Assembly: GCA_026391315.1 (NCBI GenBank)
Contig: JAPLDT010000088.1
Location: forward strand, 6,222-70,221
Origin: Bacteroidia bacterium
Lineage (GTDB): Bacteria > Bacteroidota > Bacteroidia > Bacteroidales > Prolixibacteraceae
Reading direction: 5' to 3'
DNA length: 64,000 nt
Part shown: positions 1 to 64,000 of the stretch, one piece after another
Layout of the letters: each line of letters opens with the position of its first letter
How positions within the stretch are numbered: the first letter of the stretch is position 1
Made by a program: the position numbers and the translations under genes
Notes under the pieces: model-generated
Told to the model about the DNA's origin: nothing
Seen by the model: the letters and a program-made list of their open reading frames with translations, nothing else
Databases searched by the model: none

Positions 1-385
1 TGCCAGAAGTAACTTTTTGTCGGTTTTGATTATAAATGTCTGTTTGCAGTTCGATCATGCGTGAACGCTCATCTTTATGAATAATTTCTGCCCTAACGGA
101 TAAAGTATCTCCAATCCTAACAGGTAAATGGAATTCAAGATTTTGTGCGAACCATAATGCGCCATCACCAGGTAGTTTAGTGCCAATTATTGTTGAAATA
201 AATGAAGCCCCTAGCATTCCGTGAACAACCGGCTTTTTAAAGCTCGTCTTTGCAGCAAAATTAGGATCTGTGTGAAGAAGATTGTCATCTCCTGTCAGTT
301 CTACAAAATGACGAAGATCATCTTCCGTAATAGTATGCTTAAGTTGGGCTGTAAGACCCATTTTTAACTCGTCGAATTTATACAT
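1..385 (-). CDS. MaoC-like (R)-specific enoyl-CoA hydratase/dehydratase domain protein; C-terminus cut by the window edge
   Basis: Own minus-strand translation from the ATG at 383-385 gives MYKFDELKMGLTAQLKHTITEDDLRHFVELTGDDNLLHTDPNFAAKTSFKKPVVHGMLGASFISTIIGTKLPGDGALWFAQNLEFHLPVRIGDTL. This looks like a hot-dog fold MaoC pattern. It is absent from the ORF track because it runs off the window. It has an 8-nt overlap with the stop of the upstream gene. Confidence 0.7.
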   Translation of the reverse strand, partial: MYKFDELKMGLTAQLKHTITEDDLRHFVELTGDDNLLHTDPNFAAKTSFKKPVVHGMLGASFISTIIGTKLPGDGALWFAQNLEFHLPVRIGDTLSVRAEIIHKDERSRMIELQTDIYNQNRQKVTSG

Positions 386-989
386 TATTTATTTCAGATT
401 TGTAAGTTGCCAATTTAATTCTATTTCCAATAACGCGTGCAGGATTTCCTGCAACAATCGAGAATTCTGGAATTATGGAGGAGACAACCGACCCGGCACT
501 TATTACTGAACCTTTGCCAATATGCGTACCTGAGAGTAATATACAAGAAGCACCAATCCACACGTTATCTTCAATTACCACGCTGTATTGTTCATCTAAA
601 TAAGTGATAGATTTAGCAGAATGTCCTTGATTTAAAATTGGCAGATCAATTTTTTCAGTGTTGTGATTGGCAGATCTTATATAAGACGATCGGGCAATGC
701 CAACATAATCTCCAATATAACAGCCATATGATTCGGCAATTTCAAGTATAGACCCATCTCCTAAAATAAATTCCTTGCCAACATGAAGTTTGTCATTACA
801 GATTATGTTTGATTTACACCCAAAATAATGTGCATTATGGATGCCATATTGTCTACTCCAATAGGCAATCCTAATTTTATTCCCAATATATGAATTAGGG
901 TACCCAATTATCAAAGCCTTGAAAATGGCTGAAAATTCTGATATAAAAATTGAGAATACCTTTCTAATATTTCTTAAAATTGGCTTCAA
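378..989 (-). CDS. Hexapeptide-repeat (left-handed beta-helix) acetyltransferase
   Basis: 203 aa. The C-terminal stretch VWIGASCILLSGTHIGKGSVISAGSVVSSIIPEFSIVAGNPARVIG is typical of LbH sugar O/N-acetyltransferases. Confidence 0.8.
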   Translation of the reverse strand: MKPILRNIRKVFSIFISEFSAIFKALIIGYPNSYIGNKIRIAYWSRQYGIHNAHYFGCKSNIICNDKLHVGKEFILGDGSILEIAESYGCYIGDYVGIARSSYIRSANHNTEKIDLPILNQGHSAKSITYLDEQYSVVIEDNVWIGASCILLSGTHIGKGSVISAGSVVSSIIPEFSIVAGNPARVIGNRIKLATYKSEINNV

Positions 990-1090
990 ATTCTTTGATA
1001 TTTCACTTGATTCTAAAAGATTAATGATAATACTTACAACTCAAGCATTAATTCATGAAGGTCACATTTTTATTTTCGTATTAAAATTTT

Positions 1091-2074
1091 TCATAAATCT
1101 TGACGTTGTACTTCATATTCTGAAGGAGGTACAATACTCTGCAATGGTTTGCCTGTAAGAAAGCGAACGGCCTCTTCTGTGGCTTCAATTTCCATCCTGG
1201 ATCTGCAATCAATAGACATTGAACCCATGTGAGAAGTGAGGATACAACGTTCAATCTTGTTTAGTTCACCGTCATAAGGTTCCTGTTCGAAAACATCAAT
1301 TGCTGCACCAGAAAGATGGCCTGAATTTAACACTTCTGCAAGATCTTTCTCATTGATGATCCCGCCCCTTGATGCATTTATAATCATTGCATCAGACTTC
1401 ATCATCAGTAATTGTTCACGACGGATCATATTCTTAGTCAGAGGAGTTAATGGTATATGTAGGCTAATAATATCTGCTTTATGATAAATTTCGTCCTTGC
1501 CCACCCATTCGAGTTTTAGTTCGGGTACAAGTTTGGGATTTGGTAGTATATCATTGACCAATACTCTTGGAGTGCCAAAGCCAGCCAAACGTGATAATAC
1601 ACGTCGCCCAATACGTCCCACACCGATAATCCCAATTGTTACTTCTGGAATTCGTCGACCAAAATGGCGTTGCCATTCTCCACGATGAAGTTGTGCATTG
1701 GACACATGGATATTCCGCAGTAGGCTTAACATGAGTCCAATTGTGAGTTCTGTAACTGCAGGAGCGGGTGCTTCAGGCGTATAACAGACTTGAATACCGC
1801 GTCGCTCGGCTGCCAATAAATCCACGCCATCAAGACCTACTCCTACACGTGAAATAAGTTTAAGCTTGTTAGCACGGCTCATAACTTTGTCGGTGATCAG
1901 CTCAGTCCCTGCAATCAAAACATCGAAATCTGTTATCATTTCTGCAAGTTCATCTTCCTTAAGCTTACGGCCGATCGGATTGATCAGGTATTCGATACCT
2001 GCGGCTTCAAGCAATTCGATCGGAAGGTGGTTTTTGTCACCGAATGGAACGGTCGTAATTAGGACTTTGTACAT
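1091..2074 (-). CDS. D-isomer-specific 2-hydroxyacid dehydrogenase family (phosphoglycerate dehydrogenase-like)
   Basis: 327 aa. NAD-binding motif GIIGVGRIGRRV. It also has the catalytic-domain layout ASRGGIINE...AAIDVFEQEP...TSHMG. Confidence 0.8.
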   Translation of the reverse strand: MYKVLITTVPFGDKNHLPIELLEAAGIEYLINPIGRKLKEDELAEMITDFDVLIAGTELITDKVMSRANKLKLISRVGVGLDGVDLLAAERRGIQVCYTPEAPAPAVTELTIGLMLSLLRNIHVSNAQLHRGEWQRHFGRRIPEVTIGIIGVGRIGRRVLSRLAGFGTPRVLVNDILPNPKLVPELKLEWVGKDEIYHKADIISLHIPLTPLTKNMIRREQLLMMKSDAMIINASRGGIINEKDLAEVLNSGHLSGAAIDVFEQEPYDGELNKIERCILTSHMGSMSIDCRSRMEIEATEEAVRFLTGKPLQSIVPPSEYEVQRQDL

Positions 2075-2080
2075 AGCGTT

Positions 2081-3877
2081 TTAATTATTTTGATGAAGTG
2101 ATTTTGTAGTAGTTAAGATATTTTTCAACAACTCAACTGGATTCTTCACTGTACGGGCGAATCGGTTACAGAAACAATCCCGTACTTCTTGAATGTTGGG
2201 CTGATTCCACCAGCTGGGTACATCATCCCAAATTGCGGCTACTTTGGCAGCTGCAGATTCGGGAGTTTCATGGAAGATGCCAACTTCTTTAAGCCGATTG
2301 AAATAGGGAATGGCTTCATCACGAAGTTCCCAATATTCAGGATTCCAGAATATTATTGTTGGAATATTCAAGGATAGGGACTCAAGAAATGTTGTGGCGT
2401 TGTAAGAGGAAATATAGAGTCGGGAGTGTTTGAGGAGGGACGACATTGATGTTTCACCATTATCTAACCTCACATTTGGAAAGCGGTCATTCCATCTTTC
2501 TTTTTGATTCCAACCCAAATCTTGGCTGTATAAACGAACTAATAAGCTATAACGTAATTTAGAGGGTAATGCAGCGGTAAAACGGCATTGGTCTTCAAAA
2601 TAGCTTAGCCATTGGGACGAAATAGGTTCTGCAGATAATTTATAGCTTTGTCGAGGATATACAACAGTAACTAGCAGCAAATCTTTGCCCACCGACTTTT
2701 TCTTCCTAACAAGCGTTGGATTTTTCATATTAAAGGTTGGTTGTACATTTAGATCCCGAATTTTATCCCATCCCCAGGTTAGGTATTTATCTGATATTTT
2801 AATTTCATGATCTTCATTAACTACAAATTTCGATATACCATATCCACCTCCGTGTTGCCCAATTACAAGGGGCATACCTTCTTCTACTTTAGTGGCCGCC
2901 CATGCTTTGAAAATATCACTGCCAATATGTGAGTTGGATGTAAAACAGAAGCTTGGATTCTTAGGCCATTTGAGGTTTTTGCATTGTTCGCTTAGCTTCT
3001 TATATCCCTCAAGATACGAAGTTGGAATATTGGCAGGTATCATTTTTCTTGAAATTTCGTCAAATTTAGTACTGTTCTTATCTGAAAGAGTCCACTTTCG
3101 AAGAGAAGGATTCGGAATCTCTTGCGGTGTTTGCGTTGAATGCCAATGCTTTGGGAATTGACCTAGCTTTAACTGCAATAAAAAGTCCTGCTGAGTTGGG
3201 AGATAAGAAGAGATAATAAGCGCCTCATTATCGCTGACAATTTTTTGCGAAATCCAAGCTGAAGTTTTTATTAAACCATTTTGAAGCTGTTTTCGAAAAG
3301 TCATTCCATTGGCAATGTACTTTGATGTTGTAACCAATGAATCACTGTTTTTCAGGTTTTTATAGGGTACTTCTTCAATTGATATATCTGTAAAACTCTT
3401 TAACAATTGTCCGTAAATTGATTCGTTCCAAATATCATTGGCAAATAACAGGGGGAATTGGTCCATATCATTTGGGATATACTGTTGTGGTGTTGTTTGA
3501 AGAATATTTACACCATTAATTTCAAATCGCTGAATTGCCAAATCTATCATAGACCAACGATCAAACAACATTTGGACAAAGTATCCAAGCCAGGGGCCTA
3601 TCAAAATACGCCAATAGCGAATGGAATGATTGACATTATGAATTTTGTTAAGTTTTTCCGTCAATTCCAGTATCAATTCTTCATATAGTTCTTGCAAGTA
3701 TTTATAGTCATTAAAAAGCTTCTTGCGATCATTCCAATGATATGGCATCATCTCGGAGTCTAGATTTTCCCAAACAGCTTTGCGGTTGTAAAGCTTGCAC
3801 CATTCACCTAAAAAAAGTACAGGGCGGTCAGATTTCCATGTTTCTTCAAGTGCAGTTGTTATTAGGAATCGGTTCAA
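2081..3877 (-). CDS. Putative transferase, LIC12162-like family (family name recalled, not verified)
   Basis: 598 aa, no TM segments. The N-terminus FLITTALEETWKSDRPVLFLGEWC matches my recollection of the LIC12162 (TIGR04331) family found beside sialic-acid genes in Leptospira O-antigen loci. It lies adjacent to the CBS-neuC-neuB-neuA genes. Confidence 0.45.
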   Translation of the reverse strand: MNRFLITTALEETWKSDRPVLFLGEWCKLYNRKAVWENLDSEMMPYHWNDRKKLFNDYKYLQELYEELILELTEKLNKIHNVNHSIRYWRILIGPWLGYFVQMLFDRWSMIDLAIQRFEINGVNILQTTPQQYIPNDMDQFPLLFANDIWNESIYGQLLKSFTDISIEEVPYKNLKNSDSLVTTSKYIANGMTFRKQLQNGLIKTSAWISQKIVSDNEALIISSYLPTQQDFLLQLKLGQFPKHWHSTQTPQEIPNPSLRKWTLSDKNSTKFDEISRKMIPANIPTSYLEGYKKLSEQCKNLKWPKNPSFCFTSNSHIGSDIFKAWAATKVEEGMPLVIGQHGGGYGISKFVVNEDHEIKISDKYLTWGWDKIRDLNVQPTFNMKNPTLVRKKKSVGKDLLLVTVVYPRQSYKLSAEPISSQWLSYFEDQCRFTAALPSKLRYSLLVRLYSQDLGWNQKERWNDRFPNVRLDNGETSMSSLLKHSRLYISSYNATTFLESLSLNIPTIIFWNPEYWELRDEAIPYFNRLKEVGIFHETPESAAAKVAAIWDDVPSWWNQPNIQEVRDCFCNRFARTVKNPVELLKNILTTTKSLHQNN

Positions 3878-4014
3878 AATTGGTCTATTTTTAAATTTTC
3901 AATCTATTTCAAGGATACTACTATGTACATTAAATAACTATATCAATATCCTTGAACTCTCAATTTGTATGTATTCATGGATTAAATAGTGCTTTGATAT
4001 CTAATATTTTTTAC

Positions 4015-4365
4015 CTATAAGTTAAATTTTTCACTCATGTATTTCACAATATTTATCACATCCGATAATTCGTTATTTTCATTTAAAACAGGAACTAAAG
4101 TTATACCTTGTTTAAAGTAAAGCATTAGTTTATTATCATCAAATTGCATTAGATATTTATAACCTGGATTTATGATGTTTTTTACTGGTGATTTAATATT
4201 AGTCCCTTTTAGTAGGGCCCGAAGAATATCGCCTTCACTTAATACCCCTACGACTCGTTTATTGTTGTTAGTTACGACAACACAACGAGAGGCATTTAAT
4301 TCTATCATTTCGATTGCGTGCTCAATTAATTGAGTATCCAATATAATATATTTAGCAAGTTCCAT
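4015..4365 (-). CDS. CBS-pair domain protein
   Basis: 116 aa. Two CBS-like halves are visible (VVVTNNNKRVVGVLSEGDILRAL and LVPVLNENNELSDVINIVKYM). The stop is 4 nt from the neuC-like start. Confidence 0.65.
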   Translation of the reverse strand: MELAKYIILDTQLIEHAIEMIELNASRCVVVTNNNKRVVGVLSEGDILRALLKGTNIKSPVKNIINPGYKYLMQFDDNKLMLYFKQGITLVPVLNENNELSDVINIVKYMSEKFNL

Positions 4366-4368
4366 AAT

Positions 4369-5523
4369 TTAGTATGTAATATCTTTAACAATGAGTTGGT
4401 TATCAATTTCCGTATTTGTTAAAATATTTAGAATCCTTTCTGAAGATTTCCCATCACCATAGGGATTTACACAATTGGCATCAACAAAGTTCTTAAATTC
4501 TGGACTCAACGCTTTTTGTAATGAACTTAAAATATGTTTTTCGTTAAAATCAGCATTAATTATATTAATTCCCTGTTCTCTTCCAAGTTGTCGGCGTCCA
4601 AGATTAATTGCGGGAGTTTTAAAAGTAGGTGCTTCTAATAATCCTGAACTAGAATTTCCAACTAATACCTTAGCATATTTTAAGAAACCTAAGTAGTCTT
4701 GCCGTTTAATATTTGAAAACATATAATGTTCTCCGGTTAAGAATTTCTCGATACCTTCTCTCACTTTTACCGAACCTGCATCATTGTTTGGAAGTATGAC
4801 AATCTTAGGTAGTGATATTTTATTCACTGCTTTCATTGTTTCTTCGATCTGCTTGTCGGCGATGTCGAATTCTTCTGTTACAGGATGTTGAACAATCATC
4901 ATGAAATCTCGGTTCAAATCAAAATTAAACCGTTCTTTGATCTCTTCTTTTGAGGTATAATAGCCGGACACTAACTCATCCAGTTGAGGTGCACCTACAT
5001 TAAATACACGGAATTCTTCCTCTCCTAATTTTAGCAAGCGTTTTCTTGCATCTTCATTCGATGCGATATGAATATGAGCAAATTTCCCGATGGCATGACG
5101 AGCCATTCCATCGATGTTGCCAGACCGTTCACCTGCCTGAATATGCATGACAGGAATATATGCATATCCTCCGGCAATGGCCCCCATTAATTGTTCCCCT
5201 CTGTCTCCAGCCAGTACAATCCAGTCAGGTTTGTCGCTTGCCAAAATATCTGCAAATGATGAGAGGAAGATCCCTAACGATTTAATTTGAGTAAAATGGT
5301 TATAACCATCAATTGACATATTAATTTTGTAATCTACCTTAAATCCATCGTTCTCAATTTCTTTAATAGATTCTCCAAAGGATGGGAGTAGGTGCATATT
5401 TGTGACACATAAACAGTATGTAAACTCCTCACTGGATTCAATAAGCCTTAATAAGGGTCTTATGTAGCCCCATTCACCCCTTGATCCGGTTAGAAAGAGT
5501 AACTTTCTTTTTTTTCCATGCAT
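4369..5523 (-). CDS. neuC: UDP-N-acetylglucosamine 2-epimerase (hydrolysing), NeuC/LegG type
   Basis: 384 aa. The N-terminal LFLTGSRGEWGYIRPLL and the GDRGEQL and NSSSGLLEAP motifs are typical of hydrolysing 2-epimerases. It lies immediately upstream of neuB. Confidence 0.85.
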   Translation of the reverse strand: MHGKKRKLLFLTGSRGEWGYIRPLLRLIESSEEFTYCLCVTNMHLLPSFGESIKEIENDGFKVDYKINMSIDGYNHFTQIKSLGIFLSSFADILASDKPDWIVLAGDRGEQLMGAIAGGYAYIPVMHIQAGERSGNIDGMARHAIGKFAHIHIASNEDARKRLLKLGEEEFRVFNVGAPQLDELVSGYYTSKEEIKERFNFDLNRDFMMIVQHPVTEEFDIADKQIEETMKAVNKISLPKIVILPNNDAGSVKVREGIEKFLTGEHYMFSNIKRQDYLGFLKYAKVLVGNSSSGLLEAPTFKTPAINLGRRQLGREQGINIINADFNEKHILSSLQKALSPEFKNFVDANCVNPYGDGKSSERILNILTNTEIDNQLIVKDITY

Positions 5524-5526
5524 AAT

Positions 5527-6552
5527 TTATTCAAAATCACTCCAAGTTAATAATATATTTTTTCCAATGTCTTTTTTTGCCTTTTTCCCGAGTACCTCAT
5601 CCATTCTATGCGATGGAATGCCAGTTCCAGGTCGTTTTGTCCAGATCATTTTTTCGGAGATTATCTCACCTTTTTTAATTTCTTCTACACTAACAATACT
5701 CCTGAAAGCCCACTCCCTAATCTGTACTTCCCTCTGGTGAATCTTTTTTTCATTACCCATGGCAGCTTCTATTTTACGAATACCATCACACAGTAAATGA
5801 AGTTCTTGAAAATCAATAGATACACTTTGATCTGGACCCGGTGTGCGCTTATCTAATATTACATGTTTCTCTATTATAGCTGGCCGAAGTACTGTTGCTG
5901 CCAAACATGTATATATGTCTGGTGTATGATCTGAATGACCAATGATTGCTTTAGGAAAGCGAGTTTTCATTTCGGAAATAACTCCAAAATTAACATCCTC
6001 ATATTTGGGTGGGTACTCAGAAACGCAATTTGTCATTGCTAATTTAACTCCATAATCGGTTAATGCTTTATAGGTACGATAAATTTCCTCATAACTACAC
6101 ATCCCCGTAGAAACAATCATCGGATTTCCAAGATCGGCTATCTTTAGTAAGGAAGGCACATCTGTCATTTCTCCTGACCCAATTTTAAAAATATCTAGCC
6201 CAATTGATTTTAGTTCAACTGCCGCCTTATAACTAAATGGTGTGCACATGTACTTAATTCCAATTTCATTGCAGAATACCATCAGTTCCATGTGATTTTC
6301 AAGACTTAATGCATTCTTAACGAGAAAATCATATAAAGGTGTTTCAAAATTATCACTTTTAGGAACATCTTGAAGCATCTCTTCATAAGGCAAGTGATGT
6401 TGAAATTTTATGGCACTCGCGCCAGCTAATTTAGCTTGGACACACATTTCTCTAGCATCGTCCATATTCCCCATATGGTTATCACCTGCTTCTGCAATGA
6501 TAAACACAGGATGATTGGATCCAATTTTTACTTTATCTACTAAGATTTCCAT
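5527..6552 (-). CDS. neuB: N-acylneuraminate (nonulosonate) synthase with C-terminal SAF domain
   Basis: 341 aa. It shows FIIAEAGDNHMGNMDDAREM, AGASAIKFQ and a C-terminal SAF-like RSIVSVEEIKKGEIISEKMIWTKRPGTGIP. Confidence 0.9.
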   Translation of the reverse strand: MEILVDKVKIGSNHPVFIIAEAGDNHMGNMDDAREMCVQAKLAGASAIKFQHHLPYEEMLQDVPKSDNFETPLYDFLVKNALSLENHMELMVFCNEIGIKYMCTPFSYKAAVELKSIGLDIFKIGSGEMTDVPSLLKIADLGNPMIVSTGMCSYEEIYRTYKALTDYGVKLAMTNCVSEYPPKYEDVNFGVISEMKTRFPKAIIGHSDHTPDIYTCLAATVLRPAIIEKHVILDKRTPGPDQSVSIDFQELHLLCDGIRKIEAAMGNEKKIHQREVQIREWAFRSIVSVEEIKKGEIISEKMIWTKRPGTGIPSHRMDEVLGKKAKKDIGKNILLTWSDFE

Positions 6553-6582
6553 ATCAAATTATTAAATATGAATACATTAAAT

Positions 6583-7260
6583 TTATAAATCAATTATGCA
6601 GTTAGCTAATTTTAAATCAAATTCAGTATCTATATCGATAACAGATTTTTCATTCATAATAAGCAAAGCCGAATATTTGTCGTAAAATATCTGTTTTTCT
6701 TTGAAAAATTTAACAGAACAACCATAAAATCCTCCAGAGTTAAAATAAACGGGGGGGAAAGACTGACGTGGTTTTGACATAAATTCTGGCATTAGATAAT
6801 TAAGTAAACCAGATTCATCACGGATAAGATAGTCAGCTGGATGATGCATAACCTTTGTTACACCTAAAACTGATTCACTCCCTGATTTCAAAAGATCGAC
6901 TCCTTGTCTCATCTCATTTATAGTTCTGAATGGCGCAGTAGGTTGTAACAGTACAAAATGAGTTAATGCAAATTCAGTTTTAGCCAGATAGTCTAAAACA
7001 TGATTAACAACTTCAACCTGAGAAACATTGTCGCCACATAAATGCTCAGGTCTTTTGAATGGGACTTCAATTTTCGAATATTTTTGACTCAATTCTATGG
7101 CACTTTCAAGATCAGTGCTCAAAATTATTTTATCGAAAACTTCTGATTTAGATGCTATTTCAAAAGTATGTTGGATTAATGGCAAACCACCTAAATTGAG
7201 CATGTTTTTACCAGGTAATCCTTTAGAATTAGCCCTAGCAGTAATAATAGCAACAACCAT
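6583..7260 (-). CDS. neuA: Acylneuraminate cytidylyltransferase (CMP-nonulosonate synthetase)
   Basis: 225 aa. The N-terminus VAIITARANSKGLPGKNMLNLGGLPLI is the CMP-NeuAc/KDO synthetase signature. Confidence 0.85.
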   Translation of the reverse strand: MVVAIITARANSKGLPGKNMLNLGGLPLIQHTFEIASKSEVFDKIILSTDLESAIELSQKYSKIEVPFKRPEHLCGDNVSQVEVVNHVLDYLAKTEFALTHFVLLQPTAPFRTINEMRQGVDLLKSGSESVLGVTKVMHHPADYLIRDESGLLNYLMPEFMSKPRQSFPPVYFNSGGFYGCSVKFFKEKQIFYDKYSALLIMNEKSVIDIDTEFDLKLANCIIDL

Positions 7261-8426
7261 TATATTGTTTGCATTAATAGATTGATTGTGTCTAATTGTT
7301 TATTTAATTCTGGCTGGGTTGTATTGACGTAGATAGGAATAGCAATAGAGCGATTGAGCAATTTGGCCGTTCTATGCCATTGAGTTTTCCAATTATCTCT
7401 ATATGCCTTTACATTTGTGAACATATGATTCCATGTTCCTGCAAAATGCCAGTCAATTGCATCTGGTATGTTCTTTGTTGAATATCCTGCAGTTTTGTAT
7501 CCATTTAAGAATTTTTCTGCAAATTTGGCCTGTTCAAAATTAAAAATAAGTGTATCACCCAGATCACCAATTTCGTCAGTGATTTTTCTGTACGAAATTT
7601 TATTTTTGTCAATATTCTGTTTTAAGAATGACTTATGTTCCTTACTTTTTTTTACAATAAAATCAAGTCTCTTTAGTTGTGCAATACCTACTCCACCTTG
7701 CATTTCAGTCATTCGATAATTCATCCCTGCTATACTCCTGGTATCTCTTCCTCTCGGAAATGCAGGATTACTTTCGTGGCCGTGATCATGATATTCCTTC
7801 GCATATTTATAGATTGACTGATTACCTGTAACAATCAGGCCGCCTTCACCGGTTGTAATTGTTTTTGCAAAATCAAGACTAAAGATACCTGCATCACCTA
7901 TTGTCCCAACATATTTCCCGTTATAGGTCGCTCCTAAAGCCTCACATCCATCTTCCAGTACGGGAATTTTATACTTGTTTGCTATTCCCATAATTTCATT
8001 CATTGATGCCGGATTTCCCAACATGTGAACCGGTACAATTAGTTTCGTATTAGCCGTGATAGCATTTTCAAATTCCAACGGATCCATATTGTATGTGTCA
8101 TCTACATTAACAATTACAGGAATAGCTCCAATGGCAAGAATTGATTCAACGGTTGCGACGAAAGTATGCGCTTGAGTTATAACTTCATCTCCAGCCTTAA
8201 CACCCATTGCTAGCATAGCAACCAATTGAGCAACTGTACCAGATGTTACTGCCTGAGTATATTGGCAATTGAATTTCCGAGAAAATTCATTTTCAAATTC
8301 TCTTACTCTATAGCGGCCATTACGCAAATTATCAAAACCATGTGGGAATAATACTCCATTACTAGTTTCGAAAATATCAATCAATTGTTCTTTCTCTTCT
8401 TTCCCAATTAATTCGTATCCAGGCAT
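7260..8426 (-). CDS. DegT/DnrJ/EryC1/StrS-family PLP aminotransferase
   Basis: 388 aa. The PLP-lysine region is SLDFAKTITTGEGG. It also has GDEVITQAHTFVATV. The stop shares 1 nt with the neuA start. Confidence 0.85.
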   Translation of the reverse strand: MPGYELIGKEEKEQLIDIFETSNGVLFPHGFDNLRNGRYRVREFENEFSRKFNCQYTQAVTSGTVAQLVAMLAMGVKAGDEVITQAHTFVATVESILAIGAIPVIVNVDDTYNMDPLEFENAITANTKLIVPVHMLGNPASMNEIMGIANKYKIPVLEDGCEALGATYNGKYVGTIGDAGIFSLDFAKTITTGEGGLIVTGNQSIYKYAKEYHDHGHESNPAFPRGRDTRSIAGMNYRMTEMQGGVGIAQLKRLDFIVKKSKEHKSFLKQNIDKNKISYRKITDEIGDLGDTLIFNFEQAKFAEKFLNGYKTAGYSTKNIPDAIDWHFAGTWNHMFTNVKAYRDNWKTQWHRTAKLLNRSIAIPIYVNTTQPELNKQLDTINLLMQTI

Positions 8427-8430
8427 AATT

Positions 8431-9483
8431 TTACATTTTTTTGATTAATTCAATAACTTTTTCTTTCGTAAAAATTGATCTCCAGTTTTTCCCGAAAGCA
8501 TTTTCTAAAGGCCTCTCATTCTTTAATGTGGCATCGGCGATTCTATTTATTTGTTCTAATGAAATTTCGGGTGTAATTATTTTGGGAAGTCTTACATTAT
8601 ATTTTTCCAAAATTTCTTTAAATTTAGATACTTCAGGATAATATTCTGCTAATTGATTAAAAGCTATGCATATTGAAAATCCATGATGTAGGTTCAAGAC
8701 TAAACTTAATCCATAAGATAATGGGTGGCATATCCCAACATTTGAATTTGCAATTGCTATACCTCCCATTGCAGAAGCGACCTGCAATTTTTCTAAATTC
8801 ATTTCCCCAAGAAATATTTCTTCCATCATATTCAAGGACTTTTCGGCAAAAGCAATTGTCATTTCGTCATTTTGACTTCCTCTTAGCGATTCAACATTGT
8901 GCACATAGCAATCCATCGCAGTATATATAAATTGTTCATTGGGAACAGTTGTTAATAGGTCAGGATCAAGAATGACCTGATCGTAAACGCTGTGATCAGA
9001 ATTTATTCCTAATTTTTTTGTCTTACTTGTCATTACGGCTGTCCTTGTAAACTCCGCTCCAGTACCTGCAATTGTGGGTATTCCGATTTTATAAATAGGT
9101 GCATTTTTGACTAAATCCCACCCCTGATAATCCTCGGCACTACCAGGATTTGTTAATAATATAGAAATAGCTTTTGCAATATCTAAGGTACTCCCACCTC
9201 CGATACCAATTATGACGGAGGGTCGAATCGCTTTTATTTTCAGAGTTTCAATTATTCCATCAATATACTCTGAATGGGGTTCATTTGTAGTATCAACAAA
9301 TATTACCGTGTCATTTTCTAATATTGGTAATTTGTTTGTAAGAGAAATGCTTTTAAAAAAATGATCAATTAAAAAAACAACATAAGAATTACTATTTTCT
9401 CTCTTGAAGGAGAGTAGTAATTCTAATTCATTTATAGAGCCAGAGCCAATAATGTAGTATTGAACAAGTTTTGAGTTTTTCAT
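8431..9483 (-). CDS. Iron-containing alcohol dehydrogenase family protein (KdnB-like candidate)
   Basis: 350 aa. It has the Fe-ADH nucleotide/metal motifs GIGGGSTLDIAKA, DCYVHNVE and HPLSYGLSLVLNLHHG. It is paired with the downstream aminotransferase. Confidence 0.75.
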   Translation of the reverse strand: MKNSKLVQYYIIGSGSINELELLLSFKRENSNSYVVFLIDHFFKSISLTNKLPILENDTVIFVDTTNEPHSEYIDGIIETLKIKAIRPSVIIGIGGGSTLDIAKAISILLTNPGSAEDYQGWDLVKNAPIYKIGIPTIAGTGAEFTRTAVMTSKTKKLGINSDHSVYDQVILDPDLLTTVPNEQFIYTAMDCYVHNVESLRGSQNDEMTIAFAEKSLNMMEEIFLGEMNLEKLQVASAMGGIAIANSNVGICHPLSYGLSLVLNLHHGFSICIAFNQLAEYYPEVSKFKEILEKYNVRLPKIITPEISLEQINRIADATLKNERPLENAFGKNWRSIFTKEKVIELIKKM

Positions 9484-9811
9484 ATTTATTGATTTCTAAT
9501 GTTATGGATATTTGATGAAATATTTTTTAGTCTGACAATTCCACTATCAAACTGGTGGTTAAGTTTAATTGTCAATTAATTTACAAATTTAATGGGTTCT
9601 GAATTCTTCATTATAATTCTAAATTGTTTATGCGGATAGTCTATTACTGTAGTTGAAATCTAATCATAAACTATTCCTGACAAACACAACCTCATCGGTT
9701 ATAGGATCAACTTCTATAATCATGCAACTAATCTTTCCCGTTAATTGTAAAGATGAATGTAGGGAGGCTATACACATAACTATTACTCGAAATCCTTTAT
9801 GCCAAGAGTCC

Positions 9812-11338
9812 TTATTCATTTCTAAATTTCTGCATGATCGGTTTTAAAAGTGCGCTCAATTCGGTGGCTGAAATACCAAGCAGGTGCGGAAATTTTTTCA
9901 AAATGAAAACTACACCAAGCGTATAAAGCATCCCGGACAAAATGAATGAAATCCATAAATTGGTTATTAATTCTTTGCAAAGTAGCTTAGAGGCAATACC
10001 AACTATTAGGAAAGCGACAATAATTTTAATATAATTGCCAGTAATTTTTGACCATTTGAGGTTAAGTTCAGAAGTACAAAATTTTAACAAGATAAGATGA
10101 TTTAGGTAGGTGACCGACACCATTGCAATTGCAAAGCCTGTGGCTCCTAAGTTTAAACCAAAATATTCATTTGGAGCTATAAAAAAGAATGTCAATATTA
10201 AACCTAGGATAATAATCATTAACTGTACATTTCGCAATAATGCAGTTTTGTTAGTTGCATAAATGAGAACATAAAGAATACTATTGGCAATATACGGGAT
10301 CGGATAGAATAGCATTATTGTAGTTGGGAGAATAGCGCCGTCAAAAGATTTGCCTCCAATTAGTAGGGTAACTGCAGTAGCATTTAACGCCATAAACACT
10401 GAAAAATAGGATGAAATAGTAGTAAAAATGGATATAGATTTGTTAAATAGTGAACTCATTTTAATGATATCCTTATCATAAAATGAAATAGAAAACTCCC
10501 TGAGTAACAAGGGCGTAATGGAATTCGAGAAGGTAATTATTAATGCTGAAAAAGAATCCGAGAGCGAAAAGTAACCCTGCTGTACAGAGCCGGAAAATTT
10601 CTGCAGCATCCACCTCCCTGCGAGACTTAAAGGAAGTCCAACTATTGCTAGCACTAAAAGTGGATGGGAATACTCGTAAAAGGAAGTAAATTTTAATTTG
10701 AATTGGGCAAGGGATATTCTAGTATGCAAAACAGGGATACCATTTGATTTCAGCACTGCAATAAATCCAACTAAAAGCACAAATGTTGCAATAAAGCTGT
10801 AAGAAAATAGAGAAAAGAGATTTACCCATTTAAAAAGGTAAAAAAATAAGAGAAGCACAAATATACCGGATAGCTTTGCAATGAAATTAAATATGGAAGC
10901 TTTTCTTGTCAAACCGCACGTGTCCGTCATCGAATCCAGTAATGACGAAATAAAAGTGAAGAAGGTCAGAAAGAACGCAAGCCATACATAGAATATTTCC
11001 TGACCTGGGAAAAGGACACCGGATAAGCCTGATAAAAATGCCAGAATGATAATAATGCATGCGACAGACCACGATATAAATGTATAATTCCAGTAAAACG
11101 AAATGACGGTTTTATCATGATGATTTTTGGCTAATTCTGTCAAAAAAAAATTTCCACCAAATCCAATTAAACTGGACAAAATAGCAAAAACATATATCAA
11201 GTATTTGAAATCACCGTAAGATGCTGGCCCAAGCATCCTTGTGATGATAGAAGTGGTGAGCACGTTTAATGGGATGACTAAAAAACTTGTACTAAGTTTG
11301 AACAGGTACCTTTTTTTTAATGAATCTAAATTGATCAA
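9812..11338 (-). CDS. wzx: Polysaccharide flippase, Wzx/MOP superfamily
   Basis: 508 aa and almost entirely hydrophobic, with about 12-14 predicted helices. It sits in a polysaccharide-locus context. Confidence 0.75.
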   Translation of the reverse strand: MINLDSLKKRYLFKLSTSFLVIPLNVLTTSIITRMLGPASYGDFKYLIYVFAILSSLIGFGGNFFLTELAKNHHDKTVISFYWNYTFISWSVACIIIILAFLSGLSGVLFPGQEIFYVWLAFFLTFFTFISSLLDSMTDTCGLTRKASIFNFIAKLSGIFVLLLFFYLFKWVNLFSLFSYSFIATFVLLVGFIAVLKSNGIPVLHTRISLAQFKLKFTSFYEYSHPLLVLAIVGLPLSLAGRWMLQKFSGSVQQGYFSLSDSFSALIITFSNSITPLLLREFSISFYDKDIIKMSSLFNKSISIFTTISSYFSVFMALNATAVTLLIGGKSFDGAILPTTIMLFYPIPYIANSILYVLIYATNKTALLRNVQLMIIILGLILTFFFIAPNEYFGLNLGATGFAIAMVSVTYLNHLILLKFCTSELNLKWSKITGNYIKIIVAFLIVGIASKLLCKELITNLWISFILSGMLYTLGVVFILKKFPHLLGISATELSALLKPIMQKFRNE

Positions 11339-11359
11339 ATTGAAGTAATTAAAGTGTTC

Positions 11360-12652
11360 TCATTTTAACCAAATAATGTTATTACGAAGGAAGTTTGCTC
11401 CAAAAAGAGCTCTGATTTGACCATGTAATTGTATCCCATTCGTGTCTCTTACCGCATGGATAGGAAATATTTCCCAGAAACGTTTCTGCAGGATTTCATC
11501 GTCTTCTTGAGGCTGCCAGGAACCATTGATGCGCTCAGCCATTTCGATAACGACATCACGAATTTCTTCAGAAGTGTTTTCGTTGAGTTCTATGCCCTTG
11601 GAGGTGAAATCCGAAGTTTGCAGGCTGAACCCAACTTTACGATAGAAAATTTCCCTAAGTGTCAATTCTCTCCTTTCCTCAACCAAAATATGATGTTTCG
11701 TGATACCAAGAAATTGATTACTGAAAGTAAATAAATATCCCAGTGGAACCATATTTACATATACTACTGGCCGACGAAATATGAGAGGAATCGCATCGAA
11801 ACCGGTACCAACTGAAATACAAAAATCGCACTTAGCACCCAAATAGATGTCCATAAAATCATTACGCATTCCATTGGTAGCATAATCAATTACCTTAGGA
11901 TGATTACTTTTTAGAGCATCTTTGACATGAACTCCCATTCTTATCACGAAGTAGTCTCGATCCGCAAGTTCCTCTACAGCAAGAATATATTTTTCAATAT
12001 TACTGTCTCGGAAGTTATGATAATTGCAGTCAGCACCAGATAGGTGTGCATTCAGATACTCACTGTCGCGTACAATTAAACAGACAAATTGAGCATCAGT
12101 AGAAATACCCATATTTCGAAGTCCATCTTCACCACGAGCCTCTTCTTCATTTGTAAATAAGAGATGTGCAGGGAATCGATCTAGTAGATTGTGCACATCA
12201 CGATCATTCTGTGTATTTCTCCCAACCTCATGAATTGTACCACCAGGAATCATCTTATTAATAAAATCTATAGGAGCCAAAATCCAAGTAGGCCATATGC
12301 GGAGAGACCGTTTCCACATGGTGGTCAATTGATGATTGCAGATAGGTTTATGAGCTAAATAAAAAAGATTAAAATGGTATTGAATGGGCTTGTTGATGCC
12401 TGCATCACGTTCGCAGAGGTATAACTCGGTATTGGCAGCAAAGTGGCCAATGCGACAACTGTTCAACCCTCCCAGTCTTACAAGCAGCCAAGGTCTGACC
12501 ATACGCATCACGAACACAACCGGGATTGCAATTATGTATAAAGGCAACATTAGGAGAATATGTAAGGCATATTTCATTTTTCTGAATAGTACTATTTTTC
12601 CCCCCTTATGTATTTGTGTTATCTGTTGCTTAAAAAAAGTTGGAATATTCAT
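11360..12652 (-). CDS. Membrane-anchored hypothetical protein; possible TIGR04372-like glycosyltransferase (recollection only)
   Basis: 430 aa. It has one N-terminal TM helix (LHILLMLPLYIIAIPVVFVM) followed by a soluble domain with RIGHFAANTELYLCE. It has no GT-A DxD or obvious GT-B signature that I can recognise. Confidence 0.35.
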   Translation of the reverse strand: MNIPTFFKQQITQIHKGGKIVLFRKMKYALHILLMLPLYIIAIPVVFVMRMVRPWLLVRLGGLNSCRIGHFAANTELYLCERDAGINKPIQYHFNLFYLAHKPICNHQLTTMWKRSLRIWPTWILAPIDFINKMIPGGTIHEVGRNTQNDRDVHNLLDRFPAHLLFTNEEEARGEDGLRNMGISTDAQFVCLIVRDSEYLNAHLSGADCNYHNFRDSNIEKYILAVEELADRDYFVIRMGVHVKDALKSNHPKVIDYATNGMRNDFMDIYLGAKCDFCISVGTGFDAIPLIFRRPVVYVNMVPLGYLFTFSNQFLGITKHHILVEERRELTLREIFYRKVGFSLQTSDFTSKGIELNENTSEEIRDVVIEMAERINGSWQPQEDDEILQKRFWEIFPIHAVRDTNGIQLHGQIRALFGANFLRNNIIWLK

Positions 12653-12768
12653 AAGTTTCGATTATACTAATTCAGGGTACAAGCATTAGTAGTTAAAGCG
12701 ATCATAAATATATTCCAGGTTTTATAGGCGAATATCGAGTATGAAAAGGGAATAAAGATCAATTTGAT

Positions 12769-13632
12769 TTATTGTCCGTTAAGATCTAGAATTTCATCCA
12801 ATCCTGTCCAGACATCAGGAAGTAATATATTCAGTTCCGTTAATCGACTGCAATCTAGGGTGGTGTTTTTAGCTGAGTAGTTGATTCCGACCTCCTTGCA
12901 AGAAATTGGCTGGATCAATTGTTCATTGATATTTAACTTAAGCGCTAAATGTGTGGCGAGATCAGAATATGTTATATCCTGGCTTGAAGAGAGTTGAAAA
13001 ATTCCCGGGATTTGTCTTTCGGCAATTTTTCGTAAAACTGATACCGCCAATGAAATTGGAACGGGTGATATAAACATATCGGGAAAAGGATGAATTACAT
13101 TTCCCGCCTTCAACTCTTTAATCCAGCCTTTTAACAAAGGCATTTCCGGAGTGATGACTTTACTAAAACGAACAATCGCTACTTGAGACCCAAATTTTAT
13201 TAATTGATCTTCTGCTTCGGCTTTCTGACGACCATATTCGTTTTGTGGATCTACTGGATCGAATGATTTTGCAAATGCCTTGTTCCCGTTAAAAACAGCA
13301 TTGCTGGATAGAAAAATTACAAATGCTCCGGCTTTAACCATCAGAGTGGCAAGCGCAACTGAACCATTTACATTTACAAGCCGACTGAATTCAGGATCAT
13401 TGGCACATTGTTCCTGAGATGTTATTGCTGCACAAATAATTACTGTTTTAATTGAGTGAGGAAGAATAGGCCAGTGTTTTATATCGTCAGACAAGTCGAG
13501 AAACAGACATCTTTCATTTACGCTGCTTTGAAAGCATGTGGTACTTAATACCGAATTTCCATCAGCTTCATATAATGCCACCAAACGACTACCTATCGTT
13601 GAGTCCCCTCCAACAATTAGCACATCATTCAT
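12769..13632 (-). CDS. NAD(P)-dependent sugar epimerase/reductase (RmlD-like SDR)
   Basis: I start it at the internal Met (MNDVLIVGGDSTIGSRL, a Rossmann motif). This gives an ATGAATGA 8-nt overlap with the upstream stop. The ORF track extends it to 13713. Confidence 0.65.
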   Translation of the reverse strand: MNDVLIVGGDSTIGSRLVALYEADGNSVLSTTCFQSSVNERCLFLDLSDDIKHWPILPHSIKTVIICAAITSQEQCANDPEFSRLVNVNGSVALATLMVKAGAFVIFLSSNAVFNGNKAFAKSFDPVDPQNEYGRQKAEAEDQLIKFGSQVAIVRFSKVITPEMPLLKGWIKELKAGNVIHPFPDMFISPVPISLAVSVLRKIAERQIPGIFQLSSSQDITYSDLATHLALKLNINEQLIQPISCKEVGINYSAKNTTLDCSRLTELNILLPDVWTGLDEILDLNGQ

Positions 13633-14290
13633 AAAAAATGCAGCTAAAGTCTCCCATATACCCACATTTATTAAAAATCCACTCCCACTCTTTTGGGGTA
13701 TAGAAACATTCACATGTAAGTTGCCAATACATTAAATTCACTTTTTCTTCCTCCGTTCTGTATGAATCTACAACAAGGTATTTGTTGCCCTTACAGACCC
13801 GCTCAATTTCTTTTAAAGATTTTTCCAAATCGGGAAGGTCTAAATTATGCAGGGTATTTATCGAAAGAACAAGGTCAAAAAAATTGTCTTCATATGGTAA
13901 CTCAATTGCATTTCCCAATCTCAGAAACGGCATCATTTCCTCTTTTGCGTTGTCCAAAGCATATTTTGAAATGTCCAGACCGAAAACTTCAATCCCGGGA
14001 ATGGACTTACTGAATTCAAACAATAAATATGCTTTTCCACATCCCACATCTAAAATTTTTTGGCCAGATTTTATATTATAATGTTTAACTATTTGATCAG
14101 CAACAGGTCGCCATCGACCATCATAACTGAATCCTCCATACCCGTATTTGCGATCACCATCCCAATAATTTACATCAAATTTTTTGGCGATTTTGGCACA
14201 TTCCGCTTTATTGACTCCAATAACACGTTCACCCAAATAATCACGTGTGGTCTTTTTATGAACTTTCTCAATAAAATCTATATACGCCAT
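13625..14290 (-). CDS. Class I SAM-dependent methyltransferase
   Basis: 221 aa. Motif I is ILDVGCGKAYLL, and the post-I and motif II spacing is as expected. Confidence 0.8.
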   Translation of the reverse strand: MAYIDFIEKVHKKTTRDYLGERVIGVNKAECAKIAKKFDVNYWDGDRKYGYGGFSYDGRWRPVADQIVKHYNIKSGQKILDVGCGKAYLLFEFSKSIPGIEVFGLDISKYALDNAKEEMMPFLRLGNAIELPYEDNFFDLVLSINTLHNLDLPDLEKSLKEIERVCKGNKYLVVDSYRTEEEKVNLMYWQLTCECFYTPKEWEWIFNKCGYMGDFSCIFYE

Positions 14291-14307
14291 TTTATTGCCG
14301 TTTATAA

Positions 14308-15369
14308 TTAAAAGGGTCCTTTAAATTCTTTGTTAGGAATATCAAGTGGACTTTTTTGAACAATGTCAAGTTCCTCCTCAGTTTTCTCATTTTTACCAAG
14401 CATTTTTAATACTGAATTTATAATATTGATAGCTCTTGGATGATAATATCTGGTTAATCCAGGTGTACTGGGCGATGGGAAGTCTGGAAGTGTAAGACGA
14501 ACAGGTTTAGCTTTAAGAAATCCAAAGGCTTCCTCGCAAGCTATGGCAATAATTTCCCCGGCAATACCCCCAGTTTTCCATGCCTGATCAGCAACAACCA
14601 AATGTCCTGTTTTCTTCACAGATTCGAGCACGGCATCAGCATCCAATGGTCTAATTGAGCGCATATCAATGACCTCAGCATCAATACCAAGTTTCATTAA
14701 AATATTGGCTGCAAACAAGGCTTCAATAACCATATAAGAAAATGCCACAATTGTTACATCGGAGCCTGATCTAGCAATATTGGCCTTTCCGATCGGAATT
14801 CTATAAATAGCTTCCGGGACCTTACCTGTAATGGTATGCAACCACCTGTGCTCTAAAAATATAACCGGATTGTTGTCTTCTATAGCAGATACCATGAGTC
14901 CTTTAGCATCGTATGGAGTTGCAGGCATAATGACTTTTAGCCCTGGGATGTGAGCAAACATTGCCTGAAGGCTTTGTGAGTGCTGAGGTCCCTGGCCCCA
15001 GCCACGGCCGATGAACATCCGGATTACTAAAGGCATTGAAGATTTGCCCCCAAACATATAATGCCAATTTGCCGCTTGGTTTATTATCTGTTCTGTTGCC
15101 AAAAGCGCGAACTCCATTCGGTGATGAGCCATAATAGGACGCATTCCGGTTAGAGCAGAACCGATTGCCACACCCGTCATTCCGTTTTCAGAAGTAGGCA
15201 TATCCATTGCTCTCATTTTGCCATACTTTTCTTGTAGCCCAATTGTTGTTCCAAAAAAACCGGAGGGATCAGGAACGCCTAAACCCATTATATAAACTTT
15301 ATCGTCTTTTGCCATACACATATCGATGGCTTCAGATAATGCTTTCGCATATGTTATTATTCTCTCCAT
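14308..15369 (-). CDS. ThDP-dependent 2-oxoacid dehydrogenase E1 component, beta subunit-like (transketolase Pyr/C-terminal domains)
   Basis: 353 aa. It shows DKVYIMGLGV, TSENGMTGVAIGSALTGMRPI and EFALLATEQIINQAANWHYMFGG. Confidence 0.85.
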   Translation of the reverse strand: MERIITYAKALSEAIDMCMAKDDKVYIMGLGVPDPSGFFGTTIGLQEKYGKMRAMDMPTSENGMTGVAIGSALTGMRPIMAHHRMEFALLATEQIINQAANWHYMFGGKSSMPLVIRMFIGRGWGQGPQHSQSLQAMFAHIPGLKVIMPATPYDAKGLMVSAIEDNNPVIFLEHRWLHTITGKVPEAIYRIPIGKANIARSGSDVTIVAFSYMVIEALFAANILMKLGIDAEVIDMRSIRPLDADAVLESVKKTGHLVVADQAWKTGGIAGEIIAIACEEAFGFLKAKPVRLTLPDFPSPSTPGLTRYYHPRAINIINSVLKMLGKNEKTEEELDIVQKSPLDIPNKEFKGPF

Positions 15370-15391
15370 TATATTTTTCCTTTTTGACTAT

Positions 15392-16405
15392 TTACTTTGC
15401 GTAAAGATGAGTGAAAAGCGATGCTTCATCAGGGTAAGGAGCTGACTTTGCAAATGCAAATGCATCCGTAATTTCCAAGTTTATTACTTTGGTCATTTGC
15501 TCAATTTCAAGTTTAAAATTATCATCTTCAACTAATTTTAAGGCAAGCATTTTGAGTGGATCTTTCGCTTTCCACAAATTGAATTCTTCTTCTGATCTAT
15601 ATCCTAGTTGATTGTCAAAATTGGTTCCACAGTGCTCATAATAACGATAAGTTGAAAGTTCCAACAATGTTGGTCCACCACCAATACGTGCTTTTTCTAC
15701 AGCCTTTGTTGTGGCATTATAAACAGCCACTACATCATTTCCATCACATTTAAAAGCTTCAACGCCATGAGCCTTAGCTATATCAATTAAATTCCTTTCA
15801 GCCGGCTGCCTAACTGAAAGAGGAGAGTATACAGAGTAAAGGTTATTTTCACAAATGAAAATCACAGGCAATTTGCACAGTGCTGCATAATTCAGACTTT
15901 CTGAAAGGACACCTTCTTCTGTCGCAGCATCACCAAAAAAAGCAACACTTACTTCTGATTTATTTTGTATTTTGAATCCAAGAGCTATGCCAACACCGAT
16001 TGGGATTGTGCTACCTACTATAGGGACAGCATAGAATCCAATAGAAGGATCGTTTAGATGCATAGATCCACCTTTGCCTCCACAACATCCGGTTTCTCTG
16101 CCATAAAGTTCACTTAGCATAGCTTTAAGGTTACCGCCTTTTGCTAAATAGTGAGCATGTGATCGATGTGTACTTAATGCAAAATCATCTTTTCCCAATG
16201 CTTTGCATACTCCAACTGCAGGAGCTTCCTGTCCGACACTTAGGTGAACCGGGCATCTCATTTCCTGCTCAGGATAGATTTCAGCAATTTTCTCTTCAAC
16301 CAACCTGATTCGAAGCATATCGTAATAGAACAATTTCAAATCCCCATTCTTTAATTCATTTACATATTCGCGATAGCTTTGTCTATCTGATATTTTGAGT
16401 TCCAT
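15392..16405 (-). CDS. ThDP-dependent 2-oxoacid dehydrogenase E1 component, alpha subunit-like
   Basis: 337 aa. The ThDP-binding region is GDAATEEGVLSESLNYAALCKLPVIFICENNLYS, together with HRSHAHYLAKG. Confidence 0.85.
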   Translation of the reverse strand: MELKISDRQSYREYVNELKNGDLKLFYYDMLRIRLVEEKIAEIYPEQEMRCPVHLSVGQEAPAVGVCKALGKDDFALSTHRSHAHYLAKGGNLKAMLSELYGRETGCCGGKGGSMHLNDPSIGFYAVPIVGSTIPIGVGIALGFKIQNKSEVSVAFFGDAATEEGVLSESLNYAALCKLPVIFICENNLYSVYSPLSVRQPAERNLIDIAKAHGVEAFKCDGNDVVAVYNATTKAVEKARIGGGPTLLELSTYRYYEHCGTNFDNQLGYRSEEEFNLWKAKDPLKMLALKLVEDDNFKLEIEQMTKVINLEITDAFAFAKSAPYPDEASLFTHLYAK

Positions 16406-16436
16406 TATATTCTTCTTTAATGTAATTTATACAACT

Positions 16437-17543
16437 TTATAAAGTGCTATAGAAATTTGCAATCGATGATAGCATATATTCCAATTGGTCTCTGCTAATA
16501 TACTGATGGGCCGGAAGCGTCATTATTTCTTTACAATAAATTTCTGAATTTAGGAAGTCTCCTTCTTTATAGCCAAGGTCCCTGGCGGCTTCCTGTAGGT
16601 GTAATGGAACGGGATAATGTATTTTCGCTTCAATTTTAAGCTCATTTAAGTATTTCATCAATTCGTCGCGTTTATGGAATTTCGCCATATAAAGACTATA
16701 CGTTTCCCAGTAGCCTATTGGTCTGGGCGGTACATTGACAAAAGGGGCCAATGCTTTAAGGCCCTCATCCAGTATTTCTGCGTTTTTGTTACGTTCTTCA
16801 ACTGTTACATGCACAGTTTTAAGAATGTGACTGGCCACTATTGCTTGCAGCGGTTGCAACCTCATATTGACTCCCCAGATACGGTTGTGATCCCGGTCGA
16901 CCATTCCATGATTTCGATAAATTCGCATCCAATTTGCTAATTCATCATCATCCGTGCTAACCATACCACCATCTCCCATTACATTGAGTGGTTTTAACGG
17001 GTGCATACTCCAGGCATTTGCATGACCAAAAGTTCCGGAATTCTTTTCAAAAATCCTGCCACCAGGAGCCATACATGCATCCTCAACAACTTTTAATCCA
17101 TGTTCATTCGCAATACCCATTATTGCTGGCATATCAGGTGCTGCTCCACCCCAATGAACCGGAAGAATTGCTTTAGTCTTGGATGTTATCGCTCCCCGGA
17201 TTTGGTTCACATCCATTTGATATCGATCATCAATATCTACAAAAACAGGTTTTGCACCAGCAGCTACGATAGCTCCAATCGTAGCATAAAAAGTGACAGG
17301 AACAGAAATTACTTCATCTCCCGGACCAACTCCAATCGCTTTCAGAGCAAGAATTAGGGCGTCAGTACCAGTATTTGTCCCAATGACGTGTTTACTTCCA
17401 ATAAATTCTGCAAATAATTTTTCAAAATTCTCAACATATGAACCTAATGTAAATTCAGTAGATTGAATTAATTTTTCCCAATCCGCAAGAATTGCATCAT
17501 GGTTTGAAAATTGCATTGGAAGGTAGTTGTAGGGTACAATCAT
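16437..17543 (-). CDS. DegT/DnrJ/EryC1/StrS-family PLP aminotransferase
   Basis: 368 aa. It shows GTDALILALKAIGVGPGDEVISVPVTFYATIGAI and SMHPLKPLNVMGDGG. Confidence 0.85.
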   Translation of the reverse strand: MIVPYNYLPMQFSNHDAILADWEKLIQSTEFTLGSYVENFEKLFAEFIGSKHVIGTNTGTDALILALKAIGVGPGDEVISVPVTFYATIGAIVAAGAKPVFVDIDDRYQMDVNQIRGAITSKTKAILPVHWGGAAPDMPAIMGIANEHGLKVVEDACMAPGGRIFEKNSGTFGHANAWSMHPLKPLNVMGDGGMVSTDDDELANWMRIYRNHGMVDRDHNRIWGVNMRLQPLQAIVASHILKTVHVTVEERNKNAEILDEGLKALAPFVNVPPRPIGYWETYSLYMAKFHKRDELMKYLNELKIEAKIHYPVPLHLQEAARDLGYKEGDFLNSEIYCKEIMTLPAHQYISRDQLEYMLSSIANFYSTL

Positions 17544-17554
17544 ATTATTTGTTC

Positions 17555-18652
17555 TTATTTTTTATAAAAGGTACTAATAAGTTCAGCGACCAAGTCCTGC
17601 TGTTCGTGTGTAAGCCCCGGGTAAAGAGGTAAACTCATAATACGTTTGCTGAGCTGCTGTGTAACAGGAAAGTCATTGGGTTTATAGTTCAGTCCAGCAG
17701 CTGCTGGTTGCATATGAATGGGTGTTGGATAATGCACCAACGCTTCCACACCATTGTCGCGCAGAAATTTTTGTAATTCATCCCGATTCTCCGCTAAAAC
17801 GACATAGGTTTGAAAGACATGATATTCATCAAGTCCTTCTTCTGGCACTTTTACATATGGCTTCAATAATTCATTGTATCGAAAAGCCAGTTCGCGGCGT
17901 TCTTCAGTCCAATGCTCCAATTCCTGTAATTGGATCCGGAGTAAAGCAGCCTGCAATTCGTCAAGCCGACAATTAAAACTCCAAAAATCACATTGATCCC
18001 GATTCTTTAGTCCATGATTTTTACTGATATTGAAACGTTCGATCAGGTTGGCATTTTTTGTCGTAATGATACCTGCATCTCCAAAAGCATGAAGATTCTT
18101 TAACGGATGCAGGCTAAAACTTGCTGCATCTCCCCAACTCCCAACACGTTTGCCTTTTAGTTTTGCACCAACAGATTGGGCAGCATCTTCAAGTACAAAC
18201 AGGTTATATTTATTTGCTATATTATTAATTTCAAGCATTTTAGCTGGACGTCCTGTCAGATGAATCGGAATAATGGCTTTGGTTCGGGAAGTAATAGCCT
18301 GCTCGATTTTGTACGGATCAATATTAAGATCTTCGGTAACATCAACGAAAACCGGCGTAGCTCCAACCAAAGCAATTGTTGAAGCAGATGCAATGAACGA
18401 ATTTGGCGCAGTAATAACTTCATCCCCAAGTCCAATTCCCATCGCACGTAGGATTAAATGCAAAGAATCAGTGCCGTTAGAAGTGCCTGAGGCAAAAGGA
18501 GAGCCGCAAAATAATGCAAACTCTTGTTCGAACGCAGCACAATTTGGACCCTGAATATAATGGCCACTATCAATTACTTGCTCAAATGCCTGGATCAATT
18601 TTTGGCGTATTGGAGCATTTTTTATTTTAAAGGCGGTGTAGGGTACTCTCAT
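17555..18652 (-). CDS. DegT/DnrJ/EryC1/StrS-family PLP aminotransferase
   Basis: 365 aa. It shows GTDSLHLILRAMGIGLGDEVITAPNSFIASAS and SLHPLKNLHAFGDAG. Confidence 0.85.
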   Translation of the reverse strand: MRVPYTAFKIKNAPIRQKLIQAFEQVIDSGHYIQGPNCAAFEQEFALFCGSPFASGTSNGTDSLHLILRAMGIGLGDEVITAPNSFIASASTIALVGATPVFVDVTEDLNIDPYKIEQAITSRTKAIIPIHLTGRPAKMLEINNIANKYNLFVLEDAAQSVGAKLKGKRVGSWGDAASFSLHPLKNLHAFGDAGIITTKNANLIERFNISKNHGLKNRDQCDFWSFNCRLDELQAALLRIQLQELEHWTEERRELAFRYNELLKPYVKVPEEGLDEYHVFQTYVVLAENRDELQKFLRDNGVEALVHYPTPIHMQPAAAGLNYKPNDFPVTQQLSKRIMSLPLYPGLTHEQQDLVAELISTFYKK

Positions 18653-18702
18653 CTCAATGATTCTTTAAATAATGGCTCAATCTATTAACAAGATTTATAG
18701 TT

Positions 18703-19152
18703 TTATTTTTTTGATGCTAAAATCACCAAATCCCATATTGAAACAAGATATTCGGGCATTGCAATATCCGAAGCTTCATTTCGTGAAATAAATTCCAAGG
18801 CCTGTCCTTCCTGGCATACATAGCTGCTATGACCGTCATACAAATCCCAAAAGATGTGTAGCATCTTTGGAGTTTGATTTATAAATGAATCATTAATCTG
18901 CATAAGCCAATGCAAATCCTTACATTGGTAATTAGTTTCTTCAAAGAACTCACGCTTGGCGCATGTCAAAATGTCTTCTCTGTTCTCTAAATGTCCACCA
19001 GGGAAAACCCAAAGACCTGATGCACTTAAACCTGGCTTCACATCACGTAGTTGCAAAAGAACTTCATGATTTGAGTTTATAAGAACTACAGCACAGACTA
19101 TTCCATTATGTTGAATTTCAACGTCCTTTATGTCTTCTCTCACGAATTTCAT
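18703..19152 (-). CDS. NUDIX hydrolase
   Basis: 149 aa. The Nudix box is GGHLENREDILTCAKREFFEETN. Confidence 0.8.
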   Translation of the reverse strand: MKFVREDIKDVEIQHNGIVCAVVLINSNHEVLLQLRDVKPGLSASGLWVFPGGHLENREDILTCAKREFFEETNYQCKDLHWLMQINDSFINQTPKMLHIFWDLYDGHSSYVCQEGQALEFISRNEASDIAMPEYLVSIWDLVILASKK

Positions 19153-20314
19153 AAGCTGCTAAATGGAAGCCATTTCTTATCAAAAATGTCTCAAATGAAG
19201 TGTGCATTGGTCTTATTAAAATCTGGATTGGTAAAACTGCGAAGAATTTATTCATGTTTGATGCAGCTCTGAGAAATAGATAATCAAATATTTTTTTTGT
19301 AATATTGATTGGGTCGTTTTTAAGTCTATTTAGAATTCTTTTTTTCAATGATTTTTCCTTATGCGCGGCAAATCTATTGTTGCTTTCCTCAAATGAATAT
19401 TTCTCATGCCAAAGTGGAGGTAATAGAGTTTTCTTTCCCATTTCCTTATATAGTTTTCCCAGAAAAACTTGATAAGAACGCGACTTTGGAGCATTATGCC
19501 CTATGTTTGCTGAACGTTCAAGAGCTTCGAAAGCAAGTTCTGTATAACCAAAAGCACATGCTGCAAAAGCTAATTTATCTAACTTCCTGCATATTTCGTT
19601 TGTATCTGTTCCATTAATAGCATCTGGACGAAGAAGATATAAGGCCTCCCCCTGTAAAGGGATTGCTTTGCCTCTAAATAATTCGGGGATCCTTCTATAG
19701 CCTATATTAAATGGGGTAATATCCGCCAATATAAAGTTATTCTTCCTGAGAAACTCGTCAAGCTCTCCAAATAAAGGTGCGCCCTCATAAAGTGTAACAA
19801 AGTTTATTTCAACTAGCACGGCAACTGTATTCTTACTTAAACATTGCTTTGCCCCTAAAAGAATTGGTAATTCAGCACCTTGAGTATCAATCGACAAGAA
19901 ATCAGGCGCAGTCACAATGCCATTTTCGACCAGAGAATCAAGAGTAATCGTGTTTAAATTAATGATTTTCTCAGTTTTTAGAGCAAACTCGAAAACATAA
20001 TCATATTTAAGAATTTTGTGATAAAAATTCCCATATCTTGTGTCCATCGGATATAAGGAGCTTGTATAAGGGCAGTAATTTATAAAAAAATTTGCCTGCC
20101 CGCATTTGTCAGCTAAGCAATATGGTAAAACAGTTACATTTTTTCGTTTCCATACATCTTCTATTTGCTCTACACAGGTATCATCAGCGTCATAAATTGC
20201 GTATGTAATGTCCTCTGAAAAATTTGGTAAGTCAGGGAAGGCAATACTACCAGTTCGTCCTCCAATATGATGAACGGAAAATAATGTGGGATCACTTTTG
20301 TCGAAAGTAGTCAT
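19118..20314 (-). CDS. FkbM-family methyltransferase with C-terminal extension
   Basis: 398 aa. The central FLSIDTQGAELPILLGA block is typical of the FkbM family. It has a 35-nt overlap with the downstream NUDIX start. Confidence 0.65.
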   Translation of the reverse strand: MTTFDKSDPTLFSVHHIGGRTGSIAFPDLPNFSEDITYAIYDADDTCVEQIEDVWKRKNVTVLPYCLADKCGQANFFINYCPYTSSLYPMDTRYGNFYHKILKYDYVFEFALKTEKIINLNTITLDSLVENGIVTAPDFLSIDTQGAELPILLGAKQCLSKNTVAVLVEINFVTLYEGAPLFGELDEFLRKNNFILADITPFNIGYRRIPELFRGKAIPLQGEALYLLRPDAINGTDTNEICRKLDKLAFAACAFGYTELAFEALERSANIGHNAPKSRSYQVFLGKLYKEMGKKTLLPPLWHEKYSFEESNNRFAAHKEKSLKKRILNRLKNDPINITKKIFDYLFLRAASNMNKFFAVLPIQILIRPMHTSFETFLIRNGFHLAAYEIRERRHKGR

Positions 20315-20332
20315 GGCTTAATTTTATTTTAG

Positions 20333-21214
20333 TTATTTAACTGAGTCATTATAACAAAGCACTAACCCTTTTGACAAGGGTAAGAATTTAAAATCTGGGA
20401 ATGCAGAATAAGAAGAAGAAATATTGAATGCACGATAACCGTTGTGTGGCATTGGCCCTACGCGTATTGTTTGCTTTATTTGAGAATTTTTGCCTGATAA
20501 CCGCACTGATAGTTCTGCAATATCCCTGAATGATATCACTTCTCCGGTTGCAACATTGAGAATGCCGTTACTACAATGTAATAGTACCCGGCTTACTAAT
20601 TCTGCAACATCATCCACGTACACGTGATCGCGGAGTTCTTCACCCTCTCCAAAAAGTATAATGTCTTCACCTTTAGCAACTAGTCTTAGGAAACGATTGG
20701 GGCCGTATCCGTTGTGGGGATCCTCACTTCCATATATCAATGTTGGTCTAATGAAACAAAGTGGACCCGAATAAGCATTAGAAAGCATAACTTCTCTTGC
20801 AAGATGCATAATGCCATGTAGAGTGCCAGGTTGAGCACAAGAACTTTCGGTGAGAGGTAAATTGCTATCAGCATAAACTGCATCTGAACTAATATAGACA
20901 ACATGGTGAACAGGAGACAGTCTTAAAGCTTCACAAACTGATTCACACATGTGAAGATTTTCTATCAGCATCGATTCTGTTTTAACCGGAGCTTTGGCAG
21001 CAACAAACAAGAGTGCATCATCCGCATGTAAAAGATTTGCAAGTTTTGTTCCTGCACCCTGATGTGTCAGATCCAACATATCTTGGGTTAGTGGCAGTAC
21101 ATTTGTATTTAAAGCCTCAAGTTTATGCTGAATAGCCGAAGATACAAAACCCCCTGCGCCAAGAATGACGATACGAGCAGGTGAAACAGGTTTATTGTGA
21201 AAATGAGTTATCAT
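20333..21214 (-). CDS. NAD-dependent epimerase/dehydratase (extended SDR)
   Basis: 293 aa. It has the ILGAGGFVSSAI Rossmann motif and an SSDAVY...catalytic region. Confidence 0.75.
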   Translation of the reverse strand: MITHFHNKPVSPARIVILGAGGFVSSAIQHKLEALNTNVLPLTQDMLDLTHQGAGTKLANLLHADDALLFVAAKAPVKTESMLIENLHMCESVCEALRLSPVHHVVYISSDAVYADSNLPLTESSCAQPGTLHGIMHLAREVMLSNAYSGPLCFIRPTLIYGSEDPHNGYGPNRFLRLVAKGEDIILFGEGEELRDHVYVDDVAELVSRVLLHCSNGILNVATGEVISFRDIAELSVRLSGKNSQIKQTIRVGPMPHNGYRAFNISSSYSAFPDFKFLPLSKGLVLCYNDSVK

Positions 21215-21222
21215 TTTTATGG

Positions 21223-22542
21223 TTATTTTTTTACTGAGGCACCTAATGTTGCATATATGAACCCTTTTGCATTTAAGTAGTCCCCGTCCAGCATCTTGTA
21301 TGGATCAATTATTATTTTGCCTGTCATGGTCTTTTCAATAATTTCGGTAGAAATAGACCGAAACTCTGGCCATGGGGTAAGTATAGCTAAAACATCAGCT
21401 CCTTTTATCGCATCAATAGCACTGATTTTTCTCACAACATATTGTCCGGCAGCTTCGGGAGGAGCCGCAGGATCGTAAGCCAGAACCTTACGATCAGACA
21501 AATGTTTTAAAAACTCCAAAGAGGGGGAGTTTTTAAGTGAGTGTGTATTCTCCTTGTACGTAAGTCCTAAGACCGAGATTGTTATATTCTTTTTTTTGTC
21601 AAGTCCAAGTTGCTGAAATGTTTTCCAAGGCCAATCTTTTCTGTGGTAAGAATTTTTCACCCAGGATTGAACTACTCCTCCGTCTGTATTGTGTTTTTCA
21701 GCATAGCGCAGTACTGTCTCAAGGTCTCTTTCCAAATTGCCCCCTGAGATGCCCAGTCCAGGAGTTAAATAGGAATATTGACCAATTCGTTTATCCAGAC
21801 GAAGTGCAGGAACGATTTCTGACCAATCTGCTCCAATATTTTCACAGATTTCAGCTAAAGTATTTGCCGTTGTAACTGATGCTACCAGGCACATATTGAT
21901 AGATATTTTTGCCAGTTCAGCACTTTCGTAACGCATTGGAAGAATTGGACAACTGAATGCCTGTAAATAATTGAGAAATCGTTTATCTATTGGAAGAGCA
22001 GGGTTCGCGCATCCAATTATATATCTCTCAGGGTACATGGCACGTTCAACTGCCCGACCAAAGATGAGCGTTTCAACTTGGTAGAAGAGCTGATTTTCAG
22101 GCCACTTAATCTGCCGCGAAAAACCAGGTGGAACCTGGCAGAGGATTACCAATAGCGTTTCTTTGTGCATAATCGCAGTAGCCATATCAATCATTGAATG
22201 AATAGGCGTTAAATCGCTTACCCCATGATCATTGGTTGGTACATCAACAGCAATATAAACGATATCACATTGGTTAAGAATTTTTGGATCTGCGCTAAAA
22301 GTGATTTTACTTTGATTTTCAGTTAAAAGTTCAGTTAATCCGGGTTCCAACACATGAGGGATAGAACTATTTAACTGATTGATTAATTCTAAATCGTTAT
22401 GATATCCTATTATGTTAAATCCGTACGCAGCACCCGCAACAGCTGAGTTAAGTCCCAGATGTGTAAGTCCTGCAAAGCCAACAATAGGCTTTGTAAAATC
22501 GGAATTTTCAGGACTAGTATTGTTTTTTGATATAGGAAACAT
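21223..22542 (-). CDS. Nucleotide-sugar dehydrogenase (UDP-glucose/GDP-mannose dehydrogenase family)
   Basis: 439 aa. It has an N-terminal dinucleotide fold (VGFAGLTHLGL), a central helical domain and a C-terminal LGLTYKENT motif. Confidence 0.8.
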   Translation of the reverse strand: MFPISKNNTSPENSDFTKPIVGFAGLTHLGLNSAVAGAAYGFNIIGYHNDLELINQLNSSIPHVLEPGLTELLTENQSKITFSADPKILNQCDIVYIAVDVPTNDHGVSDLTPIHSMIDMATAIMHKETLLVILCQVPPGFSRQIKWPENQLFYQVETLIFGRAVERAMYPERYIIGCANPALPIDKRFLNYLQAFSCPILPMRYESAELAKISINMCLVASVTTANTLAEICENIGADWSEIVPALRLDKRIGQYSYLTPGLGISGGNLERDLETVLRYAEKHNTDGGVVQSWVKNSYHRKDWPWKTFQQLGLDKKKNITISVLGLTYKENTHSLKNSPSLEFLKHLSDRKVLAYDPAAPPEAAGQYVVRKISAIDAIKGADVLAILTPWPEFRSISTEIIEKTMTGKIIIDPYKMLDGDYLNAKGFIYATLGASVKK

Positions 22543-22548
22543 TTAGTT

Positions 22549-23466
22549 CTATTTTAGTGATAAACCTAGTTGCCGAAGATTGGTTTGTAGCCATAGATCA
22601 TTTGAGAGATCGGTAACAATACCTGATTCAACAAGTTGTTTGAAATGATTGTATTCAGCTTCCCATGTCGGATCATCTTGAACCAACGTAATTTTTATTT
22701 CTGGTGGCCTGCCGGAGGGCAATACGCGTACCCGGTGTGAAAAAGTAGTGGGGCCCCATTTGCACAAAGACTCAATATGAGCAGTACCATTTTCTGCCAA
22801 GATATCGCATGTAAAGTGATTTTTCCACATACATAACGTCATTTCCAATTCAATACGGGGCAGATTCTTTTCCGAGCTAATAATAATATGATCTGAGGCA
22901 AGGTTTTCAAACCGATGAGCAGCAGTCAATTTAAATTTACCTAAATCATTCCCAAACCAAAAACGGCAAGTGTCAAGCAAATGCGATCCAAGATCTGGCA
23001 GAACGCCATCCCCCTGATCACGCCAATTGCTGTCGCGCACCAATCTTGCCGTACCATTGCCATAAAACATGCGGCACGAATAGATTTTGCCAAGTTTTCC
23101 TGATGCTATCAGTTCACGCATCTGAATAAAATGCGGTTCAAAGCGATGGTTGTAAGCTGTATAGCAAAGCTTTTTTTTTGATCTTGCCAATTGTTCTATT
23201 TCTGTAATATCCTTGTCATTTACAGCCCAGAGAGGTTTCTCAACTAGAACATGTTTGTCATTTTCCAAGGCGTAACGCAACAATTCAATTTTAGGTTCAT
23301 CCGGAATGCATGCAAGAACAGCATCATAACTGTTAATCGGCACATCAGCTATATGACGGTATTCCGCCTCAGGATTGACCGGATCTACACTGGCAACAAA
23401 ATCTTTACCAGCGAATTTACGACGTTTGTAACCTTGAACACCCAGGCCTGCAACAATTACTCTCAT
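22549..23466 (-). CDS. Gfo/Idh/MocA-family oxidoreductase
   Basis: 305 aa. It shows MRVIVAGLGVQG and a VLVEKPL motif. Confidence 0.8.
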   Translation of the reverse strand: MRVIVAGLGVQGYKRRKFAGKDFVASVDPVNPEAEYRHIADVPINSYDAVLACIPDEPKIELLRYALENDKHVLVEKPLWAVNDKDITEIEQLARSKKKLCYTAYNHRFEPHFIQMRELIASGKLGKIYSCRMFYGNGTARLVRDSNWRDQGDGVLPDLGSHLLDTCRFWFGNDLGKFKLTAAHRFENLASDHIIISSEKNLPRIELEMTLCMWKNHFTCDILAENGTAHIESLCKWGPTTFSHRVRVLPSGRPPEIKITLVQDDPTWEAEYNHFKQLVESGIVTDLSNDLWLQTNLRQLGLSLK

Positions 23467-25028
23467 TTTACCTCACTGGTTTTGTAACTAACCATTTTTT
23501 CTACAACATCAATTTTTGCCAATAGGTTTTCAGGTTTGATCGGGATGTTCCCATCAAATTCGCATTCGCAGGCAGCCGCCATGGATCCTAGAATTCCAGC
23601 CATCACCAATGAATTTGTTGCCATCATCGTCAATGTTGAATAAGCGAGTAGTGCATCGCCCGCGCCAACAGCATCAACAACATTACTTGCAAAGGAGTCG
23701 ATAGAAAAGGAAGGTGTTTCCAGATTTCCATTTTGGGCAGCGACACAGAAGATTCCACGATCCCCTAATTTTAGTATCAGATTTTGATAATTACAGGCAT
23801 CCAGTAAGAAAGTTGCTAGTCTGCCAACTCCGGAATCTTGATTGGCCAAAGCAAAACGGGCTTCACGTTCATTTGGTGTAATTAAATCAAATTCCTTGAA
23901 CTCAGTAATATTGCCCCATCGACTAGCAACCTGGCTATCTGCGACTTTAAAAGCTCCTGCAGGTATAGCCTGGGTTAGAGCAGAAATGCTTATTCGATTG
24001 AAAATTCCATGACGAAAATCGCTAAAAACTATGGCATCAGCTAGAGAGTTTTGAACTGACGAGGTTAATTTCTGAAGTATCTCTTCTGATATTGGACTGT
24101 TATCCAAAGTGTCAATTTTAAGAAGCCTATAGCCTCCAGAGATTATGGCATTCTTTTGAGTTGTAGGACGGTTTGGGTCTATGATAGGAATGATTTCAAC
24201 TCCTGACTCTTTCAATCCTTCAATGACAAAGTCTTTCAACCTATCATTCCCTAAAACCGTTGAAAAAGTAACCTGTGCTCCGGCTGCTCGCAGATGCTGG
24301 GCTACTATACCTGCACCACCAATGTAATCATCTTGTCCCTGATAGAGGACACTAAAGGTTGGTGTCTTAGTTTGGCCACCTATGAAAGTTGTCCGTGTAT
24401 AAGAATCAACAATTGTATCTCCAACTACGTGTACATGGTAATTCGATAATTTTGATACAGTATCACGTAAGCTGTCGAAACTAATCTTATTAATCTGCAT
24501 CAATAGTAAAAGTTTCTCAAGCTGGACTTGTGGAAGGGAGAGATTTAAAAATTTCGAGGATGAGTAAACGACATCTCCTGGAGTAAATATCATTTGACCA
24601 CCGTAACCTTCAACTACGTCTGCCTCTTCTTGTGTTGCCGGAGGTAATCCTGTTGAAGTGTATTCGAAGCCTTTGGCAAAATAATCCGGTTTGAGTTCTT
24701 TTAGATTCATGAGAGGTGTTTCCTGGTCATCAATCATCACATAATCGACCATCTCGAAAGCAGCAAGATTCAATGCCCTTAGTCCTTCAGGAATATGAGG
24801 GCGATAGATCCCCTTTTTAATATGACGATCAGCAGTGATAGAGGCTATCAAAATATCAGCTTTTGTTTTTGCATAAGCCAGATGTCTAACATGACCTGGA
24901 TGAACGACATCAAAAACACCATGACAAAGTATAACCTTTTTTTGTCTGGGGAAGGGGCCAATTAAAGCTATTAATTCTAAAGGTGTTTTTAGTTTGTAGC
25001 GGTATTTTTCAAAAAATTCGACTGTCAT
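23463..25028 (-). CDS. Bifunctional heptose-1-phosphate nucleotidyltransferase / heptose-7-phosphate kinase (HldE-like, domain order reversed)
   Basis: 521 aa. The N-terminal cytidylyltransferase-like domain has CHGVFDVVHPGHVRHL (HxGH). The C-terminal PfkB ribokinase-like domain has VDAVGAGDALLA. It is clustered with gmhA and gmhB. Confidence 0.75.
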   Translation of the reverse strand: MTVEFFEKYRYKLKTPLELIALIGPFPRQKKVILCHGVFDVVHPGHVRHLAYAKTKADILIASITADRHIKKGIYRPHIPEGLRALNLAAFEMVDYVMIDDQETPLMNLKELKPDYFAKGFEYTSTGLPPATQEEADVVEGYGGQMIFTPGDVVYSSSKFLNLSLPQVQLEKLLLLMQINKISFDSLRDTVSKLSNYHVHVVGDTIVDSYTRTTFIGGQTKTPTFSVLYQGQDDYIGGAGIVAQHLRAAGAQVTFSTVLGNDRLKDFVIEGLKESGVEIIPIIDPNRPTTQKNAIISGGYRLLKIDTLDNSPISEEILQKLTSSVQNSLADAIVFSDFRHGIFNRISISALTQAIPAGAFKVADSQVASRWGNITEFKEFDLITPNEREARFALANQDSGVGRLATFLLDACNYQNLILKLGDRGIFCVAAQNGNLETPSFSIDSFASNVVDAVGAGDALLAYSTLTMMATNSLVMAGILGSMAAACECEFDGNIPIKPENLLAKIDVVEKMVSYKTSEVK

Positions 25029-25038
25029 TTTGTATAAA

Positions 25039-26037
25039 TTATTTATTTCCCATATATTGAAACCATGTTTCTGTTGCTTTCCCTATTGATTCAGGATTCC
25101 AAAGAGGGGCATCTTTCCAGTTTTCGATTTCGGCCACCATTTTTGAAACTCCTAATTCAAAAGGAACCGTGGGTTTCCATCCTAGTTCAGATGTAATTTT
25201 ACTTATATCTGCCCAGGTGCAATCAGGTTCACCCGGACGCTTAGGAACATAGACAACTTCACCCCCAAGCAATTCAACTAGTCGGTTAACAGATTGGGGT
25301 GCATCGGCACCAACATTGTAAATCTGACCCACTCTTTGTGTTTGTGCTGTTGCCAGAAATGCTTTGGCAATATCGGTTACATAAATGAAATCCCTTGTTT
25401 GATTACCGTCACCTACAACGGTATAAGGTTTCCCGGCAAGTTTTTGTTTAAAAAATACTCCGAAAACTGCACCATATGCGCCAGTGGTGCGCACACGAGT
25501 TCCATAAGCATTAAATATTCTGATCGAATTGACAGGTAATCCATATACATTGTGCCAATGAAAGACGGCCTGTTCTCCCTGGTATTTGCTTAGTGCATAA
25601 GGGTAGAGAGGCTGAATAGGATGGTCTTCCCTTGTTGGTGTATTTGCAAGTCCGTAACATGAAGAAGAAGCTGCATAAACAAACTTGTTTATCCTCGCAA
25701 AGCGGGAAGCTTCCAATACCCGCACTGTGCCTTGGATATTTGTTTGCATATAGGCAATTGGTTGTTCTATTGAAGGGACAATATCACCTATCCCTGCAAA
25801 GTGAAAGACAAAATTTGCGCCTTTAAAAAGTGTGCTGCCTGATTCCAGATTGCAGATATCAGCTTGTTCAAAGTTCAATCGCGAATCATTTGCATGGTGG
25901 GCCAAATTTCGTTCATGACCACCTGAAAGGTTATCAATTACCCGAACTTCAATATCATTTTCAAGTAACAGATCAACCATGTGGCTGCCAATAAAACCGG
26001 CACCACCAGTGACTACCGCAATTTTTTTCGTACTCAT
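25039..26037 (-). CDS. NAD-dependent nucleotide-sugar epimerase/dehydratase (extended SDR)
   Basis: 332 aa. It shows VTGGAGFIGSHMVDLL and YALSKYQGE (YxxxK). Confidence 0.8.
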   Translation of the reverse strand: MSTKKIAVVTGGAGFIGSHMVDLLLENDIEVRVIDNLSGGHERNLAHHANDSRLNFEQADICNLESGSTLFKGANFVFHFAGIGDIVPSIEQPIAYMQTNIQGTVRVLEASRFARINKFVYAASSSCYGLANTPTREDHPIQPLYPYALSKYQGEQAVFHWHNVYGLPVNSIRIFNAYGTRVRTTGAYGAVFGVFFKQKLAGKPYTVVGDGNQTRDFIYVTDIAKAFLATAQTQRVGQIYNVGADAPQSVNRLVELLGGEVVYVPKRPGEPDCTWADISKITSELGWKPTVPFELGVSKMVAEIENWKDAPLWNPESIGKATETWFQYMGNK

Positions 26038-27041
26038 TTTGCTTGAAGTCTTTTTAAACGGCGCACATTAAAATAAAAATCATCTTCAAAACTGTTCGGG
26101 AGTTTTCCTTCCTTGAAAGCATGGCAAAGATCCCGGATTGCCTCTTCAATGGAGTGATTGGGCTGGAATCCAAGAATTCGTTTAATCTTATCAGAATTTA
26201 TATGATAAGAGCGATTATCATCACTAGGTGTAGTAACAATTTCAATTTCATTACGATCCGGGAATTCCTCTTGAACCACCTTCTTTACCAAATGTGCAAT
26301 GTCCATGATGGACATGTTTTGGTATCCAACATTGAATGTCTCGTTTTGTATCTTTTCAGAAGGCGCATTTAACAACATCTCAACTGTGTCGCAATAATCT
26401 TGTACATGAAGATTGGGCCTTAATTGATCACCTCCAAAAACGGTGATTTTGTTTTTGTTTACAGCATGATTTGTAAGAATATTTACTGACAAGTCAAGGC
26501 GCTGGCGAGGTGCAAAACCACATACCGTAGCCGGCCTAAAAATTACTCCAATAAAATTATCGTCCGTATGTTTCTTTAATAGAGGTTCACACATTCCCTT
26601 GTACTTATTGTAAAGAGTCAGGGGCACCAAAGGATGATCTTCTGTTACATTGGGCTTGTCGGAAACTCCATATACTGAACTGGATGATGCATATATAAAT
26701 CTTTTGATCCCCGCTTGCTTAGCTGCTACAACCATCGGCTCAAATGCATCAAGATTGACGCTTGTTGATAGCTTTTCGTCCAGTTCAAAACTTGCATCAT
26801 TTGAGATACAAGCCAGGCTCACAAAAGCGTCATGCCCAGCACAGGATGCTAAAATTTTTGCTGTATCGCGTATATCACCTTGAATTATTGTAAGATTTGG
26901 ATTATCTGTTGGCAAAAAATCTTTCCCAAAATATTGAATGTCATAAACGGTTACTTTATAACCATGTGATAAAAGTTGAGGTACCAATAAGCTGCCGCAA
27001 AAGCCTGCACCTCCAGTGATAAATATTGATTTAAAAAGCAT
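26034..27041 (-). CDS. NAD-dependent nucleotide-sugar epimerase/dehydratase (extended SDR)
   Basis: 335 aa. It shows ITGGAGFCGSLLV and YNKYKGMCE (YxxxK). It has a 4-nt overlap with the downstream gene. Confidence 0.8.
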   Translation of the reverse strand: MLFKSIFITGGAGFCGSLLVPQLLSHGYKVTVYDIQYFGKDFLPTDNPNLTIIQGDIRDTAKILASCAGHDAFVSLACISNDASFELDEKLSTSVNLDAFEPMVVAAKQAGIKRFIYASSSSVYGVSDKPNVTEDHPLVPLTLYNKYKGMCEPLLKKHTDDNFIGVIFRPATVCGFAPRQRLDLSVNILTNHAVNKNKITVFGGDQLRPNLHVQDYCDTVEMLLNAPSEKIQNETFNVGYQNMSIMDIAHLVKKVVQEEFPDRNEIEIVTTPSDDNRSYHINSDKIKRILGFQPNHSIEEAIRDLCHAFKEGKLPNSFEDDFYFNVRRLKRLQAK

Positions 27042-27073
27042 AGAGTTTTTTTTAATTATTTTTCTTAATTGAG

Positions 27074-27799
27074 TTATTTTAGGTCGATAGTGAAACTTGC
27101 TGTTTTGGCGTCATTATAAAACATCTTGACCGTATCAAGCGAATACTCATCCAAATCATAACCAACCAAGGCTAATTTCTTAAGGATGTCGTTGGTGACA
27201 GTAATAATTTGGCATCCTATCTGGTCTGCATGGAAAATGTTCAAAAGCTCCCGAGGACTTGCCCAAATGACTTCTGCCTTTGGTTTCTGTTTGGTTATTT
27301 CAACTACTGATTTCATAAGAGGCAGAGGATCAACACCGGTATCGGCGATACGTCCGGCAAAAACAGAAACATAAGAGGAAACCTCAGGATTCAGATTAGA
27401 AACGACATCCTGCACCTGATTTAATGTCATCATGGCAGTAATATTTAGTTTAACGCCACTGTCACTTAGGTCTTTAATTAAATATTTTGCAGATATTCTT
27501 TGGGTGTTTGTGATAGGAATTTTTACATATACATTATCCCCCCAGGTGGAAATCTTCAATGCCTGACGTTTCATTTCATCAAAATCATCAGAAAAGACCT
27601 CGAAGGAGAGTGGCTTATCTGTTATAATTTGTAAAATATCTTTTGCAAAATACTCATAATTGGTGATGCCTGCCTTTTTCATCAAAGTTGGGTTTGTTGT
27701 TAACCCCTTGATAAATGGCTTGTTATACATTTCAATCATGCCGTTTTTATCGGCACCGTCGGCAAAGATTTTCACTTTGAGTTTGCTAATTTCAATCAT
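27074..27799 (-). CDS. Transaldolase / fructose-6-phosphate aldolase family (short TalC/Fsa type)
   Basis: 241 aa. It shows IFADGAD, GLTTNPTL and VYVKIP (Schiff-base lysine context). Confidence 0.8.
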   Translation of the reverse strand: MIEISKLKVKIFADGADKNGMIEMYNKPFIKGLTTNPTLMKKAGITNYEYFAKDILQIITDKPLSFEVFSDDFDEMKRQALKISTWGDNVYVKIPITNTQRISAKYLIKDLSDSGVKLNITAMMTLNQVQDVVSNLNPEVSSYVSVFAGRIADTGVDPLPLMKSVVEITKQKPKAEVIWASPRELLNIFHADQIGCQIITVTNDILKKLALVGYDLDEYSLDTVKMFYNDAKTASFTIDLK

Positions 27800-28335
27800 A
27801 ACATTAATTTATTTGTAAGTATATAGTTAACAGCTTTTTGTAATGATTTGACAGTGGCTTCGGGATTTAATGGGCGACTTTCAGCGTATTGTCTATCAAT
27901 AAAAATCGATTTGCATCCGGCTCTCTGTCCCGCCACAACATCGCTTGCTCTATCTCCTACCATGTAACTTTTACCGAGATCAATTTTGTGTTTTTCGGCT
28001 GCAGCAAGTAACATGCCCGGATTAGGTTTCCGACAATTGCATCCTTCATCCTGACGATGGGGACACAGAAATACGTCATCTATTTTTGTTTTATCGAAGA
28101 GCTTCTTGTGCATTGATTCCACGATGGAAAGTGCAACAAATCCATTTCCAATATCCGGTTGATTTGTTACAACAATGACTTTAAATCCGGCTTGTTGAAG
28201 AAGATTAACTAAATGATGAGAATTAGGCATCAAAATGAAATTCTTTAGTTCACGGGGGGCATAAGACTTGCCATTGCGAACAAATGTTCTGCAAAGTACG
28301 CCGTCACGATCTAAGAATACAGCAGGACTAAGCAT
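27796..28335 (-). CDS. gmhB: D-glycero-D-manno-heptose 1,7-bisphosphate phosphatase (HAD)
   Basis: I start it at the internal Met (MLSPAVFLDRDGVL, the HAD motif I). It also has VVTNQPDIG, the Zn-finger-like CPHRQDEGCNCRKPNPGM, and MVGDRASD. The ORF track extends it to 28383. Confidence 0.8.
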   Translation of the reverse strand: MLSPAVFLDRDGVLCRTFVRNGKSYAPRELKNFILMPNSHHLVNLLQQAGFKVIVVTNQPDIGNGFVALSIVESMHKKLFDKTKIDDVFLCPHRQDEGCNCRKPNPGMLLAAAEKHKIDLGKSYMVGDRASDVVAGQRAGCKSIFIDRQYAESRPLNPEATVKSLQKAVNYILTNKLML

Positions 28336-28339
28336 TGAA

Positions 28340-28930
28340 TTACCATTTTGTGGCCTGGATTTGAAGAGCAGGATGAGAGACAAGGCAGTGCCATATGACG
28401 GCTTGAAAAGCTTCGCTGTGAGGAGTTACTAATCTATCATCAACTACTGGAACAAGTACAACAACATCTCCGGTCATTTTGGTATAACCACCATCGCGTC
28501 CTACAATCCCAAAGATTTTGGCCTTTTTTTCTTTTGCCAAGTCAATCGCTTTGATCAGATTTACACTTACTTTTTTTTCAGCATTTCCACCTCCAACTGA
28601 CAAAATAAATATAGCATCTTTTGCTTTAAGTTTACTCCCAATTAACCAGCCTGCTAAAGCGCCATCCCATCCTTCATCGTTGATCCTTGCTGTGAGTTCA
28701 GATACATTGTCCGTGGGTGCATAAGTTTCAATACCACAGAGCTTACGAAAATCATTCACAGCATGAGAACAGTTAGCTGCACTACCGCCGACTCCAAGGA
28801 GGAATAGCCTGCCATTCCTTTCTCTCAAATTGATTAGCTCATTGGCAAGTGATTCAATCTGTTGTTTATCAATTAGGCCAGCGATTGTCTGAACTTGTTC
28901 GAAATATTGGTGAATGTGGTTGTTTTGCAT
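28340..28930 (-). CDS. gmhA: SIS-domain sedoheptulose-7-phosphate isomerase
   Basis: 196 aa. It shows LFLLGVGGSAANCSHAVNDF and ILSVGGG. Confidence 0.8.
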   Translation of the reverse strand: MQNNHIHQYFEQVQTIAGLIDKQQIESLANELINLRERNGRLFLLGVGGSAANCSHAVNDFRKLCGIETYAPTDNVSELTARINDEGWDGALAGWLIGSKLKAKDAIFILSVGGGNAEKKVSVNLIKAIDLAKEKKAKIFGIVGRDGGYTKMTGDVVVLVPVVDDRLVTPHSEAFQAVIWHCLVSHPALQIQATKW

Positions 28931-29006
28931 AATTATTTGGATAAGATTTAGTTGTCAACTACAAATTTGGAGAAAGGAGAACCATGTGTAATTACTAATG
29001 GGAAGA

Positions 29007-29036
29007 TTTCACGAATTTAGACGAATTACACGAACG
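29007..29036 (-). repeat. ACGAAT-triplet motif
   Basis: The plus strand reads TTTCACGAATTTAGACGAATTACACGAACG. It lies 76 nt upstream of the gmhA start. Confidence 0.9.
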
Positions 29037-29042
29037 CTTTGA

Positions 29043-30167
29043 TCAGACTTTTTCCATCCATTTTTTCTTGAGTGGTTCGATGAAGCCTTTCCCAAAAACA
29101 ATTCCAGTTCCAATGACTCCCCCAAAAAAGAGCCAGATAAAAAGGATCATCGGTTTATTGGGCTTGGATTTCTCACTTGGAACGGTCACTGGCTCAATAA
29201 TCGTAAATACCGGTGTATCTTTTTTGACCTGTATTTTGGCTTGCTCCAATTGTTTGGCCAATTCCTGAAACACACTAAATGCAATGGTGTATTTTGATTG
29301 GATACGGTCGAGTTCAATGCGCGGCAGGCCACTGGTGAAATTTTTGTTGCGATCGGTTACCAGGGCGAGACTGACCTGCGCTTTCTCGAATTCGGCTTTG
29401 ATTTCGTTGTAACGCCGCTGAATAAAGTCGAGGTTGGCCTTGGCTTTTTCGATTTTGAATTCAGTGATGGAATTCTGCAACAGGTTCTGTGCTTTTTGAG
29501 CCAACTGCGCAGCAATTAATGGTTCAGACATTTGAGTGGTCAAAGTCAAATACCCTTCCTTAGCGTTTACATTCAATGAAACTATTCCATCTAATGCTTT
29601 TTTCAAAGCATACTGATCATTCGTAAGTAAAATGAGCTGGTTAACCAATCCATCCGCAAGGGATAATTCTTTTGGTTTTCCTTTGATAGCGCTGATTAAC
29701 AGACCCGGGAGGCCAATGGTGTATTTCTGAATTGAACCAAGTATGGTTGGCTTGCTGTATTTGGTGTAATAATCGAAAAGGGTAATGGGTTTTGCATAAT
29801 CCTGAAAATTTAGCGGGGTATTCATCAGTTCGAGCTGAAAGGGAATGCTTTTAACGATTTGTGGATAAATCATGGGTGAGAGATCCGCCCCGGGAGTGGC
29901 ATCGAGGCTGATTCCTGCCAGGGCAGCCAATCCGCCCAGTCCGCCCATTCTAGATTGACTGTCGCCTGATTGAGGTACCATCACGGTAGTAGCAGTAAAT
30001 TCGTTGGGTGTAGAAATGGCAATTACAATTCCCAGTATTGCCCCGCAAAGAACTGAATAAAGGATGATTTTCCTGCCGTTCCACATGGTGTGGGCTAGGG
30101 CAAGCAGGTCGATTTCGTCAGGATCGCTGTTTGGGGGAGGGGTGGGTATTTGGGTTTCTTTTTCCAT
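29043..30167 (-). CDS. wzz: Chain-length determinant protein (Wzz family)
   Basis: 374 aa. It has an N-terminal TM segment (ILYSVLCGAILGIVIAI), a long coiled periplasmic region and a C-terminal TM segment (MILFIWLFFGGVIGTGIVF). Confidence 0.75.
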   Translation of the reverse strand: MEKETQIPTPPPNSDPDEIDLLALAHTMWNGRKIILYSVLCGAILGIVIAISTPNEFTATTVMVPQSGDSQSRMGGLGGLAALAGISLDATPGADLSPMIYPQIVKSIPFQLELMNTPLNFQDYAKPITLFDYYTKYSKPTILGSIQKYTIGLPGLLISAIKGKPKELSLADGLVNQLILLTNDQYALKKALDGIVSLNVNAKEGYLTLTTQMSEPLIAAQLAQKAQNLLQNSITEFKIEKAKANLDFIQRRYNEIKAEFEKAQVSLALVTDRNKNFTSGLPRIELDRIQSKYTIAFSVFQELAKQLEQAKIQVKKDTPVFTIIEPVTVPSEKSKPNKPMILFIWLFFGGVIGTGIVFGKGFIEPLKKKWMEKV

Positions 30168-30177
30168 AATAAGACAA

Positions 30178-30207
30178 TTTCACGAATTAAAACGAATGAC
30201 ACGAACG
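30178..30207 (-). repeat. ACGAAT-triplet motif
   Basis: The plus strand reads TTTCACGAATTAAAACGAATGACACGAACG. It lies 10 nt upstream of the wzz start codon. Confidence 0.9.
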
Positions 30208-30228
30208 GGTCGAGGATCGATTTGAGGA

Positions 30229-30519
30229 TTATTTTTGCATTTTTAATAATCTTGCTGAATGATGTATCCGGACTACACCAATGTATTTACGGTGAATCTT
30301 ATAGATGATACGATAGCTGCCTTCAATTAGTTCTCTCAAGGATCTCTTCCCATATTCAGGTACGATCCTTCCTGACTCGGGAAACTGTTCAATCTGATCA
30401 ACCCGAGAAATAAGCTTTTCTACCAAATTGTTTGCATACGCATGAGACTCTTTTGAAATGTAATCGTGAATGTTTCTCAGGTCATCAATTGCAAGTTCTG
30501 TCCAAACAATTTTCACCAT
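30229..30519 (-). CDS. ParE/RelE-family type II toxin
   Basis: 96 aa. It shows IVWTELAIDDLRNIHDYI...FPESGRIVPEY...RELIEGSYRIIYKI...VVRIHHSAR. Confidence 0.8.
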   Translation of the reverse strand: MVKIVWTELAIDDLRNIHDYISKESHAYANNLVEKLISRVDQIEQFPESGRIVPEYGKRSLRELIEGSYRIIYKIHRKYIGVVRIHHSARLLKMQK

Positions 30520-30686
30520 TTTGAAACTATCTCTTTAACTTTGTTATGAGGAACGGTTTTTCCCTGTTCCAATTCTATTAGACCTTTCTCGACCTTTTCC
30601 ATAAAAATTAGTTTTTCAAACAAACTTTCAAGTTCAAAATCAGGAGGAAATTCTCTAATGGCATCAATCACAAGTTCCTTTTTCAT
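30513..30686 (-). CDS. Small antitoxin candidate paired with ParE
   Basis: Own translation gives MKKELVIDAIREFPPDFELESLFEKLIFMEKVEKGLIELEQGKTVPHNKVKEIVSKW. Its stop overlaps the toxin start (ATGGTGA). It is below the ORF-track length cutoff. Confidence 0.6.
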   Translation of the reverse strand: MKKELVIDAIREFPPDFELESLFEKLIFMEKVEKGLIELEQGKTVPHNKVKEIVSKW

Positions 30687-30720
30687 GTTTATATTTTGTT
30701 TTTTAATTGTCGGTTATCTA

Positions 30721-30750
30721 TTTCACGAATTATTACGAATTACACGAACG
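30721..30750 (-). repeat. ACGAAT-triplet motif
   Basis: The plus strand reads TTTCACGAATTATTACGAATTACACGAACG. It lies 34 nt upstream of the ParE-antitoxin start. Confidence 0.9.
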
Positions 30751-30770
30751 GGAGATCGGTAGTCGAGGTT

Positions 30771-31166
30771 TTATATTGAAGATGTTAAGTATTCAAGAAT
30801 TTTAAGGTAAAGTTCTTCGGCATATTTGAAGTTGGTTTCAACCTCTTCGCGAATGGGAACTATGTACCTCGGGCCAGGATAGCGATCTGTCTCGTAATAA
30901 TCACTGATAACTATAATAGCATCTATTTTAGATTTGTCAATTTGAATCTTCTCACAAACAAAACGAAATAGGATTGTTAAGGAATGTGTCCTGGGAATTG
31001 CAATACTGTGATATGCAAACACTGCTTTAAAAGATTTCTCGATAGTTTGATGTATTTCTAAAGCAATACTGTCAGTATAATGATTCTCTCTGATCAATAA
31101 TCTGGCTGTGTCCAAATTTTTCTTTGCCAGATTTAGCCACTCTAATGCGTACGCTTGATTAGGCAT
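30771..31166 (-). CDS. HEPN-domain protein (HepT-like toxin candidate)
   Basis: I start it at the internal Met (MPNQAYALEWL), which gives an ATGCCTAA 8-nt overlap with the upstream MNT gene. A conserved PRTHSL motif is present. The ORF track extends it to 31211. Confidence 0.7.
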   Translation of the reverse strand: MPNQAYALEWLNLAKKNLDTARLLIRENHYTDSIALEIHQTIEKSFKAVFAYHSIAIPRTHSLTILFRFVCEKIQIDKSKIDAIIVISDYYETDRYPGPRYIVPIREEVETNFKYAEELYLKILEYLTSSI

Positions 31167-31485
31167 AAATGGTTTTACCCTTGGTGTAAATCTCTTTATA
31201 GAATAGATCACCTAAATTAATTCTTTCCAGAATCCTCTTTTCGTTGTCAACAATAATATCGAATGAATAGTCGAGTTTGCCTAGTTTGACCCATAAAGCT
31301 TTTTTCAAGGTAATTCTAAAATCGCGTGTTTCATTTGCCGGGATGTTTTTTATAACCAAAAGATCAATATCACTGGACTCATTGGGTGTACCATAGGCAT
31401 ACGAGCCGAAAAGGATGATTTTCTCTACCCCATATTGTGTAATGATGGAAGTAACTTCTTTTAGTATTTTGTCTGGATTGGTCAT
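31159..31485 (-). CDS. Minimal nucleotidyltransferase (MNT/MntA-like antitoxin candidate)
   Basis: 108 aa. The NTase motif is LFGSYAYGTPNESSDIDLLV. Confidence 0.75.
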   Translation of the reverse strand: MTNPDKILKEVTSIITQYGVEKIILFGSYAYGTPNESSDIDLLVIKNIPANETRDFRITLKKALWVKLGKLDYSFDIIVDNEKRILERINLGDLFYKEIYTKGKTIYA

Positions 31486-31503
31486 TTAACTTCTGATAAA
31501 AGA

Positions 31504-31584
31504 TTTCACGAATCCCGAATCGCTCCGCTCTCGGGACGAATTCCATTAAAAACAATTTCACGAATTAAAACGAATTTCACGAAT
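31504..31584 (-). repeat. Composite of ACGAAT words with an embedded CCCGA...TCGGG hairpin unit
   Basis: The sequence is TTTCACGAATCCCGAATCGCTCCGCTCTCGGGACGAATT + CCATTAAAAACAA + TTTCACGAATTAAAACGAATTTCACGAAT. The same modules recur in swapped order at 32157-32248. Confidence 0.85.
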
Positions 31585-31778
31585 GGGATGAGGGGGTAAT
31601 GTAAATTACAATCCTTCAATTGCATTAGCCGGAATTATTCGGTGAATGTAAACTATGGAGCCAAAAATGGCAAATATTATAACCATTTCATGTGTATAAA
31701 ATTTGTTTTTTAATTGCCACATGGAATACCCACATATTCATTTTCGGTTGGTGTGAAAATATCCTCATGGGTATTTCT

Positions 31779-31973
31779 TTATAGTTTATGCGCTTTGTGT
31801 TTTGTCCGTATTTTAGTAATTGTGGTCGTGTATAATAAGGCAATGTTTCGTACGTCTACTCCGTAATGATTACTTAGTTTATCCCATACCTTGTCCCATA
31901 CTTCATTATGCGATAAAGCGGTACAGTTTTGTAAATCTTCGGGTAAAGGATATTCAATTGCAGCTACTTTCAT
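31779..31973 (-). CDS. Hypothetical small protein
   Basis: 64-aa ORF with no recognisable family. It shares its 105-nt upstream leader with the DUF2283 gene at 32344-32538. Confidence 0.35.
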   Translation of the reverse strand: MKVAAIEYPLPEDLQNCTALSHNEVWDKVWDKLSNHYGVDVRNIALLYTTTITKIRTKHKAHKL

Positions 31974-32073
31974 TCGTAAATATATTTGTTAAATTATTAT
32001 ATATCAGTATGTACTCATGGAACTCGCAAATGGATTTACATCGCCTTTTGTTAACTTAGCCCATGCTCGTTTC
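31969..32073 (-). repeat. 105-nt duplicated leader, copy a
   Basis: By eye it is about 80 percent identical to 32534-32638. It ends exactly at the start codon of the 64-aa gene. Confidence 0.85.
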
Positions 32074-32147
32074 TTGTGTTTTTCGATTTCGCGTACTAAT
32101 TTACGTCCGGTTGGGCTGTCGATATTTATGCGAGCTGTAACTTCCAT
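32004..32147 (-). CDS. Hypothetical small protein (47 aa)
   Basis: Own translation gives MEVTARINIDSPTGRKLVREIEKHKKRAWAKLTKGDVNPFASSMSTY. An ACGAAT-triplet motif lies 9 nt upstream of its start. Its 3' two-thirds lies in the duplicated leader, so coding status is doubtful. Confidence 0.25.
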   Translation of the reverse strand: MEVTARINIDSPTGRKLVREIEKHKKRAWAKLTKGDVNPFASSMSTY

Positions 32148-32156
32148 GATGTTAAT

Positions 32157-32248
32157 TTTACGAATGCCACGAATTTAAAACGAATTCCATTAAAAACAAT
32201 TTCACGAATCCCGAATCGCTCCGCTCTCGGGACGAATTAGACGAACGG
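32157..32248 (-). repeat. Composite of ACGAAT words with an embedded CCCGA...TCGGG hairpin unit (second copy)
   Basis: It shares CCATTAAAAACAATTTCACGAATCCCGAATCGCTCCGCTCTCGGGACGAATT with 31504-31560. Confidence 0.85.
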
Positions 32249-32343
32249 GACGAGGCAGATTTGTGTGGATTACTATGTTTTTTGTTAGTGATATTGTACA
32301 AAGTGTGTTCGTGCAATTGGTTTAAAATTAGTGGAATTAGTTT

Positions 32344-32538
32344 TTAAGCAACTTCATAAAGAATCCCTTTTTCTTGTTCCATTTTACTTGAAGCATTCAG
32401 AATTTCAATGCCTACTATTTGGCCATCTTCCGCATAATCAAGTATGATGTCAGGCTTTTCCTGATCACTTTCTGCTATTTTCTGAGAAGAAAAACTGATG
32501 TAGACTATATCAGTTTCTTTGTCATATTTGATTTTCAT
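32344..32538 (-). CDS. DUF2283-family small protein (antitoxin-like partner)
   Basis: 64 aa. MKIKYDKETDIVYISFSSQKIAESDQEKPDIILDYAEDGQIVGIEILNAS matches the DUF2283 pattern I know (KIxYDxExDxLYIxL...GxxVGIEIL). Confidence 0.65.
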   Translation of the reverse strand: MKIKYDKETDIVYISFSSQKIAESDQEKPDIILDYAEDGQIVGIEILNASSKMEQEKGILYEVA

Positions 32539-32638
32539 TCGTAAATATTATTAGTAAATTATTAAATTTCAGTAAGTACTCATGGAACTCGCAAATGCAC
32601 TTATATCGCTTTTTGTGACATTAGTCTTTGCTCGTTTC
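32534..32638 (-). repeat. 105-nt duplicated leader, copy b
   Basis: By eye it is about 80 percent identical to 31969-32073. It ends exactly at the start codon of the DUF2283 gene. Confidence 0.85.
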
Positions 32639-32893
32639 ATACTTTTCTATTTTTGATGTTTTATAAGCTGTAACAACCAAGGGTGGGTTTTTTGAGTTAT
32701 TAACAAATATTCTGTAAAGATATGGTTTGTCGATTTCAATGACAATTTTTTGATAGATATCAATATTTCCCGATTTTATTATTTTCTTCTCTTTTGATTG
32801 TAGAATTTCCTCTATTATTTGTTTTGAAAGGGATCGGGCCTCAATCTGATCAATTACATGATTTGAAAACTGAAATATCTGTTTTAATGACAT
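32621..32893 (-). CDS. DUF4258-family protein (BECR/RelE-like toxin candidate)
   Basis: 90 aa. It shows FSNHVIDQIEARSLSKQIIEEIL...LVVTAYK, the pattern of DUF4258 proteins that commonly pair with DUF2283. Confidence 0.55.
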   Translation of the reverse strand: MSLKQIFQFSNHVIDQIEARSLSKQIIEEILQSKEKKIIKSGNIDIYQKIVIEIDKPYLYRIFVNNSKNPPLVVTAYKTSKIEKYETSKD

Positions 32894-33162
32894 AGATTAA
32901 ATCATTCAATTAATATGAAACGAAGTTTGATGAAAATAATTACTTGAATGAATTAATAAAGATTTGTGAAGCCTTATTTTCTCAGATTAATCTTAGTTGA
33001 AAATTGGAGAGGATTGAATCTGAATCTTATTATATTATTTTTGAACAATCGCTCTTTCCGTCCGAAAATAGGTTACCCGCTTTTTATAAAATGCTACCGC
33101 GGACCGTGCATCTTTCATATTCCCAACCCTATATTTTTTGTTTGGTGATATTATCATAAATG

Positions 33163-33187
33163 CGTTCGTGTAATTCGTGAAATTCGT
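33163..33187 (+). repeat. ACGAAT-triplet motif, inverted orientation
   Basis: CGTTCGTGTAATTCGTGAAATTCGT is the reverse complement of the motif seen elsewhere. It is preceded by TATATTTTTTGTTTGGTGATATTATCATAAA, which is shared with 36375-36405. Confidence 0.85.
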
Positions 33188-33364
33188 TCTTCATTAGAGT
33201 TGTTTGGAAATCAACAACAAAGAGAAAAGGGTCATTGTAGCAGAGGTGGAATTGAGTTTATTCAAAAAATTAGCCCAAATTAAAACCACAGAACTTGAGC
33301 AAAAGATTATCTTTCGACCACCCCTAATTACAAATCCGCGCCAGTGGTATTTTTTTGTATTTTA

Positions 33365-36307
33365 TTACAACTGTTTGGACAAAATCAGAAGGGTGAAAAT
33401 TGCTGTTGTAGCTGCTAACGTACGATTCCAGAAATCGTTCCAATTCATTTTTTCATTGGCAACCTTTGGCTCTTTTGGGGGTTTAAGATGCATGCTTACC
33501 GTTGCGCCGGTTTCAACCTGAGGGTATTTTTTGAAGAGCCAGAGAATAGATTTTGTTGATTTCATCTGCCCGTTTTTGAGCGTAACGGTTACACTCTTCT
33601 TGTCGGCATCTTTGATGAAGCCCCCGGCATAATTTTTGACGTACCATTTGGCTGAATGGTTGCCCTGGTAGACAATGTTCAGGCTGGCGCCACCCTCCTG
33701 CCTGAGCCGAGTGCCGGTCGATTCGATGGTGATGGTGTTTTCCAAGCGGTTGATGTTGATTATATCCCCTTCGAAAAGGATGGGGTCAATTCTTTTGTTC
33801 CCACTGTGATTTATTGCTTTTTTTACGTCTATTGTTATAGATCCTCTGTTGTTGTAGGTACGGAAAAGACGACTTCCTTTGGCATCGGCGCTGGGAAGAA
33901 GACCTCCTGCTCTATTAATGATCGCACTTAATTGTGTTTGCTTCGTATCCAATTGGTAGATCCCGGGATAGGCAATTTCACCTGTAATTTCGATGTATCT
34001 TCCCATCGTAAAACCCGGGGTTAACCTGACAACAACGTAATCATACGGTTGAAGTGTAAAATAGGCGGGGGTAAGGACCTTGTAGGTACTATCCACCTCC
34101 AATTTTATGACTTCCAATTTTACCGGCTCTTTGGGAGAAATGTGCGTCCGAAATACTTCAATTTTGTTAAATGCTGCTCCAAGGGTAAATCCTCCGCAGG
34201 CAGTGAGGATGTCGGGAATGGTGAGTGAACTGTCGTAAATGAAAGATCTTGGTGTTTTTATGGCGCCACTTACCTGTACCTCGCCGTTGTTGATGTACAG
34301 GGAGCTGTCGTACACATTCAGCTGGTCACCGGGTTGCAAAAGAATATTTTCAGATTTATCGAGTTCAATTCGGATGTATTGCATTCTCTGGGGGACTAAC
34401 AGGTCGCGACGAAAAATGTAGGCCACATTGGATGCTCCGGCCTTTAACCCTCCAGCAAGTTCAAGTGCATTTTTAATGGATACCCTGTCGGTAAAAGTAA
34501 AAGTTTGTTCGAATGGACTGCGCACAAAACCTGCAACAGCAATCCTATTTGTTTCGGTAAAGGTGTTTTTGTCAAAGATCATCAGTTGGTCACCGGGAAG
34601 CAGAACATAATCGTTGGAGGTCGCCAGTTCGAGTCGCAGATATTTTTTTTCCTTTGGATTCAACAAATTGTAGCGCAGTATATATGCAATGGGATAGAAA
34701 TCAATTTTTAAACCACCCGCCATTTCGATAGCCTGCTTCACCGTAAGATGGTCGGTAATGGCAAAACTTTTTTCAAACGGTGCACGAACATGACCGGTTA
34801 CGGATATACTGGCCACATCGCGAAAATTGGCCAATTCCGTTACGGCTACCTTGTCGCGGGGATAGAGTTGAAAGGTCTTGTTGGAGTCCCTTAAATTGTT
34901 GTAGTTGACGGAGAAACGCTCAATGGTCAAATCCTTGCGAATCCGCTCCACAAAGATCAGGTCCAGTTTGGCCTGTGGGGTCGGCTGGGCATTTTTCAAC
35001 AGAATATCGAGCGTGGGGTTGGCTGTTAAATCGAACCTGCCCGGGTAGAAGAGGCTTCCGGATATGTCGACAAACTGCTCGATCGGCTTGCCAATCGCCT
35101 TGGTGCGTATAATATCCCCGTTTTGAAGCGGGACAACAGTTTTGCCGGAAAGCACATCGGTAAGATTCCACTCCTGAAGCCGCACTTCGCCGTTGGAAAT
35201 GCGTTCGATCTGCACAAAGTCCGCATAGGTGTTTTCATTGATGCCACCTGCGAATTTGATCAGACTGGCAAGGGTTTCGTTGGGGAGCATCTCATATCGC
35301 ATGGGGCGTTTTACTGCACCTTCCACCCTTACCAGCTCCTGTGCCACCGGAACAAAGAGAATGTCGTTTTGCTGCAAATCGAACTTGAACTGGATGGTAG
35401 GGTCGTTCATAAATGCGTAGAGGTCGATGGTTTTGCGCTCATTGCCACGGATCAACTGGATGGCGCGCACCGAACCGATGTTGGTAACGCCGCCTGCCGC
35501 CGAGAGGGCATTGAAGGCCGAGTTGAGGGCCGAGAGGTTGAAGCCTCCTGTGAGCTTGGACTCGCCAAAGACATTCACCATGATAGTCCGTGCAGAGGCG
35601 ATGGTAAGGGCAAACTGGTCGGAATTGAAGGTATAGGAGGAGGAGAAACGTTCCTGCAACAGCTTTCTTGCCTGCAACAGGGAGAGCCCCTGTAAAAATA
35701 TTTTGGGCATCCCGGTAGGCTGTATGAATCCCTGACTGTTTACCGGCAACTGCATGTCCGTTTGAGAGGCGCCGAATATGGAGATACGGATTTCATCGCC
35801 CGCGCCCAGGATGTAGGTGTCGGGGGCACGGGAGCCGTCGGTGGTACGGAAGACATCGAGCGACTGGTCGGTAAAGAGGGAGTGGCCGTAGATGGCCCCG
35901 GGGTTGTCCTGTGCAGCCGCTTTCTGGGCTACTTTCTGTCCAGCTTCGGCAATGGCCTCTTCTTTGGTGGTAGCGGGCTCTTTGGGACCATTCACAGTGG
36001 GTATAACTGTAACAACAGTAGTGGGAGTTGTCACTTTGGTTGCGTTGCCGGCGGCAGCTTTTTTCTCTTTCTCCATCTCGTCGAGCACGGCCGTTATCCT
36101 GGCCTGGTATGTGGGCAGCTCGGCAGGGGGGATGTTCTCGATGTCGATCCCATTCTTCAGGAGCCGGGCTTTTACCTCCGCTTCGTTGAGCCCGCGCTTG
36201 GTGAGTTCGGCGTTGATCATGGTCTGAATGGCGGGGGTGGGCACATTCTGTGATTTAAGAGGTGGGGTTATTACAAGGAGTAATAGGATGAATAGAAGAT
36301 TCTTCAT
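33365..36307 (-). CDS. wza: Outer-membrane polysaccharide export protein, large multi-SLBB Wza/BexD family
   Basis: 980 aa. It has a signal peptide (MKNLLFILLLLVITPPLKSQ), Poly_export-like IYGHSLF...YILGAGDEI, and many repeated SLBB-like units (GxVxxPG...L..AI..AGG). Confidence 0.8.
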   Translation of the reverse strand: MKNLLFILLLLVITPPLKSQNVPTPAIQTMINAELTKRGLNEAEVKARLLKNGIDIENIPPAELPTYQARITAVLDEMEKEKKAAAGNATKVTTPTTVVTVIPTVNGPKEPATTKEEAIAEAGQKVAQKAAAQDNPGAIYGHSLFTDQSLDVFRTTDGSRAPDTYILGAGDEIRISIFGASQTDMQLPVNSQGFIQPTGMPKIFLQGLSLLQARKLLQERFSSSYTFNSDQFALTIASARTIMVNVFGESKLTGGFNLSALNSAFNALSAAGGVTNIGSVRAIQLIRGNERKTIDLYAFMNDPTIQFKFDLQQNDILFVPVAQELVRVEGAVKRPMRYEMLPNETLASLIKFAGGINENTYADFVQIERISNGEVRLQEWNLTDVLSGKTVVPLQNGDIIRTKAIGKPIEQFVDISGSLFYPGRFDLTANPTLDILLKNAQPTPQAKLDLIFVERIRKDLTIERFSVNYNNLRDSNKTFQLYPRDKVAVTELANFRDVASISVTGHVRAPFEKSFAITDHLTVKQAIEMAGGLKIDFYPIAYILRYNLLNPKEKKYLRLELATSNDYVLLPGDQLMIFDKNTFTETNRIAVAGFVRSPFEQTFTFTDRVSIKNALELAGGLKAGASNVAYIFRRDLLVPQRMQYIRIELDKSENILLQPGDQLNVYDSSLYINNGEVQVSGAIKTPRSFIYDSSLTIPDILTACGGFTLGAAFNKIEVFRTHISPKEPVKLEVIKLEVDSTYKVLTPAYFTLQPYDYVVVRLTPGFTMGRYIEITGEIAYPGIYQLDTKQTQLSAIINRAGGLLPSADAKGSRLFRTYNNRGSITIDVKKAINHSGNKRIDPILFEGDIININRLENTITIESTGTRLRQEGGASLNIVYQGNHSAKWYVKNYAGGFIKDADKKSVTVTLKNGQMKSTKSILWLFKKYPQVETGATVSMHLKPPKEPKVANEKMNWNDFWNRTLAATTAIFTLLILSKQL

Positions 36308-36318
36308 TTTATTATTTA

Positions 36319-36443
36319 TTTCACGAATTTAGACGAATTACACGAACGAGTTAATGATGATTCGTGTAGATTACTATATTTTTTGTTTGGGGATATTATC
36401 ATAAAGGGGTTCGTGTAATTGGTTTAAAATTAGTGTAATTAGT
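36319..36443. repeat. Palindromic element of about 125 nt: ACGAAT triplet, spacer, degenerate inverted ACGAAT triplet
   Basis: The left arm is TTTCACGAATTTAGACGAATTACACGAACG (11 nt upstream of the wza start). The right arm is GGTTCGTGTAATTGGTTTAAAATTAGTGTAATTAGT. A related copy lies at about 32200-32340 and a half copy at 33100-33187. Confidence 0.75.
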
Positions 36444-36552
36444 ATATAATCACAAACGAGATAATGATGATTTGTAAAATCTTATTTTTTAAAATTAATC
36501 TTAGTAGAAAATCGGAGACGGGTGAATCAAAATCTTATTATCTTATCTTTCA

Positions 36553-36621
36553 CCCTTCGGCTACGCTCAGGGACCGGTGCCTTTTTAAACTCTTCACCCT
36601 TCGGCTACGCTCAGGGACCGG
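36553..36621 (+). repeat. Two copies of the 25-nt repeat CCCTTCGGCTACGCTCAGGGACCGG, 44 nt apart
   Basis: The copies lie at 36553-36577 and 36597-36621 and are exact over the core. CCTAGTCATCC words follow. Confidence 0.9.
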
Positions 36622-36761
36622 TACTCGTCCTAGTCATCCTAGTCATCCAAGTCGTCCTAGTCCTTGCACAGCTTCGCCTCCTCAGTCCCATTTCTTTGCA
36701 AAAGGACTGCTATTTGCTTCTTAATAAATGTAGCCGGCAAAACCAGTGCGGTTAAGTCGGC

Positions 36762-37301
36762 TTAGTTTTTGTGCTGCCACAAAAGCAGCATATCTTTTTC
36801 GCTCATCTCCTGGTAAGTCGATTTGAACTGCAGCGTATTGATGAGTTTGTAACAGATGTCTTTTTGTAACAGGGGCTTAGCCTTTTTGATCAATGAATCC
36901 AGAAAATCGGTGTCAATATCGTTTCCGACCAGGAGTACGTCGATGTTGGGTCCGTCGCTTCCGTGCGCGAACGAGCCGGTAAGGTAAACTTCCTCTACCG
37001 ATCCAAGTTTTTCAATCACCTGTTCAAGTATTTGATCGATGCCCAAATGTTTGTGCAACAGATTTTTTATTTCCGGATATAATGGGTAGGAGGTGTTCGC
37101 GGAGTAGATCCTGCGGTTACCGGATTCATGGGCTACGATAAGGCCGGCCTGCTCGAAACGGTTCAGTTCCAGACGTATGGAATTGGTTGATTCGCCAAAT
37201 TCGCTCTCCAAACCACGCAGGTAAGCCTGGGTGCTGCTGTTGAGAAAAAACTTCAACAACAACCGTATTCTGGTCTTGGATGTTATTAGGTCACCGAGCA
37301 T
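36762..37301 (-). CDS. Winged-helix (ArsR-like) transcriptional regulator fused to a nucleotidyltransferase-like domain
   Basis: 179 aa. The N-terminal KTRIRLLLKFFLNSSTQAYLRGLESEFGESTNSIRLELNRFEQAGLI is a wHTH. The C-terminal EVYLTGSFAHGSDGPNIDVLLVG resembles a minimal NTase motif. Confidence 0.6.
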   Translation of the reverse strand: MLGDLITSKTRIRLLLKFFLNSSTQAYLRGLESEFGESTNSIRLELNRFEQAGLIVAHESGNRRIYSANTSYPLYPEIKNLLHKHLGIDQILEQVIEKLGSVEEVYLTGSFAHGSDGPNIDVLLVGNDIDTDFLDSLIKKAKPLLQKDICYKLINTLQFKSTYQEMSEKDMLLLWQHKN

Positions 37302-37515
37302 TCAACTTAGGTTAATTGAGTAGCTAAATTACTCATTTGGAGTTTTGGATGATTTTTTGAAATAATTACAAAAAATAGGTCAAAGATGGGATAAGGCAAG
37401 CAGAGTCGAAGAAATATTACACAGAGAAAAAATAACTATTAATGAAATATCTGTTTGGGATGGAAATTTATGCCTCCTGATAAATTTTAGAGGAAAACAC
37501 AGAGTTCACGGAGTT

Positions 37516-37536
37516 AAAAATCGCAAGCGATTTTTT
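37516..37536. terminator. Weak palindromic terminator-like hairpin between the wbpA-like gene and the regulator
   Basis: AAAAATCGC AA GCGATTTTT. The stem is short and AT-rich, so this is only suggestive. Confidence 0.25.
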
Positions 37537-37627
37537 CTCTTTGAATAATAATTTGCCCGGTCAGAGATGTCAATGACGCCTGATAAATGACATCTGATGC
37601 TAAAACAAGCAGATGAAATTCCCGTTT

Positions 37628-37653
37628 CCCCTTCGGCTTCGCTCAGGGACCGG
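37628..37653 (+). repeat. 25-nt repeat, single copy
   Basis: The sequence is CCCTTCGGCTTCGCTCAGGGACCGG. It lies 8 nt downstream of the wbpA-like stop. Confidence 0.85.
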
Positions 37654-37660
37654 AACGTTT

Positions 37661-38965
37661 TTATAGTTTGTAAACCTTATCGGATGCTATTTTCACGGCA
37701 TTACGGAGATCGACGATCAGTTTTGCATTTTTAAGGATATCGTCGATGTCGAAAACAGAGTGGCTGGTGGTAATGACTACACAGTCTGATTGTTGGAGCA
37801 GCTCAGAGGTAAGCGGCGCTGAATTGAAATGAAGGCCCCTGGTGGTGGCAATGGTTGGGATGTAAGGATCATGGTAATGAATGATCCCTCCTTTTTGGGC
37901 TACTTCGTCAATGATTTTAAGCGCCGGGGATTCGCGTTCGTCGTTAATATCAGGTTTGTAGGCTACTCCTAAAAACAATATTTTGCTTCCGTTAATCGCC
38001 TTTTGTTGTCGGTTCAGCGCGGACGCAATCTTAAGGGTCATCCGATGGGGCATCATCATGTCGATGTGGCCCGCGGTATGGATCATGGAGAGGTCGAAGT
38101 TGAATTTTTTGGCAATGTGTTCGAGGTAAAACGGATCGAGCGGGATGCAATGGCCGCCAATACCCGGACCCGGATAAAAGGCCTGGAACCCATATGGTTT
38201 AGTTTTGGCGGCATCGATTACTTCCCATATATCGATGTTCATTTTCCCGCACAACAGGGCCATTTCGTTGATCAGGCTGATGTTGATCAACCGGTAAGTA
38301 TTCTCCAGTATCTTCACCATTTCGGCAACCTTAGGGGAGCTTACAGGGTGAATCTGGTCAATGGCATAACCATAAATTGCCTTTCCCAACACCAATCCGT
38401 CATCTGACATTGCACCCAGTACTTTAGGGGTATTTCTGGTCCCGAATTGTTTATTTCCTGGATCGACCCGTTCAGGGGAATATGCCAGCCAAAAATCAAT
38501 TCCCTCTTTTAGCCCTGATTCCCTTTCCAGGATTGGCAACATGAAATCTTCGGTCGTGGTTGGATAGGTTGTACTTTCGAGACAGATAAAGGTACCCTTC
38601 TTCATGTTTTGACCTATCTCCCGACAAGCTGTTTCTATGAATTCCATGTTCGGTTTCTTGAACTGGTCGAGAGGAGTTGGCACGCAAATTAGTATGGCAT
38701 CACATTCGCTGATTCTCGAAAAATCGGTTGTGGCTTTGAAATATTTGTTTCCGACCGCTTCTGAGAGCTCCTGATCAGAAACATCTCCAATGTAGTTAAT
38801 TCCGCTATTTACTTTTTCAACTTTAGAAAGGGACTTGTCGAATCCAATGGTCATGACTTTCTTTTCCGCGAAGCTTACAGCAAGCGGTAGACCAACATAA
38901 CCGAGGCCGATGATGCCGACAGTGAAGTCGTTATTCGATATTTTTTGAAGTAAATTTGATTTCAC
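37661..38965 (-). CDS. UDP-N-acetyl-D-glucosamine (or -mannosamine) 6-dehydrogenase, WbpA/WecC-like
   Basis: 434 aa. It shows VGIIGLGYVGLPLAV and GGHCIPLDP. The only possible start is GTG at 38963-38965, inside the ACGAAT-triplet motif. Confidence 0.8.
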   Translation of the reverse strand: MKSNLLQKISNNDFTVGIIGLGYVGLPLAVSFAEKKVMTIGFDKSLSKVEKVNSGINYIGDVSDQELSEAVGNKYFKATTDFSRISECDAILICVPTPLDQFKKPNMEFIETACREIGQNMKKGTFICLESTTYPTTTEDFMLPILERESGLKEGIDFWLAYSPERVDPGNKQFGTRNTPKVLGAMSDDGLVLGKAIYGYAIDQIHPVSSPKVAEMVKILENTYRLINISLINEMALLCGKMNIDIWEVIDAAKTKPYGFQAFYPGPGIGGHCIPLDPFYLEHIAKKFNFDLSMIHTAGHIDMMMPHRMTLKIASALNRQQKAINGSKILFLGVAYKPDINDERESPALKIIDEVAQKGGIIHYHDPYIPTIATTRGLHFNSAPLTSELLQQSDCVVITTSHSVFDIDDILKNAKLIVDLRNAVKIASDKVYKL

Positions 38966-38988
38966 GAATTTTGACGAATTACACGAAT
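38961..38988 (-). repeat. ACGAAT-triplet motif overlapping the GTG start of the wbpA-like gene
   Basis: The sequence is TTCACGAATTTTGACGAATTACACGAAT. The CAC at 38963-38965 is the reverse complement of the GTG start. Confidence 0.85.
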
Positions 38989-39199
38989 ATGTTAATGAAG
39001 ATTTGTGCGAACAATTGAGTTATAAATTTGATATATAAACCTTATTTTTCTGTTTAAACCTTAGTAGAAATGGGTGGTAGATTGAATCTGACCTTATTAC
39101 CTTATTGAATTGGATAAATTAAATAAGGGTGGTTTTAGTATGAATGTTTTTCTTTTTCAAATATTGCATTTTTCCGTCTGAAACAGAAATTTACGCCTC

Positions 39200-39340
39200 T
39201 TTGTGCTGCCTCTCGCAGGCGGTTCAACTTTCCACATCTCTACCCCGGGGTGCCGCTCCTTCGTCGCTCTGCCCCGGGCTACAAATATGCCGCCACTACG
39301 TGGCTGGATTAGTAAGCGTGCTATATTGTGGTTTGGAACC
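39200..39340. repeat. Partial, diverged copy of the composite repeat core
   Basis: CCCCGGGGTGCCGCTCCTTCGTCGCTCTGCCCCGGGCTACAA is shared with 42822-42862. The hairpin GCCAC-TAC-GTGGC at 39292-39304 replaces CCGC-TAC-GCGG. Confidence 0.75.
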
Positions 39341-39444
39341 GGCCTTATATTCTTGCCCATCGACCCTTCGTCCTATCTTCCCTTCATTCTTCCATCCGTC
39401 CCTCAGTCATTTTAGTCATTTTCCGTCCTACCCGTTTCATTTTC

Positions 39445-40335
39445 TCACCTACGAAGACTGCTGGCGATTTCAATGCTTTTCCTTGCATCGTCGATGCCGA
39501 AGCCTTCACCGTTCAGGATGGCTTTGTAGCTTTCGGTATGCAGATCGGTAAAGCCTTCGCTAAATTCAAGCTCTTCACCTTCAATGTTTATTTTGCGGTA
39601 GGTGCGTTTTTGGTTGGCAACAGCTTCTGCGGGCAAGTCATTTTCATCCACACTCAAAAACCAGTTGACATTAGCCTTTTCAAAGTAAAGTTTGCCTCCG
39701 GCTTTCCCTGGTAGGTTAATTTCCTGTTCCACACCCTTAAAATCGCCGAAAACCCATCCCAACATGTCAAAAAAGTGTATTCCGATATTGGTGGCAACTC
39801 CTCCGGATTTATGAATATCCCCTTTCCAGGAGAAAAAGTACCAATTTCCGCGACTGGTGATGTAGGAGAGATCAACTTCGTACACTTTGCCTTTTGGCCC
39901 ATCATCAATGTTTCTTTTTAACTGCTGAATGGCAGGATGTAACCTTAACTGCAGGATTGTAAATATTCTTTTGCCGGTTTCCTGTTCGATCTCCTGCAGG
40001 CCATCCAGATTCCAGGGATTCAATACCAAAGGTTTCTCACAGATGGCATGTGCATCATTGCGCAAGGCCATTCGCATATGGGCGTCGTGAAGATAATTGG
40101 GGGAACAAATGCTCACATAATCTATTTTCTGGGTACCCAGACGGCGAAGTTTATCAAGGTGTCTGTCAAATCTTTCGGGTTCTGTGAAGAAATCTGCTTT
40201 AGGAAAATAACTATCCATAATGCCAATGCCGTCGTAAGGATCAAGGGCACAAACCAGATTGTTCCCAGTCTCTTTGATGGCTTTCAGGTGGCGGGGGGCA
40301 ATGTAGCCGGCGGCTCCGATTAAAGCAAAATTCAT
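39445..40335 (-). CDS. UDP-N-acetyl-2-amino-2-deoxy-D-glucuronate 3-dehydrogenase, WbpB/WlbA-like (Gfo/Idh/MocA)
   Basis: 296 aa. MNFALIGAAGYIAPRHLKAIKETGNNLVCALDPYDGIGIMDSYFP...ICSPNYLHDAH...ICEKPLVL closely follows the WbpB/WlbA pattern. Confidence 0.8.
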   Translation of the reverse strand: MNFALIGAAGYIAPRHLKAIKETGNNLVCALDPYDGIGIMDSYFPKADFFTEPERFDRHLDKLRRLGTQKIDYVSICSPNYLHDAHMRMALRNDAHAICEKPLVLNPWNLDGLQEIEQETGKRIFTILQLRLHPAIQQLKRNIDDGPKGKVYEVDLSYITSRGNWYFFSWKGDIHKSGGVATNIGIHFFDMLGWVFGDFKGVEQEINLPGKAGGKLYFEKANVNWFLSVDENDLPAEAVANQKRTYRKINIEGEELEFSEGFTDLHTESYKAILNGEGFGIDDARKSIEIASSLRR

Positions 40336-40340
40336 ATTTA

Positions 40341-40374
40341 CTAATTACACTAATTTAGACGAATTACACGAACG
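40341..40374 (-). repeat. ACGAAT-triplet motif (first unit degenerate)
   Basis: The sequence is CTAATTACACTAATTTAGACGAATTACACGAACG. It lies 5 nt upstream of the wbpB-like start. Confidence 0.75.
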
Positions 40375-40518
40375 ATATAATGAGGATTTGTAGAATAAAG
40401 CAAGTAAGAAATCAGCGTATTAATTGAACCTGAACCTTGCACAGCTTCGCCTCCTCAGTCCCATTCTATGTAAAAAGGACTGCTATTTTTGCAATTGCGA
40501 CACTGGATTGTAGTTTAT

Positions 40519-40577
40519 GATGTTATTAGGTCGCCAAATATTCAACTTAGGTTAATTGAGTAGCTAAATTACTCATT
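40519..40577 (-). pseudogene. Relic of the wHTH-regulator 5' end and promoter-proximal region (start codon lost)
   Basis: GATGTTATTAGGTCGCCAAATATTCAACTTAGGTTAATTGAGTAGCTAAATTACTCATT aligns with 37279-37337 (about 5 mismatches), and CAT has become AAT at the start-codon position. Further similarity links 40632-40648 to 37356-37372. The downstream hairpin repeat is also duplicated (36662-36716 versus 40435-40492). Confidence 0.7.
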
Positions 40578-40807
40578 AAATTCAAAATTCCAAACTATAT
40601 ATGTGGCTTTAATGAAGTAATGGGTAATTTATTTGAAATAATTACAATAAAAAGGTGATAACAATACAGAGGACCCTTGCTTGAATTAGTTCCAGATGAT
40701 TGAAATTTGAGTCGATTCCAATTAGTGTCATACTATGAGCTCGTTGTGGTAAAAAGATATGACACGAATATCACTAAGGGAAAAACAAAGGACATTAAAT
40801 AGATGCC

Positions 40808-41380
40808 TTATATTTTTCTGACTGAATCATTTTTGAGTTCGTATTTGTCTCCGCTTTCGGCACAAACAGCATGGCCGGAGTCGTTGAAATGGAGGCGGAT
40901 TCCGTATTCGGAGATCCAGCCAATCTGAATGGCAGGATTGCCAACAACAAGGGCGTATGGCTCGACAGTTTTGGTCACGACCGCTCCGGCACCCACAAAT
41001 GCATATTCGCCAATGTCGTTTCCGCACACAATGGTGGCATTGGCGCCAATGGATGCCCCTAATTTCACGGTAGTTTTCGCGTATTCATTCTTCCGGTTGA
41101 CATGGCTGCGCGGATTGATGACATTGGTGAAGACACAGGAGGGTCCGAGGAAGACATCGTCCTCGCAAACGACTCCGGTGTATAGGGATACATTGTTTTG
41201 CACTTTCACATTGTTGCCCAGCACCACTTCGGGTGAGACAACAACGTTTTGGCCAATATTGCAGTTTTCACCGATGACTGCACCGGTCATGATATGAGAA
41301 AAGTGCCAGATTTTCGTGTTGTTACCAATGGTACATCCGGGATCGATTATTGCAGATGGATGAGCGGTGTAGTCGGGCAT
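40808..41380 (-). CDS. UDP-2-acetamido-3-amino-2,3-dideoxy-D-glucuronate N-acetyltransferase, WbpD/WlbB-like (LbH)
   Basis: 190 aa. It shows KIWHFSHIMTGAVIGENCNIGQNVVV...VFTNVINPRS...GANATIVCGNDIGEYAFVGAGAVVTKTVEPYALVVGNPA. Confidence 0.85.
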   Translation of the reverse strand: MPDYTAHPSAIIDPGCTIGNNTKIWHFSHIMTGAVIGENCNIGQNVVVSPEVVLGNNVKVQNNVSLYTGVVCEDDVFLGPSCVFTNVINPRSHVNRKNEYAKTTVKLGASIGANATIVCGNDIGEYAFVGAGAVVTKTVEPYALVVGNPAIQIGWISEYGIRLHFNDSGHAVCAESGDKYELKNDSVRKI

Positions 41381-41478
41381 AAGGTTTCAAAAATAAGGTT
41401 TATATTATCCTGGAATTCAATAATCACAGTTTCTCCGTTTCGTTTCTTCTTCGTTTCAATTCTTCCGGTTTCCCTGTT

Positions 41479-42591
41479 TCAATTTCTAAAATCAAGAATA
41501 GTCTCACAAATGTAACTCAACTCTTCCTCCGTCATTTCAGTATGAATAGGAAGGGCGAGAACTGATTCACAGAGCTTTTCTGTTACCTGCAGAGAAAATC
41601 CGACAGGGACATATTTGCTAAATGCCTGTTGTTTGTAGAGTGGTAAGGGGTAGTAGATCATGGTTGGAATCCCCTTTTCTGCAAGGTATTCTTTTAGACG
41701 ATCCCTTATTCCATCCTTTATTTTCAGTGTAAACTGGTTGCAGGTGGTTGGTGTGGCAGGCAAATAGGAGGGCAATATTGCGTATTCGAAATTTTTCAGT
41801 GCCTTTTGGTAGAAGGCCCCTACGGCCTTGCGCGCCTCCAGGTAAGTATCAAGGTGAGGGAGTTTGACATTCAAGATAGCAGCCTGCAAAGTATCGAGGC
41901 GCGAGTTGCAGCCTACAACTTCATGGTAATATTTTTTCTTCTGACCATGGTTGGCGATCATCCGGATCTTTTCGGCTAGCGCCGGAAGGTTGGTCATTAT
42001 AGCGCCACCGTCGCCCATGCATCCAAGATTTTTGGTGGGGAAGAAGGAGGTACAGCCAATGTGGCCGATGGTGCCGGCCTTCTTGATCGTCCCGTCCAAA
42101 AAGCGACAGGTGGCTCCAAGCGACTGGGCATTGTCTTCAATGACAAAAAGTTGATGGGCTTCGGCCAGTTTCATTAACGGCTCCATGTCGGCACATTGAC
42201 CGAAGAGATGCACGGGGATAATGGCTCTGGTGCGTGAGGTTATTGCATTGATAATCCCCGATAGGGATATGTTGAAAGTATTTTCATCGACATCCACCAT
42301 CACCGGTTGCAGGCCCAGAAGCGCTATCACTTCCGCGGTAGCGACATAAGTAAAGGCAGGGAGGATTACCTCATCGCCTGGTTTAAGTTCGAGCGCCATC
42401 AGGGCAATTTGCAAGGCATCTGTTCCGTTGGCGCATGCGATTACATAATCTGCCTGCAAAAATTCCGCCAGTTTCTTTTCGAAAATGGCAACCTCTTCCC
42501 CTTTGATAAAGGCGGATGAGTTTATTACCCGCTGAATAGCGGAAAGGATAGGCTGTTCCAACTTTTTGTGCTGGGAGAGCAGATCGACCAT
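41479..42591 (-). CDS. UDP-2-acetamido-2-deoxy-3-oxo-D-glucuronate aminotransferase, WbpE/WlbC-like (DegT family)
   Basis: I start it at the internal Met (MVDLLSQHKKLEQPI). The 22 upstream codons in the ORF track (MRKTEPVPERSRRANILL) are a translation of the 25-nt repeat at 42618-42642. It also shows CANGTDALQIALMALELKPGDEVILPAFTYVATAEV. Confidence 0.85.
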   Translation of the reverse strand: MVDLLSQHKKLEQPILSAIQRVINSSAFIKGEEVAIFEKKLAEFLQADYVIACANGTDALQIALMALELKPGDEVILPAFTYVATAEVIALLGLQPVMVDVDENTFNISLSGIINAITSRTRAIIPVHLFGQCADMEPLMKLAEAHQLFVIEDNAQSLGATCRFLDGTIKKAGTIGHIGCTSFFPTKNLGCMGDGGAIMTNLPALAEKIRMIANHGQKKKYYHEVVGCNSRLDTLQAAILNVKLPHLDTYLEARKAVGAFYQKALKNFEYAILPSYLPATPTTCNQFTLKIKDGIRDRLKEYLAEKGIPTMIYYPLPLYKQQAFSKYVPVGFSLQVTEKLCESVLALPIHTEMTEEELSYICETILDFRN

Positions 42592-42702
42592 GTCAATTTT
42601 TTTGAGCAAGATGTTTGCCCTTCGGCTACGCTCAGGGACCGGTTCTGTTTTTCTCATTTTGTTGTTACCCTCTCACCTTCAATTATTAGCGCGTTCCGTC
42701 CG

Positions 42703-42990
42703 CCCTTCGGCTACGCTCAGGGACCGGTCTCATCTTCTTGTCATTCGTTCTGTCCGTCCGAATTAATCCTATTGATTTTCTCGGCATGCTACCGCGGACG
42801 GCTTTCTTCGCATCATTCCAACCCGGGGTGCCGCTCCTTCGTCGCTTTGCCCCGGGCTACAATACTATAACCGCTACGCGGTAGGATTCGAGAAGGATCC
42901 ACATTGTGGTCAGGAAATTTAGATTGTGCAAAAGCCAATTTTCACATTTTCACATTTTCACATTTTCCAATTTTCACATTATTTTCACCC
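42703..42990. repeat. Composite dispersed repeat of about 290 nt, copy 1
   Basis: By eye it aligns with 59628-59930 at roughly 80-85 percent. The order is the 25-nt repeat, GGTCTCATC, GTCCGTCCGAA, CTACCGCGGACGG, a GC hairpin, CCGCTACGCGG, GGATCCAnATTGTGGTCAGGAAATTTAG, then a TTTCACAT word array. Confidence 0.85.
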
Positions 42991-42995
42991 GTCTG

Positions 42996-43123
42996 CCCTT
43001 CGGCTTCGCTCAGGGACCACCCCGCTCAGGGACTGGTCTCATTTTCTCATATTCCCCCTCGGCTACGCTCGGGGACCGGTGACTTGTCCCAGTCATCCCC
43101 CTTCGGCTACGCTCAGGGACCGG
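42996..43123 (+). repeat. Cluster of three 25-nt repeats plus a partial duplicate
   Basis: Copies lie at 42996-43018 (with a partial repeat at 43021-43036), 43055-43079 and 43098-43123. Spacing is irregular. Confidence 0.85.
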
Positions 43124-43322
43124 CACTATTTCTTCGTCCCAGTCATCCTAGTCGTCCCACGGCTTCGCCTCCTCAGTCACATTTAGCAACCAAGCGGGCC
43201 CAACAAAATTTCCAATAAGGCGTTAAGTAAGGCAGCCGAATGCAAATATACATGACTTGAAACTGAATTCGGTAGGATAATAACGCTGGTACTGTAAGAA
43301 CAAAACCATAAACAATGACCCC

Positions 43323-43883
43323 TTACTGTTGAAAAGTGAAGGGGATATCGGTTTCTGACAAAAGTGGCAATTTCCGGTCCTTTTCAGAAAGTTGTAATAA
43401 TTCGGCTGGTAATTGCCAGTCAATCTGCAGATCAGGATCATCAAACCGTATTCCCGCATCGTAATCGGGGGCATAGAGGTTGTCGACTTTGTAGGAGAAA
43501 ATAGCCTCCTCGCTTAAAACCACAAACCCGTGAGCAAAGCCACGGGGTATAAAGAGTTGCTGTTTGCTGGTGTCATTAAGTTCGATGCAGTAGGATTGCT
43601 TGAAAGTTGGTGAACCCTTGCGCAGATCGACTACCACATCCAGGATCTGCCCTGTAATAACCCTGACCAGCTTGGCTTGCGAAAAGGGAGGCTTCTGAAA
43701 GTGCAATCCCCGAAGAACTCCCAGACCTGATTTGGATTCGTTGTCCTGGACGAATTCGGTCTTCCCTAAGGCTTCGTCAAACTTGGTTTGCTGGAAGGAT
43801 TCGAAGAAATATCCTCGCTGATCGCCGAAAACTTTGGGTTCAATCAGAAACAGGCCTGGGAATGGAGTCGAAATGAAGTTCAT
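43323..43883 (-). CDS. rmlC: dTDP-4-dehydrorhamnose 3,5-epimerase
   Basis: 186 aa. It shows FGDQRGYFFESF...LRGLHFQ...QAKLVRVITGQILDVVVDLR...IPRGFAHGF. Confidence 0.9.
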   Translation of the reverse strand: MNFISTPFPGLFLIEPKVFGDQRGYFFESFQQTKFDEALGKTEFVQDNESKSGLGVLRGLHFQKPPFSQAKLVRVITGQILDVVVDLRKGSPTFKQSYCIELNDTSKQQLFIPRGFAHGFVVLSEEAIFSYKVDNLYAPDYDAGIRFDDPDLQIDWQLPAELLQLSEKDRKLPLLSETDIPFTFQQ

Positions 43884-43924
43884 CTAAGAAAATTGTTTGA
43901 ATTGTTTGAATTGTTTGAAAAGTT

Positions 43925-44794
43925 TCAAACCAGCGATAGCAAGTATTGTCCGTATTGATTCTTTTTTAGCAAATTACCTTGTTCACGGAGTTGAGCCTCG
44001 TCAATCCACTTGTTGCGAAAGGCGATCTCTTCTAGGCAGGCGACTTTGAGCCCCGTGCGTTTTTCGATGGTGGCAATGAAGGAGCCGGCCTCAAGCAACG
44101 ATTCATGGGTTCCGGTGTCGAGCCATGCGTAACCGCGACCCATCAGCTCAACTTTAAGCTCTTTTCTGTCGAGATAAACCTGGTTGACTGTGGTGATTTC
44201 CAGTTCGCCCCTGGGAGATGGTTTTATATTTTTTGCAATCCCTATCACAGAATTGGGGTAAAAGTAGAGTCCAATTACAGCATAATTGGATTTGGGTTTG
44301 TCAGGTTTCTCTTCGATGGTGGTGACATTTTCACTTGAATCGAATGTACATACCCCATAGCGTTCAGGATCATTGACCCAGTAGCCAAATACCGCAGCTT
44401 TTCTGTGAAAGGTCACCTGCTCAACGGCCTTGTTGAGGAGCTCAATAAATCCGTGTCCATAGAAAATATTGTCGCCTAAAACGAGACAGACGTCGTCGGA
44501 TCCAATAAAGTCTTCACCCAGTACAAATGCCTGGGCCAAACCATCCGGTGAAGGTTGGACAACATATTGAAGTTCAATGCCGAACTGAGAACCATCACCC
44601 AGCAGCCGGATAAAGGCGGCCTGTTCTTCGGGGGTAGTAATTATCAGTATTTCGCGGATGCCTGCCAGCATCAGCACCGACATAGGATAGTAAATCATCG
44701 GTTTATCGTAGATCGGGAGCAACTGCTTCGAAGTGCCAAGCGTAATCGGGTGCAGCCGCGATCCGGATCCGCCTGCAAGGATGATACCCTTCAT
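43925..44794 (-). CDS. rmlA: Glucose-1-phosphate thymidylyltransferase
   Basis: 289 aa. It shows [37 protein letters not shown]...[15 protein letters not shown]. Confidence 0.95.
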
Positions 44795-44871
44795 GGTAAG
44801 TGGATAAGTTGGTTTATAGGCGAAGATAGGAAGAATTTTGGAATGTTACGTTTTCTGGGGAATGAAACATT

Positions 44872-44951
44872 AAACGGGAAGAGGGAAACGGGAAGAGGGA
44901 AGAGGGAAACGGGAAGAGGGAAACGGGAAGAGGGAAGAGGGAAGAGGGAAT
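44872..44951 (+). repeat. Polypurine GGGAAGA/GGGAAAC tandem word array (about 13 GGG tracts)
   Basis: The sequence AAACGGGAAGAGGGAAACGGGAAGAGGGAAGAGGGAAACGGG... is read directly. It fits the G3-N4-G3 quadruplex motif many times over. Confidence 0.9.
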
Positions 44952-45049
44952 GGAGAGATAAATGTTGTTGGCAAATTTGGAATTATGGTAAAATATCGGT
45001 ATATTTAGGTAAGAGTTTAGGTTGTCAATTATTTTTAATTCTTTCAATT

Positions 45050-45427
45050 ATGAAAAATATAATATTGGTGCACACTGATTTAATTGTCTTTCAAAACGCA
45101 TTTAATTCGGCCGTTCAAATACATCAGTTTTCGCAAAACTTCCCATCTGAAGAAAAATTCTCCTTAACTGACCAAATTAGAAGAAGTTCACGATCAGTAG
45201 CTGCAAATCTTGCTGAGGCATTTAGAAAGAGAAGATACCCTAAGTCTTTTATTTCTAAATTGACAGATAGTGAAGGAGAGGCCGCAGAAACACAGGTATG
45301 GCTAAAGTTCGCAAATACCTTTAATTATCTTAACAGTGAGGATTATAATAAAATTAACTCAGCTTACGATCGCATTATTGCACAAATTGTTACGATGGTT
45401 CTCAATCCTGATAAGTGGACATTTTAA
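45050..45427 (+). CDS. Four-helix-bundle protein (TIGR02436 / 23S rRNA intervening-sequence protein family, Avd-like)
   Basis: 125 aa from the ATG at 45050. It shows FQNAFNSAVQIHQFSQNFPSEEKFSLTDQIRRSSRSVAANLAEAFRKRRYPKSFISKLTDSEGEAAETQVWL. The upstream part of track ORF 44555-45427 is antisense rmlA plus repeat sequence. Confidence 0.8.
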   Translation: MKNIILVHTDLIVFQNAFNSAVQIHQFSQNFPSEEKFSLTDQIRRSSRSVAANLAEAFRKRRYPKSFISKLTDSEGEAAETQVWLKFANTFNYLNSEDYNKINSAYDRIIAQIVTMVLNPDKWTF

Positions 45428-45466
45428 CTCCCACACCTCGCGTTTCCCGTTTCCCTCTTCGCTTCC

Positions 45467-45991
45467 TCATTCTTTCACCACAGCCAGATTGGTTGAGGGC
45501 GATTCTACCAGCACCGTAAAACCCAGCGGCAGAATGCGAAGGGCAACCCTGTTGTTGCCGCGAAAGGAGATGAGTTCACCACGGATGCCCATCATCGGAC
45601 CGGCAATGATTTCGACCTGCATGCCAGGAAGCAGCTCCTCCCTGGTAATTTCGACCTCTACCTCACTCTGTCCGAGCATCCGTTTGAGGATTTCAATGTC
45701 ATGGTCACGGATCACCGCTGCCTTTCCTTCGAAACGGACATACTGCATCACATTGTCGATTTGCAGTACGACATCGTAGTGTTTCCTGGTGATGTGAACA
45801 AATACATACCCGGAAATAAGCGGTATTTCTACCCATTTTTTACGGTCGCTCCACTGACGAAGCTTTCGTTGAAGAGGCAGGAAGGATTCGATTCCCTTAA
45901 ATTTTAACTCTTCATGTACCTTTTTCTCTGCACGTGAGTGGACATAGACAGCATGCCATTGTTCGATAAGGGGTTTTTCTTTTGGGGACAT
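45467..45991 (-). CDS. UpxY-family (NusG-like) transcription antiterminator
   Basis: 174 aa. It has an NGN domain (WHAVYVHSRAEKKVHEEL...ESFLPL) and a KOW-like region (GMQVEIIAGPMMGIRGELISF). It is the first gene of the locus, as in Bacteroides capsule operons. Confidence 0.8.
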   Translation of the reverse strand: MSPKEKPLIEQWHAVYVHSRAEKKVHEELKFKGIESFLPLQRKLRQWSDRKKWVEIPLISGYVFVHITRKHYDVVLQIDNVMQYVRFEGKAAVIRDHDIEILKRMLGQSEVEVEITREELLPGMQVEIIAGPMMGIRGELISFRGNNRVALRILPLGFTVLVESPSTNLAVVKE

Positions 45992-46056
45992 ATTCGGTAG
46001 ATTATAGATTCATACATCATTGAAAAAGAAGGGGAGACTGGGCGAATGAAAGAAAT

Positions 46057-46357
46057 GTTTGAAATGTTTAAAAAGTTTGAAAAGTTACCGGTCCCTGAGC
46101 GAAGTCGAAGGGAAATGTTTGAAATGTTTAGGAAGTTTAAAAAGTTGCTGGTCCCTGAGCCTGTCGAAGGGGCGAAGTAATTGGATAAAATAGTCACCGG
46201 TCCCTGAGCTTGTCGAAGGGGTTTTTCTGTATGGACCTTATGGTAAATAAATTTCACAACAAAGATCACAAGAGTTGACACGAAGGACACAAGGACTTCA
46301 ATTTTTCGGTTAAACTCCGGCACCGTTAACATTTCAAACTTTTTAAACATTTCAAAC
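46057..46357. promoter_or_regulatory. 30-bp inverted repeat pair (29/30 match) bracketing a 241-bp segment upstream of upxY; candidate invertible element
   Basis: The left arm at 46057-46086 is GTTTGAAATGTTTAAAAAGTTTGAAAAGTT. The right arm at 46328-46357 is AACATTTCAAACTTTTTAAACATTTCAAAC. The interior holds three reversed 25-nt repeats (46088-46112, 46148-46172, 46197-46221) and a second left-arm-like copy at 46117-46146. Confidence 0.5.
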
Positions 46358-46438
46358 AATTTAAACCAATAAGAAGTTGCGCAATTCTAAAAGTATAGGA
46401 TATGCAGGCAAAAGCATTCTCCCCTTCTCCCCCTCTTT

Positions 46439-48874
46439 TTACTTTGGGAAGCCCGATGGCGGTGCAGCCGCAGCGTCCGCGCCCCAGCTTTTGTTGGGCA
46501 ACTCGCCCATCTGCAGCTCAAGCAGCGCCCCATTCATCAGTTCCTCATGAGTAAACCACGGTTTGTTAAGCGGTTGACCATTCAGTTTGGCGCTTTGGAT
46601 GTACTTGTTTTTGACAGAACATCCGGTTGCTTTGATGGTAAAAGTCTTACCATTCCCGAGGGATATTTTTACCTCCTCGAAAAGCGGAGAGCCAATGTTG
46701 TAGTTGGGCAATCCAGGGGTAACCGGATAAAAGCCCATCGAGGAGAAGACCACAAATGCGGTCATACCACCGCCGTCCTCGTCACCGGGTATGCCGAAAA
46801 TGTTGTCCTTGAACCAGACATCCAGCAGAAAACGAATCCGCTTCTGGGTTTTCCAGGGTTCACCCGAATAGTTGTAGAGGTAGGGGATGAAGAAACTTGG
46901 TTCGTTGCCCATCGAATATTGCCCTACCATGCCGGTGGCATCGGCGAATTTGGCCCAGAAAGCGAATTTACTCCGGCCAAGCGGCTCGCGGAAAAGCTGA
47001 TCGATGGTGGCTGTGAATCCTTCGCGTCCACCCATCAACCCAATGAGGCCGTGGAGATCGTGTTGTGCCTGCCATGCATAGGTATAGCCGTTGTTTTCGT
47101 CGTAATAATCGCGTCCGCCAGGACCGCCATCGAATTTTGGATCAATGTCGATCCAGTTTCCGGCAGAATCTTTCGGCCACATTAGCTTCTTATCAGGACG
47201 ATAGAGGTTGCGGTAGTTGAGCGATTGTTTACGGTAGTAGACCGCATCATTAGGCTTGTTCAGCTCTCCTGCCATTTCAGATAAGGCCCAGTCGTCGAAA
47301 CTATGAGCGAGGGTGATGGCAACACTCTCGCGACGTTCAAAATCGTGCACAAGCTTGACCGTCTCAGTCTGTCCTGGCCACAAAGCAGGGTAAAAGCCTT
47401 TTTCGCGGTAGAATGTGTCGAGGATGCATTTCGGACCATTTCGCCAGGGAAGCATGGTGGCTGAGGTGGCATTCTTCAGCATCCCTTCGTAAGCTTTAGG
47501 GACATCAAAATTGCGGATCCCTTTTCGGTAACCATCCAGCAGTGCTACGGTGGAGTGAAAACCATTCATGGCAGGATCATCTTTGAATAGCAGCGGAAAT
47601 TGCGGCAGCCATCCCCCCTGTTCATACATGGTGACATACGATTGCAGCATGTCTCCCTCCATTTCGGGATGAAGAATGGAACGGAGTGGGTGCATGGCGA
47701 GATAAGTGTCCCAAATCCAGTCGTCCACGTAAAAATCGCGGGTGGTGGGGTGTACTTTGTGGTCGTAAGCGCTGTAGTATTGACCATGCTCGTTGATGTT
47801 GATCATCCTTTCGTACTGCCTGTACAGAGAGGTGTAGAAGGTGCGGCGCTGGGCTTCCGTACCTCCTTTTACCTTAATCTGGTCCATCACGGTAGTCCAT
47901 TTTTGCTCGGCATTTTTTCTGGTTCCGTCAAAATCCCATGCCGGAATCTCTGCTGCCAGATTGGCTTTGGCCTGTTGGATGCTGATAAAGGAGATGGCGT
48001 ATTTCATCACCACTTCCGAAGGGGTATTGGCTCCAAAGCGAATCCATGCACCCGGTTTGACGGATGATTCTCCTTTTTTAGGATCGGAAACCTGAAGGCT
48101 CAGCTTTCCGGCTTGACCGGCCTGGTTCACTTCACCGTACACATAAGCTTTCATCCCCATAAACTCTTCCGTTCCAGAAAAAGACATTCCCGATCTCCCA
48201 GTCTCCCAGTCCCCCAGTCCCTTAGTCTTTCCGTCTTTACTTCTTTCGGTCGCCCCTTCGCCCCCTCGTCCCTTCACCCCCTCGTTTTCCATCTCCCAAC
48301 TTCCCTGGTTGACAACGCGTAGCGCCAAAAACTTCTCTCCCTTACCAGGAAAGCTAAACCTGAAAATACCGCATTTGGCGCCGGGAGTGAACTCAGTTTT
48401 GATGTTGTTGTCAATGAAGTAGGTGGAATAGTAAAACGGACGAGTAATCTCCAGATCGTGGTCATAGGTTTGCCGTTTTCCCCAGGTTTCAGCTTTTGGC
48501 TCCCCCAGATAAGGCATGACTCCAAACAATTCCCCTTTGCGGTGGGAGGAGATGGTTAACGGAAAAAAACTGATCTGATCATCTAAATAATCTGCACGGA
48601 CAGGATAAAAACGTACCATTTGGTTAGGCAGATGCACTGTTGGACGCGTAGGCTGAAGGAGGATACCGACATTGCCAATGGTGGGGTCGACAGTTTCAAG
48701 ATTGGTGCGGGTTTGGGCGGTTGCGGAAAATGCGGATATTAGAAAGATAAGGGAAATGACGGAGAGACGGAGGGACGGAGGGACTAGGGGACTTGGAGAC
48801 TGGGAGACTGGGAGACTGGGAGAATTGACACTCGTACCTCTTCGAAACGGGATTGAAAATAGTTTGCTTTTCAT
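46439..48874 (-). CDS. GH92-family glycoside hydrolase (alpha-mannosidase-like), secreted
   Basis: I start it at Met-12 of the track ORF (MKSKLF...). It has GH92 hallmarks: YDHDLEITRPFYYSTYF, GMVGQYSMGNEPSFFIPYLY and GIPGDEDGGGMTAFVVFSSMGFYPVTPG. It carries two in-frame repeat-derived inserts (see findings). Confidence 0.85.
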   Translation of the reverse strand: MKSKLFSIPFRRGTSVNSPSLPVSQSPSPLVPPSLRLSVISLIFLISAFSATAQTRTNLETVDPTIGNVGILLQPTRPTVHLPNQMVRFYPVRADYLDDQISFFPLTISSHRKGELFGVMPYLGEPKAETWGKRQTYDHDLEITRPFYYSTYFIDNNIKTEFTPGAKCGIFRFSFPGKGEKFLALRVVNQGSWEMENEGVKGRGGEGATERSKDGKTKGLGDWETGRSGMSFSGTEEFMGMKAYVYGEVNQAGQAGKLSLQVSDPKKGESSVKPGAWIRFGANTPSEVVMKYAISFISIQQAKANLAAEIPAWDFDGTRKNAEQKWTTVMDQIKVKGGTEAQRRTFYTSLYRQYERMININEHGQYYSAYDHKVHPTTRDFYVDDWIWDTYLAMHPLRSILHPEMEGDMLQSYVTMYEQGGWLPQFPLLFKDDPAMNGFHSTVALLDGYRKGIRNFDVPKAYEGMLKNATSATMLPWRNGPKCILDTFYREKGFYPALWPGQTETVKLVHDFERRESVAITLAHSFDDWALSEMAGELNKPNDAVYYRKQSLNYRNLYRPDKKLMWPKDSAGNWIDIDPKFDGGPGGRDYYDENNGYTYAWQAQHDLHGLIGLMGGREGFTATIDQLFREPLGRSKFAFWAKFADATGMVGQYSMGNEPSFFIPYLYNYSGEPWKTQKRIRFLLDVWFKDNIFGIPGDEDGGGMTAFVVFSSMGFYPVTPGLPNYNIGSPLFEEVKISLGNGKTFTIKATGCSVKNKYIQSAKLNGQPLNKPWFTHEELMNGALLELQMGELPNKSWGADAAAAPPSGFPK
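48187..48290 (-). repeat. Repeat-word segment translated in frame inside GH92 (internal)
   Basis: The plus strand reads TCTCCCAGTCTCCCAGTCCCCCAGTCCC...CGCCCCTTCGCCCCCTCGTCCCTTCACCCCCTCG. It encodes ENEGVKGRGGEGATERSKDGKTKGLGDWETGRSG. The boundaries are approximate. Confidence 0.7.
48761..48832 (-). repeat. Repeat-word segment translated in frame in the GH92 signal-peptide n-region
   Basis: The plus strand reads GGAGAGACGGAGGGACGGAGGGACTAGGGGACTTGGAGACTGGGAGACTGGGAGACTGGGAGA. It encodes SPSLPVSQSPSPLVPPSLRLS. It is inverted relative to 48197-48222. Confidence 0.75.
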
Positions 48875-48936
48875 TGTAGTAGTTATAGTATGATTCAAAT
48901 AGTTCAATTTAAATTACTTTGAGACCTTAGTGAAAT

Positions 48937-48983
48937 CCTTTGTGGCCTTAGTGTTGAAATTTTTACCACTAAGACCACAAAGG
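48937..48983. repeat. Strong hairpin (17-bp stem with 1 mismatch, 13-nt loop) in the GH92/DUF1080 divergent spacer
   Basis: CCTTTGTGGCCTTAGTG ... CACTAAGACCACAAAGG. It is built from CACAAAGG/CCTTAGTG words that recur nearby. Confidence 0.8.
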
Positions 48984-49144
48984 AATGCACAAAGGAACAC
49001 AAAGTTGATCCGCAAATGATGGTTGCAAATGTAACTTGATTTGGGTAGAAAATCAATTCGAAAAAGATACCGTTTGCGATAACGGAATGGAAAAAGATGT
49101 TTATTTTAGCAAAAACATTTACCAACTATATTAGACCAATACAA

Positions 49145-50512
49145 ATGAAGAAAATTAGCATTTTGTTATTATTGACACTCTTTGTATCCGGAGCTTTCGC
49201 TGCTAAATCAGGATGGGTCAACCTGTTCAACGGGAAAAATCTGGACGGATGGAAAGTTGTCAACGGCAATGCAGACTACAAAATTGTCAACGGAGAGATT
49301 GTAGGTACCAGCATCTGTAACAGCCCGAACAGCTTTTTGGCTACCGGAGTCAACTATGGAGACTTTATCCTTGAATACGAAATGAAGATGGACCGCGGAC
49401 TCAACTCCGGTGTCCAGATCAGGAGTATCAGCGACCCGGCAGTCATGAATGGCAGGGTACACGGATACCAGGTGGAGTGCGATGACTCCGAACGCGCCTG
49501 GTCGGCAGGTATTTACGATGAAGCACGTCGCGGTTGGCTTTACCCGATGGAGTACAACCAGGCTGCAAAAAAATCTTACAAAAAAGGTGAATGGAACAGT
49601 TACCGGGTTGAGTGTGTTGGTAATACCATTCGCACCTGGCTCAATGGCGTACCCTGTGCCAATCTGGTAGATGACATGACGGCTTCAGGTCTGATCGCAC
49701 TTCAGGTCCATGCCATTGGAGATAGAAAAGAAGATGAAGGGAAAACGATCTGCTGGAGAAACATCCGGATCAAAACTGAAAAACTGGCTGCGGAACAGAA
49801 GAAAACTGATGCTCCCGAGGTAAGCTATCTGAGCAACACCCTTACCAAAGCTCAGCAAAAAGAGGGCTGGAAGTTGTTGTGGGATGGCAAAAGTATGAAT
49901 GGCTGGCTCAACGCAAGAGATGGCAAACTGCCCACAAAAGGATGGACAATCCTTGACAATGAAGTAGTAGCCAACCTGAAGGATAACAAAGGCGGAGGAG
50001 ACATAGTGACCGAAAAGGAGTACAAAAATTTCATCCTGGAGATTGATTTTAAATTTACTCCCAGGGCCAATGGCGGGATTAAATATTTTATTCAGCCCAA
50101 TCCCAAGGGAGAAGGATTTTCAAATATCGGCTGCGAATATCAAATTCTGGACGACAAATTGCATCCTGATGCTAAAGCGGGAATCAATGGCGACCGCACG
50201 CTGGCCTCATTGTACGACCTGATCCCTGCCAACTCTCAAAAATTTGATCCTGCCCAGTCTGTTAAACGGAGCAACGGTGTGAACCAGTGGGAACGTGCCC
50301 GCATCGAGGTAAGGGGTGAAAAAGTTGCCCACTATCTGAACGGCATCAAGATCGTAGAGTATATCCGCGGTACGCCTGAATGGAAAGCGCTGGTCGCAAC
50401 CAGCAAATTCGCGAAGGTCGCGGGCTTCGGCGAATATGCCACCGGCCACATCCTGCTGCAGGACCATGGGGATGAGGTGCATTACCGCAATATTAAGATA
50501 AAAGAGCTGTAA
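49145..50512 (+). CDS. Tandem DUF1080 (3-keto-disaccharide hydrolase-like) domain protein, secreted
   Basis: I start it at MKKISILLLLTLFVSGAFA. It has two copies of the pattern WxxLFNGKxLxGW...GDIxxxxxYxxFxLxxExK...NSGxxxR...EYQILD...RNIRIKEL. Confidence 0.8.
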   Translation: MKKISILLLLTLFVSGAFAAKSGWVNLFNGKNLDGWKVVNGNADYKIVNGEIVGTSICNSPNSFLATGVNYGDFILEYEMKMDRGLNSGVQIRSISDPAVMNGRVHGYQVECDDSERAWSAGIYDEARRGWLYPMEYNQAAKKSYKKGEWNSYRVECVGNTIRTWLNGVPCANLVDDMTASGLIALQVHAIGDRKEDEGKTICWRNIRIKTEKLAAEQKKTDAPEVSYLSNTLTKAQQKEGWKLLWDGKSMNGWLNARDGKLPTKGWTILDNEVVANLKDNKGGGDIVTEKEYKNFILEIDFKFTPRANGGIKYFIQPNPKGEGFSNIGCEYQILDDKLHPDAKAGINGDRTLASLYDLIPANSQKFDPAQSVKRSNGVNQWERARIEVRGEKVAHYLNGIKIVEYIRGTPEWKALVATSKFAKVAGFGEYATGHILLQDHGDEVHYRNIKIKEL

Positions 50513-50537
50513 TGAATAAGTTTGAAATGTTTTTTTA

Positions 50538-50558
50538 GTTTGAAATGTTTGAAGGGTT
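50538..50558. repeat. Left arm of the perfect 21-bp inverted repeat bracketing the second four-helix-bundle gene
   Basis: GTTTGAAATGTTTGAAGGGTT. Its exact reverse complement occurs at 51018-51038 and again at 51036-51056. Confidence 0.9.
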
Positions 50559-50615
50559 ACGGCCTCTTTGTAATTTGTTTAAAGGGTTTGAAATGTTTAT
50601 AATGTTTGAAATGTT

Positions 50616-51008
50616 ATGACTATTAAATGCTTTGAAGATTTAGAGATTTGGCAGGAAGCACGAGAATTGTGTAAACTGGTGAGACAAGTCACATTTAGGG
50701 AACCATTTGTAAATGAGTTCAGATTCAGGGATCAAATGAACGCATCGGCTGGATCGATAATGGATAACATTGCAGAAGGATTTGACAGAGGAGGAAACAA
50801 GGAATTCATACAATTTCTGAGTATCAGTAAAGGATCTTGCGATGAAACCCGCTCTCAATGTTACCGGGCTTTTGATGCCGGGTATATACAGGAAACAGAA
50901 CTCAATGATCTTTTGGGACGAACCCAACGATTAAAATTAAAAATTGGCAATTTTATGGAATACCTTAAACATAGTCCCCTAACCGGAACCAAATACAAGA
51001 AAGATTGA
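50616..51008 (+). CDS. Four-helix-bundle protein (TIGR02436 / 23S rRNA intervening-sequence protein family, Avd-like)
   Basis: 130 aa. It shows FEDLEIWQEARELCKLV...FRDQMNASAGSIMDNIAEGFDRGGNKEFIQFLSISKGSCDETRSQ. Confidence 0.85.
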   Translation: MTIKCFEDLEIWQEARELCKLVRQVTFREPFVNEFRFRDQMNASAGSIMDNIAEGFDRGGNKEFIQFLSISKGSCDETRSQCYRAFDAGYIQETELNDLLGRTQRLKLKIGNFMEYLKHSPLTGTKYKKD

Positions 51009-51017
51009 AATATTTCA

Positions 51018-51056
51018 AACCCTTCAAACATTTCAAACCCTTCAAACATTTCAAAC
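51018..51056. repeat. Right arm (two overlapping registers) of the 21-bp inverted repeat
   Basis: AACCCTTCAAACATTTCAAAC occurs at 51018-51038 and at 51036-51056. Confidence 0.9.
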
Positions 51057-51076
51057 AATTAAAACTACTATTTATC

Positions 51077-52432
51077 ATGGAACCAAAACAAGATTTATCC
51101 CGCCGCAACTTTATCTCCACCTCAGCATTGGGGAGTGTCGCGACACTGGGGGCCGCAAATTTGCTACTTTCCTGCTCTGGACCGGGAACCAAACCAATCA
51201 AAGAAACGGTCTCATCGGCGATGCTGGATCTGGCGCCGGATGGCAAAGTATTACGTGCAGGATTGGTAGGATGCGGCGGAAGAGGTACCGGTGCGGCCAT
51301 CAACTTTGTCGATGCAGGACCAAACCTTCAGATCGTTGCGCTGGGCGATGTTTTTCAGGATAAGATGGCCGAGTCGAGGGCTCAGCTGAAAAAGCAGCGA
51401 AACATTGAAGTGCCCGATGAAAAGTGTTTTGTCGGATTCGATAGTTACCAGAAGGTGCTCGATGCCGGCGTGGATATCGTCCTGTTGTGCACCCCTCCTC
51501 ATTTCCGGCCGGCCCATGTCGAAGCTGCCGTCAATGCCGGGAAGCACATCTTTATGGAGAAACCCTGTGCGGTCGATCCGGTTGGCGCACGATCCATTCT
51601 GGTCTCCTCCAAGAAGGCGGAGCAGCTGGGATTGTCGATTGTAAGCGGCACGATTCGTCGTGTGCAAAAAGATTATGTCGAGACACACAGGAGGGTTGCT
51701 GCTGGTGAGATCGGCGAGATTGTCAGCGCTCATGTGGTTCGGAATGGCGGTGCGCTTTGGGTGAAAAAGAGAAGACCCGAGTGGACCGACATGGAGTACA
51801 TGCTCCGCAATTGGGAGAACTTCTGCTGGCTCTCGGGCGACCACATCGTCGAACAGTTTATCCACGAGGTAGATGTGATGAACTGGCACATTGGAAAAAA
51901 TCCGGTGAAATGTATGGGCTGGGGTGGCCGTCAGCGGCGCGTCTCAGGCGACCAGTACGATTTTTTCAGCGTCGAATATGTCTACGACAACGGAATGCAG
52001 GCACATTGCGCCGCCCGTCAGGTAAGCGGATGCAGCAACCTGAAGCGCGAAATCATCGTGGGTACCAAGGGATATGCCGATTGCAACGGCACGCTTTTCC
52101 ATCCGGATGGTACGGTGATGTGGAAATATCCATACCCAAAAGACGGGGATACCGATCTGACCTGGAAGGTTAAAGATCCTTATGTGCAGGAGCATGTTAA
52201 CCTGGTGACGGCGATACGTACGGGAAAACGGTTCAGTGATGCGGAGGCCCAGGTCAATTCTACCCTGATCACCATGATGGGAAGAATCGCGGCCTACACC
52301 GGCAAGGATGTTACCTGGGATGAGATGATGAACTCCGGTCTTTCGCTGGGACCTAAAACATATGCCTTCGGGCCTGTTCCAAATATCCCGGAGGTGATTC
52401 CGGTGATTGGGATTGAAGCGGTGCCTTCGTAA
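51077..52432 (+). CDS. Gfo/Idh/MocA-family oxidoreductase with Tat signal
   Basis: I start it at MEPKQDLSRRNFISTSALGSVATLGAANLLLS (twin-arginine motif). It also shows GLVGCGGRGTGAA and FMEKP. The 24 upstream track codons (FKPFKHFKPFKHF) translate repeat words. Confidence 0.85.
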   Translation: MEPKQDLSRRNFISTSALGSVATLGAANLLLSCSGPGTKPIKETVSSAMLDLAPDGKVLRAGLVGCGGRGTGAAINFVDAGPNLQIVALGDVFQDKMAESRAQLKKQRNIEVPDEKCFVGFDSYQKVLDAGVDIVLLCTPPHFRPAHVEAAVNAGKHIFMEKPCAVDPVGARSILVSSKKAEQLGLSIVSGTIRRVQKDYVETHRRVAAGEIGEIVSAHVVRNGGALWVKKRRPEWTDMEYMLRNWENFCWLSGDHIVEQFIHEVDVMNWHIGKNPVKCMGWGGRQRRVSGDQYDFFSVEYVYDNGMQAHCAARQVSGCSNLKREIIVGTKGYADCNGTLFHPDGTVMWKYPYPKDGDTDLTWKVKDPYVQEHVNLVTAIRTGKRFSDAEAQVNSTLITMMGRIAAYTGKDVTWDEMMNSGLSLGPKTYAFGPVPNIPEVIPVIGIEAVPS

Positions 52433-52601
52433 AAAAAGTTTGAAGGGTTTGAAAAGTTTAAAATGTTTAGCGCCCCAAACACTTCAATTTTTTTGAACAC
52501 TTCAAACAAACTAAAATATCTTTCGGCAGACTCAGAAACCATTGGATCTTGGTAGGGATGTTCCGAGACCGTAACCCTTCAAACATTTTAAACTTTTAGG
52601 A

Positions 52602-53504
52602 ATGAAACGCAGGGAATTTGCCAGAAACACAATTGCAGCCTCATTGGGAGTGATGGCAGCCCCCAATTTGGGGATTGCCCAAACTGAAAAGAGCCCGGCA
52701 AGATCCATCAAAAAGGGGATCATGTGGGGAAATATTGGGTTCGGTACATCCATTATGGAAAAATTTCAGGCTGCCAAGACAGCCGGGTTCGATGGTGTTG
52801 AGGTGTACAGTCATCTCAACAGGGAGGAGGTTCTTCAGGCTGCCAAACAAACCGGAATGATCATCCCATCTGTTTGCGGCTCCCTTCATGGCAAATATTC
52901 ATTGTCCGATCCCGATCCGAAGGTCCGGGCACTTGGGGTTGATGCGCTAAAGGTAACCTTTGAAGATGCCAAAGCTTATGGCGCAGACACCATCCTGCTG
53001 GTTCCCGGCAGGGTGAACGAAACGGTCAGCTACGACCAATGCTGGGATTTGTCGATCGCTGAGATTCGAAAGGTTCTTCCGTTGGCTGGGAAGCTTGGTG
53101 TGACCATTGCCATCGAAAATGTCTGGAACAACTTTCTGCTTTCGCCGCTTGAGGCAGCCCGCTACATCGACCAATTCAATTCGCCTCTCGTGAAGGCCTA
53201 TTTCGATTGCGGAAATGTGCTGGTCATCGGATGGCCGGAGCAGTGGATCAGAATCCTTGGGAAGCGAATCGCGAGGATTCATATCAAAGAATACAGCCGG
53301 AAAATTGCCGACAAACAGGGTAAATGGGCCGGATTTGGTGTGGCTTTGCAGGAGGGCGACAACAACTGGCCGGTCATTGTCAAAGCTCTGGATGAAATTG
53401 GTTACCATGGTTGGGCAACCATCGAACAACCAGGAGGAGATAACCCAGAGGGTTTAAAAGAGTTGTGCCATCGTCTGACAAATATCCTTAATCTTCCATT
53501 ATGA
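52602..53504 (+). CDS. Xylose-isomerase-like TIM-barrel sugar phosphate isomerase/epimerase with Tat signal
   Basis: 300 aa. It shows MKRREFARNTIAASLGVMAAP, then the AP-endonuclease-2/TIM pattern (IAIENVWNNFL, HIKEY). Confidence 0.8.
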   Translation: MKRREFARNTIAASLGVMAAPNLGIAQTEKSPARSIKKGIMWGNIGFGTSIMEKFQAAKTAGFDGVEVYSHLNREEVLQAAKQTGMIIPSVCGSLHGKYSLSDPDPKVRALGVDALKVTFEDAKAYGADTILLVPGRVNETVSYDQCWDLSIAEIRKVLPLAGKLGVTIAIENVWNNFLLSPLEAARYIDQFNSPLVKAYFDCGNVLVIGWPEQWIRILGKRIARIHIKEYSRKIADKQGKWAGFGVALQEGDNNWPVIVKALDEIGYHGWATIEQPGGDNPEGLKELCHRLTNILNLPL

Positions 53505-53983
53505 GAAGCTATTACACGAGTATGGAGAGTCCGGTTGGCCGGATCGTCCTGGTTTCGAATGATACGCATTTGAAATCACTCTCTTTCAGCGGCGAGCAGG
53601 TAGATGAACCGGATAAACTGCCCGAAATTTTGTTGAGGACAGTTCACCAGTTAAATGAATATTTTGCCGGTACAAGGTTCATGTTTGATCTTGAAATTGA
53701 TCCGGATGGTTCCGAATTTCAGAAACTGGTTTGGCAACAATTGCTCAAGGTTCCATTTGGAAGCACCAAAAGCTACCGCGAAGTTGCTGTCAGCCTTGGT
53801 TCTGCCTTAAATACACGCGCGGTTGGCACCGCAAATGGCAAAAATCCAATTGCGATCATAGTTCCCTGTCACCGGGTCATCGGAAGTGATGGGAAGATGG
53901 TGGGTTATGCAGGCGGTTTGGACCGGAAGAAATGGTTGTTGTTGCATGAAGCTCAACATACGAAACGGCAGGAGCTTTTCTGA
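53501..53983 (+). CDS. ogt: Methylated-DNA--protein-cysteine methyltransferase
   Basis: 160 aa. The active site is IIVPCHRVIGSDG, and it also shows YREVA...RAVGTANGKNP. Its start overlaps the upstream stop (ATGA). Confidence 0.9.
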   Translation: MRSYYTSMESPVGRIVLVSNDTHLKSLSFSGEQVDEPDKLPEILLRTVHQLNEYFAGTRFMFDLEIDPDGSEFQKLVWQQLLKVPFGSTKSYREVAVSLGSALNTRAVGTANGKNPIAIIVPCHRVIGSDGKMVGYAGGLDRKKWLLLHEAQHTKRQELF

Positions 53984-53992
53984 TGGGGAAAA

Positions 53993-54023
53993 TTTCACGA
54001 ATCTAGGCGAATTGCACGAACGG
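53993..54023. repeat. ACGAAT-triplet motif outside the polysaccharide locus
   Basis: The sequence is TTTCACGAATCTAGGCGAATTGCACGAACGG. It lies just after the ogt stop and is followed by the MITE-like palindrome at 54077-54243. Confidence 0.8.
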
Positions 54024-54076
54024 CAGAGATATGATGATGCGCAATATATATATGATGAATTTGATACGTTAATGAT

Positions 54077-54243
54077 TATATAAACCTTATTTTTTAAAAT
54101 CAATCTTAGTAGAAAGGTGGATGCGTGGGATGTGGATCTTATTATCTTATTTTATAATTGTCAGAGAATAAGATAATAAGATTGGGGATTCAATCTAATG
54201 TCTGATTCTACTAAGATTAAAAAACTGATTATAAGGTTTATAT
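54077..54243. mobile_element. MITE-like palindromic element of about 167 bp with no coding capacity
   Basis: The left half is TATATAAACCTTATTTTTTAAAATCAATCTTAGTAGAAA...GGATCTTATTATCTTAT. It is mirrored by ATAAGATAATAAGATT...TTTCTACTAAGATTAAAAAACTGATTATAAGGTTTATAT. Half copies lie at about 32965-33040, 36470-36545 and 39045-39125. Confidence 0.7.
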
Positions 54244-54359
54244 TATCATGGTTTTTTACTACGAACGTGCAAATTGGATTTGAATGCGAAACCCTTTTTT
54301 TAACTTTAGTCACTCTAGTCACTTTAGTTCACTTTAGTCACTTTTTATAAAATAACAGA

Positions 54360-55760
54360 ATGACAACCAAAACAATTCAGATGGGCTTGGTAATAATGGC
54401 ATTGCTATCTTCCTGTGGCAGTGGAAAAAAGAATGTTCAACTGGCAGGATCTAATTCATTTACAGGCGCAAAGGGCGAAGTGCGGCTGATAACTCTCGAT
54501 CCAGGGCACTTTCATGCAGCCCTGGTACAGAAAAAGATGTACGACCAGGTCAATCCTGAGGTTCGTGTTTATGCTCCGGAAGGAGCAGATCTAGCCCAGC
54601 ATCTCGGTAGAATAGAGGGGTACAATAGTCGAAAAGAGAACCCAACCGCATGGAAAGAGGTGGTTTACAACGGATCGGATTACTTCCAGAAGATGTTGGA
54701 CGAGAAGCTGGGCAATGTGGTTGTGCTTTCCGGCAATAACCGCATCAAAAGCGAATACATCAAAAAATCGGTGGAGGCTGGATTCAATGTGCTTGCAGAT
54801 AAGCCGATGGTCATTACACCTGAAAATTTCCCGATGCTTGAAGAGTCTTTCAAGATTGCAGCAGCAAAAGGTGTGATTTTGTACGACATAATGACAGAAA
54901 GGCATGAGATCACTTCAATGGTACAGATGGAGATTTCTCATGTGCCGGCAATTTTTGGCACCCTGCTGCCGGGAACACCTGAGCATCCGTCCATTGAAGT
55001 TTTGAGTGTCCACTTTTTTTACAAAAGTGTTTCAGGTTCGGCGCTTGTTCGTCCGGGTTGGTTTTTCGATGTGGACCAACAGGGCGAAGGGATGGTCGAT
55101 GTGGCCACTCACCTGGTCGATTTGGTTCAATGGGGCTGCTTTCCCGGAGTGATTCTGCAAAAATCGGATATCGAGATGCTGCAGGCCAGGCATTATCCTA
55201 CAGTTCTGACGTTGGATGAGTTCAAAGCTGTCACCAAACTTGAGAGCTTCCCTGATAATCTTTCCAAATTTGTAAAAGACGGAAAACTGGATGAATATGC
55301 CAATGGAGAAATGCTGTATAAAATCAAGGGTATTCATGCCAAAGTCACTGCTGAATGGCGATACAAATCACCTGAAGGTTCGGGCGATACCCATTACTCT
55401 ATTCTTCGTGGTTCCAAAGCCTCCGTCGAGATCAAACAGGGAGAGGCTGAAAAATTCCTGCCAGCCCTTTATGTCCACGCTAATCCGGGTACGGCACTTC
55501 CCGAATTCGTGGCCGCCTTGGAAAATGCTGTGGTGAAAAATAGTTCCCATGCGGGATTAACCCTCGAAAAGGTGGATGAACTAACCTGGAAAGTGAATAT
55601 CCCTGCCGGGTACAAAGTCGGTCATGAGGCGCATTTCAGCCAGGTAACTGAGCAATACCTCGAATATCTCAAAGCCGGGAAACTGCCCGAATGGGAGGTG
55701 CCGAATATGATTGTGAAGTATTATACAACCACGGAAGCGTTGAAGCTCGCTAGGAAGTAA
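54360..55760 (+). CDS. Gfo/Idh/MocA-like oxidoreductase lipoprotein (putative oxidoreductase C-terminal domain type)
   Basis: 466 aa. It has a lipobox (ALLSSCGS), then LITLDPGHFHAALV and VLADKPM. Confidence 0.6.
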   Translation: MTTKTIQMGLVIMALLSSCGSGKKNVQLAGSNSFTGAKGEVRLITLDPGHFHAALVQKKMYDQVNPEVRVYAPEGADLAQHLGRIEGYNSRKENPTAWKEVVYNGSDYFQKMLDEKLGNVVVLSGNNRIKSEYIKKSVEAGFNVLADKPMVITPENFPMLEESFKIAAAKGVILYDIMTERHEITSMVQMEISHVPAIFGTLLPGTPEHPSIEVLSVHFFYKSVSGSALVRPGWFFDVDQQGEGMVDVATHLVDLVQWGCFPGVILQKSDIEMLQARHYPTVLTLDEFKAVTKLESFPDNLSKFVKDGKLDEYANGEMLYKIKGIHAKVTAEWRYKSPEGSGDTHYSILRGSKASVEIKQGEAEKFLPALYVHANPGTALPEFVAALENAVVKNSSHAGLTLEKVDELTWKVNIPAGYKVGHEAHFSQVTEQYLEYLKAGKLPEWEVPNMIVKYYTTTEALKLARK

Positions 55761-55808
55761 GATATTAGAATAAAAAAAGCGCGAAAGCGCTTTTTTTATT
55801 CTAATATC
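55761..55808. terminator. Bidirectional intrinsic terminator between convergent genes
   Basis: GATATTAGAATAAAAAAAGCGC GAAA GCGCTTTTTTTATTCTAATATC is a perfect palindrome. It has a GC core and A/T runs on both sides. The right arm overlaps the last codons of the aldose epimerase gene. Confidence 0.8.
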
Positions 55809-56674
55809 TCCACAACGTACTCAGCTTCGAACATCGCCCCTGCCTCCAGCTGCAGCACTCCCTCTTTGTTCTCGAACCGCTGATCAGTATCCCATTTGTC
55901 GGCAATGCCAAGCCAGGGTTCGATGCAGACATAGTCGCCATTGGTCTTAGCCCAGATACCCATGTAGGGGAAGTCGTCGAATGAAACGGATAATGCCTCA
56001 TCTGATTTTTTGCTGCGAAGCGTTATTTTTTTTGATTTCAGATCTTTGAAAATGAGCGCATCTTTACTGAACAACTCATGGGTGAGCGGAATAACATTCG
56101 AGTTGTTGAAAACAGGAGCTGTCTTGTCAGAAATCGTCCCGTCATCAAACAGTAGCCACGTAGATGAATTTTCTTTGGTTTCAAATTCGAGGTAATAATC
56201 CTCGTACTTTTCATTTTCATGCCTTGGGCATTTGAATCCAGGGTGACCACCCAAAGAGAAAAAGAGCGGTGATTTGCCTGTATTTGTAATCTGGTGCACC
56301 ACCCTGATTTTGGTATCTTCCAAAATAAACTGGATCGTAAACTCAAAATCAAAGGGATAGATTTTGTGGGTCTCTTTGTTGGAGGCCATTCCGAAAGTCA
56401 GGGAATCAGCGGTAATTCCTGTTAAGAGTAGATCCGGATTATCCCGGATAAATCCATGTTTTTTGAGCTCATATTTTACTCCGTTCCATAGATAGGAGTC
56501 GTTTTTTAATCCGCCCACAATTGGAAACAGGATAGGCGCCGAGCTGTTCCAAATAGCCGGATCGCTGCCCCACATGTATTCGATGCCGCTTTTCAGCGAT
56601 TTGATCGAGAAGAGTTCTGCTCCCGGTTGGCGGACGGCAATTTCGAGTTTTGAGTTTTTAGCGTAGTGTAGCAT
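55796..56674 (-). CDS. Aldose 1-epimerase (galactose mutarotase-like) family protein
   Basis: 292 aa. It shows PILFPIVGGL, LKKHGFIRD, GGHPGFKCP and IEPW, typical of the YihR/LacX-like mutarotase fold. Confidence 0.75.
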   Translation of the reverse strand: MLHYAKNSKLEIAVRQPGAELFSIKSLKSGIEYMWGSDPAIWNSSAPILFPIVGGLKNDSYLWNGVKYELKKHGFIRDNPDLLLTGITADSLTFGMASNKETHKIYPFDFEFTIQFILEDTKIRVVHQITNTGKSPLFFSLGGHPGFKCPRHENEKYEDYYLEFETKENSSTWLLFDDGTISDKTAPVFNNSNVIPLTHELFSKDALIFKDLKSKKITLRSKKSDEALSVSFDDFPYMGIWAKTNGDYVCIEPWLGIADKWDTDQRFENKEGVLQLEAGAMFEAEYVVEILE

Positions 56675-56683
56675 AATGCAAAT

Positions 56684-56814
56684 TTGGAAAATGTGAAAAT
56701 TGAGGAACGATCAGATGTAAAATTATAAAAGGAATTGGAATTTTTATGAATTCTATTTTCCCTTAACACAAATCTTTCTTCATTTTCCAATTTTCCAATT
56801 TTCACATTTTCCAA
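56684..56814. repeat. 19-bp perfect inverted repeat spanning almost the whole DUF4838/aldose-epimerase spacer
   Basis: The left arm at 56684-56702 is TTGGAAAATGTGAAAATTG. The right arm at 56796-56814 is CAATTTTCACATTTTCCAA. The loop is 93 nt. Confidence 0.85.
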
Positions 56815-56822
56815 TTTTCACA

Positions 56823-59549
56823 TTATTTGATGTTTTCAATCAGACTGTGAAACGCCTTCCTCTCCACCTCCCCGCCTTCGGAGTAATGGGTTACATTTTC
56901 GCGTTTTGCAATACGGCAGAAATTGTCGTAGGTGCCATCCTGACGGGCAATGGCTGGTGTGCGTTTGCATTTGAGATAGAGAACTGGCAAGGAGCACATT
57001 TCAACACGGCGAACCACTTCGTCATTGTCGGCTACTTTAACCGCCTCTTTGAAAATATCGCACGACTGTTGCACGAAATCATCGGAGAAGATGGCATCGC
57101 CCGGTGTCAGTCCCAGATGTATATGGGTATCCGGTGTGATACGGTTGTGCAGCAGATCGAAATATTGCCTGACGAACTTTCCGGCCCGACCATAATAACC
57201 GTACATGAAATCGTTGATAACTGCCTCAGTATTGCACTCCGGATTCCACAATAATTTGGAAATCAGGTAGGAACGAAGCTCGGAAAACTCACCCCCACGG
57301 CTTTGGTAAGCAGCCTGCTCCATGATGCCAATGGCGTTGTTGTCCCTGAACGACTGTATGTTGGATTGCAGTACCCTGAAGTTGGGGTAAGGCATCACAT
57401 AATGCAAGAAATTAACCACATAATCCCAGATGTACATGTGGGGCGCAATGGCCGACCATCCCTTCAGATCATTGAGGAAGGATTTGTTTTCGGGACAGGA
57501 TTTGAAATCGTGTGCGAAACAGCATTCGATGCTGCACAACCGCACCACCACATTGTTCCTGGGCTTGATGTCTTTTGGCGGTGTTCTGGTATAAGTGTAG
57601 GCCAGTGTGCCGATAAATTTGTCAGGGAACTCCTTCTCCACCGCTTCGGCCACCTGATTTACAAACCAGATGATCAGTCCGGATTCGCTCCCTTTGGCCT
57701 TGACTATGGCCTGGCATTTGTCGCATTGGCACGGGTTGTTCCAGTCGTTTTGGGAGACATCGTAAATCAGGTATTCAGGACTTTCGCGCATCCGTTTTCT
57801 GATACGGTCTGTGATAATTCGCAGTACATCCGGGTTTGTGAGGCAAAGCTGTGCCTGCTCATGGATCCGTTTGCCATCGATTAAACTGTAATATTCGGGA
57901 TGTTTTTTGTAAAATTCTTCCGGTGGCATCAGCGGGTAAAAGGTATGAACCGCCCAGTAGCTATCGATGCCGCCGGGTTGTTCGCGGTAGCCCATGGCTC
58001 CGTTCATCTTGTTGCGGGTGGCCCAGATCGGATCAAAAGCCTCAAAATAGAAATCATTCCGTACCCGGACGCCCGGTTTTTCGGCATGGTCGAACCAGAC
58101 AAATTTCAGCTCCTCCCTTTTGGGGATCACATTCACGGTAGGGGTGTACCAACGGCAGCCCAGCTCTCTTTCCAGGAATTCGAAGACACCATACATGGTG
58201 CCACGCTTCTGGCCTCCGGTGATGAAAATGTTAGGACCGGAGTTGTAGTAGTGGAAGGATTCTTCGGCTGAAGCGGTGGTCTCCGCTGAGCCTGTCGAAG
58301 CGTGAAACCTTACAAGTGGGGATAAGTCGGTCCCTGAGCTTGTCGAAGGGTTTTGGGAGCTCTTCGAATCTGACTGAAAAGTGATTGATGACGCTTCGAC
58401 AGGCTCAGCGACCGGATCTTTCTTCTTCATTGTCAATTTGTTCACTTCGACAGGCTCAGTGAACAAATTGACTGCATCAGTACCAACTACAATTTTCGGT
58501 CCTTTATAATTCGGGTCTTCAGGGAGTTGCGGCAATTCCACCCCACTGATCTCCTTCAACCAGTGCTGAAGCTCTTTGGCAGCCCATTTTTCTGATTCTG
58601 AGGCATTGTTGGCAATGGCGATCCGGTAATCAGATTTTCCATGACTGAAAAGTGCATATTCGATTCGCTTTCCTGCCGTGAATTCGCTTGTTCGTTGCAG
58701 TATCTTTCCCGATTTCAGCTGAACAGTAACCTTTGCCTGGTATGGTTGGTAATTGGCTGACGGAATTTTAAGCGGAGTACAAAAGTTGGCAGTACGATCC
58801 ACCTTCAGGATCTCGGTGCCGTGAATGTCGCTGATGGTTACAGTTACTTTTTGAATCAGGTAGTTCAAAACATCCGGAAGGTAGGAGGAGAGGACGCTTG
58901 CAGTTCCGGATTCGTCAGCCCGGACTTTGAAAAGATCACCTCTATTGAGGGCTTCTGCAGCGGAAAAATTGTGAAATCTCAGGGCGAATCCCCATTTGTT
59001 TCCATGCTGTTCGACTTTTAACAGGAGGGTGTTGGTTCCTTTTTTTAGCATAACGGGGATCAGATCTCCATCAATTATGACACTGCGCTTGGTCGGATAA
59101 TCGAAAACTGAAGTACCGTTTACGAAGAGTTGTGCCCCGTCGTTGGTGCCCAGGCCAATCAGGTGAACACCCTCTTCTGCTGCCTCGACACTGGTAAAGG
59201 CATAGGCAAAAACGGGATAAGATTTGGAGAAGGCTGCGACCAGGTCGACGATCGAATCGGTCGACTGCCAATATTTCCAGACCATCGACTTTTTGCCGAT
59301 TTTGATTGCATCGCCGGCTTTTACCGATAGGTTTTGCTCTCCGCCCAATTTGCCGAGGTAATCTGTCTTGAATCCGGGAAGGTGATCCCACGATTTTTCG
59401 GGATCCGGCTGAGTTTGCAGCGGGATCGGACCGAGCAGCAGCCAGGATTTTAGGAATTGGCCGGGGATGATTTTCTGCGGAACATTTTGACAAAATCCCG
59501 GCAGGGAAATAAGTAGGAATAAAGAAATAGAAAGAAATAGTTGTTTCAT
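56823..59549 (-). CDS. DUF4838-domain putative glycoside hydrolase with N-terminal carbohydrate-binding-like region; carries an in-frame repeat insertion
   Basis: 908 aa. It has a signal peptide (MKQLFLSISLFLLISLPGFC). AAKELQHWLKEISGVELP and RGTMYGVFEFLERELGCRWYTP are typical of DUF4838 proteins. Confidence 0.65.
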   Translation of the reverse strand: MKQLFLSISLFLLISLPGFCQNVPQKIIPGQFLKSWLLLGPIPLQTQPDPEKSWDHLPGFKTDYLGKLGGEQNLSVKAGDAIKIGKKSMVWKYWQSTDSIVDLVAAFSKSYPVFAYAFTSVEAAEEGVHLIGLGTNDGAQLFVNGTSVFDYPTKRSVIIDGDLIPVMLKKGTNTLLLKVEQHGNKWGFALRFHNFSAAEALNRGDLFKVRADESGTASVLSSYLPDVLNYLIQKVTVTISDIHGTEILKVDRTANFCTPLKIPSANYQPYQAKVTVQLKSGKILQRTSEFTAGKRIEYALFSHGKSDYRIAIANNASESEKWAAKELQHWLKEISGVELPQLPEDPNYKGPKIVVGTDAVNLFTEPVEVNKLTMKKKDPVAEPVEASSITFQSDSKSSQNPSTSSGTDLSPLVRFHASTGSAETTASAEESFHYYNSGPNIFITGGQKRGTMYGVFEFLERELGCRWYTPTVNVIPKREELKFVWFDHAEKPGVRVRNDFYFEAFDPIWATRNKMNGAMGYREQPGGIDSYWAVHTFYPLMPPEEFYKKHPEYYSLIDGKRIHEQAQLCLTNPDVLRIITDRIRKRMRESPEYLIYDVSQNDWNNPCQCDKCQAIVKAKGSESGLIIWFVNQVAEAVEKEFPDKFIGTLAYTYTRTPPKDIKPRNNVVVRLCSIECCFAHDFKSCPENKSFLNDLKGWSAIAPHMYIWDYVVNFLHYVMPYPNFRVLQSNIQSFRDNNAIGIMEQAAYQSRGGEFSELRSYLISKLLWNPECNTEAVINDFMYGYYGRAGKFVRQYFDLLHNRITPDTHIHLGLTPGDAIFSDDFVQQSCDIFKEAVKVADNDEVVRRVEMCSLPVLYLKCKRTPAIARQDGTYDNFCRIAKRENVTHYSEGGEVERKAFHSLIENIK
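58270..58472 (-). repeat. Nested palindromic repeat block of about 200 nt translated in frame inside the DUF4838 gene
   Basis: Four CTGAGC-NNN-TCGAAG units are present, two in each orientation. There is a perfect 19-bp inverted repeat (58284-58302 / 58392-58410) and a 14-bp-stem palindrome at 58432-58472. Confidence 0.8.
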
Positions 59550-59627
59550 AGTATTTTGGATTTTCGATTTTGGATTGGCGTTAATTGAAATATTGTGGTT
59601 TAAAATTTTGCATTGAGTTAAATAGTG

Positions 59628-59930
59628 CCCTTCGGCTACACTCAGGGACCGGTCTCATCCATACATTTTCCCATTCTTTGCTTCTTTCAAAATTGTTACT
59701 GTTCCGTCCGAAATTAACTTACCATCTTTTTTTGGCATACTACCGCGGACGGCTCTTTATCATCATTCCCAACCTGGGGTGTCGCTCCTTCGTCGCTTTA
59801 CCTCGGACTACAATACTATAACCGCTACGCGGTAAGATTCGAAAAGGATCCATATTGTGGTCAGGAAATTTAGGATTGTGCAAAAGCCAATTTTCACATT
59901 TTCACATTTTCACATTTCCAAATTATTTTC
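59628..59930. repeat. Composite dispersed repeat of about 300 nt, copy 2
   Basis: See 42703-42990. It has the same orientation relative to the flanking minus-strand genes. Confidence 0.85.
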
Positions 59931-60017
59931 ACGCTTCTGCCTGTCTCTCTATCGTCCCAGTCATCCCAGTCATCCCAGTCGTCCAAGTCGTCCCTCGTCT
60001 CCCTGTCCCTCCGTCTC

Positions 60018-62444
60018 TCAGTCATTCTTAAGCAGCCACACCTCCGCCACCTGCGAACCCCTTTCTCCTTCTCCTTTGTCGTTTTGGGCGCAGCTCCAGG
60101 TGAAGGTTACTTTGCCGGATTGAGTCACCTCTTTCGGAAGTTGAAACTCAAAGATAGGCTGTGTTCCCATTCTGATAAAGTCGTGGATCAGGATGCCGTT
60201 GGCTTCGAGTTTCATCTTCGAGCGGAAACGTCCGGTGTAGGCTACGCGCAGTGTATATTTTCCTGCAGGGTCAAGATCGGTATATTCCATCACCAGTGGG
60301 GTGAAATAGAGGGTGTTGATCTGGTTCATCCAGGCCAGCGGAGTGGTTTGCCCTTCGAAGCCTTTGGCCACAATTTCGTCTACCCATTCAACACCTTTGA
60401 GTCCGACGCCGAAGCTGACGCGGGGCGATTCGAGGCTTCCGGGATCCTCCTGCCATCTTTTCTGTGATTTCACATGTTTCCACGAAGCCGGATTTCCAAG
60501 GTTATCGTAAAATCCGCCGGGGCCGGGATCGGTGCGGTGCAGCATCTTGCCAATATCGGCCAGTCGTTCCTTTTCATCGGTTCGTTTTTCGACCCGGTTG
60601 AGCTGGTCCAGCAGCCAGAGTGCGTCGTTGAGCGGGATGTCGATGTTGTCGATAAAGTTACCACGACCGCTCATGGCATGGTGTTTTTTGATGGTGAGCT
60701 GGGCACCGAAGCTTCGGAAAAGAGAATCCGCCAGGGCAAAGCAACGGCTTCTCAGCGGTTGTGCTATGGGCTCCTCTTTGGCCTGAAGCAGCGTGTGCCG
60801 GGCATCCTGGATGGCTTTGAGTGTTTCGGATGGTTTGGTTACTTCAAGAATGGACCGGGCCTGTTGTTCCAGATCAGTTTCATAGATCAGACGCCGCCGG
60901 ATGTAGGCATCAAAGTAGGCCCTGATAAGTCCGCTCTGGAACCTTGGATTTGAAAGCACCTCCGTGGAAGCTGAACGCTCCATGTCCTGCCATTGTTGTA
61001 GGGTTCTCTCGACTTGTTCGTTGGCCAGGAGCGGCCCGCGAAAATTCTGTTCGAGTGCCATCAACCCTTGAGCAACGGCATCTGCATATTGAGGTCCGAT
61101 GAAATAGCGAGCATAATCCCGGAGCGTTTCGATGGCAGGGGTTTCAGGATTCCAGTCCTGGCCGGTCCAGATAAATTTGTTCACGTCGTCGTTGGTGCCC
61201 TCCGAGTAGCTGATGCTTCCCTGTGCCAAAGAGGCATAACGGTTGTGGATCAACTTCTCATCGATCGGACGTGGGTTGATGCATTCGCGACCAAGTGTCA
61301 TGGCAAATGCCAGGTCCCATTGCTGAACCGGATACTGACAGCTGTAGCTGTGGGTGATATCGGGATAGAGACGGATCGGAATGGAGGGGTCAGTCACTTT
61401 GCGAACCTCAGGCAGTGGCATTTTGATCCACGGACCATAAACGACACCTCCCAGCCATTCCGGTTTCTTGTTGATATGGGCAAAAAAGTTTCCATACCAG
61501 ACGGTACTAGGCTTGAATGCCTGGGGGGATACCCAGATTTTGGCATTTGGGTGATATTTTTTCAATACCACAGCCTCCTGGCTTAACCAGTTAAAAAGCG
61601 GATCCGGTTCAAGATCGCCGGGATCGCCTCCGGGTACGAAAAGGGCATCGAGTTTGGGAAGGATGCTGAATATTTTTTCGCGTTCGGCAAGTTCGGCCTT
61701 GATTGAATCGGGGGAGTTGTAGTCGCTGTTCATGTTCGGATACCACATCCAGACATCCAGACCGTAGGATTTGCAGATTTTGGCCTGTTCGACAATCATT
61801 TGGATGGCGGGCAATTTCATGTGCACACTGGTGGCATCGTCATCGGTACGGGGAGGCATGATCTCGATGCTGTTGGCGCCGAAAAGAGCGAGATCGCGAA
61901 TGTAGCGGTCGTATTGGGCGACGGTCCAGGCATCGTAGGCATTGGTTTTTGGACGATAACCCAGCTGGTGGCCTCGGATGGGATAGGTGGGGGTTGAAGA
62001 GAGTGCGAGACGATCAGGTAAAAGTATTTTGTTCGCAGAGAGCTCCATCTTACGAAGGAGATATCCTGCTCCGAAAAGTGCACCTCGCTCATCATGGCCT
62101 GCGATAACCACCGTATTGGCATCCGGTATGACTATTTTGTACCCATCTTTCCCGGTAGGTGGCAGGGAATTCAGTACGGTTGTAATCCCGGTAGGAAGTT
62201 TAATTGCATCTTTTTCGAGACAAATGATAATTTGCGGCAGATCTTTGGAGTCCAGCTTTCCGGCGATAGCCGATTTAATATTGGTATGAAGCAGAAGCTC
62301 TTCCTGCAAAACAGTGGTAGCCTTGAAGAGCAGGAGGTTCTTTTTGTCAGAACAAAAGATGGATGTTTTGGAAAAATCGAGCCATTGCGCGGAAGTCACC
62401 AGCGGCAGGAGCCCCAATGCAAAAATGTAGAGCAAGCGGATCAT
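60018..62444 (-). CDS. Secreted putative glycoside hydrolase (GH20/GH67-like N-terminal domain plus TIM barrel); family uncertain
   Basis: 808 aa. It has a signal peptide (MIRLLYIFALGLLPLVTSAQ). GHDERGALFGAGYLLRKM followed by IRGHQLGYRPKTNAYDAW resembles the N-domain/catalytic junction of hexosaminidase/glucuronidase-like enzymes. Confidence 0.4.
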   Translation of the reverse strand: MIRLLYIFALGLLPLVTSAQWLDFSKTSIFCSDKKNLLLFKATTVLQEELLLHTNIKSAIAGKLDSKDLPQIIICLEKDAIKLPTGITTVLNSLPPTGKDGYKIVIPDANTVVIAGHDERGALFGAGYLLRKMELSANKILLPDRLALSSTPTYPIRGHQLGYRPKTNAYDAWTVAQYDRYIRDLALFGANSIEIMPPRTDDDATSVHMKLPAIQMIVEQAKICKSYGLDVWMWYPNMNSDYNSPDSIKAELAEREKIFSILPKLDALFVPGGDPGDLEPDPLFNWLSQEAVVLKKYHPNAKIWVSPQAFKPSTVWYGNFFAHINKKPEWLGGVVYGPWIKMPLPEVRKVTDPSIPIRLYPDITHSYSCQYPVQQWDLAFAMTLGRECINPRPIDEKLIHNRYASLAQGSISYSEGTNDDVNKFIWTGQDWNPETPAIETLRDYARYFIGPQYADAVAQGLMALEQNFRGPLLANEQVERTLQQWQDMERSASTEVLSNPRFQSGLIRAYFDAYIRRRLIYETDLEQQARSILEVTKPSETLKAIQDARHTLLQAKEEPIAQPLRSRCFALADSLFRSFGAQLTIKKHHAMSGRGNFIDNIDIPLNDALWLLDQLNRVEKRTDEKERLADIGKMLHRTDPGPGGFYDNLGNPASWKHVKSQKRWQEDPGSLESPRVSFGVGLKGVEWVDEIVAKGFEGQTTPLAWMNQINTLYFTPLVMEYTDLDPAGKYTLRVAYTGRFRSKMKLEANGILIHDFIRMGTQPIFEFQLPKEVTQSGKVTFTWSCAQNDKGEGERGSQVAEVWLLKND

Positions 62445-62485
62445 ATCAATTATAGTTAATAGTTACTTGTCGCAGTAAATAAATG

Positions 62486-62685
62486 TTACACAGAGTCTCA
62501 CAGAGGAGCACAGAGTTTCACAGAGAGGACGAATTGTTTGATTTTTTTTTATTGTTTGAAATGTTTGAAATGTTTGAAATGTTTGAAATGTTTGAAATGT
62601 TTGAAATGTTAAGGCTGACAACCCTCCAAATATTTCTTAATTTTTCTCTGTGCAACTCTGTGCTCCTCTGTGTAACTCTGTGTAA
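62486..62685. repeat. 41-bp inverted repeat (38/41 match) of CACAGAG words enclosing a GTTTGAAAT x6 tandem array
   Basis: The left arm is 62486-62526 and the right arm is 62645-62685. The tandem array (9-nt unit) is at 62554-62610. It lies in the divergent spacer between 60018-62444 (-) and 62785-63651 (+). Confidence 0.9.
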
Positions 62686-62784
62686 TAGTTTAAACGATCG
62701 AATAGTAATAGTAGCGAAACACCAAAATCCAAATATCGCAAAAAATTAATTAAATTCGTGCAATACAAACGAATCCATTCGGCT

Positions 62785-63651
62785 ATGAACAGAAGAGAGA
62801 TGATCGGGAAAACTGCCGCTTCGGTGGCCTTGTCGGCAACTGTTTTGCCTTTTCAGGAAAGTAGGGCAGCAGAACCGGCTTCAGGCGGATTGAAGGGAAA
62901 TATTCACCATTCGGTAAGCCAATGGTGTTACGGCGACATTCCACTTACAGACCTGGCAAAGGCATGCAAAGAGATGGGAATTGAGTCGATCGAACTGCTC
63001 CAGGAGAAGGATTGGGCAACGGTTCAAGCGCAGGGACTCAAATGTGCCGTTGGATATGCTACCGATTGGGGCATTCCCAAAGGATTCAACAGGATGGAGA
63101 ACCATGATAAACTGGTGGCCGATTTCGAGGCGATGATCCCTAAGGCGGCTGCTGCAGGAGTTCCCAACCTGATCTGTTTCTCCGGTAACCGGGAGGGCCA
63201 AAACGATCAGGTTGGACTGATCAATTGTGCCAAGGGATTGCGCAGGCTTACCCCGCTTGCCGAAAAGCATGGGGTGACGATCATCATGGAGTTGCTCAAC
63301 AGTTATGGCCACAAGGATTATCAGTGTGACCATACGGCCTGGGGCGCTGCCCTTTGCGAGATGGTTGGATCAGATAGGTTTAAGTTGCTGTATGATATTT
63401 TCCACATGCAGATCATGGAGGGGAATGTAATTGACACTATTCGTAAAAACAGCAAGTACATTGGCCACATTCATACCGGAGGTGTTCCCGGCCGGCACGA
63501 ACTGGATGAGACCCAGGAACTTTACTATCCTGCCATCATGAAGGCAATTGTCGATACCGGTTACAAAGGTTTTGTCGGACAGGAGTTTGTGCCAACCAAC
63601 CCCGACAAACTGGCGGCGCTACGCAAATGCATTCTGATATGCGATGTTTAG
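62785..63651 (+). CDS. Xylose-isomerase-like TIM-barrel protein (hydroxypyruvate-isomerase-like) with Tat signal
   Basis: I start it at the ATG at 62785 (MNRREMIGKTAASVALSATVLP). It also shows IIMELLNS, YDIFHMQIMEG and HIHTGG. The track ORF starts at an upstream GTG. Confidence 0.8.
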   Translation: MNRREMIGKTAASVALSATVLPFQESRAAEPASGGLKGNIHHSVSQWCYGDIPLTDLAKACKEMGIESIELLQEKDWATVQAQGLKCAVGYATDWGIPKGFNRMENHDKLVADFEAMIPKAAAAGVPNLICFSGNREGQNDQVGLINCAKGLRRLTPLAEKHGVTIIMELLNSYGHKDYQCDHTAWGAALCEMVGSDRFKLLYDIFHMQIMEGNVIDTIRKNSKYIGHIHTGGVPGRHELDETQELYYPAIMKAIVDTGYKGFVGQEFVPTNPDKLAALRKCILICDV

Positions 63652-63659
63652 GAAGTCAG

Positions 63660-63868
63660 AAAACCTTATTTTTTCGGGTAACCTTAGTAGAAATAAGGTA
63701 ATGTATTTATGATACTCGCCCGCGCTCAAATACTGCCTGGAACTTGCATTTTGGGATCGGGCGGAATAAACAAATAATGAAAGTTGAATTCTCCGAATAA
63801 GGTAATAAGCTTGGGGTTGTCTCTTTTCATTCTGTTTCTACTAAGGTTACCTTAAAAAATAAGGTTTT
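63660..63868. mobile_element. MITE-like element of about 209 bp with 34-bp terminal inverted repeats
   Basis: The left TIR at 63660-63693 is AAAACCTTATTTTTTCGGGTAACCTTAGTAGAAA. The right TIR at 63835-63868 is TTTCTACTAAGGTTACCTTAAAAAATAAGGTTTT. They match with 3 mismatches. It belongs to the same family as 54077-54243. Confidence 0.7.
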
Positions 63869-64000
63869 ACAGATCCTATTTTTTTGTACAATTATTTGGA
63901 ATGCAATGCAATCTGAAAAGGTTGAATAAAACTTTAAACAGTTTCAAAAAATTAGAAACACCTCAAACAATTTTCAAACACTTCAAACCCTATAGACACT

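Follow-up and report, generated by a model that had tools for sequence, protein, structure and literature searches.

Among surface signals, sialic acids and the related bacterial sugars have a key role. To our knowledge, no amine at the tail carbon belongs to the chemical diversity known from these sugars. The Kdo8N pathway of Shewanella oneidensis was reportedly worked out by Gattis et al. in 2013, with KdnB (EC 1.1.3.48) and KdnA (EC 2.6.1.109) as its two enzymes. In the PDB, 5k8c is Shewanella KdnB and is named 3-deoxy-alpha-D-manno-octulosonate 8-oxidase, 3rf7 is an orthologue of Shewanella KdnB, and 5k8b is KdnA, named 8-amino-3,8-dideoxy-octulosonate transaminase. Kdo is converted directly to Kdo8N (PMC4402001), which has been called exclusive to Shewanella (PMC4402001) and a hallmark of the genus (PMC6357163), and whose C8 gives a 13C signal near 44 ppm (PMC6357163).

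By a literature search, no paper describing a cassette of sialic-acid genes with KdnB and KdnA was found. A natural 9-amino nonulosonate was not reported in the searchable papers, and no relevant paper was found that linked a nonulosonic acid with an iron-containing alcohol dehydrogenase, or that dealt with LIC12162. The main text of a mass-spectrometry survey of NulO lists no amino-Neu species (PMC8157484). Here we describe a KdnB/KdnA-like pair within a neuA-neuB-neuC cassette, which probably provides a surface polysaccharide with an amino-sialic acid not described before; 9-amino-Neu5Ac is the likeliest candidate, and the chemistry is inferred.

RESULTS

Gene order and boundaries of the cassette

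The window, that is, the whole stretch of 64,000 nucleotides analysed here, originates from a Prolixibacteraceae bacterium (genome code G000). Six intact, closely spaced genes were found on its minus strand between 9483 and 4015, in the order Fe-ADH, DegT aminotransferase, neuA, neuB, neuC and a small CBS protein. The first five had been predicted in the initial annotation, and the ORF list returned them on the same strand with exactly the same boundaries. The intergenic gaps inside the six-gene run were 4, -1, 30, 3 and 3 nt, all no longer than 30 nt. The one-nucleotide sharing annotated between the aminotransferase gene and neuA was also seen, as the stop and start codons have one base in common (TAATG), which suggests translational coupling. 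Inspection of the ORF list and the sequence revealed that 328 non-coding nucleotides (9484-9811, no strand) separate wzx from the Fe-ADH gene; this gap likely marks the boundary of the cassette or contains an internal promoter.

NeuC (4369-5523, minus strand, 384 aa) was identified as a hydrolysing UDP-GlcNAc 2-epimerase by TIGR03568 (382.5 bits, cut-off 235.9) and PF02350. NeuB (5527-6552, minus strand, 341 aa; PF03102 and SAF), a PEP-condensing nonulosonate synthase, is the sole NeuB in the genome. It scored 299 bits with TIGR03569, the NCBIfam equivalog for Neu5Ac synthase, which was below the cut-off of 399.65 and counts against the reading given below, and 223 as PseI; its best PDB match was N. 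meningitidis NeuB with 207 bits, compared with 146 bits for PseI. NeuA (6583-7260, minus strand, 225 aa; PF02348), a CMP-nonulosonate synthetase, was closest among the solved structures to the CMP-Neu5Ac synthetase of N. meningitidis (1eyr, E 2e-27). No PseB/LegB-type dehydratase was found in the whole genome, where the best PF02719 match was partial and reached 59 bits. Legionaminic and pseudaminic acid were rejected as the sugar, because both lack a 9-hydroxyl and the genome lacks this dehydratase; for the same reasons, legionaminic acid is unlikely to be the assay substrate it had been suggested to be.

The gene directly after neuC encodes a stand-alone CBS-pair protein (4015-4365, minus strand, 116 aa; PF00571) similar to the CBS part of KpsF/GutQ. 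A CBS protein was found at the same place in two related loci (L211 and L212), and it is the last gene of the conserved cassette, possibly with a regulatory role. It is followed by the gene of a LIC12162-family transferase (2081-3877, minus strand, 598 aa; TIGR04331 569 bits, cut-off 225), a candidate for the transferase of the CMP-activated sugar, although the transfer itself is inferred. Neither neuD, neuS nor a known sialyltransferase family was present with the window cassette, the LIC12162-family protein being there instead. Genes matching PF27859 adjoin the related cassettes in L086, L088, L212 and L295, and none was found in Kds-linked loci.

Among the tailoring genes at the locus are those for a 2-hydroxyacid dehydrogenase, an LbH acyltransferase, a MaoC-SDR protein, FkbH and an HpcH aldolase. 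A hexapeptide-repeat acyl/acetyltransferase (378-989, minus strand, 203 aa; PF00132, with WbbJ/NeuD-like matches below the cut-off) could possibly be a tailoring enzyme for the new amine, but this is a weak inference. Hexapeptide, GNAT, methyl- or carbamoyl-transferase genes were found with related cassettes. The locus also encodes, about 11 kb farther on, a KdsB-like cytidylyltransferase (G000:C96:904-1647), which scored 299 bits with NF009905, above the cut-off. Accompanied by an HpcH aldolase and a methyltransferase, it forms a module separate from the cassette. An HpcH gene and a KdsB-like gene were also observed near the cassettes in L086 and L211.

A KdnB-like oxidase and a KdnA-like aminotransferase

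The Fe-ADH gene (8431-9483, minus strand) encodes a KdnB-like metal-dependent alcohol oxidase/dehydrogenase of 350 aa with matches to PF00465 and PF25137. The PF00465 score was 97 bits, and no families other than Fe-ADH were matched. Its closest solved structures were 3rf7 (325 bits, E 6e-96) and 5k8c (309 bits, E 4e-91). The next PDB match had an E-value of 1e-23, so that 5k8c was better by about 70 orders of magnitude. The protein was 43% identical to Shewanella benthica KdnB over the full length. The GGGS nucleotide motif noted earlier was located (GIGGGSTLDIAKA), and it is invariant in the family, as is the YQGWDL motif, the family's hallmark. In the alignment, the metal ligands D191, H195, H253 and H267 as well as G95-G97 were invariant in 91/91 family members. 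The columns adjoining the metal ligand H253 differed between the Kds-linked and the NeuB-linked clades. Clade-specific positions were P254, A243, K132 and 324-326, together with an insertion of two residues near 156.

The second gene (7260-8426, minus strand) encodes a KdnA-like PLP aminotransferase of the DegT family with 388 aa (PF01041, 257 bits). Its best PDB match was KdnA (5k8b, 254 bits, E 2e-74), followed at some distance by a match with 179 bits (E 1e-51). Full-length alignment with S. benthica KdnA gave 36% identity and showed the PLP lysine to be conserved in FAKTIT/VKTIT. In the aminotransferase tree, the window-type clade (aLRT 98) held NeuB-linked loci only and was sister to the clade of genuine KdnA from Shewanella and contig C50 (aLRT 99); the joint clade also had an aLRT of 99.

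The initial annotation had proposed a likeness to KdnB and KdnA without a database search, and with 5k8c/3rf7 and 5k8b as the best solved relatives this was strongly upheld. The PDB and family searches pointed the same way for the condition under which the initial annotation would have failed: the Fe-ADH is a true relative of KdnB, and neither a cyclase nor an ordinary alcohol dehydrogenase. Judged from the sequences, the KdnB-like and KdnA-like proteins of the window are paralogues in sister clades rather than orthologues of the Shewanella enzymes.

A separate Kdo-linked pair in the same genome

A second pair was found on contig C50 of the same genome, in the order kdnA-kdnB-kdsA. Its two genes lie at L084:2114-3190 and L084:894-2105. 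This kdsA is the only one in the genome, and the housekeeping kdsB is located on contig C99. Against 5k8c and 5k8b, the C50 proteins scored 371 and 448 bits, compared with 309 and 254 bits for the window proteins. By these scores, the C50 pair is the better Kdo8N orthologue. Pairs of the C50 type were found in 20 of the 121 sampled genomes of the family and were conserved by genus; the window type was found in G000 alone.

Linkage of KdnB relatives to NeuB

A quick KdnB tree separated two large groups with moderate support (aLRT 89 and 91). Shewanella (kdnA-kdnB-kdsB) and the C50 copy fall into a Kds-linked group of 30 rows, the window copy into a NeuB-linked group of 61 rows. NeuB was encoded within 8 kb in 39 of the 61 NeuB-linked rows, and kdsA or kdsB in none of them. 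Placement of the window KdnB in the Kds clade was rejected by the AU test (p 0.008), for which the group was defined only after the tree had been seen. NeuB-linked KdnB homologues were also found in two MAGs without KdsA above the cut-off, one from Patescibacteria and one from Anaerolineales. These MAGs are small and possibly incomplete, and their KdnB belongs to the wider NeuB-linked clade, not to the subfamily of the window.

Seven loci of the window subfamily were examined, including that of the window; the six relatives were 59-75% identical to the window copy in KdnB. Gene order varies in the subfamily and is shuffled in L295. In all seven, the pair lies among neuA, neuB and a supplier of ManNAc. 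The supplier is neuC in the window, L211, L212, L213 and L295, and nanE, together with a NeuA-phosphatase fusion, in L088 and L294, NanE of these related cassettes being specific for ManNAc-6-P. Because the NeuC and NanE routes are both ManNAc-specific, the sugar should be of the Neu5Ac type with a free 9-hydroxyl.

The HpcH and KdsB-like genes showed no comparable linkage. For L212, L213, L088, L294 and L295, the Pfam gene tables showed neither of them near the cassette. No HpcH homologue occurred within 8 kb in any of 80 KdnB loci, and KdsB-like matches there came from Kds-linked loci only. The HpcH aldolase/KdsB-like module was rejected as the supplier of the substrate owing to the absence of HpcH from these 80 loci.

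DISCUSSION

Four things were observed directly: the gene content, the homology, the existence of a separate Kdo-linked pair to which the window pair is paralogous, and a conserved association with genes for sialic acid. The earlier proposal that the pair acts on a nonulosonate and not on Kdo gained support from the C50 Kdo8N pair, the NeuB-linked clades, the six related loci and the KdsA-less genomes; its 9-amino-9-deoxy product has not been demonstrated. In our reading, to which we give a probability of roughly 0.6, the cassette is self-contained and provides a CMP-activated amino-sialic acid for a Wzx-dependent surface polysaccharide, with C9 of Neu5Ac oxidised and transaminated before CMP activation. 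NeuC would hydrolyse and epimerise UDP-GlcNAc to ManNAc, which NeuB would condense with PEP to Neu5Ac. The KdnB paralogue is predicted to oxidise the hydroxymethyl group at C9, the terminus of Neu5Ac, to an aldehyde, which the KdnA paralogue would transaminate to 9-amino-9-deoxy-Neu5Ac by means of PLP and an amino donor. The aminated sugar would then be activated by NeuA to the CMP sugar and transferred onto the polysaccharide, probably by the LIC12162-family protein, and the new amine may be acylated by the products of nearby acyltransferase genes. Alternatively, the pair might act on C6 of ManNAc before the condensation, which would give the same end product. Substrate, position of amination, order of steps and transferase are all inferred, without biochemical or structural-chemistry evidence. 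That the natural product is specifically 9-amino-9-deoxy-N-acetylneuraminic acid, possibly further N-acylated by the adjoining acyltransferases, for example to the 9-acetamido form, is put forward only tentatively, with slightly less than an even chance of being right.

Since enzymes of the Fe-ADH fold also oxidise secondary alcohols, C9 is not proven, and the pair might aminate the sialic acid at C7, C8 or C4 to give another amino-Neu5Ac isomer. The linkage to NeuB would fit such an isomer just as well, the superfamily matches include secondary-alcohol oxidoreductases such as glycerol dehydrogenase, and the clade difference beside H253 could be read in this way too. However, the only characterised members work on the terminal primary alcohol of a 2-keto-3-deoxy acid (molecule names of 5k8c and 5k8b; PMC4402001), and the YQGWDL hallmark and the catalytic residues are unaltered, which makes amination elsewhere unlikely, though it should be kept in mind. 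We regard as rather improbable that the product of the pair is unrelated to the nonulosonate, for example a substituent of the amino-acyl or amino-alcohol kind, or the aminated form of an ulosonic acid made by the downstream HpcH aldolase. The many tailoring genes at the locus, and the HpcH and KdsB-like genes near the cassettes of L086 and L211, would be in line with this; but in the loci surveyed these tailoring genes do not regularly accompany the pair, as neuA and neuB do without exception, and close homology to ulosonic-acid-specific enzymes favours an ulosonic acid as the substrate.

It was also considered whether the window holds a second Kdo8N pathway dedicated to the capsule, with Kdo activated by the KdsB-like gene product and the sialic-acid genes merely co-located. 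Both proteins are homologues of KdnB and KdnA and a KdsB-like cytidylyltransferase lies in the same locus, so this is not strictly excluded. It is nevertheless very improbable, because a better Kdo8N orthologue pair already adjoins the sole kdsA, the KdsB-like gene sits in the separate HpcH/methyltransferase module, no HpcH homologue lay within 8 kb of the 80 KdnB loci and KdsB-like matches there came from Kds-linked loci alone, kdsA and kdsB are missing within 8 kb of all 61 NeuB-linked copies, and the Kds clade was rejected by the AU test. The alternative offered in the initial annotation, a DHQS/DOI-synthase-type cyclase that makes an aminocyclitol together with the aminotransferase, can draw on the common superfamily fold and on 2-deoxy-scyllo-inosose aminotransferases among the weaker aminotransferase matches. 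It was effectively refuted and retains almost no weight: no DHQ-synthase family was matched, only Fe-ADH families were, the metal ligands are intact, no cyclase was among the 33 PDB matches of the protein, and the match to KdnB had an E-value of 4e-91.

If amination of Neu5Ac at C9 is confirmed, the product would constitute a new class of sialic acid in nature, one that carries nitrogen at C9. Synthetic 9-N-acyl sialic acids, which chemists use in place of 9-O-acetyl sialic acid for their resistance to esterases, would have a natural counterpart in this sugar. Related cassettes occur in many phyla, and in that case they would point to a sugar that is widespread but has been overlooked. In the genome studied here, the Kdo8N enzyme pair has been duplicated and one version has become part of a sialic-acid pathway, which would take Kdo8N chemistry beyond Shewanella. 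With both versions side by side in one genome, nature has set up a clean experiment on how the substrate was re-targeted. Chemoenzymatic glycoscience, where C9-nitrogen forms are obtained by synthesis, would also benefit if 9-amino sialic acids could be made biosynthetically.

Comparison with known systems

The locus shares with the Shewanella Kdo8N pathway both enzyme families and their catalytic motifs, as well as a cytidylyltransferase gene next to the pair. The logic of oxidising and then transaminating a 2-keto-3-deoxy sugar acid before CMP activation would also be the same, although for the window this is inferred. In contrast to Shewanella, the pair adjoins neuA, neuB and neuC rather than kdsB/kdsA, and the inferred substrate is the nine-carbon Neu5Ac. 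Moreover, the window cassette is accessory and lies in a variable polysaccharide locus, and it does not serve an LPS-core function conserved by genus. With SiaA/SiaC/SiaB of Neisseria meningitidis and with E. coli K1, it has the NeuC-NeuB-NeuA families in common, but it differs from their Neu5Ac pathway in two extra upstream enzymes with apparent translational coupling to neuA and in a divergent NeuB. The third relative is an uncharacterised cassette of the Campylobacter concisus type, which comprises Fe-ADH, a methyltransferase, a DegT protein, a 522-aa protein, NeuA, NeuB and LIC12162. Its KdnB-like enzyme falls into one NeuB-linked super-clade with that of the window, and the linkage to NeuA, NeuB and LIC12162 is shared. 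Unlike the window cassette, it has an aminotransferase of a separate DegT lineage outside the KdnA lineage, contains an extra protein of 522-555 aa, and lacks both NeuC and NanE.

Organization of the cassette and the surrounding locus

The ORF listing showed six intact ORFs densely packed on the minus strand, from 9483 to 4015, in the genome of a member of the Prolixibacteraceae. The first gene, separated from wzx by a 328-nt gap, encoded a Fe-ADH of 350 aa (8431-9483, minus strand; PF00465 and PF25137). It was followed on the same strand by a DegT aminotransferase of 388 aa (7260-8426; PF01041), a cytidylyltransferase (neuA) of 225 aa (6583-7260; PF02348), NeuB with SAF of 341 aa (5527-6552), NeuC of 384 aa (4369-5523; TIGR03568, 382 bits against a cut-off of 235.9) and a CBS-pair protein of 116 aa (4015-4365). 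The minus-strand order Fe-ADH, DegT, neuA, neuB, neuC in the initial annotation agreed with these ORFs and their Pfam/TIGR families, and the single nucleotide said to be shared by the aminotransferase and neuA genes was found in TAATG, where the aminotransferase stop overlaps the neuA start.

The entire region was a single large polysaccharide locus on the minus strand, including wza, wzz, rmlA/C, heptose genes and WbpB/D/E-like genes. After the cassette came a LIC12162-family transferase, then a 2-hydroxyacid (phosphoglycerate-type) dehydrogenase and a hexapeptide acyltransferase, and past the window start a MaoC hydratase-SDR fusion and an FkbH-domain protein (TIGR01686, 286 bits). These last four (window 1-2074 and L214:3689-6606, the stretch beyond the window start) looked like a glyceryl/hydroxyacyl decoration module, and no acyl carrier protein was seen by it. 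Next to them, at G000:C96:904-3402 (L214), lay an HpcH/HpaI pyruvate aldolase, a methyltransferase and a KdsB-like cytidylyltransferase. This module, also found in two fetched loci (L086:20176-21077 and L211:17266-18776), gave the impression that the polysaccharide locus also encodes a route to a second CMP-activated 3-deoxy-ulosonic acid, this one derived by an aldolase. A TIGR04372-family putative glycosyltransferase (11360-12652, 231 bits, no Pfam match) was observed between wzx and an RmlD-like gene, and was the second orphan transferase family of the locus besides LIC12162.

Both enzymes are sister paralogues of KdnB and KdnA

Both proteins were compared with all PDB sequences. The top matches of the Fe-ADH were Shewanella KdnB (5k8c, E 4e-91) and 3rf7, an orthologue of it from structural genomics (E 6e-96), with the next structure at only 1e-23; the aminotransferase matched KdnA best (5k8b, E 2e-74; runner-up 1e-51). 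The KdnB/KdnA-like call was thus borne out. Full-length identities to the Shewanella benthica proteins were 43% (Fe-ADH) and 36% (aminotransferase), and the PLP lysine was aligned with that of S. benthica KdnA. Among 91 homologues, no variation was seen in the nucleotide motif, in any of the four metal ligands or in YQGWDL, a hallmark of the family. Existing automated annotation labels such proteins simply Kdo 8-oxidase.

Eighty relatives of the KdnB in the window were fetched from genomic sequence, and Shewanella and about 100 Flavobacteriaceae loci were added via a conserved peptide. The neighbourhood was kdnA-kdnB-kdsB in Shewanella and kdsB-HAD-kdnB-acyltransferase in Flavobacteriaceae, and most of the remaining loci had NeuB and a DegT gene. 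The KdnB maximum-likelihood tree fell into a Kds-linked group (30 rows, aLRT 89), with Shewanella, Chitinophagaceae, Flavobacteriaceae and a second copy from contig C50 of the source genome, and a NeuB-linked group (61 rows, aLRT 91), which contained the window copy with locus L001 as its closest relative (aLRT 99). The latter group also held a large clade (aLRT 100) of Campylobacterota, Nitrospinota, Leptospira, Prochlorococcus, Chlorobiota and others. NeuB was present within 8 kb at 39 of the 61 NeuB-linked loci, and kdsA or kdsB at none of them. The Fe-ADH was placed among KdnB relatives, in the NeuB-linked group; constraining it to the Kds clade, a group named post hoc with the tree already seen, was 58 log-likelihood units worse and was rejected (AU p 0.008).

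Three lineages were resolved in the aminotransferase tree: genuine KdnA from Shewanella and C50 (aLRT 99), a window-type clade found exclusively at NeuB-linked loci (aLRT 98), and an unrelated DegT lineage of Campylobacter concisus-type cassettes. The expected relation of the window aminotransferase to KdnA held insofar as its clade was sister to genuine KdnA (joint aLRT 99), but it did not fall inside that clade. As inferred from the two placements, each of the two window enzymes is a sister paralogue of its Kdo8N (8-amino-Kdo) counterpart.

The flavobacterial arrangement, a housekeeping one of kdsB, HAD phosphatase, kdnB and a PlsC-type acyltransferase, was conserved over about 100 loci (L091-L210; e.g. 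L090:8524-11631), with no aminotransferase nearby, and in many of these genomes a single ORF of about 610 aa apparently encoded a KdsB-KdnB fusion. This suggests a modification of flavobacterial LPS Kdo, possibly N-acylated Kdo8N.

A second pair in the same genome

The C50 pair served as an internal control. Its KdnB was 39% identical to the window copy, and the gene order was kdnA-kdnB-kdsA followed by a fructose-6-phosphate-aldolase/CBS fusion (L084:894-5075, outside the window). With 371 bits to 5k8c and, over the full length, 448 bits to 5k8b, the C50 pair was far nearer to the enzymes of Shewanella, and of the two pairs it is the better orthologue of the Kdo8N enzymes found there. It adjoined the only kdsA of the genome, and the housekeeping kdsB was on contig C99. 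Among 121 sampled Prolixibacteraceae genomes, a KdnB homologue was found in 20, the source genome counted, and all 20 homologues were of the C50 type, 39-43% identical to the protein in the window, in a genus-conserved pattern; the window type occurred in the source genome only. Therefore, the C50 pair resembles an inherited LPS-core function in its behaviour, and the window pair an accessory gene of a variable locus. According to the literature, Kdo8N is confined to Shewanella (PMC4402001). Since the Shewanella-like type is present in 20 of the 121 genomes, Kdo8N probably occurs outside Shewanella.

A search of this genome, which is 100% complete, gave no match above cut-off for a KdsD/KpsF arabinose-5-phosphate isomerase. 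The top match was merely the CBS part of the fusion adjoining kdsA (L084:4050-5075), in which a fructose-6-phosphate-aldolase/transaldolase domain is joined to a KpsF-like CBS pair. Arabinose-5-phosphate might come from this fusion via an aldol route in place of isomerisation.

Neu5Ac as the probable substrate and competing explanations

In the window subfamily, the pair was consistently set amid sialic-acid genes. Three loci (L211, L212 and L213; KdnB 64-71% identical to the window) had the six-gene order of the window, L213 without the CBS gene, and L295 (68%) had a reshuffled order, Fe-ADH-NeuB-NeuC-DegT-NeuA-LIC12162. In L088 (63%) and L294 (59%), NeuC was replaced by NanE and a NeuA-phosphatase fusion; the NanE route passes via a 9-phosphate, and the phosphatase releases the 9-OH. 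Since the NeuC and NanE routes are both ManNAc-specific, the shared core of these cassettes is inferred to be Neu5Ac plus the pair. The nearest solved relatives of the window NeuB and NeuA were meningococcal Neu5Ac enzymes. One Patescibacteria MAG and one Anaerolineales MAG, possibly incomplete, had NeuB-linked KdnB homologues and no KdsA above cut-off, in a search in which control genomes scored positive.

Other explanations were considered. Leg and Pse are 9-deoxy sugars without a terminal hydroxyl; they are unlikely here, because the genome contained a single NeuB and no PseB/LegB-grade dehydratase. The alternative raised in the initial annotation, a DHQS-like cyclase making an aminocyclitol, was rejected, as no cyclase family matched the Fe-ADH in the profile search; its scores against the NCBIfam alcohol-dehydrogenase equivalogs were also all far under cut-off. 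The HpcH/KdsB-like module could be read as linking the pair to a capsule-specific Kdo8N route, or its aldolase as pointing to a substrate unrelated to nonulosonate, but the pair and the module showed no conserved association. Amination of a carbon other than C9 remains a rival to the 9-amino product.

Two further cassettes were observed. The Leptospira idonii locus (L089, 10001-19149) encoded Fe-ADH, GT2, NeuB, NeuA, a NodS-like methyltransferase, two carbamoyltransferases and a window-type KdnA (49% identity), and represents the predicted amino-nonulosonate pathway in a more heavily tailored form. A second, very widespread type (L086/L087 of Campylobacter concisus, L074 of Desulfovibrio falkowii) comprised a KdnB-like Fe-ADH, the other-lineage DegT, an uncharacterised protein of 522-555 aa (weak NTP-transferase signal) and a NeuA-like gene; some such loci added NeuB, methyltransferase, radical SAM and LIC12162. 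NeuC and NanE were absent from this type, so its sugar may differ.

Proposed pathway and comparison with known systems

In the proposed pathway, NeuC would convert UDP-GlcNAc to ManNAc and NeuB would convert ManNAc to Neu5Ac, which the KdnB paralogue would oxidise to 9-oxo-Neu5Ac. The KdnA paralogue would transaminate this to 9-amino-9-deoxy-Neu5Ac, NeuA would form the CMP sugar, and transfer to the polysaccharide would follow, possibly by the LIC12162-family protein. In the 91-homologue alignment, P254, adjoining metal ligand H253, and a two-residue insertion near 156 were clade-specific in KdnB, which would fit an altered pocket. The tailoring genes beside related cassettes varied (hexapeptide or GNAT acyltransferases, NodS-like methyltransferases, carbamoyltransferases); their enzymes may act on the new amine, although this is weakly supported.

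No paper was found that ties KdnB/KdnA homologues to nonulosonate genes, or that describes a natural 9-amino nonulosonate. What the window adds is the internal control by two pairs in one genome, a partner enzyme of the KdnA lineage, beyond mere DegT, and ManNAc-specific supply genes, pointing to Neu5Ac as the base sugar. In Shewanella, Kdo is converted prior to CMP activation (PMC4402001), and by analogy it is proposed that the conversion in the window pathway would likewise precede CMP activation.

Follow-up and report, generated by a model that had tools for sequence, protein, structure and literature searches.

Why should the same short direct repeat stand just before the start codons of both core biosynthesis genes and toxin-antitoxin cassettes in one polysaccharide operon? 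The question is raised by a locus of a Prolixibacteraceae genome, which we analysed within a stretch of 64,000 nucleotides (the window). A preliminary description of this DNA reported a three-unit ACGAAT motif at these junctions and preferred to read it as the operator of a winged-helix regulator encoded in the same region, while among its alternatives was the terminus of a repeat element with a preference for gene starts.

The motif itself is real. Read in the gene direction it takes the form CGTTCGTG-TAATTCGT-NNN-AATTCGTGAAAT, in which the unit (A)ATTCGTG(N)A occurs three times per copy with a period of 9-10 nt. The three units of the consensus as first written stand, while its NN spacer between units 1 and 2 gave 0 matches and had to be widened to NNN. 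Allowing up to 3 mismatches, this consensus has 8 matches in the window, where none is expected (0 in 100 shuffles), starting at 29007, 30178, 30721, 31556, 36319, 38960, 40345 and 53993. All eight lie on the plus strand, so the motif reads along the minus-strand genes. Of the other copies described at first, those at 31504 and 32200 are partial, with one or two units beside a small GC hairpin, and that at 32157 is a three-unit variant; the copy placed at 40341 exists, with its match starting at 40345. The inverted copy at 33163 and the copy outside the locus at 53993 were both recovered. Most copies end 0-34 nt before a start codon, the full range being 0-76 nt, with one copy that contains the start. 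The distances to core and small-gene starts, the GTG start of the wbpA-like dehydrogenase inside the last motif unit and the gene identities, which Pfam upholds, all agree with the first account (Table 1).

Table 1. Motif copies and related features in the window
Feature	Position	Strand	Context
Motif copy, 0 mismatches	29007..29036	-	76 nt upstream of SIS/gmhA-like ATG 28930; follows wzz stop
Motif copy, 0 mismatches	30178..30207	-	10 nt upstream of wzz ATG 30167; starts 21 nt past ParE stop; copy and flanks fill a 61-nt spacer
Motif copy, 0 mismatches	30721..30750	-	34 nt upstream of 57-aa ParD-like ORF 30686; begins about 21 nt past HEPN stop
Composite element	31498..31593	-	Three-unit copy 31556-31585, linker, small GC hairpin and one-/two-unit copy, the last ending 18 nt before MNT ATG 31485
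Second composite of the same build, plus three-unit variant	32155..32270	-	96% identity over 45 nt to 31498-31542; three-unit variant ends 7 nt before 47-aa ORF (ATG 32147)
Inverted copy, 5'-arm type in operon direction	33163..33191	+	Downstream of wza; degenerate 3' arm about 200 nt beyond, just before DUF4258 gene
Full palindrome, only one in window	36318..36443	-	Before wza; 5' arm 36395-36443 with words CACTAAT/CACGAAC; 3' arm is motif 36319-36348, 11 nt before wza ATG 36307; called arms 33 nt apart
179-aa protein, C-terminal nucleotidyltransferase domain, possible N-terminal winged helix	36762..37301	-	
Motif copy, 2 mismatches	38960..38989	-	Last unit holds GTG 38965 of UDP-sugar dehydrogenase (wbpA-like)
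Motif copy, 2 mismatches, CACTAAT variant words	40345..40374	-	About 5-9 nt upstream of GFO/IDH/MocA (wbpB-like) ATG 40335
UpxY-family NusG-like antiterminator, head of operon	45467..45991	-	No motif copy beside
Diverged copy, 3 mismatches, outside locus	53993..54022	-	Just past ogt stop; no start codon after

The palindrome before wza suggests what the motif is part of. Its 5' arm carries the mirrored words, its 3' arm is the motif, and the window otherwise holds mostly lone 3' arms (eight copies), so that most copies are without a partner arm and form no hairpin. The arms retained next to genes are 3' rather than 5' in a ratio of 10 to 1-2 in the window and 17 to 2 in G009, another genome of the genus. 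That only 3' arms persist beside genes is a counterpoint to a purely passive remnant, which should leave both arm kinds. No minus-strand terminators were predicted in the segment, and the wza palindrome gave no BLAST match in phage and plasmid collections. Our preferred reading of the motif is that it forms one arm of a tandem-word repeat able to fold into a hairpin, which here fills the gaps between shuffled small-gene cassettes and core genes.

The same words occur far beyond this locus, both in Bacteroidota and in MAGs labelled as other phyla. The exact 24-base core was found in 108 stretches from Bacteroidota and from Calditrichia, Ignavibacteriales, Planctomycetota and Acidobacteriota MAGs, and five genomes of those groups hold 35-72 copies each. 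In the two that we examined closely (an acidobacterial MAG and Mucilaginibacter flavidus; G043 and G045) the copies form scattered hairpins whose 5' arm is built of CACGAA words and whose 3' arm is built of TTCGTG words. The acidobacterial hairpins are about 95 nt long with 3-4 words per arm; ORF-based placement of hairpins was too noisy for use in this high-GC genome. In all 15 inverted pairs of G043 the CACGAA arm comes first and the TTCGTG arm second. The preservation of a 10-nt word almost to the letter in at least five phyla, together with this fixed polarity, points to a shared mechanism or partner.

Within the genus the motif is present in 15 of 25 genomes, and in four to five of these the TTCGTG-word copies are clustered in the variable middle of one polysaccharide locus. 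The copy-rich genomes carry them on few contigs, with 19 of 19 on one contig in G009, most on one in G015 and 9 over four short contigs in G016. In the genome of the window, of 4.69 Mb, 8 of the 10 copies fall in one polysaccharide locus, so there is no genome-wide regulon.

This distribution bears on the preferred reading of the preliminary description, in which the direct repeats are a DNA operator, contacted on one helix face by the 36762-37301 protein or another winged-helix regulator of OmpR/PhoB type that controls each gene. The units are indeed phased as direct repeats at helical-turn spacing (9-10 bp), and the 36762-37301 protein is syntenic with the motif in the genus, where it is found in all five genomes with 4 or more copies. 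However, three of the five motif-rich genomes of other groups have no homologue of the protein, and the sites are internal to an operon, at 0-34 nt from start codons, and do not stand upstream of promoters. The start of the protein's own gene carries a different conserved palindrome, GAGTAA..TTACTC, in 10 genomes, the genome of the window has no copies outside the locus able to form a regulon, and unrelated words take the same position before homologous genes, as in the wzz paralogues, where other word arrays abut the ATG. The assignment of the protein as a wHTH regulator stands only in part; the C-terminal half scores solely as a nucleotidyltransferase, while a winged helix is weakly hinted at by the N-terminal 90 residues (PaaX E 0.003, BlaI-type E 0.24) and a single-sequence fold of the 179-aa protein, at pLDDT 41, was unusable and too poor to confirm it. 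Judged from these sequence comparisons the protein is probably not the binder of the motif, and we consider an operator of any such regulator very unlikely indeed. Fits by eye to the Bacteroidota promoter TTTG ... TAnnTTTG, to ECF and sigma-54 promoters and to a parS-like half site were also rejected, since the spacing misfits and the variable triplet is unconserved.

A second type of regulatory element to compare is JUMPStart/ops of enterobacterial polysaccharide operons, the target of RfaH. Both are short conserved non-coding elements of polysaccharide clusters with a NusG-paralogue antiterminator, which is here of the UpxY family. However, ops is a single leader element of other sequence, while the motif is repeated at 9 junctions inside the operon and has no copy in the leader around the UpxY gene.

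The start-codon bias noted in the window holds across 178 copies: an ORF begins 0-15 nt downstream of 48 of them in the motif direction, compared with 9 in the reverse direction. Such a bias in orientation and distance would be expected if the arm were a functional RNA leader on the polycistronic mRNA, setting translation initiation, processing or stability of the next gene; it could do so as a binding array for an RNA-binding protein, or, in elements with two arms, as a hairpin whose cleavage by a double-strand RNase would release the start region downstream. The retention of only 3' arms beside genes fits this reading, and so does the finding that in some genomes hairpin arms extend to 2-4 nt from a start codon. 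In five Chitinophagaceae species the 3' arm that precedes aroQ is invariant at 30 of 31 positions, although the flanking genes are only 80-88% identical, and this near-invariant arm looks like the product of selection on sequence. On the other hand, the arm-to-start distance varies over 0-76 nt with one copy containing the start codon, the motif is decayed or absent before orthologous wzz genes and swapped for unrelated words before the paralogues, and most window copies lack a hairpin. The arm belongs to no Rfam family, and when the locus and ten hairpin loci were scanned against Rfam, the hits were no more than sub-threshold, microRNA-like hairpin noise. We regard a leader function as possible but on balance unlikely.

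The order of genes in the locus suggests comparison with systems that move DNA. Toxin-antitoxin and GxxExxY cassettes recur between genomes of the genus in differing order. The MNT/HEPN pair reaches 94/92% identity from one genome to another and DUF2283 98%, compared with just 27% for Wza. Where segments are shared, their ends fall within 50 nt of the motif in 26% of cases compared with 7.5% for random positions, an enrichment that may partly reflect the faster divergence of all intergenic DNA relative to coding DNA. The motif also turns over: upstream of homologous wzz genes, three genomes have it intact, one has a partly decayed copy, two have decayed copies and one has none. An acetyltransferase gene that has the module in G002 is without it in the window, and this filled-versus-empty comparison, a single case with a larger composite module, shows no target-site duplication.

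One explanation of this shuffling is that site-specific recombination takes place at the arms, which would then be cassette sites like the attC of integrons or the inverted repeats of a Mpi-type invertase. As in an integron array, same-orientation repeats lie between genes or toxin-antitoxin pairs and end shortly before the next start, and the toxin-antitoxin-rich array has cassettes that recur elsewhere in other orders; hairpin forms exist as well. However, the window arrays have no adjacent integrase, form mostly no hairpins and include core biosynthesis genes. Most copies are non-palindromic and lack the attC core order RYYYAAC...GTTRRRY, and the array contigs of G000, G009 and G015 carry no tyrosine recombinase, and in G024 the nearest one is about 80 kb off. 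For the Mpi system of Bacteroides fragilis, the resemblance pointed out at first lies in CGTTCGT, which the first motif unit has in common with what we take to be the Mpi consensus. Mpi-type invertons have inverted repeats on either side of a promoter segment of about 150-250 bp and are served by a serine invertase. The copies here are instead direct, with just 33 nt between the members of the one close inverted pair, and the marker-complete genome yielded neither a serine invertase nor any gene with a resolvase domain. The Mpi resemblance is therefore not upheld, and recombination sites of either kind are very unlikely.

Repeats that spread by transposition are a further comparison. REP and REPIN elements are likewise short intergenic repeats, often arranged as head-to-head hairpins, patchy in occurrence with dozens per genome, and some families are without a dedicated transposase. 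A REP unit is a stem-loop of 20-40 nt with a GTAG or CGTC tag, associated with RAYT transposases (PMC3733652). The unit in the window is, in contrast, a non-palindromic 10-nt word in tandem, with no REP stem-loop. Although the motif-rich genomes have 7-12 Y1 transposase genes each, none of the 10 Y1-transposase (PF01797) loci inspected, out of 49 matches in these genomes, is flanked by the words, which led us to reject a RAYT link; among the listed coordinates on shared contigs, PF01797 genes and motif copies are at least 10 kb apart. Of the features of a MITE, inverted arms are present, and no transposase, recombinase or target-site duplication tied to the element was found. The arms also recall the STRR heptamer repeats of heterocystous cyanobacteria, reportedly described by Mazel et al. 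1990, which are tandem short intergenic words as well. STRRs differ in word length and sequence and, to our knowledge, are not fixed just 5' of start codons in polysaccharide operons.

A close likeness is to the cassettes around genes for GxxExxY proteins (TIGR04256) and four-helix-bundle proteins (PF05635, the 23S rRNA intervening-sequence protein), which also lie in gene spacers and have mirrored arms of tandem short words, CAC.. on the 5' side and ..GTG on the 3' side. The genome of the window has five small, nuclease-like GxxExxY genes between mirrored word arrays of CACAGAG/CTCTGTG, CACAAAT/ATTTGTG and CAGAATT/AATTCTG, and the CAC..-5' / ..GTG-3' polarity is seen around at least three of them. 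Like these, the motif has arms that are tandem arrays of a 7-10 nt word (3-4 units per arm elsewhere) with fixed polarity. Mirrored arms are seen at 36318-36443 and in G043 and G045. The motif differs in having a 10-nt word and, in the window, mostly lone 3' arms that stand as direct repeats. Around the GxxExxY and four-helix-bundle genes inspected, no cassette whose TTCGTG arms enclose a gene was found. The GxxExxY genes that do stand beside TTCGTG arms in G009, G015 and G016 have flanking copies that are direct, not mirrored. Four-helix-bundle cargo for the TTCGTG word was rejected, since none of 30 PF05635 genes in five motif-rich genomes is flanked by it. A full-text literature search with the motif strings and with the Mpi consensus assumed above returned no relevant paper. 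The tandem-word hairpin family is widespread, yet we found no formal description of it in the literature, and the comparison made here draws on our own sequence checks.

The reading that we favour, with a probability of about 0.5, is that the motif is the 3' arm of such a tandem-word hairpin repeat, serving as a cassette-junction spacer in the polysaccharide operon. It takes up the suggestion, made in the preliminary description beside the operator, of a repeat element whose end prefers gene starts; the start bias and the occurrence of the hairpin repeat in several phyla both argue for it. What counts against it is the one-sided retention of 3' arms, the near-invariant arm before aroQ, the failure to find mirrored TTCGTG arms around the GxxExxY and four-helix-bundle genes inspected, and the failure to tie a target-site duplication, transposase or recombinase to the element. 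The arm consists of 2-4 ten-base words in a row, (A)ATTCGTG(N)A, and the complete element, 5'-(CACGAA..)n - short loop - (..TTCGTG)n-3', is scattered in dozens of copies between genes in several phyla. In the genus the TTCGTG-word version is restricted to the middle, variable part of a single polysaccharide operon and occurs there chiefly as lone 3' arms, where it provides a near-standard spacer of about 60 nt from the stop of one unit to the start of the next, the units being toxin-antitoxin pairs, small ORFs or core genes (wza, wzz, sugar dehydrogenases). Cassettes may enter, or be copied into, short operon gaps along with an arm, and if they arrive in this way the arm would therefore sit just 5' of the next start codon in the gene direction. 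Many same-orientation copies would then act as homology blocks of 30-60 nt for the gain, loss and re-ordering of cassettes, and would keep one another alike. We infer that the arms travel with the cassettes, that the shuffling is driven by arm-arm recombination and that no regulatory partner recognises the arm by its sequence.

If the cassette-junction reading is right, the middle of the operon would be a cassette array joined by a standard repeat spacer and not a series of individually regulated genes. This would be relevant to the diversification of surface-polysaccharide loci, and to the way in which toxin-antitoxin and small nuclease genes become established in operons without disrupting them. 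In annotation, it should be borne in mind that phased direct repeats can precede many starts without being operators.

A bolder proposal, which we think distinctly unlikely, is that the TTCGTG arms are the working junction signal of an integrase-less cassette system in which small, one-arm promoterless units are inserted, excised and re-ordered within polysaccharide operons, with the arm doubling as a portable leader that would allow translation of the following gene. The units might comprise toxin-antitoxin pairs and genes for GxxExxY nucleases and extend to core sugar genes, and a GxxExxY-type nuclease or host recombination might drive the process. If true, this would be a functional analogue of the integron that diversifies surface-polysaccharide loci in several phyla.

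As a minor observation, a conserved leader of about 100 nt stands upstream of the motif and is confined to three homologous loci.

The motif is confirmed as an observation, with some corrections to its form. The consensus typed in the preliminary description is one base short between units 1 and 2 and gave no match, whereas the three-unit pattern itself stood: with a three-base spacer, a scan of the window returned eight matches at up to three mismatches, while 100 shuffles returned none. All eight read CGTTCGTG-TAATTCGT-NNN-AATTCGTGAAAT in the direction of the minus-strand genes. A three-unit variant and an inverted copy are present where they had been reported; two further supposed copies are not full motifs and survive as one- to two-unit fragments beside a small GC hairpin (see table). 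Pfam agreed with the proposed gene content of the locus, assigning Wzz, Wza (980 aa), ParE with a small upstream ORF, MNT/HEPN, DUF4258/DUF2283 and, among the sugar genes, a UDP-sugar dehydrogenase, a GFO/IDH/MocA oxidoreductase and a SIS protein, and the reported distances to start codons were reproduced. Between 28.9 and 40.4 kb, by our own count, the motif occupies 9 of the 12 gene junctions without overlap; it is at none of the ~30 other junctions of the operon. The typical layout is a stop codon, ~21 nt, the 30-nt motif, ~10 nt and ATG, the module filling the spacer exactly. The operon is headed by an UpxY-family antiterminator gene, and no minus-strand terminators were predicted in the segment. 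Within the variable part of this polysaccharide operon, the motif serves as the spacer where cassettes and genes meet.

Positions of the motif and associated features (window coordinates unless a contig is named)
Feature	Position	Strand	Distance or remark
Motif	29007	+
Motif	30178	+
Motif	30721	+
Motif	31556	+
Motif	36319	+
Motif	38960	+
Motif	40345	+
Motif	53993	+
Three-unit variant	32157
Motif fragments	31504, 32200
Inverted copy	33163-33191
Motif to wzz start			10 nt
Motif to wza start			11 nt
Motif to SIS/gmhA-like gene start			76 nt
Motif to ParD-like ORF start			34 nt
Motif to MNT start			18 nt
Motif to 47-aa ORF start			7 nt
Motif and wbpA-like dehydrogenase			last unit contains GTG start
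Palindrome before wza	36318-36443
Nucleotidyltransferase-domain gene	36762-37301	-
GAGTAA(n)TT(n)G(n)TACTC	37302-37345		also L147-L156
106-nt duplicate	31968-32073, 32533-32638		84% identity
54-nt element with GGGACTGAGGAGGCGAAGC	36662-36715, 40435-40488		89% identity
GC-rich mini-hairpin CCGGTCCCTGAGCGTAGCCGAAGGG (gene direction)	36553-36587, 36597-36631, 37629-37663
Related GC-rich hairpins	31505-31530, 32205-32230		inside motif composites
(C)CGTCCGCGGTAGCA ... CGGACGG segment	33085-33130		also L148, L151-L153
GxxExxY gene	C99:69147-69497
GxxExxY gene	C39:7014-7358
GxxExxY gene	C52:14879-15220
GxxExxY gene	C48:127987-128328
GxxExxY gene	C54:39175-39438

The motif corresponds to the 3' arm of a hairpin repeat built from tandem words. 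In a motif-rich acidobacterial genome the copies form inverted pairs 30–60 nt apart that give near-perfect hairpins of ~95 nt, in which three to four CACGAA words (the 5' arm) are followed by a short AT-rich loop and TTCGTG words (the 3' arm), with GAG...CTC at the ends; this polarity holds in 15 of the 15 pairs listed and is reversed in none. Mucilaginibacter flavidus carries hairpins of like design with longer loops. A palindrome of this kind stands before wza in the window, and the motif copy there forms its 3' arm; the inverted copy is a 5' arm and the remaining copies are lone 3' arms. No Rfam family was matched by the elements, a literature search with the motif strings found no relevant paper, and the repeat is apparently new to the literature. 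The motif is defined differently from a classical REP unit, which is a tagged stem-loop of 20–40 nt (PMC3733652). The acidobacterial elements (L121-L130, L206-L225) end GTTGAG ... CTCAAC, and the stop codon of the neighbouring gene is often overlapped or provided by the terminal TGAG; one of them stops 4 nt short of an ATG, and no Shine-Dalgarno sequence lies in that gap.

The same architecture occurs with other words. Elsewhere in the window's own genome all five GxxExxY genes (TIGR04256) lie between mirrored short-word arrays, with a different word at each site (for example CACAGAG/CTCTGTG, CACAAAT/ATTTGTG and CAGAATT/AATTCTG). In these examples the CAC-type words form the 5' arm. This argues that the motif is one word family of a tandem-word hairpin class; ATTTGTG and the motif word ATTCGTG are one base apart. 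No element with TTCGTG arms and a gene enclosed between them was found among 30 four-helix-bundle genes of five motif-rich genomes (0/30 flanked by such arms) or the GxxExxY genes of three relatives, where the copies flanking the adjoining genes are direct.

A fuzzy scan of the window's genome (4.69 Mb in 111 contigs, 42.8% GC) found ten copies, eight of them on the window's contig. A profile search added only a few weak matches, a two-unit pattern was likewise nearly confined to the locus, and a copy on another contig (C67) lies past the end of a convergent gene, not 5' of a start. The motif is not a regulon of this genome. Nor is it specific to this locus: an exact scan with its 24 specified bases, one genome per species, returned 108 stretches, many from Prolixibacteraceae, others from Paludibacter, Prevotella, Tannerella, Mucilaginibacter, Ferruginibacter and Chitinophaga, and also from MAGs labelled Calditrichia, Ignavibacteriales, Planctomycetota, Phycisphaerae and Acidobacteriota. 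It is rare overall, with a three-unit match in only 2 of 300 evenly sampled other Bacteroidota genomes, an undercount because the pattern used (AATTCGTG first, at most one mismatch) recovers just two of the copies in the window itself. Five motif-bearing genomes hold 35, 35, 72, 36 and 39 copies, each set spread over many contigs.

Across 178 copies or clusters, we recorded ATG-initiated ORFs (minimum 70 aa) whose start lay no more than 150 nt away. In the motif direction 108 of the 178 had such a start, 48 at 0–15 nt and 23 at 20–30 nt; in the reverse direction there were 32, nine within 15 nt, and no peak. The biases in orientation and closeness to starts are real and, together with the hairpin anatomy, support the earlier suggestion that the motif is the end of a repeat element preferring gene starts. 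The downstream genes are mostly for polysaccharides (wza, wzz, UDP-sugar dehydrogenases, wecB, rfbF/G/H-like, wbpB-like) or small accessory functions (HicAB, MNT/HEPN, GxxExxY), and in other groups include aroQ, an rsgA-like gene, purM and exbD-like genes.

Conservation at homologous genes differs between lineages. Upstream of wzz homologues of the genus (49–60% protein identity) the motif is intact in the window's genome, G015 and G016; G011 has it half decayed, G017 and G005 show clear decay, and G006 lacks it. Distant wzz paralogues (L195, L197, L200, L201) have other arrays abutting the ATG, namely five CATTTCAAAC words, CCCATAGT words with a mirrored GGGACTATG arm upstream, or TTTCACA words. 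Word arrays of any sequence are therefore drawn to the site immediately before the start codon, which speaks against a sequence-specific partner there in this genus. At aroQ in five Chitinophagaceae species the 3' arm is kept at 30 of 31 positions against 80–88% identity of the flanking genes; in certain lineages at least, therefore, the arm has probably been subject to some selection or to concerted evolution. The 5' arm at aroQ varies by whole words. A real RNA-leader function of the arm, for which the aroQ conservation could speak and against which the decay at wzz can be set, appears unlikely.

Still less weight falls on the motif being an operator, which had been proposed for the protein encoded mid-locus. 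Its N-terminal 90 residues give winged-helix matches, all weak, and residues 88–162 form a nucleotidyltransferase domain; PDB and NCBIfam searches gave no useful match, and a single-sequence fold (pLDDT 41) was unusable. Of the 25 genomes of the genus, 11 have the gene, among them all five with at least four motif copies, a co-occurrence expected from synteny alone, and a homologue is absent from three of the five motif-rich genomes of other groups. A different, conserved palindrome, GAGTAA..TTACTC, precedes its start in ten genomes and is probably its own operator, a better candidate than the motif. This palindrome ends ~15 nt before the ATG, and the remaining spacer varies.

Within the genus the motif is found in 15 of 25 genomes; beyond it, none of 16 further families in the order has it. 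Copy-rich genomes carry their copies on a single contig or a few: G009 has 19 copies in ~20 kb of one contig, G015 has 19, mostly on one contig, and G016 has nine over four short contigs. Three array maps share small cassettes, but their order and company differ: MNT/HEPN are 94/92% identical between the window and G015, the DUF2283 cassette is 98% identical and HicAB ~80% (G009 versus G015), against only 27% for the Wza proteins. Of the ends of shared segments, 26% have a motif no more than 50 nt away, versus 7.5% of random positions, an enrichment that may be partly due to faster spacer divergence. An acetyltransferase gene with 90% DNA identity between G002 and the window has the module in G002 and none in the window; the extra 225 nt are a composite of another hairpin element and the motif, with no target duplication in this one filled-versus-empty comparison.

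We give a probability of about one half to the motif being a junction or recombination spacer that would operate without a sequence-specific regulator. A site-specific recombination site ranks with the operator below the RNA leader: the array contigs of the window's genome, G009 and G015 carry no tyrosine recombinase, and the nearest one to the array in G024 is ~80 kb away. The partial resemblance once seen to Mpi-type inverted repeats falls because the genome has no resolvase-domain gene and the copies are in direct orientation. The motif-rich genomes do contain Y1 transposases, but none adjoined the words at ten loci inspected of 49 matches.

Several minor features accompany the arrays. The 106-nt duplicate, with a reverse-oriented copy in G015, takes in the final part of a small ORF together with the spacer up to the next ATG, and is a sign of segmental duplication within the cassette array. 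In most relatives (L148, L150-L155: G015, G010, G016, G011, G018, G024, G005) the nucleotidyltransferase gene is followed by a glycosyltransferase beginning MIPK(L/I)LH(Y/H)VWLS, in the window by wza; the core gene order of the locus therefore differs between species. The three GC-rich mini-hairpins flank the nucleotidyltransferase gene. The 54-nt element also lies 3' of that gene in 10 of 10 relatives (L147-L156), and after each copy comes a short tandem-word array that differs from case to case (GGACGAC, GTGAAAAT, CGAAAAT, GGTTAAA and others). The conserved (C)CGTCCGCGGTAGCA ... CGGACGG segment is found again in several relatives, in spacers that precede glycosyltransferase genes; it may represent another repeat or a small structured RNA.

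Follow-up and report, generated by a model that had tools for sequence, protein, structure and literature searches.

The question raised by this locus is what a small gene for a four-helix-bundle protein, bracketed by inverted repeats, is doing on the opposite strand between two genes of a polysaccharide cluster. The gene (45050–45427, plus strand, 125 aa) lies in a window of 64 kb, by which we mean the whole stretch of DNA analysed, between a UpxY-like gene with a NusG domain (upxY, PF02357; 45467–45991, minus strand; orthologues in loci L082–L094) and rmlA (43925–44794, minus strand), which codes for an NTP_transferase-domain protein of the glucose-1-phosphate thymidylyltransferase family and is followed by the RmlC gene (43323–43883, minus strand). 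Its product matched PF05635 (23S_rRNA_IVP; E = 7.9e-31, 106.9 bits, cut-off 33.8) and TIGR02436 (101.6 bits, cut-off 24), both scores exceeding the curated thresholds, and has the PDB relatives 2GSC (E = 1e-9) and 2RLD (E = 1e-8). Comparison with relatives revealed strong purifying selection (dN/dS 0.04–0.12). The original prediction had placed this CDS antisense and directly after upxY, as we found, and had it interrupting the operon, a wording slightly too strong because a promoter-like box of rmlA lies in the spacer: the candidate −7 box TATCTTCG (44821–44828, minus strand), between the repeats and rmlA, has an equivalent of the form TAnnTTTG in the orthologous spacers of L084, L087, L090, L091 and L092.

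The genes within about 5 kb code for RmlA and RmlC, an aminotransferase, an acetyltransferase, UpxY and a GH92 protein. These neighbours bear on the idea that the gene is the Avd accessory gene of a diversity-generating retroelement (DGR). Avd proteins share with our protein the four-helix-bundle fold family, small size, basic character and a pentameric state in solved relatives, and the product shows a weak likeness to bAvd (PF22296, 28.4 bits) and NF033474 (26.9 bits); however, the respective cut-offs of 40 and 80 bits were not reached, neither a reverse transcriptase nor a template/variable repeat was present within about 5 kb, and the surroundings consist of sugar-nucleotide enzymes, UpxY and GH92. 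We rejected this identity, which we regard as extremely improbable.

Together with two repeat arms the gene forms a unit of 44876–45463, referred to below as the cassette. The 5' arm (44876–44950, plus strand; 75 nt) is a tandem array of GGGAAGA and GGGAAAC heptamers (TRF period 7, 10.7 copies, score 108) with 53% G and 4% C, whose 11 GGG tracts with 4-nt gaps place it among G-rich heptamer SSRs (at least four G-tracts). The 3' arm (45437–45463, plus strand) consists of two copies of CGTTTCC followed by CTCTTC and lies in a stop-to-upxY spacer (45428–45466) with 51% C and 10% G. On the minus strand this arm reads as G-rich and begins 6 nt past the upxY stop codon. The 17-mer GAAGAGGGAAACGGGAA, which had been noticed upstream of the gene in three registers, occurs exactly at 44878, 44899 and 44913 (plus strand), all within the array, and the exact reverse complement that had been reported after the stop codon is located at 45444–45460. 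The ORF is thus enclosed by terminal inverted repeats of 17 nt exact and up to 27 nt imperfect match (identity falling from 95% over 20 nt to 87% over 23 nt and 78% over 27 nt). Nor are these words as dense in any other spacer: allowing up to two mismatches, the 17-mer was matched seven times across the 64-kb window, each time within this locus, against 0.01 expected from 100 dinucleotide-preserving shuffles, none of which reached seven. The arm duplex was calculated at −54 kcal/mol, compared with −43.8 ± 3.8 kcal/mol when the right arm was shuffled (about 2.7 sd), a modest gain over any pyrimidine-rich partner. In line with the earlier proposal of an enclosing stem formed from either strand, minimum-energy and centroid folds predicted a gene-enclosing stem on both strands; folding z-scores of the whole cassette (−1.1 and −0.9) lacked significance, since most of the energy comes from internal pairs.

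A candidate promoter of the Bacteroidetes −33/−7 type lies in the left arm (44976–45007, plus strand) and comprises TTTG (44976–44979), a 20-nt spacer and TATATTTA (45000–45007), its end being 42 nt from the ATG (48 nt from promoter to start when the gene start is set at 45056). It is overlapped by a sigma-70-like match (44977–45005), and conservation of the motif suggests function: it is kept in position in L002 (two copies), L003, L004, L006, L007, L011 and L014 and is also carried by the leaders of L162 and L163. In the subfamily of the window, this position of the promoter would leave the mRNA of the gene without the 5' arm. In most lineages the 5' array reaches within 5–40 nt of the ATG, so that the mRNA must contain both arms.

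The window contains a second cassette of the same architecture (50520–51065, plus strand), recognised by its arrays, a TIGR02436 match and its duplex energy: a 5' arm made of a GTTTGAAAT array (50520–50615), a TIGR02436 gene (50616–51008) and a 3' arm made of a ATTTCAAAC array (51004–51065), all on the plus strand. Its repeat unit differs from that of the first cassette, its 3' arm contains 26% C and 0% G, and its duplex reached −56.4 kcal/mol versus −19.6 ± 3.4 kcal/mol for shuffles. A solo pyrimidine-rich arm (41431–41478, plus strand) was found in the acetyltransferase–aminotransferase spacer; L002 and L003 have whole cassettes at this position, and the solo arm is the orthologue of their right arm. 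Neither copy of the gene in the window matched a PADLOC model of anti-phage defence at E ≤ 0.01, and an Rfam scan of the 64 kb matched no family, rRNA included.

In so array-rich a region two arrays of opposite orientation might lie on either side of a small gene by chance: TRF returned 71 rows for the window, several inverted array pairs enclose no such gene, and GTTTGAAAT is present in many spacers. The arm word of the first cassette, in contrast, is confined to its two flanks within the window, and the association of gene and arms recurs across phyla. When the 300-nt flanks were scored for their best inverted match (threshold 13), 67% of 73 homologues from at least seven phyla (Bacteroidota, Cyanobacteriota, Chloroflexota, Planctomycetota, Verrucomicrobiota, Acidobacteriota and Cloacimonadota) had locus-matched inverted arms, as against 2.3% of 343 non-family neighbour genes in the same loci (Mann-Whitney p = 4e-30) and 6.6% of mismatched pairings of left and right flanks; direct repeats reached 13 in 8 of 83 cases (median 9). 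Arms were weak or undetectable in about a third of the homologues. As the same arms also accompany the gene to a different site (see below), and as the mismatched-pair, shuffle and neighbour-gene controls contradict coincidence, we rejected this explanation as very improbable. None of 174 related loci showed conserved rRNA motifs, and the earlier idea of an IVS-type cassette (IVS, intervening sequence) outside rRNA, with most of the sampled family members and both window copies bracketed by inverted repeats, is largely upheld; the refuting checks named with that idea, when carried out, did not overturn it. The gene with its mirror-image G-rich repeat arms is a widespread accessory cassette and not peculiar to the upxY–rmlA locus; among six finished plasmids from cyanobacteria in culture, four had the same arms. 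In the open-access full texts searched, no paper was found that ties PF05635/TIGR02436 genes to flanking inverted arrays.

The arms have a fixed polarity, with G exceeding C in the 5' arm at 51 of 55 loci (mean G 46%, C 10%). Since a G-first inverted repeat is G-first on both strands, this polarity is uninformative on flipping, and reading gene orientation from it was rejected. A G4 motif was present in the 5' arm at 8 of 40 Bacteroidota loci versus 7 of 10 cyanobacterial loci. Subfamilies have very dissimilar arms, which would not be expected of ends that a transposase binds in trans. The more alike two proteins were, the more arm 7-mers were shared, the proportion going from 0.1% to 10.7%, and comparison of relatives showed hypervariable arm units around an invariant gene.

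Presence of the cassette is polymorphic. In most close relatives the family gene is absent from the orthologous upxY–rmlA spacer, which measures 48–228 nt in the gene-free loci L087, L088, L091–L094 and L120; the spacer of L082 (94% UpxY identity) contains only a solo C-arm and another repeat element, and that of L090 a cassette of 73% identity whose arms are different. At a different site in another metagenome (L163) lies a gene of 85% identity that carries the 23-nt arm word unchanged, the word occurring in no other of 163 loci. In L162 and L163 the same gene-X stop codon and junction are joined to cassettes of opposite orientation, the genes of which share 94% amino acid identity (dS 0.49 between the inverted copies). 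Flipping at the DNA level, which the original prediction had considered, is therefore backed by the comparison of these two loci; both orientations were not found within one population, ten contigs with an identical protein all having the same one. With the element at different sites and orthologous sites free of the gene, the cassette shows the pattern expected of movement and, judged from these sequence comparisons, is probably a mobile accessory unit. However, no transposase, integrase or reverse transcriptase was found in or adjoining the cassette, whose sole ORF encodes the 125-aa protein, and for want of a clean and sufficiently close empty site among the orthologous spacers a target-site duplication could not be delimited; presence and absence could also stem from deletion and horizontal replacement. 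No homologue of the gene was found in the phage genomes searched, and the single match to the arm word among the viral contigs scanned, which lay in unrelated coding sequence away from any family gene, was taken as chance.

A promoter enclosed by arms, in an UpxY-type polysaccharide cluster, with inversion between fixed arms in L162 and L163 and with relatives carrying cassettes in other spacers of similar clusters, recalls the invertible capsule promoters of Bacteroides, which also combine a promoter within inverted repeats, such a locus and inversion polymorphism in relatives. Recombination between the arms would turn the promoter either toward rmlA (sense) or toward upxY (antisense). The cassette differs from those promoters in lying downstream of upxY, in bearing a gene, in its tandem-array arms and in its many other contexts and phyla. 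Cassettes also stand beside unrelated genes and in phyla without such loci, one of them was sampled ten times in a single orientation, no recombinase adjoins the cassette at upxY–rmlA, and the dS between the inverted copies gives no support for frequent flipping. To our knowledge, its arms are unlike the known invertase sites of Bacteroides. A switch for the polysaccharide locus thus appears unlikely.

Among the known elements nearest to the cassette are the IVSs of 23S rRNA that encode an S23p/PF05635 ORF in Coxiella burnetii and Leptospira and are regarded as selfish (PMC4990558). They resemble the cassette in size (about 0.45–0.6 kb), in sporadic distribution and in carrying the same protein family in a loop closed by a long stem of terminal inverted repeats, which measures 28 bp and is cut by RNase III (PMC4990558). 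They are located in helix 25/45 of the 23S rRNA, whereas the cassette lies between protein-coding genes; its arms, which may also set it apart, are tandem arrays of 7–9-nt units with G-first polarity, its subfamily in the window has a candidate promoter of its own, and its protein is under strong purifying selection, while the Coxiella ORF has been reported as decaying and unexpressed (PMC4990558). The cassette might nevertheless be primarily an RNA element and a true equivalent of these IVSs, with arms that serve an RNase III-cleaved stem, either cutting the cassette from read-through transcripts or giving a stable end-paired mRNA, and with the DNA events as by-products. The long-range stems predicted on both strands, the mRNAs that hold both arms in most lineages and the position of 42 of 55 cassettes between co-directional genes are all consistent with such an element. 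In contrast, arm mismatches showed no strand-specific G-U signature, G-U-compatible changes being in excess on neither strand (103 vs 115, p = 0.46), transversions were as common as transitions, and the promoter lies within the left arm in the subfamily of the window. Between the orthologous cassettes L007 and L011 no clean case of compensatory arm change was seen, and cross-pairing equalled own pairing, which makes that comparison uninformative. Selection at the RNA level thus receives no support from these comparisons, and we consider a primarily RNA-based element possible, at rather less than even chances.

Polarity and composition of the arms also suggest a transcriptional insulator, in which the C-rich, G-poor arm, present on every outgoing transcript, would act as a Rho loading site that ends transcripts born in the cassette, and pairing with the G-rich arm would mask this site in read-through transcripts so that host read-through survives. 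The G-first order, the C-rich and G-poor 3' arms of both cassettes, a candidate internal promoter pointing into the antisense strand of upxY and the lack of an intrinsic terminator on either strand of 44700–46500 would all fit. The scheme is, however, purely inferential; the arm of about 40–55 nt is short for a rut site here, the C>G skew is missing from some arms such as GACTATAC in L004, and the polarity is equally attributable to the way arms are generated or to G-quadruplex effects. We regard an insulator as doubtful.

The reading we favour, with some confidence, is that 44876–45463 is a self-contained, foldback-like accessory cassette with the arms as its working ends, and does not belong to the polysaccharide operon. 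The whole unit, in the order G-rich tandem arm, own Bacteroidetes-type promoter, TIGR02436/PF05635 gene and C-rich reverse-complement arm, would represent an insertion, arms included, into the stretch that runs from the upxY stop codon to the promoter of rmlA. At the DNA level the arms would behave as recombining inverted repeats, accounting for cassettes flipped between fixed arms and for reduction to solo arms, and arm units would turn over fast while the gene stays constant. At the RNA level, a transcript crossing the cassette on either strand would make the G-rich arm first and its C-rich complement after it, and the two might pair into a stem of about 20–30 bp around the gene, with the geometry cleaved by RNase III in rRNA IVSs carrying the same gene family. 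Transcripts from the internal promoter would be free of the G arm and expose a C-rich, G-poor tail as a plausible Rho loading site. The four-helix-bundle protein, as the sole product, is presumably needed for maintenance or spread of the element. The tandem-array nature of the arms, their fixed G-first polarity and the polymorphic insertion among relatives had escaped the original prediction.

In architecture, and by analogy only, the cassette is comparable to eukaryotic Foldback transposons such as Tetris, FB and Galileo (PMC4079207), which likewise have long, length-variable terminal inverted repeats composed of short tandem repeats, an optional coding centre and many gene-less copies, and which likewise promote inversions; Foldbacks carry or depend on a known transposase, whereas for the cassette neither a transposase nor a target-site duplication was found. 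Its arms likewise resemble the intergenic G-rich heptamer arrays (GGGNATC) of Xanthomonas and Nostoc described by Rehm et al. (2015) and the cyanobacterial STRR heptamers. The former include 70–75 'convergent' inverted pairs per Xanthomonas genome and are transcribed and G-quadruplex-prone, and a GGGAATC array extends over the start of the PF05635 gene XCC0516, whose protein is that of PDB 2GSC (PMC4692102). Rehm et al. treat the arrays as a genome-wide sequence class and draw no link to PF05635 genes or a cassette (PMC4692102); unlike that class, the unit of the cassette changes from locus to locus and between subfamilies, and it accompanies the gene.

PF05635/TIGR02436, a family whose function is known only in the case of DGR Avd, is very large, with 6,472 clusters at 50% identity reached by a single-sequence search and 7,984 of 8,000 scored candidates at E ≤ 1e-10; the G-rich short tandem arrays of bacterial spacers (STRR, GGGNATC) are likewise unexplained. 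Most homologues are on contigs shorter than 2 kb, and the cassette model would account for assembly breaks near family genes. Joining gene family and arrays in one cassette, with an internal promoter, arms of constant polarity, solo-arm relics and relatives that differ in its presence and orientation, provides a concrete, testable model for both puzzles, and the cultured carriers identified here, among them Salinimicrobium xinjiangense DSM 19287, Chryseobacterium taichungense DSM 17453, Cyclobacterium lianum and Nostoc and Tolypothrix with plasmid copies, are suited to the RNase III, Rho and recombination hypotheses. At upxY–rmlA the insertion is outside the capsule pathway, yet may perturb transcription from upxY to rmlA. 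More generally, and tentatively, PF05635/TIGR02436 genes with their arms may constitute a large, cross-phylum and so far unrecognised class of bacterial foldback-like mobile cassettes, of which the ORF-bearing 23S IVSs would be the special case in an rRNA helix, one landing site of a general element; many G-rich heptamer or octamer arrays and convergent pairs of bacterial spacers would then be arms or remnants, and the Avd-like pentameric protein a maintenance or mobility factor that might, for example, bind the arms or an RNA intermediate.

The gene at 45050-45427 (+ strand) codes for a four-helix-bundle protein of 125 aa that matches both PF05635 (23S_rRNA_IVP; E 8e-31 in a profile search) and TIGR02436 ("four helix bundle protein"; 101.6 bits, cut-off 24) and for which sequence comparison gives 2GSC (Xanthomonas XCC0516) and 2RLD as PDB relatives. 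It is located on the strand opposite to its neighbours, a UpxY-like gene with a NusG domain (45467-45991, - strand) and rmlA (43925-44794, - strand), with rmlC next in order. The 5' arm upstream of the gene (44876-44950) is a tandem array of 10.7 copies of a GGGAAGA/GGGAAAC heptamer, within which the 17-mer GAAGAGGGAAACGGGAA is present three times; the exact reverse complement of this word was found at 45444-45460, 17 nt past the stop codon. The gene, its antisense position and its repeat bracket are all as described in the original prediction, and the flanking words far exceed chance: with up to two mismatches, GAAGAGGGAAACGGGAA has seven matches in the window, every one at the cassette locus, compared with 0.01 expected from shuffles. 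The dN/dS values of 0.04-0.12 show that the cassette gene is under strong purifying selection. Identity with Avd, the DGR accessory protein of the same fold, was ruled out: Avd models gave only sub-threshold similarity to the protein, and no reverse transcriptase is encoded nearby. The PADLOC defence models did not match the cassette, and no intrinsic terminator was predicted on either strand of 44700-46500.

The bracket was compared across 80 relative loci (50-78% identity), taken from one-genome-per-species contigs of Bacteroidota, Cyanobacteriota, Chloroflexota, Planctomycetota, Verrucomicrobiota, Acidobacteriota and Cloacimonadota. Each gene was scored by the top ungapped inverted match of its 300-nt upstream flank with its 300-nt downstream flank (threshold at least 13). 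That threshold was reached by 55 of all 83 hits, whose scores had a median of 15 and a maximum of 73 (over 103 nt), and by 67% of the 73 with a profile E < 1e-40, compared with 8/83 for direct matches in the same flanks (median 9), 6.6% when the left flank of one locus was paired with the right flank of another, and 2.3% of the 343 genes outside the family at these loci (Mann-Whitney p 4e-30). The inverted-array bracket belongs to the gene family and generalises across phyla, supporting the predicted IVS-type cassette in an mRNA spacer. The arms consist of 7-9-nt units in tandem, with a unit that varies from one locus to the next (e.g. GACTGGGA, GGGGAGA, GGGTGAG, GAAAGAGG, GCAGGGA and GACTATAC), and their presence in four of six finished plasmid loci of cultured cyanobacteria indicates that the bracket is not an assembly artefact. 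A GGGAATC-type array, Xcc repeat #15 (622956-622983), overlaps the annotated start of XCC0516 (PMC4692102, supplementary file 2), which shows the same association in a gammaproteobacterium, passed over by the authors. Of the six cyanobacterial plasmid loci, two carry a gene for a tyrosine recombinase/integrase immediately downstream of the cassette (L178, Tolypothrix plasmid, 1987-3003; L180, Brasilonema plasmid, 2054-2989). In the Prolixibacteraceae/Tangfeifania MAG loci L004 and L007 the cassette adjoins a putative RNase P RNA gene (GGAAAGTCCGGGC motif, identified by eye), suggesting insertion beside a stable-RNA gene.

A six-frame profile search revealed exactly one other family member in the window, at 50616-51008 (+), and it is likewise bracketed by inverted arrays. 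This second cassette (50520-51065, + strand) has a 5' arm of GTTTGAAAT arrays (50520-50615) and a 3' arm of ATTTCAAAC arrays (51004-51065), with a unit unlike that of the first cassette and an arm duplex of -56 kcal/mol versus -20 ± 3 for shuffled partners; it points in the same direction as the neighbouring genes for a 3-keto-disaccharide hydrolase and a GFO/IDH/MocA oxidoreductase. Inverted array pairs with the G-rich arm first and no four-helix-bundle gene are present at 46052-46366, 52434-52597, 56684-56824, 62489-62682 and 62553-63988; one gene-less pair lies just upstream of upxY with 181 nt inside, and another pair encloses a xylose-isomerase-like TIM-barrel ORF (62758-63651). The gene-less pairs may be remnants or gene-less relatives of cassettes. 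The GH92 glycoside hydrolase ORF (46439-48907, - strand) carries in-frame, mutually inverted tandem arrays at 48194-48285 and 48758-48823 (units GACTGGGA/GACGGAGG and complements); one of the two falls in the signal-peptide region, the other within the N-terminal domain at approximately residues 207-238. A 25-nt REP-like element, CCCTTCGGCTACGCTCAGGGACCGG, recurs many times, directly and as its reverse complement, in the long spacers 42620-43125 and 46088-46220, and a related inverted pair (58284-58459) lies inside a 908-aa ORF (56823-59549). A MITE-like hairpin element with the ends ATATAAACCTTATTTTTT...CTTAGTAGAAA is located at 54078-54243 and 63660-63868, with fragments at 39033-39049 and 41389-41405. 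Between the Wzz-like and Wza-like genes (30168-33364), small toxin-antitoxin-like modules, named by reading translations (RelE/ParE-like, HEPN plus nucleotidyltransferase, and DUF2283-like plus DUF4258-like), are separated by AATTTCACGAAT arrays at 30176, 30720, 31554 and 32198, with the reverse complement at 33163; other small accessory genes may also be delimited by tandem arrays.

Orthologous upxY-rmlA junctions from metagenomes (UpxY identity 65-94%) point to the cassette being an accessory, probably mobile insertion. The spacer measures 48 nt in L120, 85 nt in L093 and 107-228 nt in L087, L088, L091, L092 and L094, the last five containing neither gene nor arrays. In the closest relative, L082, it holds no gene but a solo C-rich array and a different hairpin, which is a full copy of the MITE-like element where the window has the cassette; in L084, G- and C-type arrays surround content unrelated to the TIGR02436 family, and L090 has a cassette that is 73% identical and likewise antisense, its long arms being built from other units. 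The reverse situation is found at the window's acetyltransferase-aminotransferase spacer, where a solo pyrimidine-rich array (41431-41478) lies next to the aminotransferase stop codon: in L002 and L003 the sequence that aligns to 41381-41478 comprises the right arm of a full cassette together with the end of the adjoining gene, and the window has the solo arm there, with a piece of another repeat element (AAAAATAAGGTTTATAT) next to it. The nearest homologues of the window protein, in L162 and L163 (86% and 85% identical; 94% to each other), adjoin the stop codon of gene X, a phosphoesterase-like gene that is unrelated and absent from the window, and a 23-nt arm word, GAAGAGGGAAACGGGAAGAGGGA, is identical in the window and L163 and occurs in no other of 163 loci. 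In L162 the gene-X stop codon is followed by the G-arm, the leader and the gene in sense, in L163 by the G-arm and the gene in antisense; the junction being the same, the inter-arm segment has been inverted, giving comparative support to the suggested flipping at the DNA level. Misassembly is unlikely, given that a typical read is longer than an arm and that the arms have no long exact words in common. The proportion of arm 7-mers common to locus pairs rises from 0.1% (protein identity <45%) to 10.7% (identity at least 75%), and in ten contigs encoding an identical protein the leader and gene are invariant while the arm units vary. No transposase, integrase or reverse transcriptase was found near the window cassette, and no target-site duplication was found for it. 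Taken together, the comparisons show that the unit is a self-contained cassette that is acquired, lost and moved in one piece, and that recombination of its inverted arms gives rise to inversion, to solo arms and to a fast turnover of units.

The 5'-side arm is G-rich in 51 of 55 loci with clear arms (mean G 46%, C 10%), and the right arm usually starts 0-40 nt past the stop codon. Since the two strands of an inverted repeat read alike, this polarity is a property of the structure and not of gene orientation, and whichever way a transcript crosses the cassette, its G-rich arm is made first and its C-rich arm last. In a close Bacteroidia subgroup (the window copy, both copies in L002, L003, L004, L006, L007, L011, L014, L162 and L163), a leader of approximately 85-100 nt between left arm and ATG contains a conserved Bacteroidetes-type candidate promoter, TTTG-N19-21-TAtaTTTA, which places a candidate internal promoter at 44976-45007 in the window. 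In other lineages the array extends to 5-40 nt from the start codon, so that the mRNA must contain both arms.

Folding predicts a gene-enclosing stem on both strands, as had been proposed. In a transcript traversing the cassette, which at the window locus would be minus-strand read-through from upxY, the arms could pair into a 20-30 bp stem around the gene, by analogy the geometry cleaved by RNase III in rRNA IVSs with the same gene family (PMC4990558). The G-first polarity would suit such a design, as C-rich, G-poor RNA would not be exposed before its partner is made; transcripts initiated at the internal promoter would be missing the G arm, leaving the C-rich tail at their end (51% C, 10% G in the upxY-rmlA cassette) exposed as a candidate Rho loading site. 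This RNA view is tempered by arm mismatches with no strand-specific G-U bias (103 vs 115) and by an arm duplex at the upxY-rmlA locus only approximately 2.7 sd better than shuffled pyrimidine-rich partners, and RNA processing and gating of read-through are put forward as hypotheses.

Among known systems, ORF-bearing 23S rRNA IVSs resemble the cassette in gene family and terminal stem but are defined by their rRNA location, a feature the cassette does not have. The G-rich heptamer arrays of Xanthomonas and Nostoc, which include unexplained convergent pairs (PMC4692102), are also among the closest, whereas eukaryotic Foldback transposons, the terminal repeats of which are made of tandem repeats (PMC4079207), are similar in architecture only. 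In the open-access literature we found no link between the TIGR02436/PF05635 family and flanking inverted arrays, and a description elsewhere is possible. We see a fair, though less than even, chance that the cassette belongs to a so far unrecognised class of foldback-like mobile cassettes in bacteria, with the rRNA IVSs as a special case.
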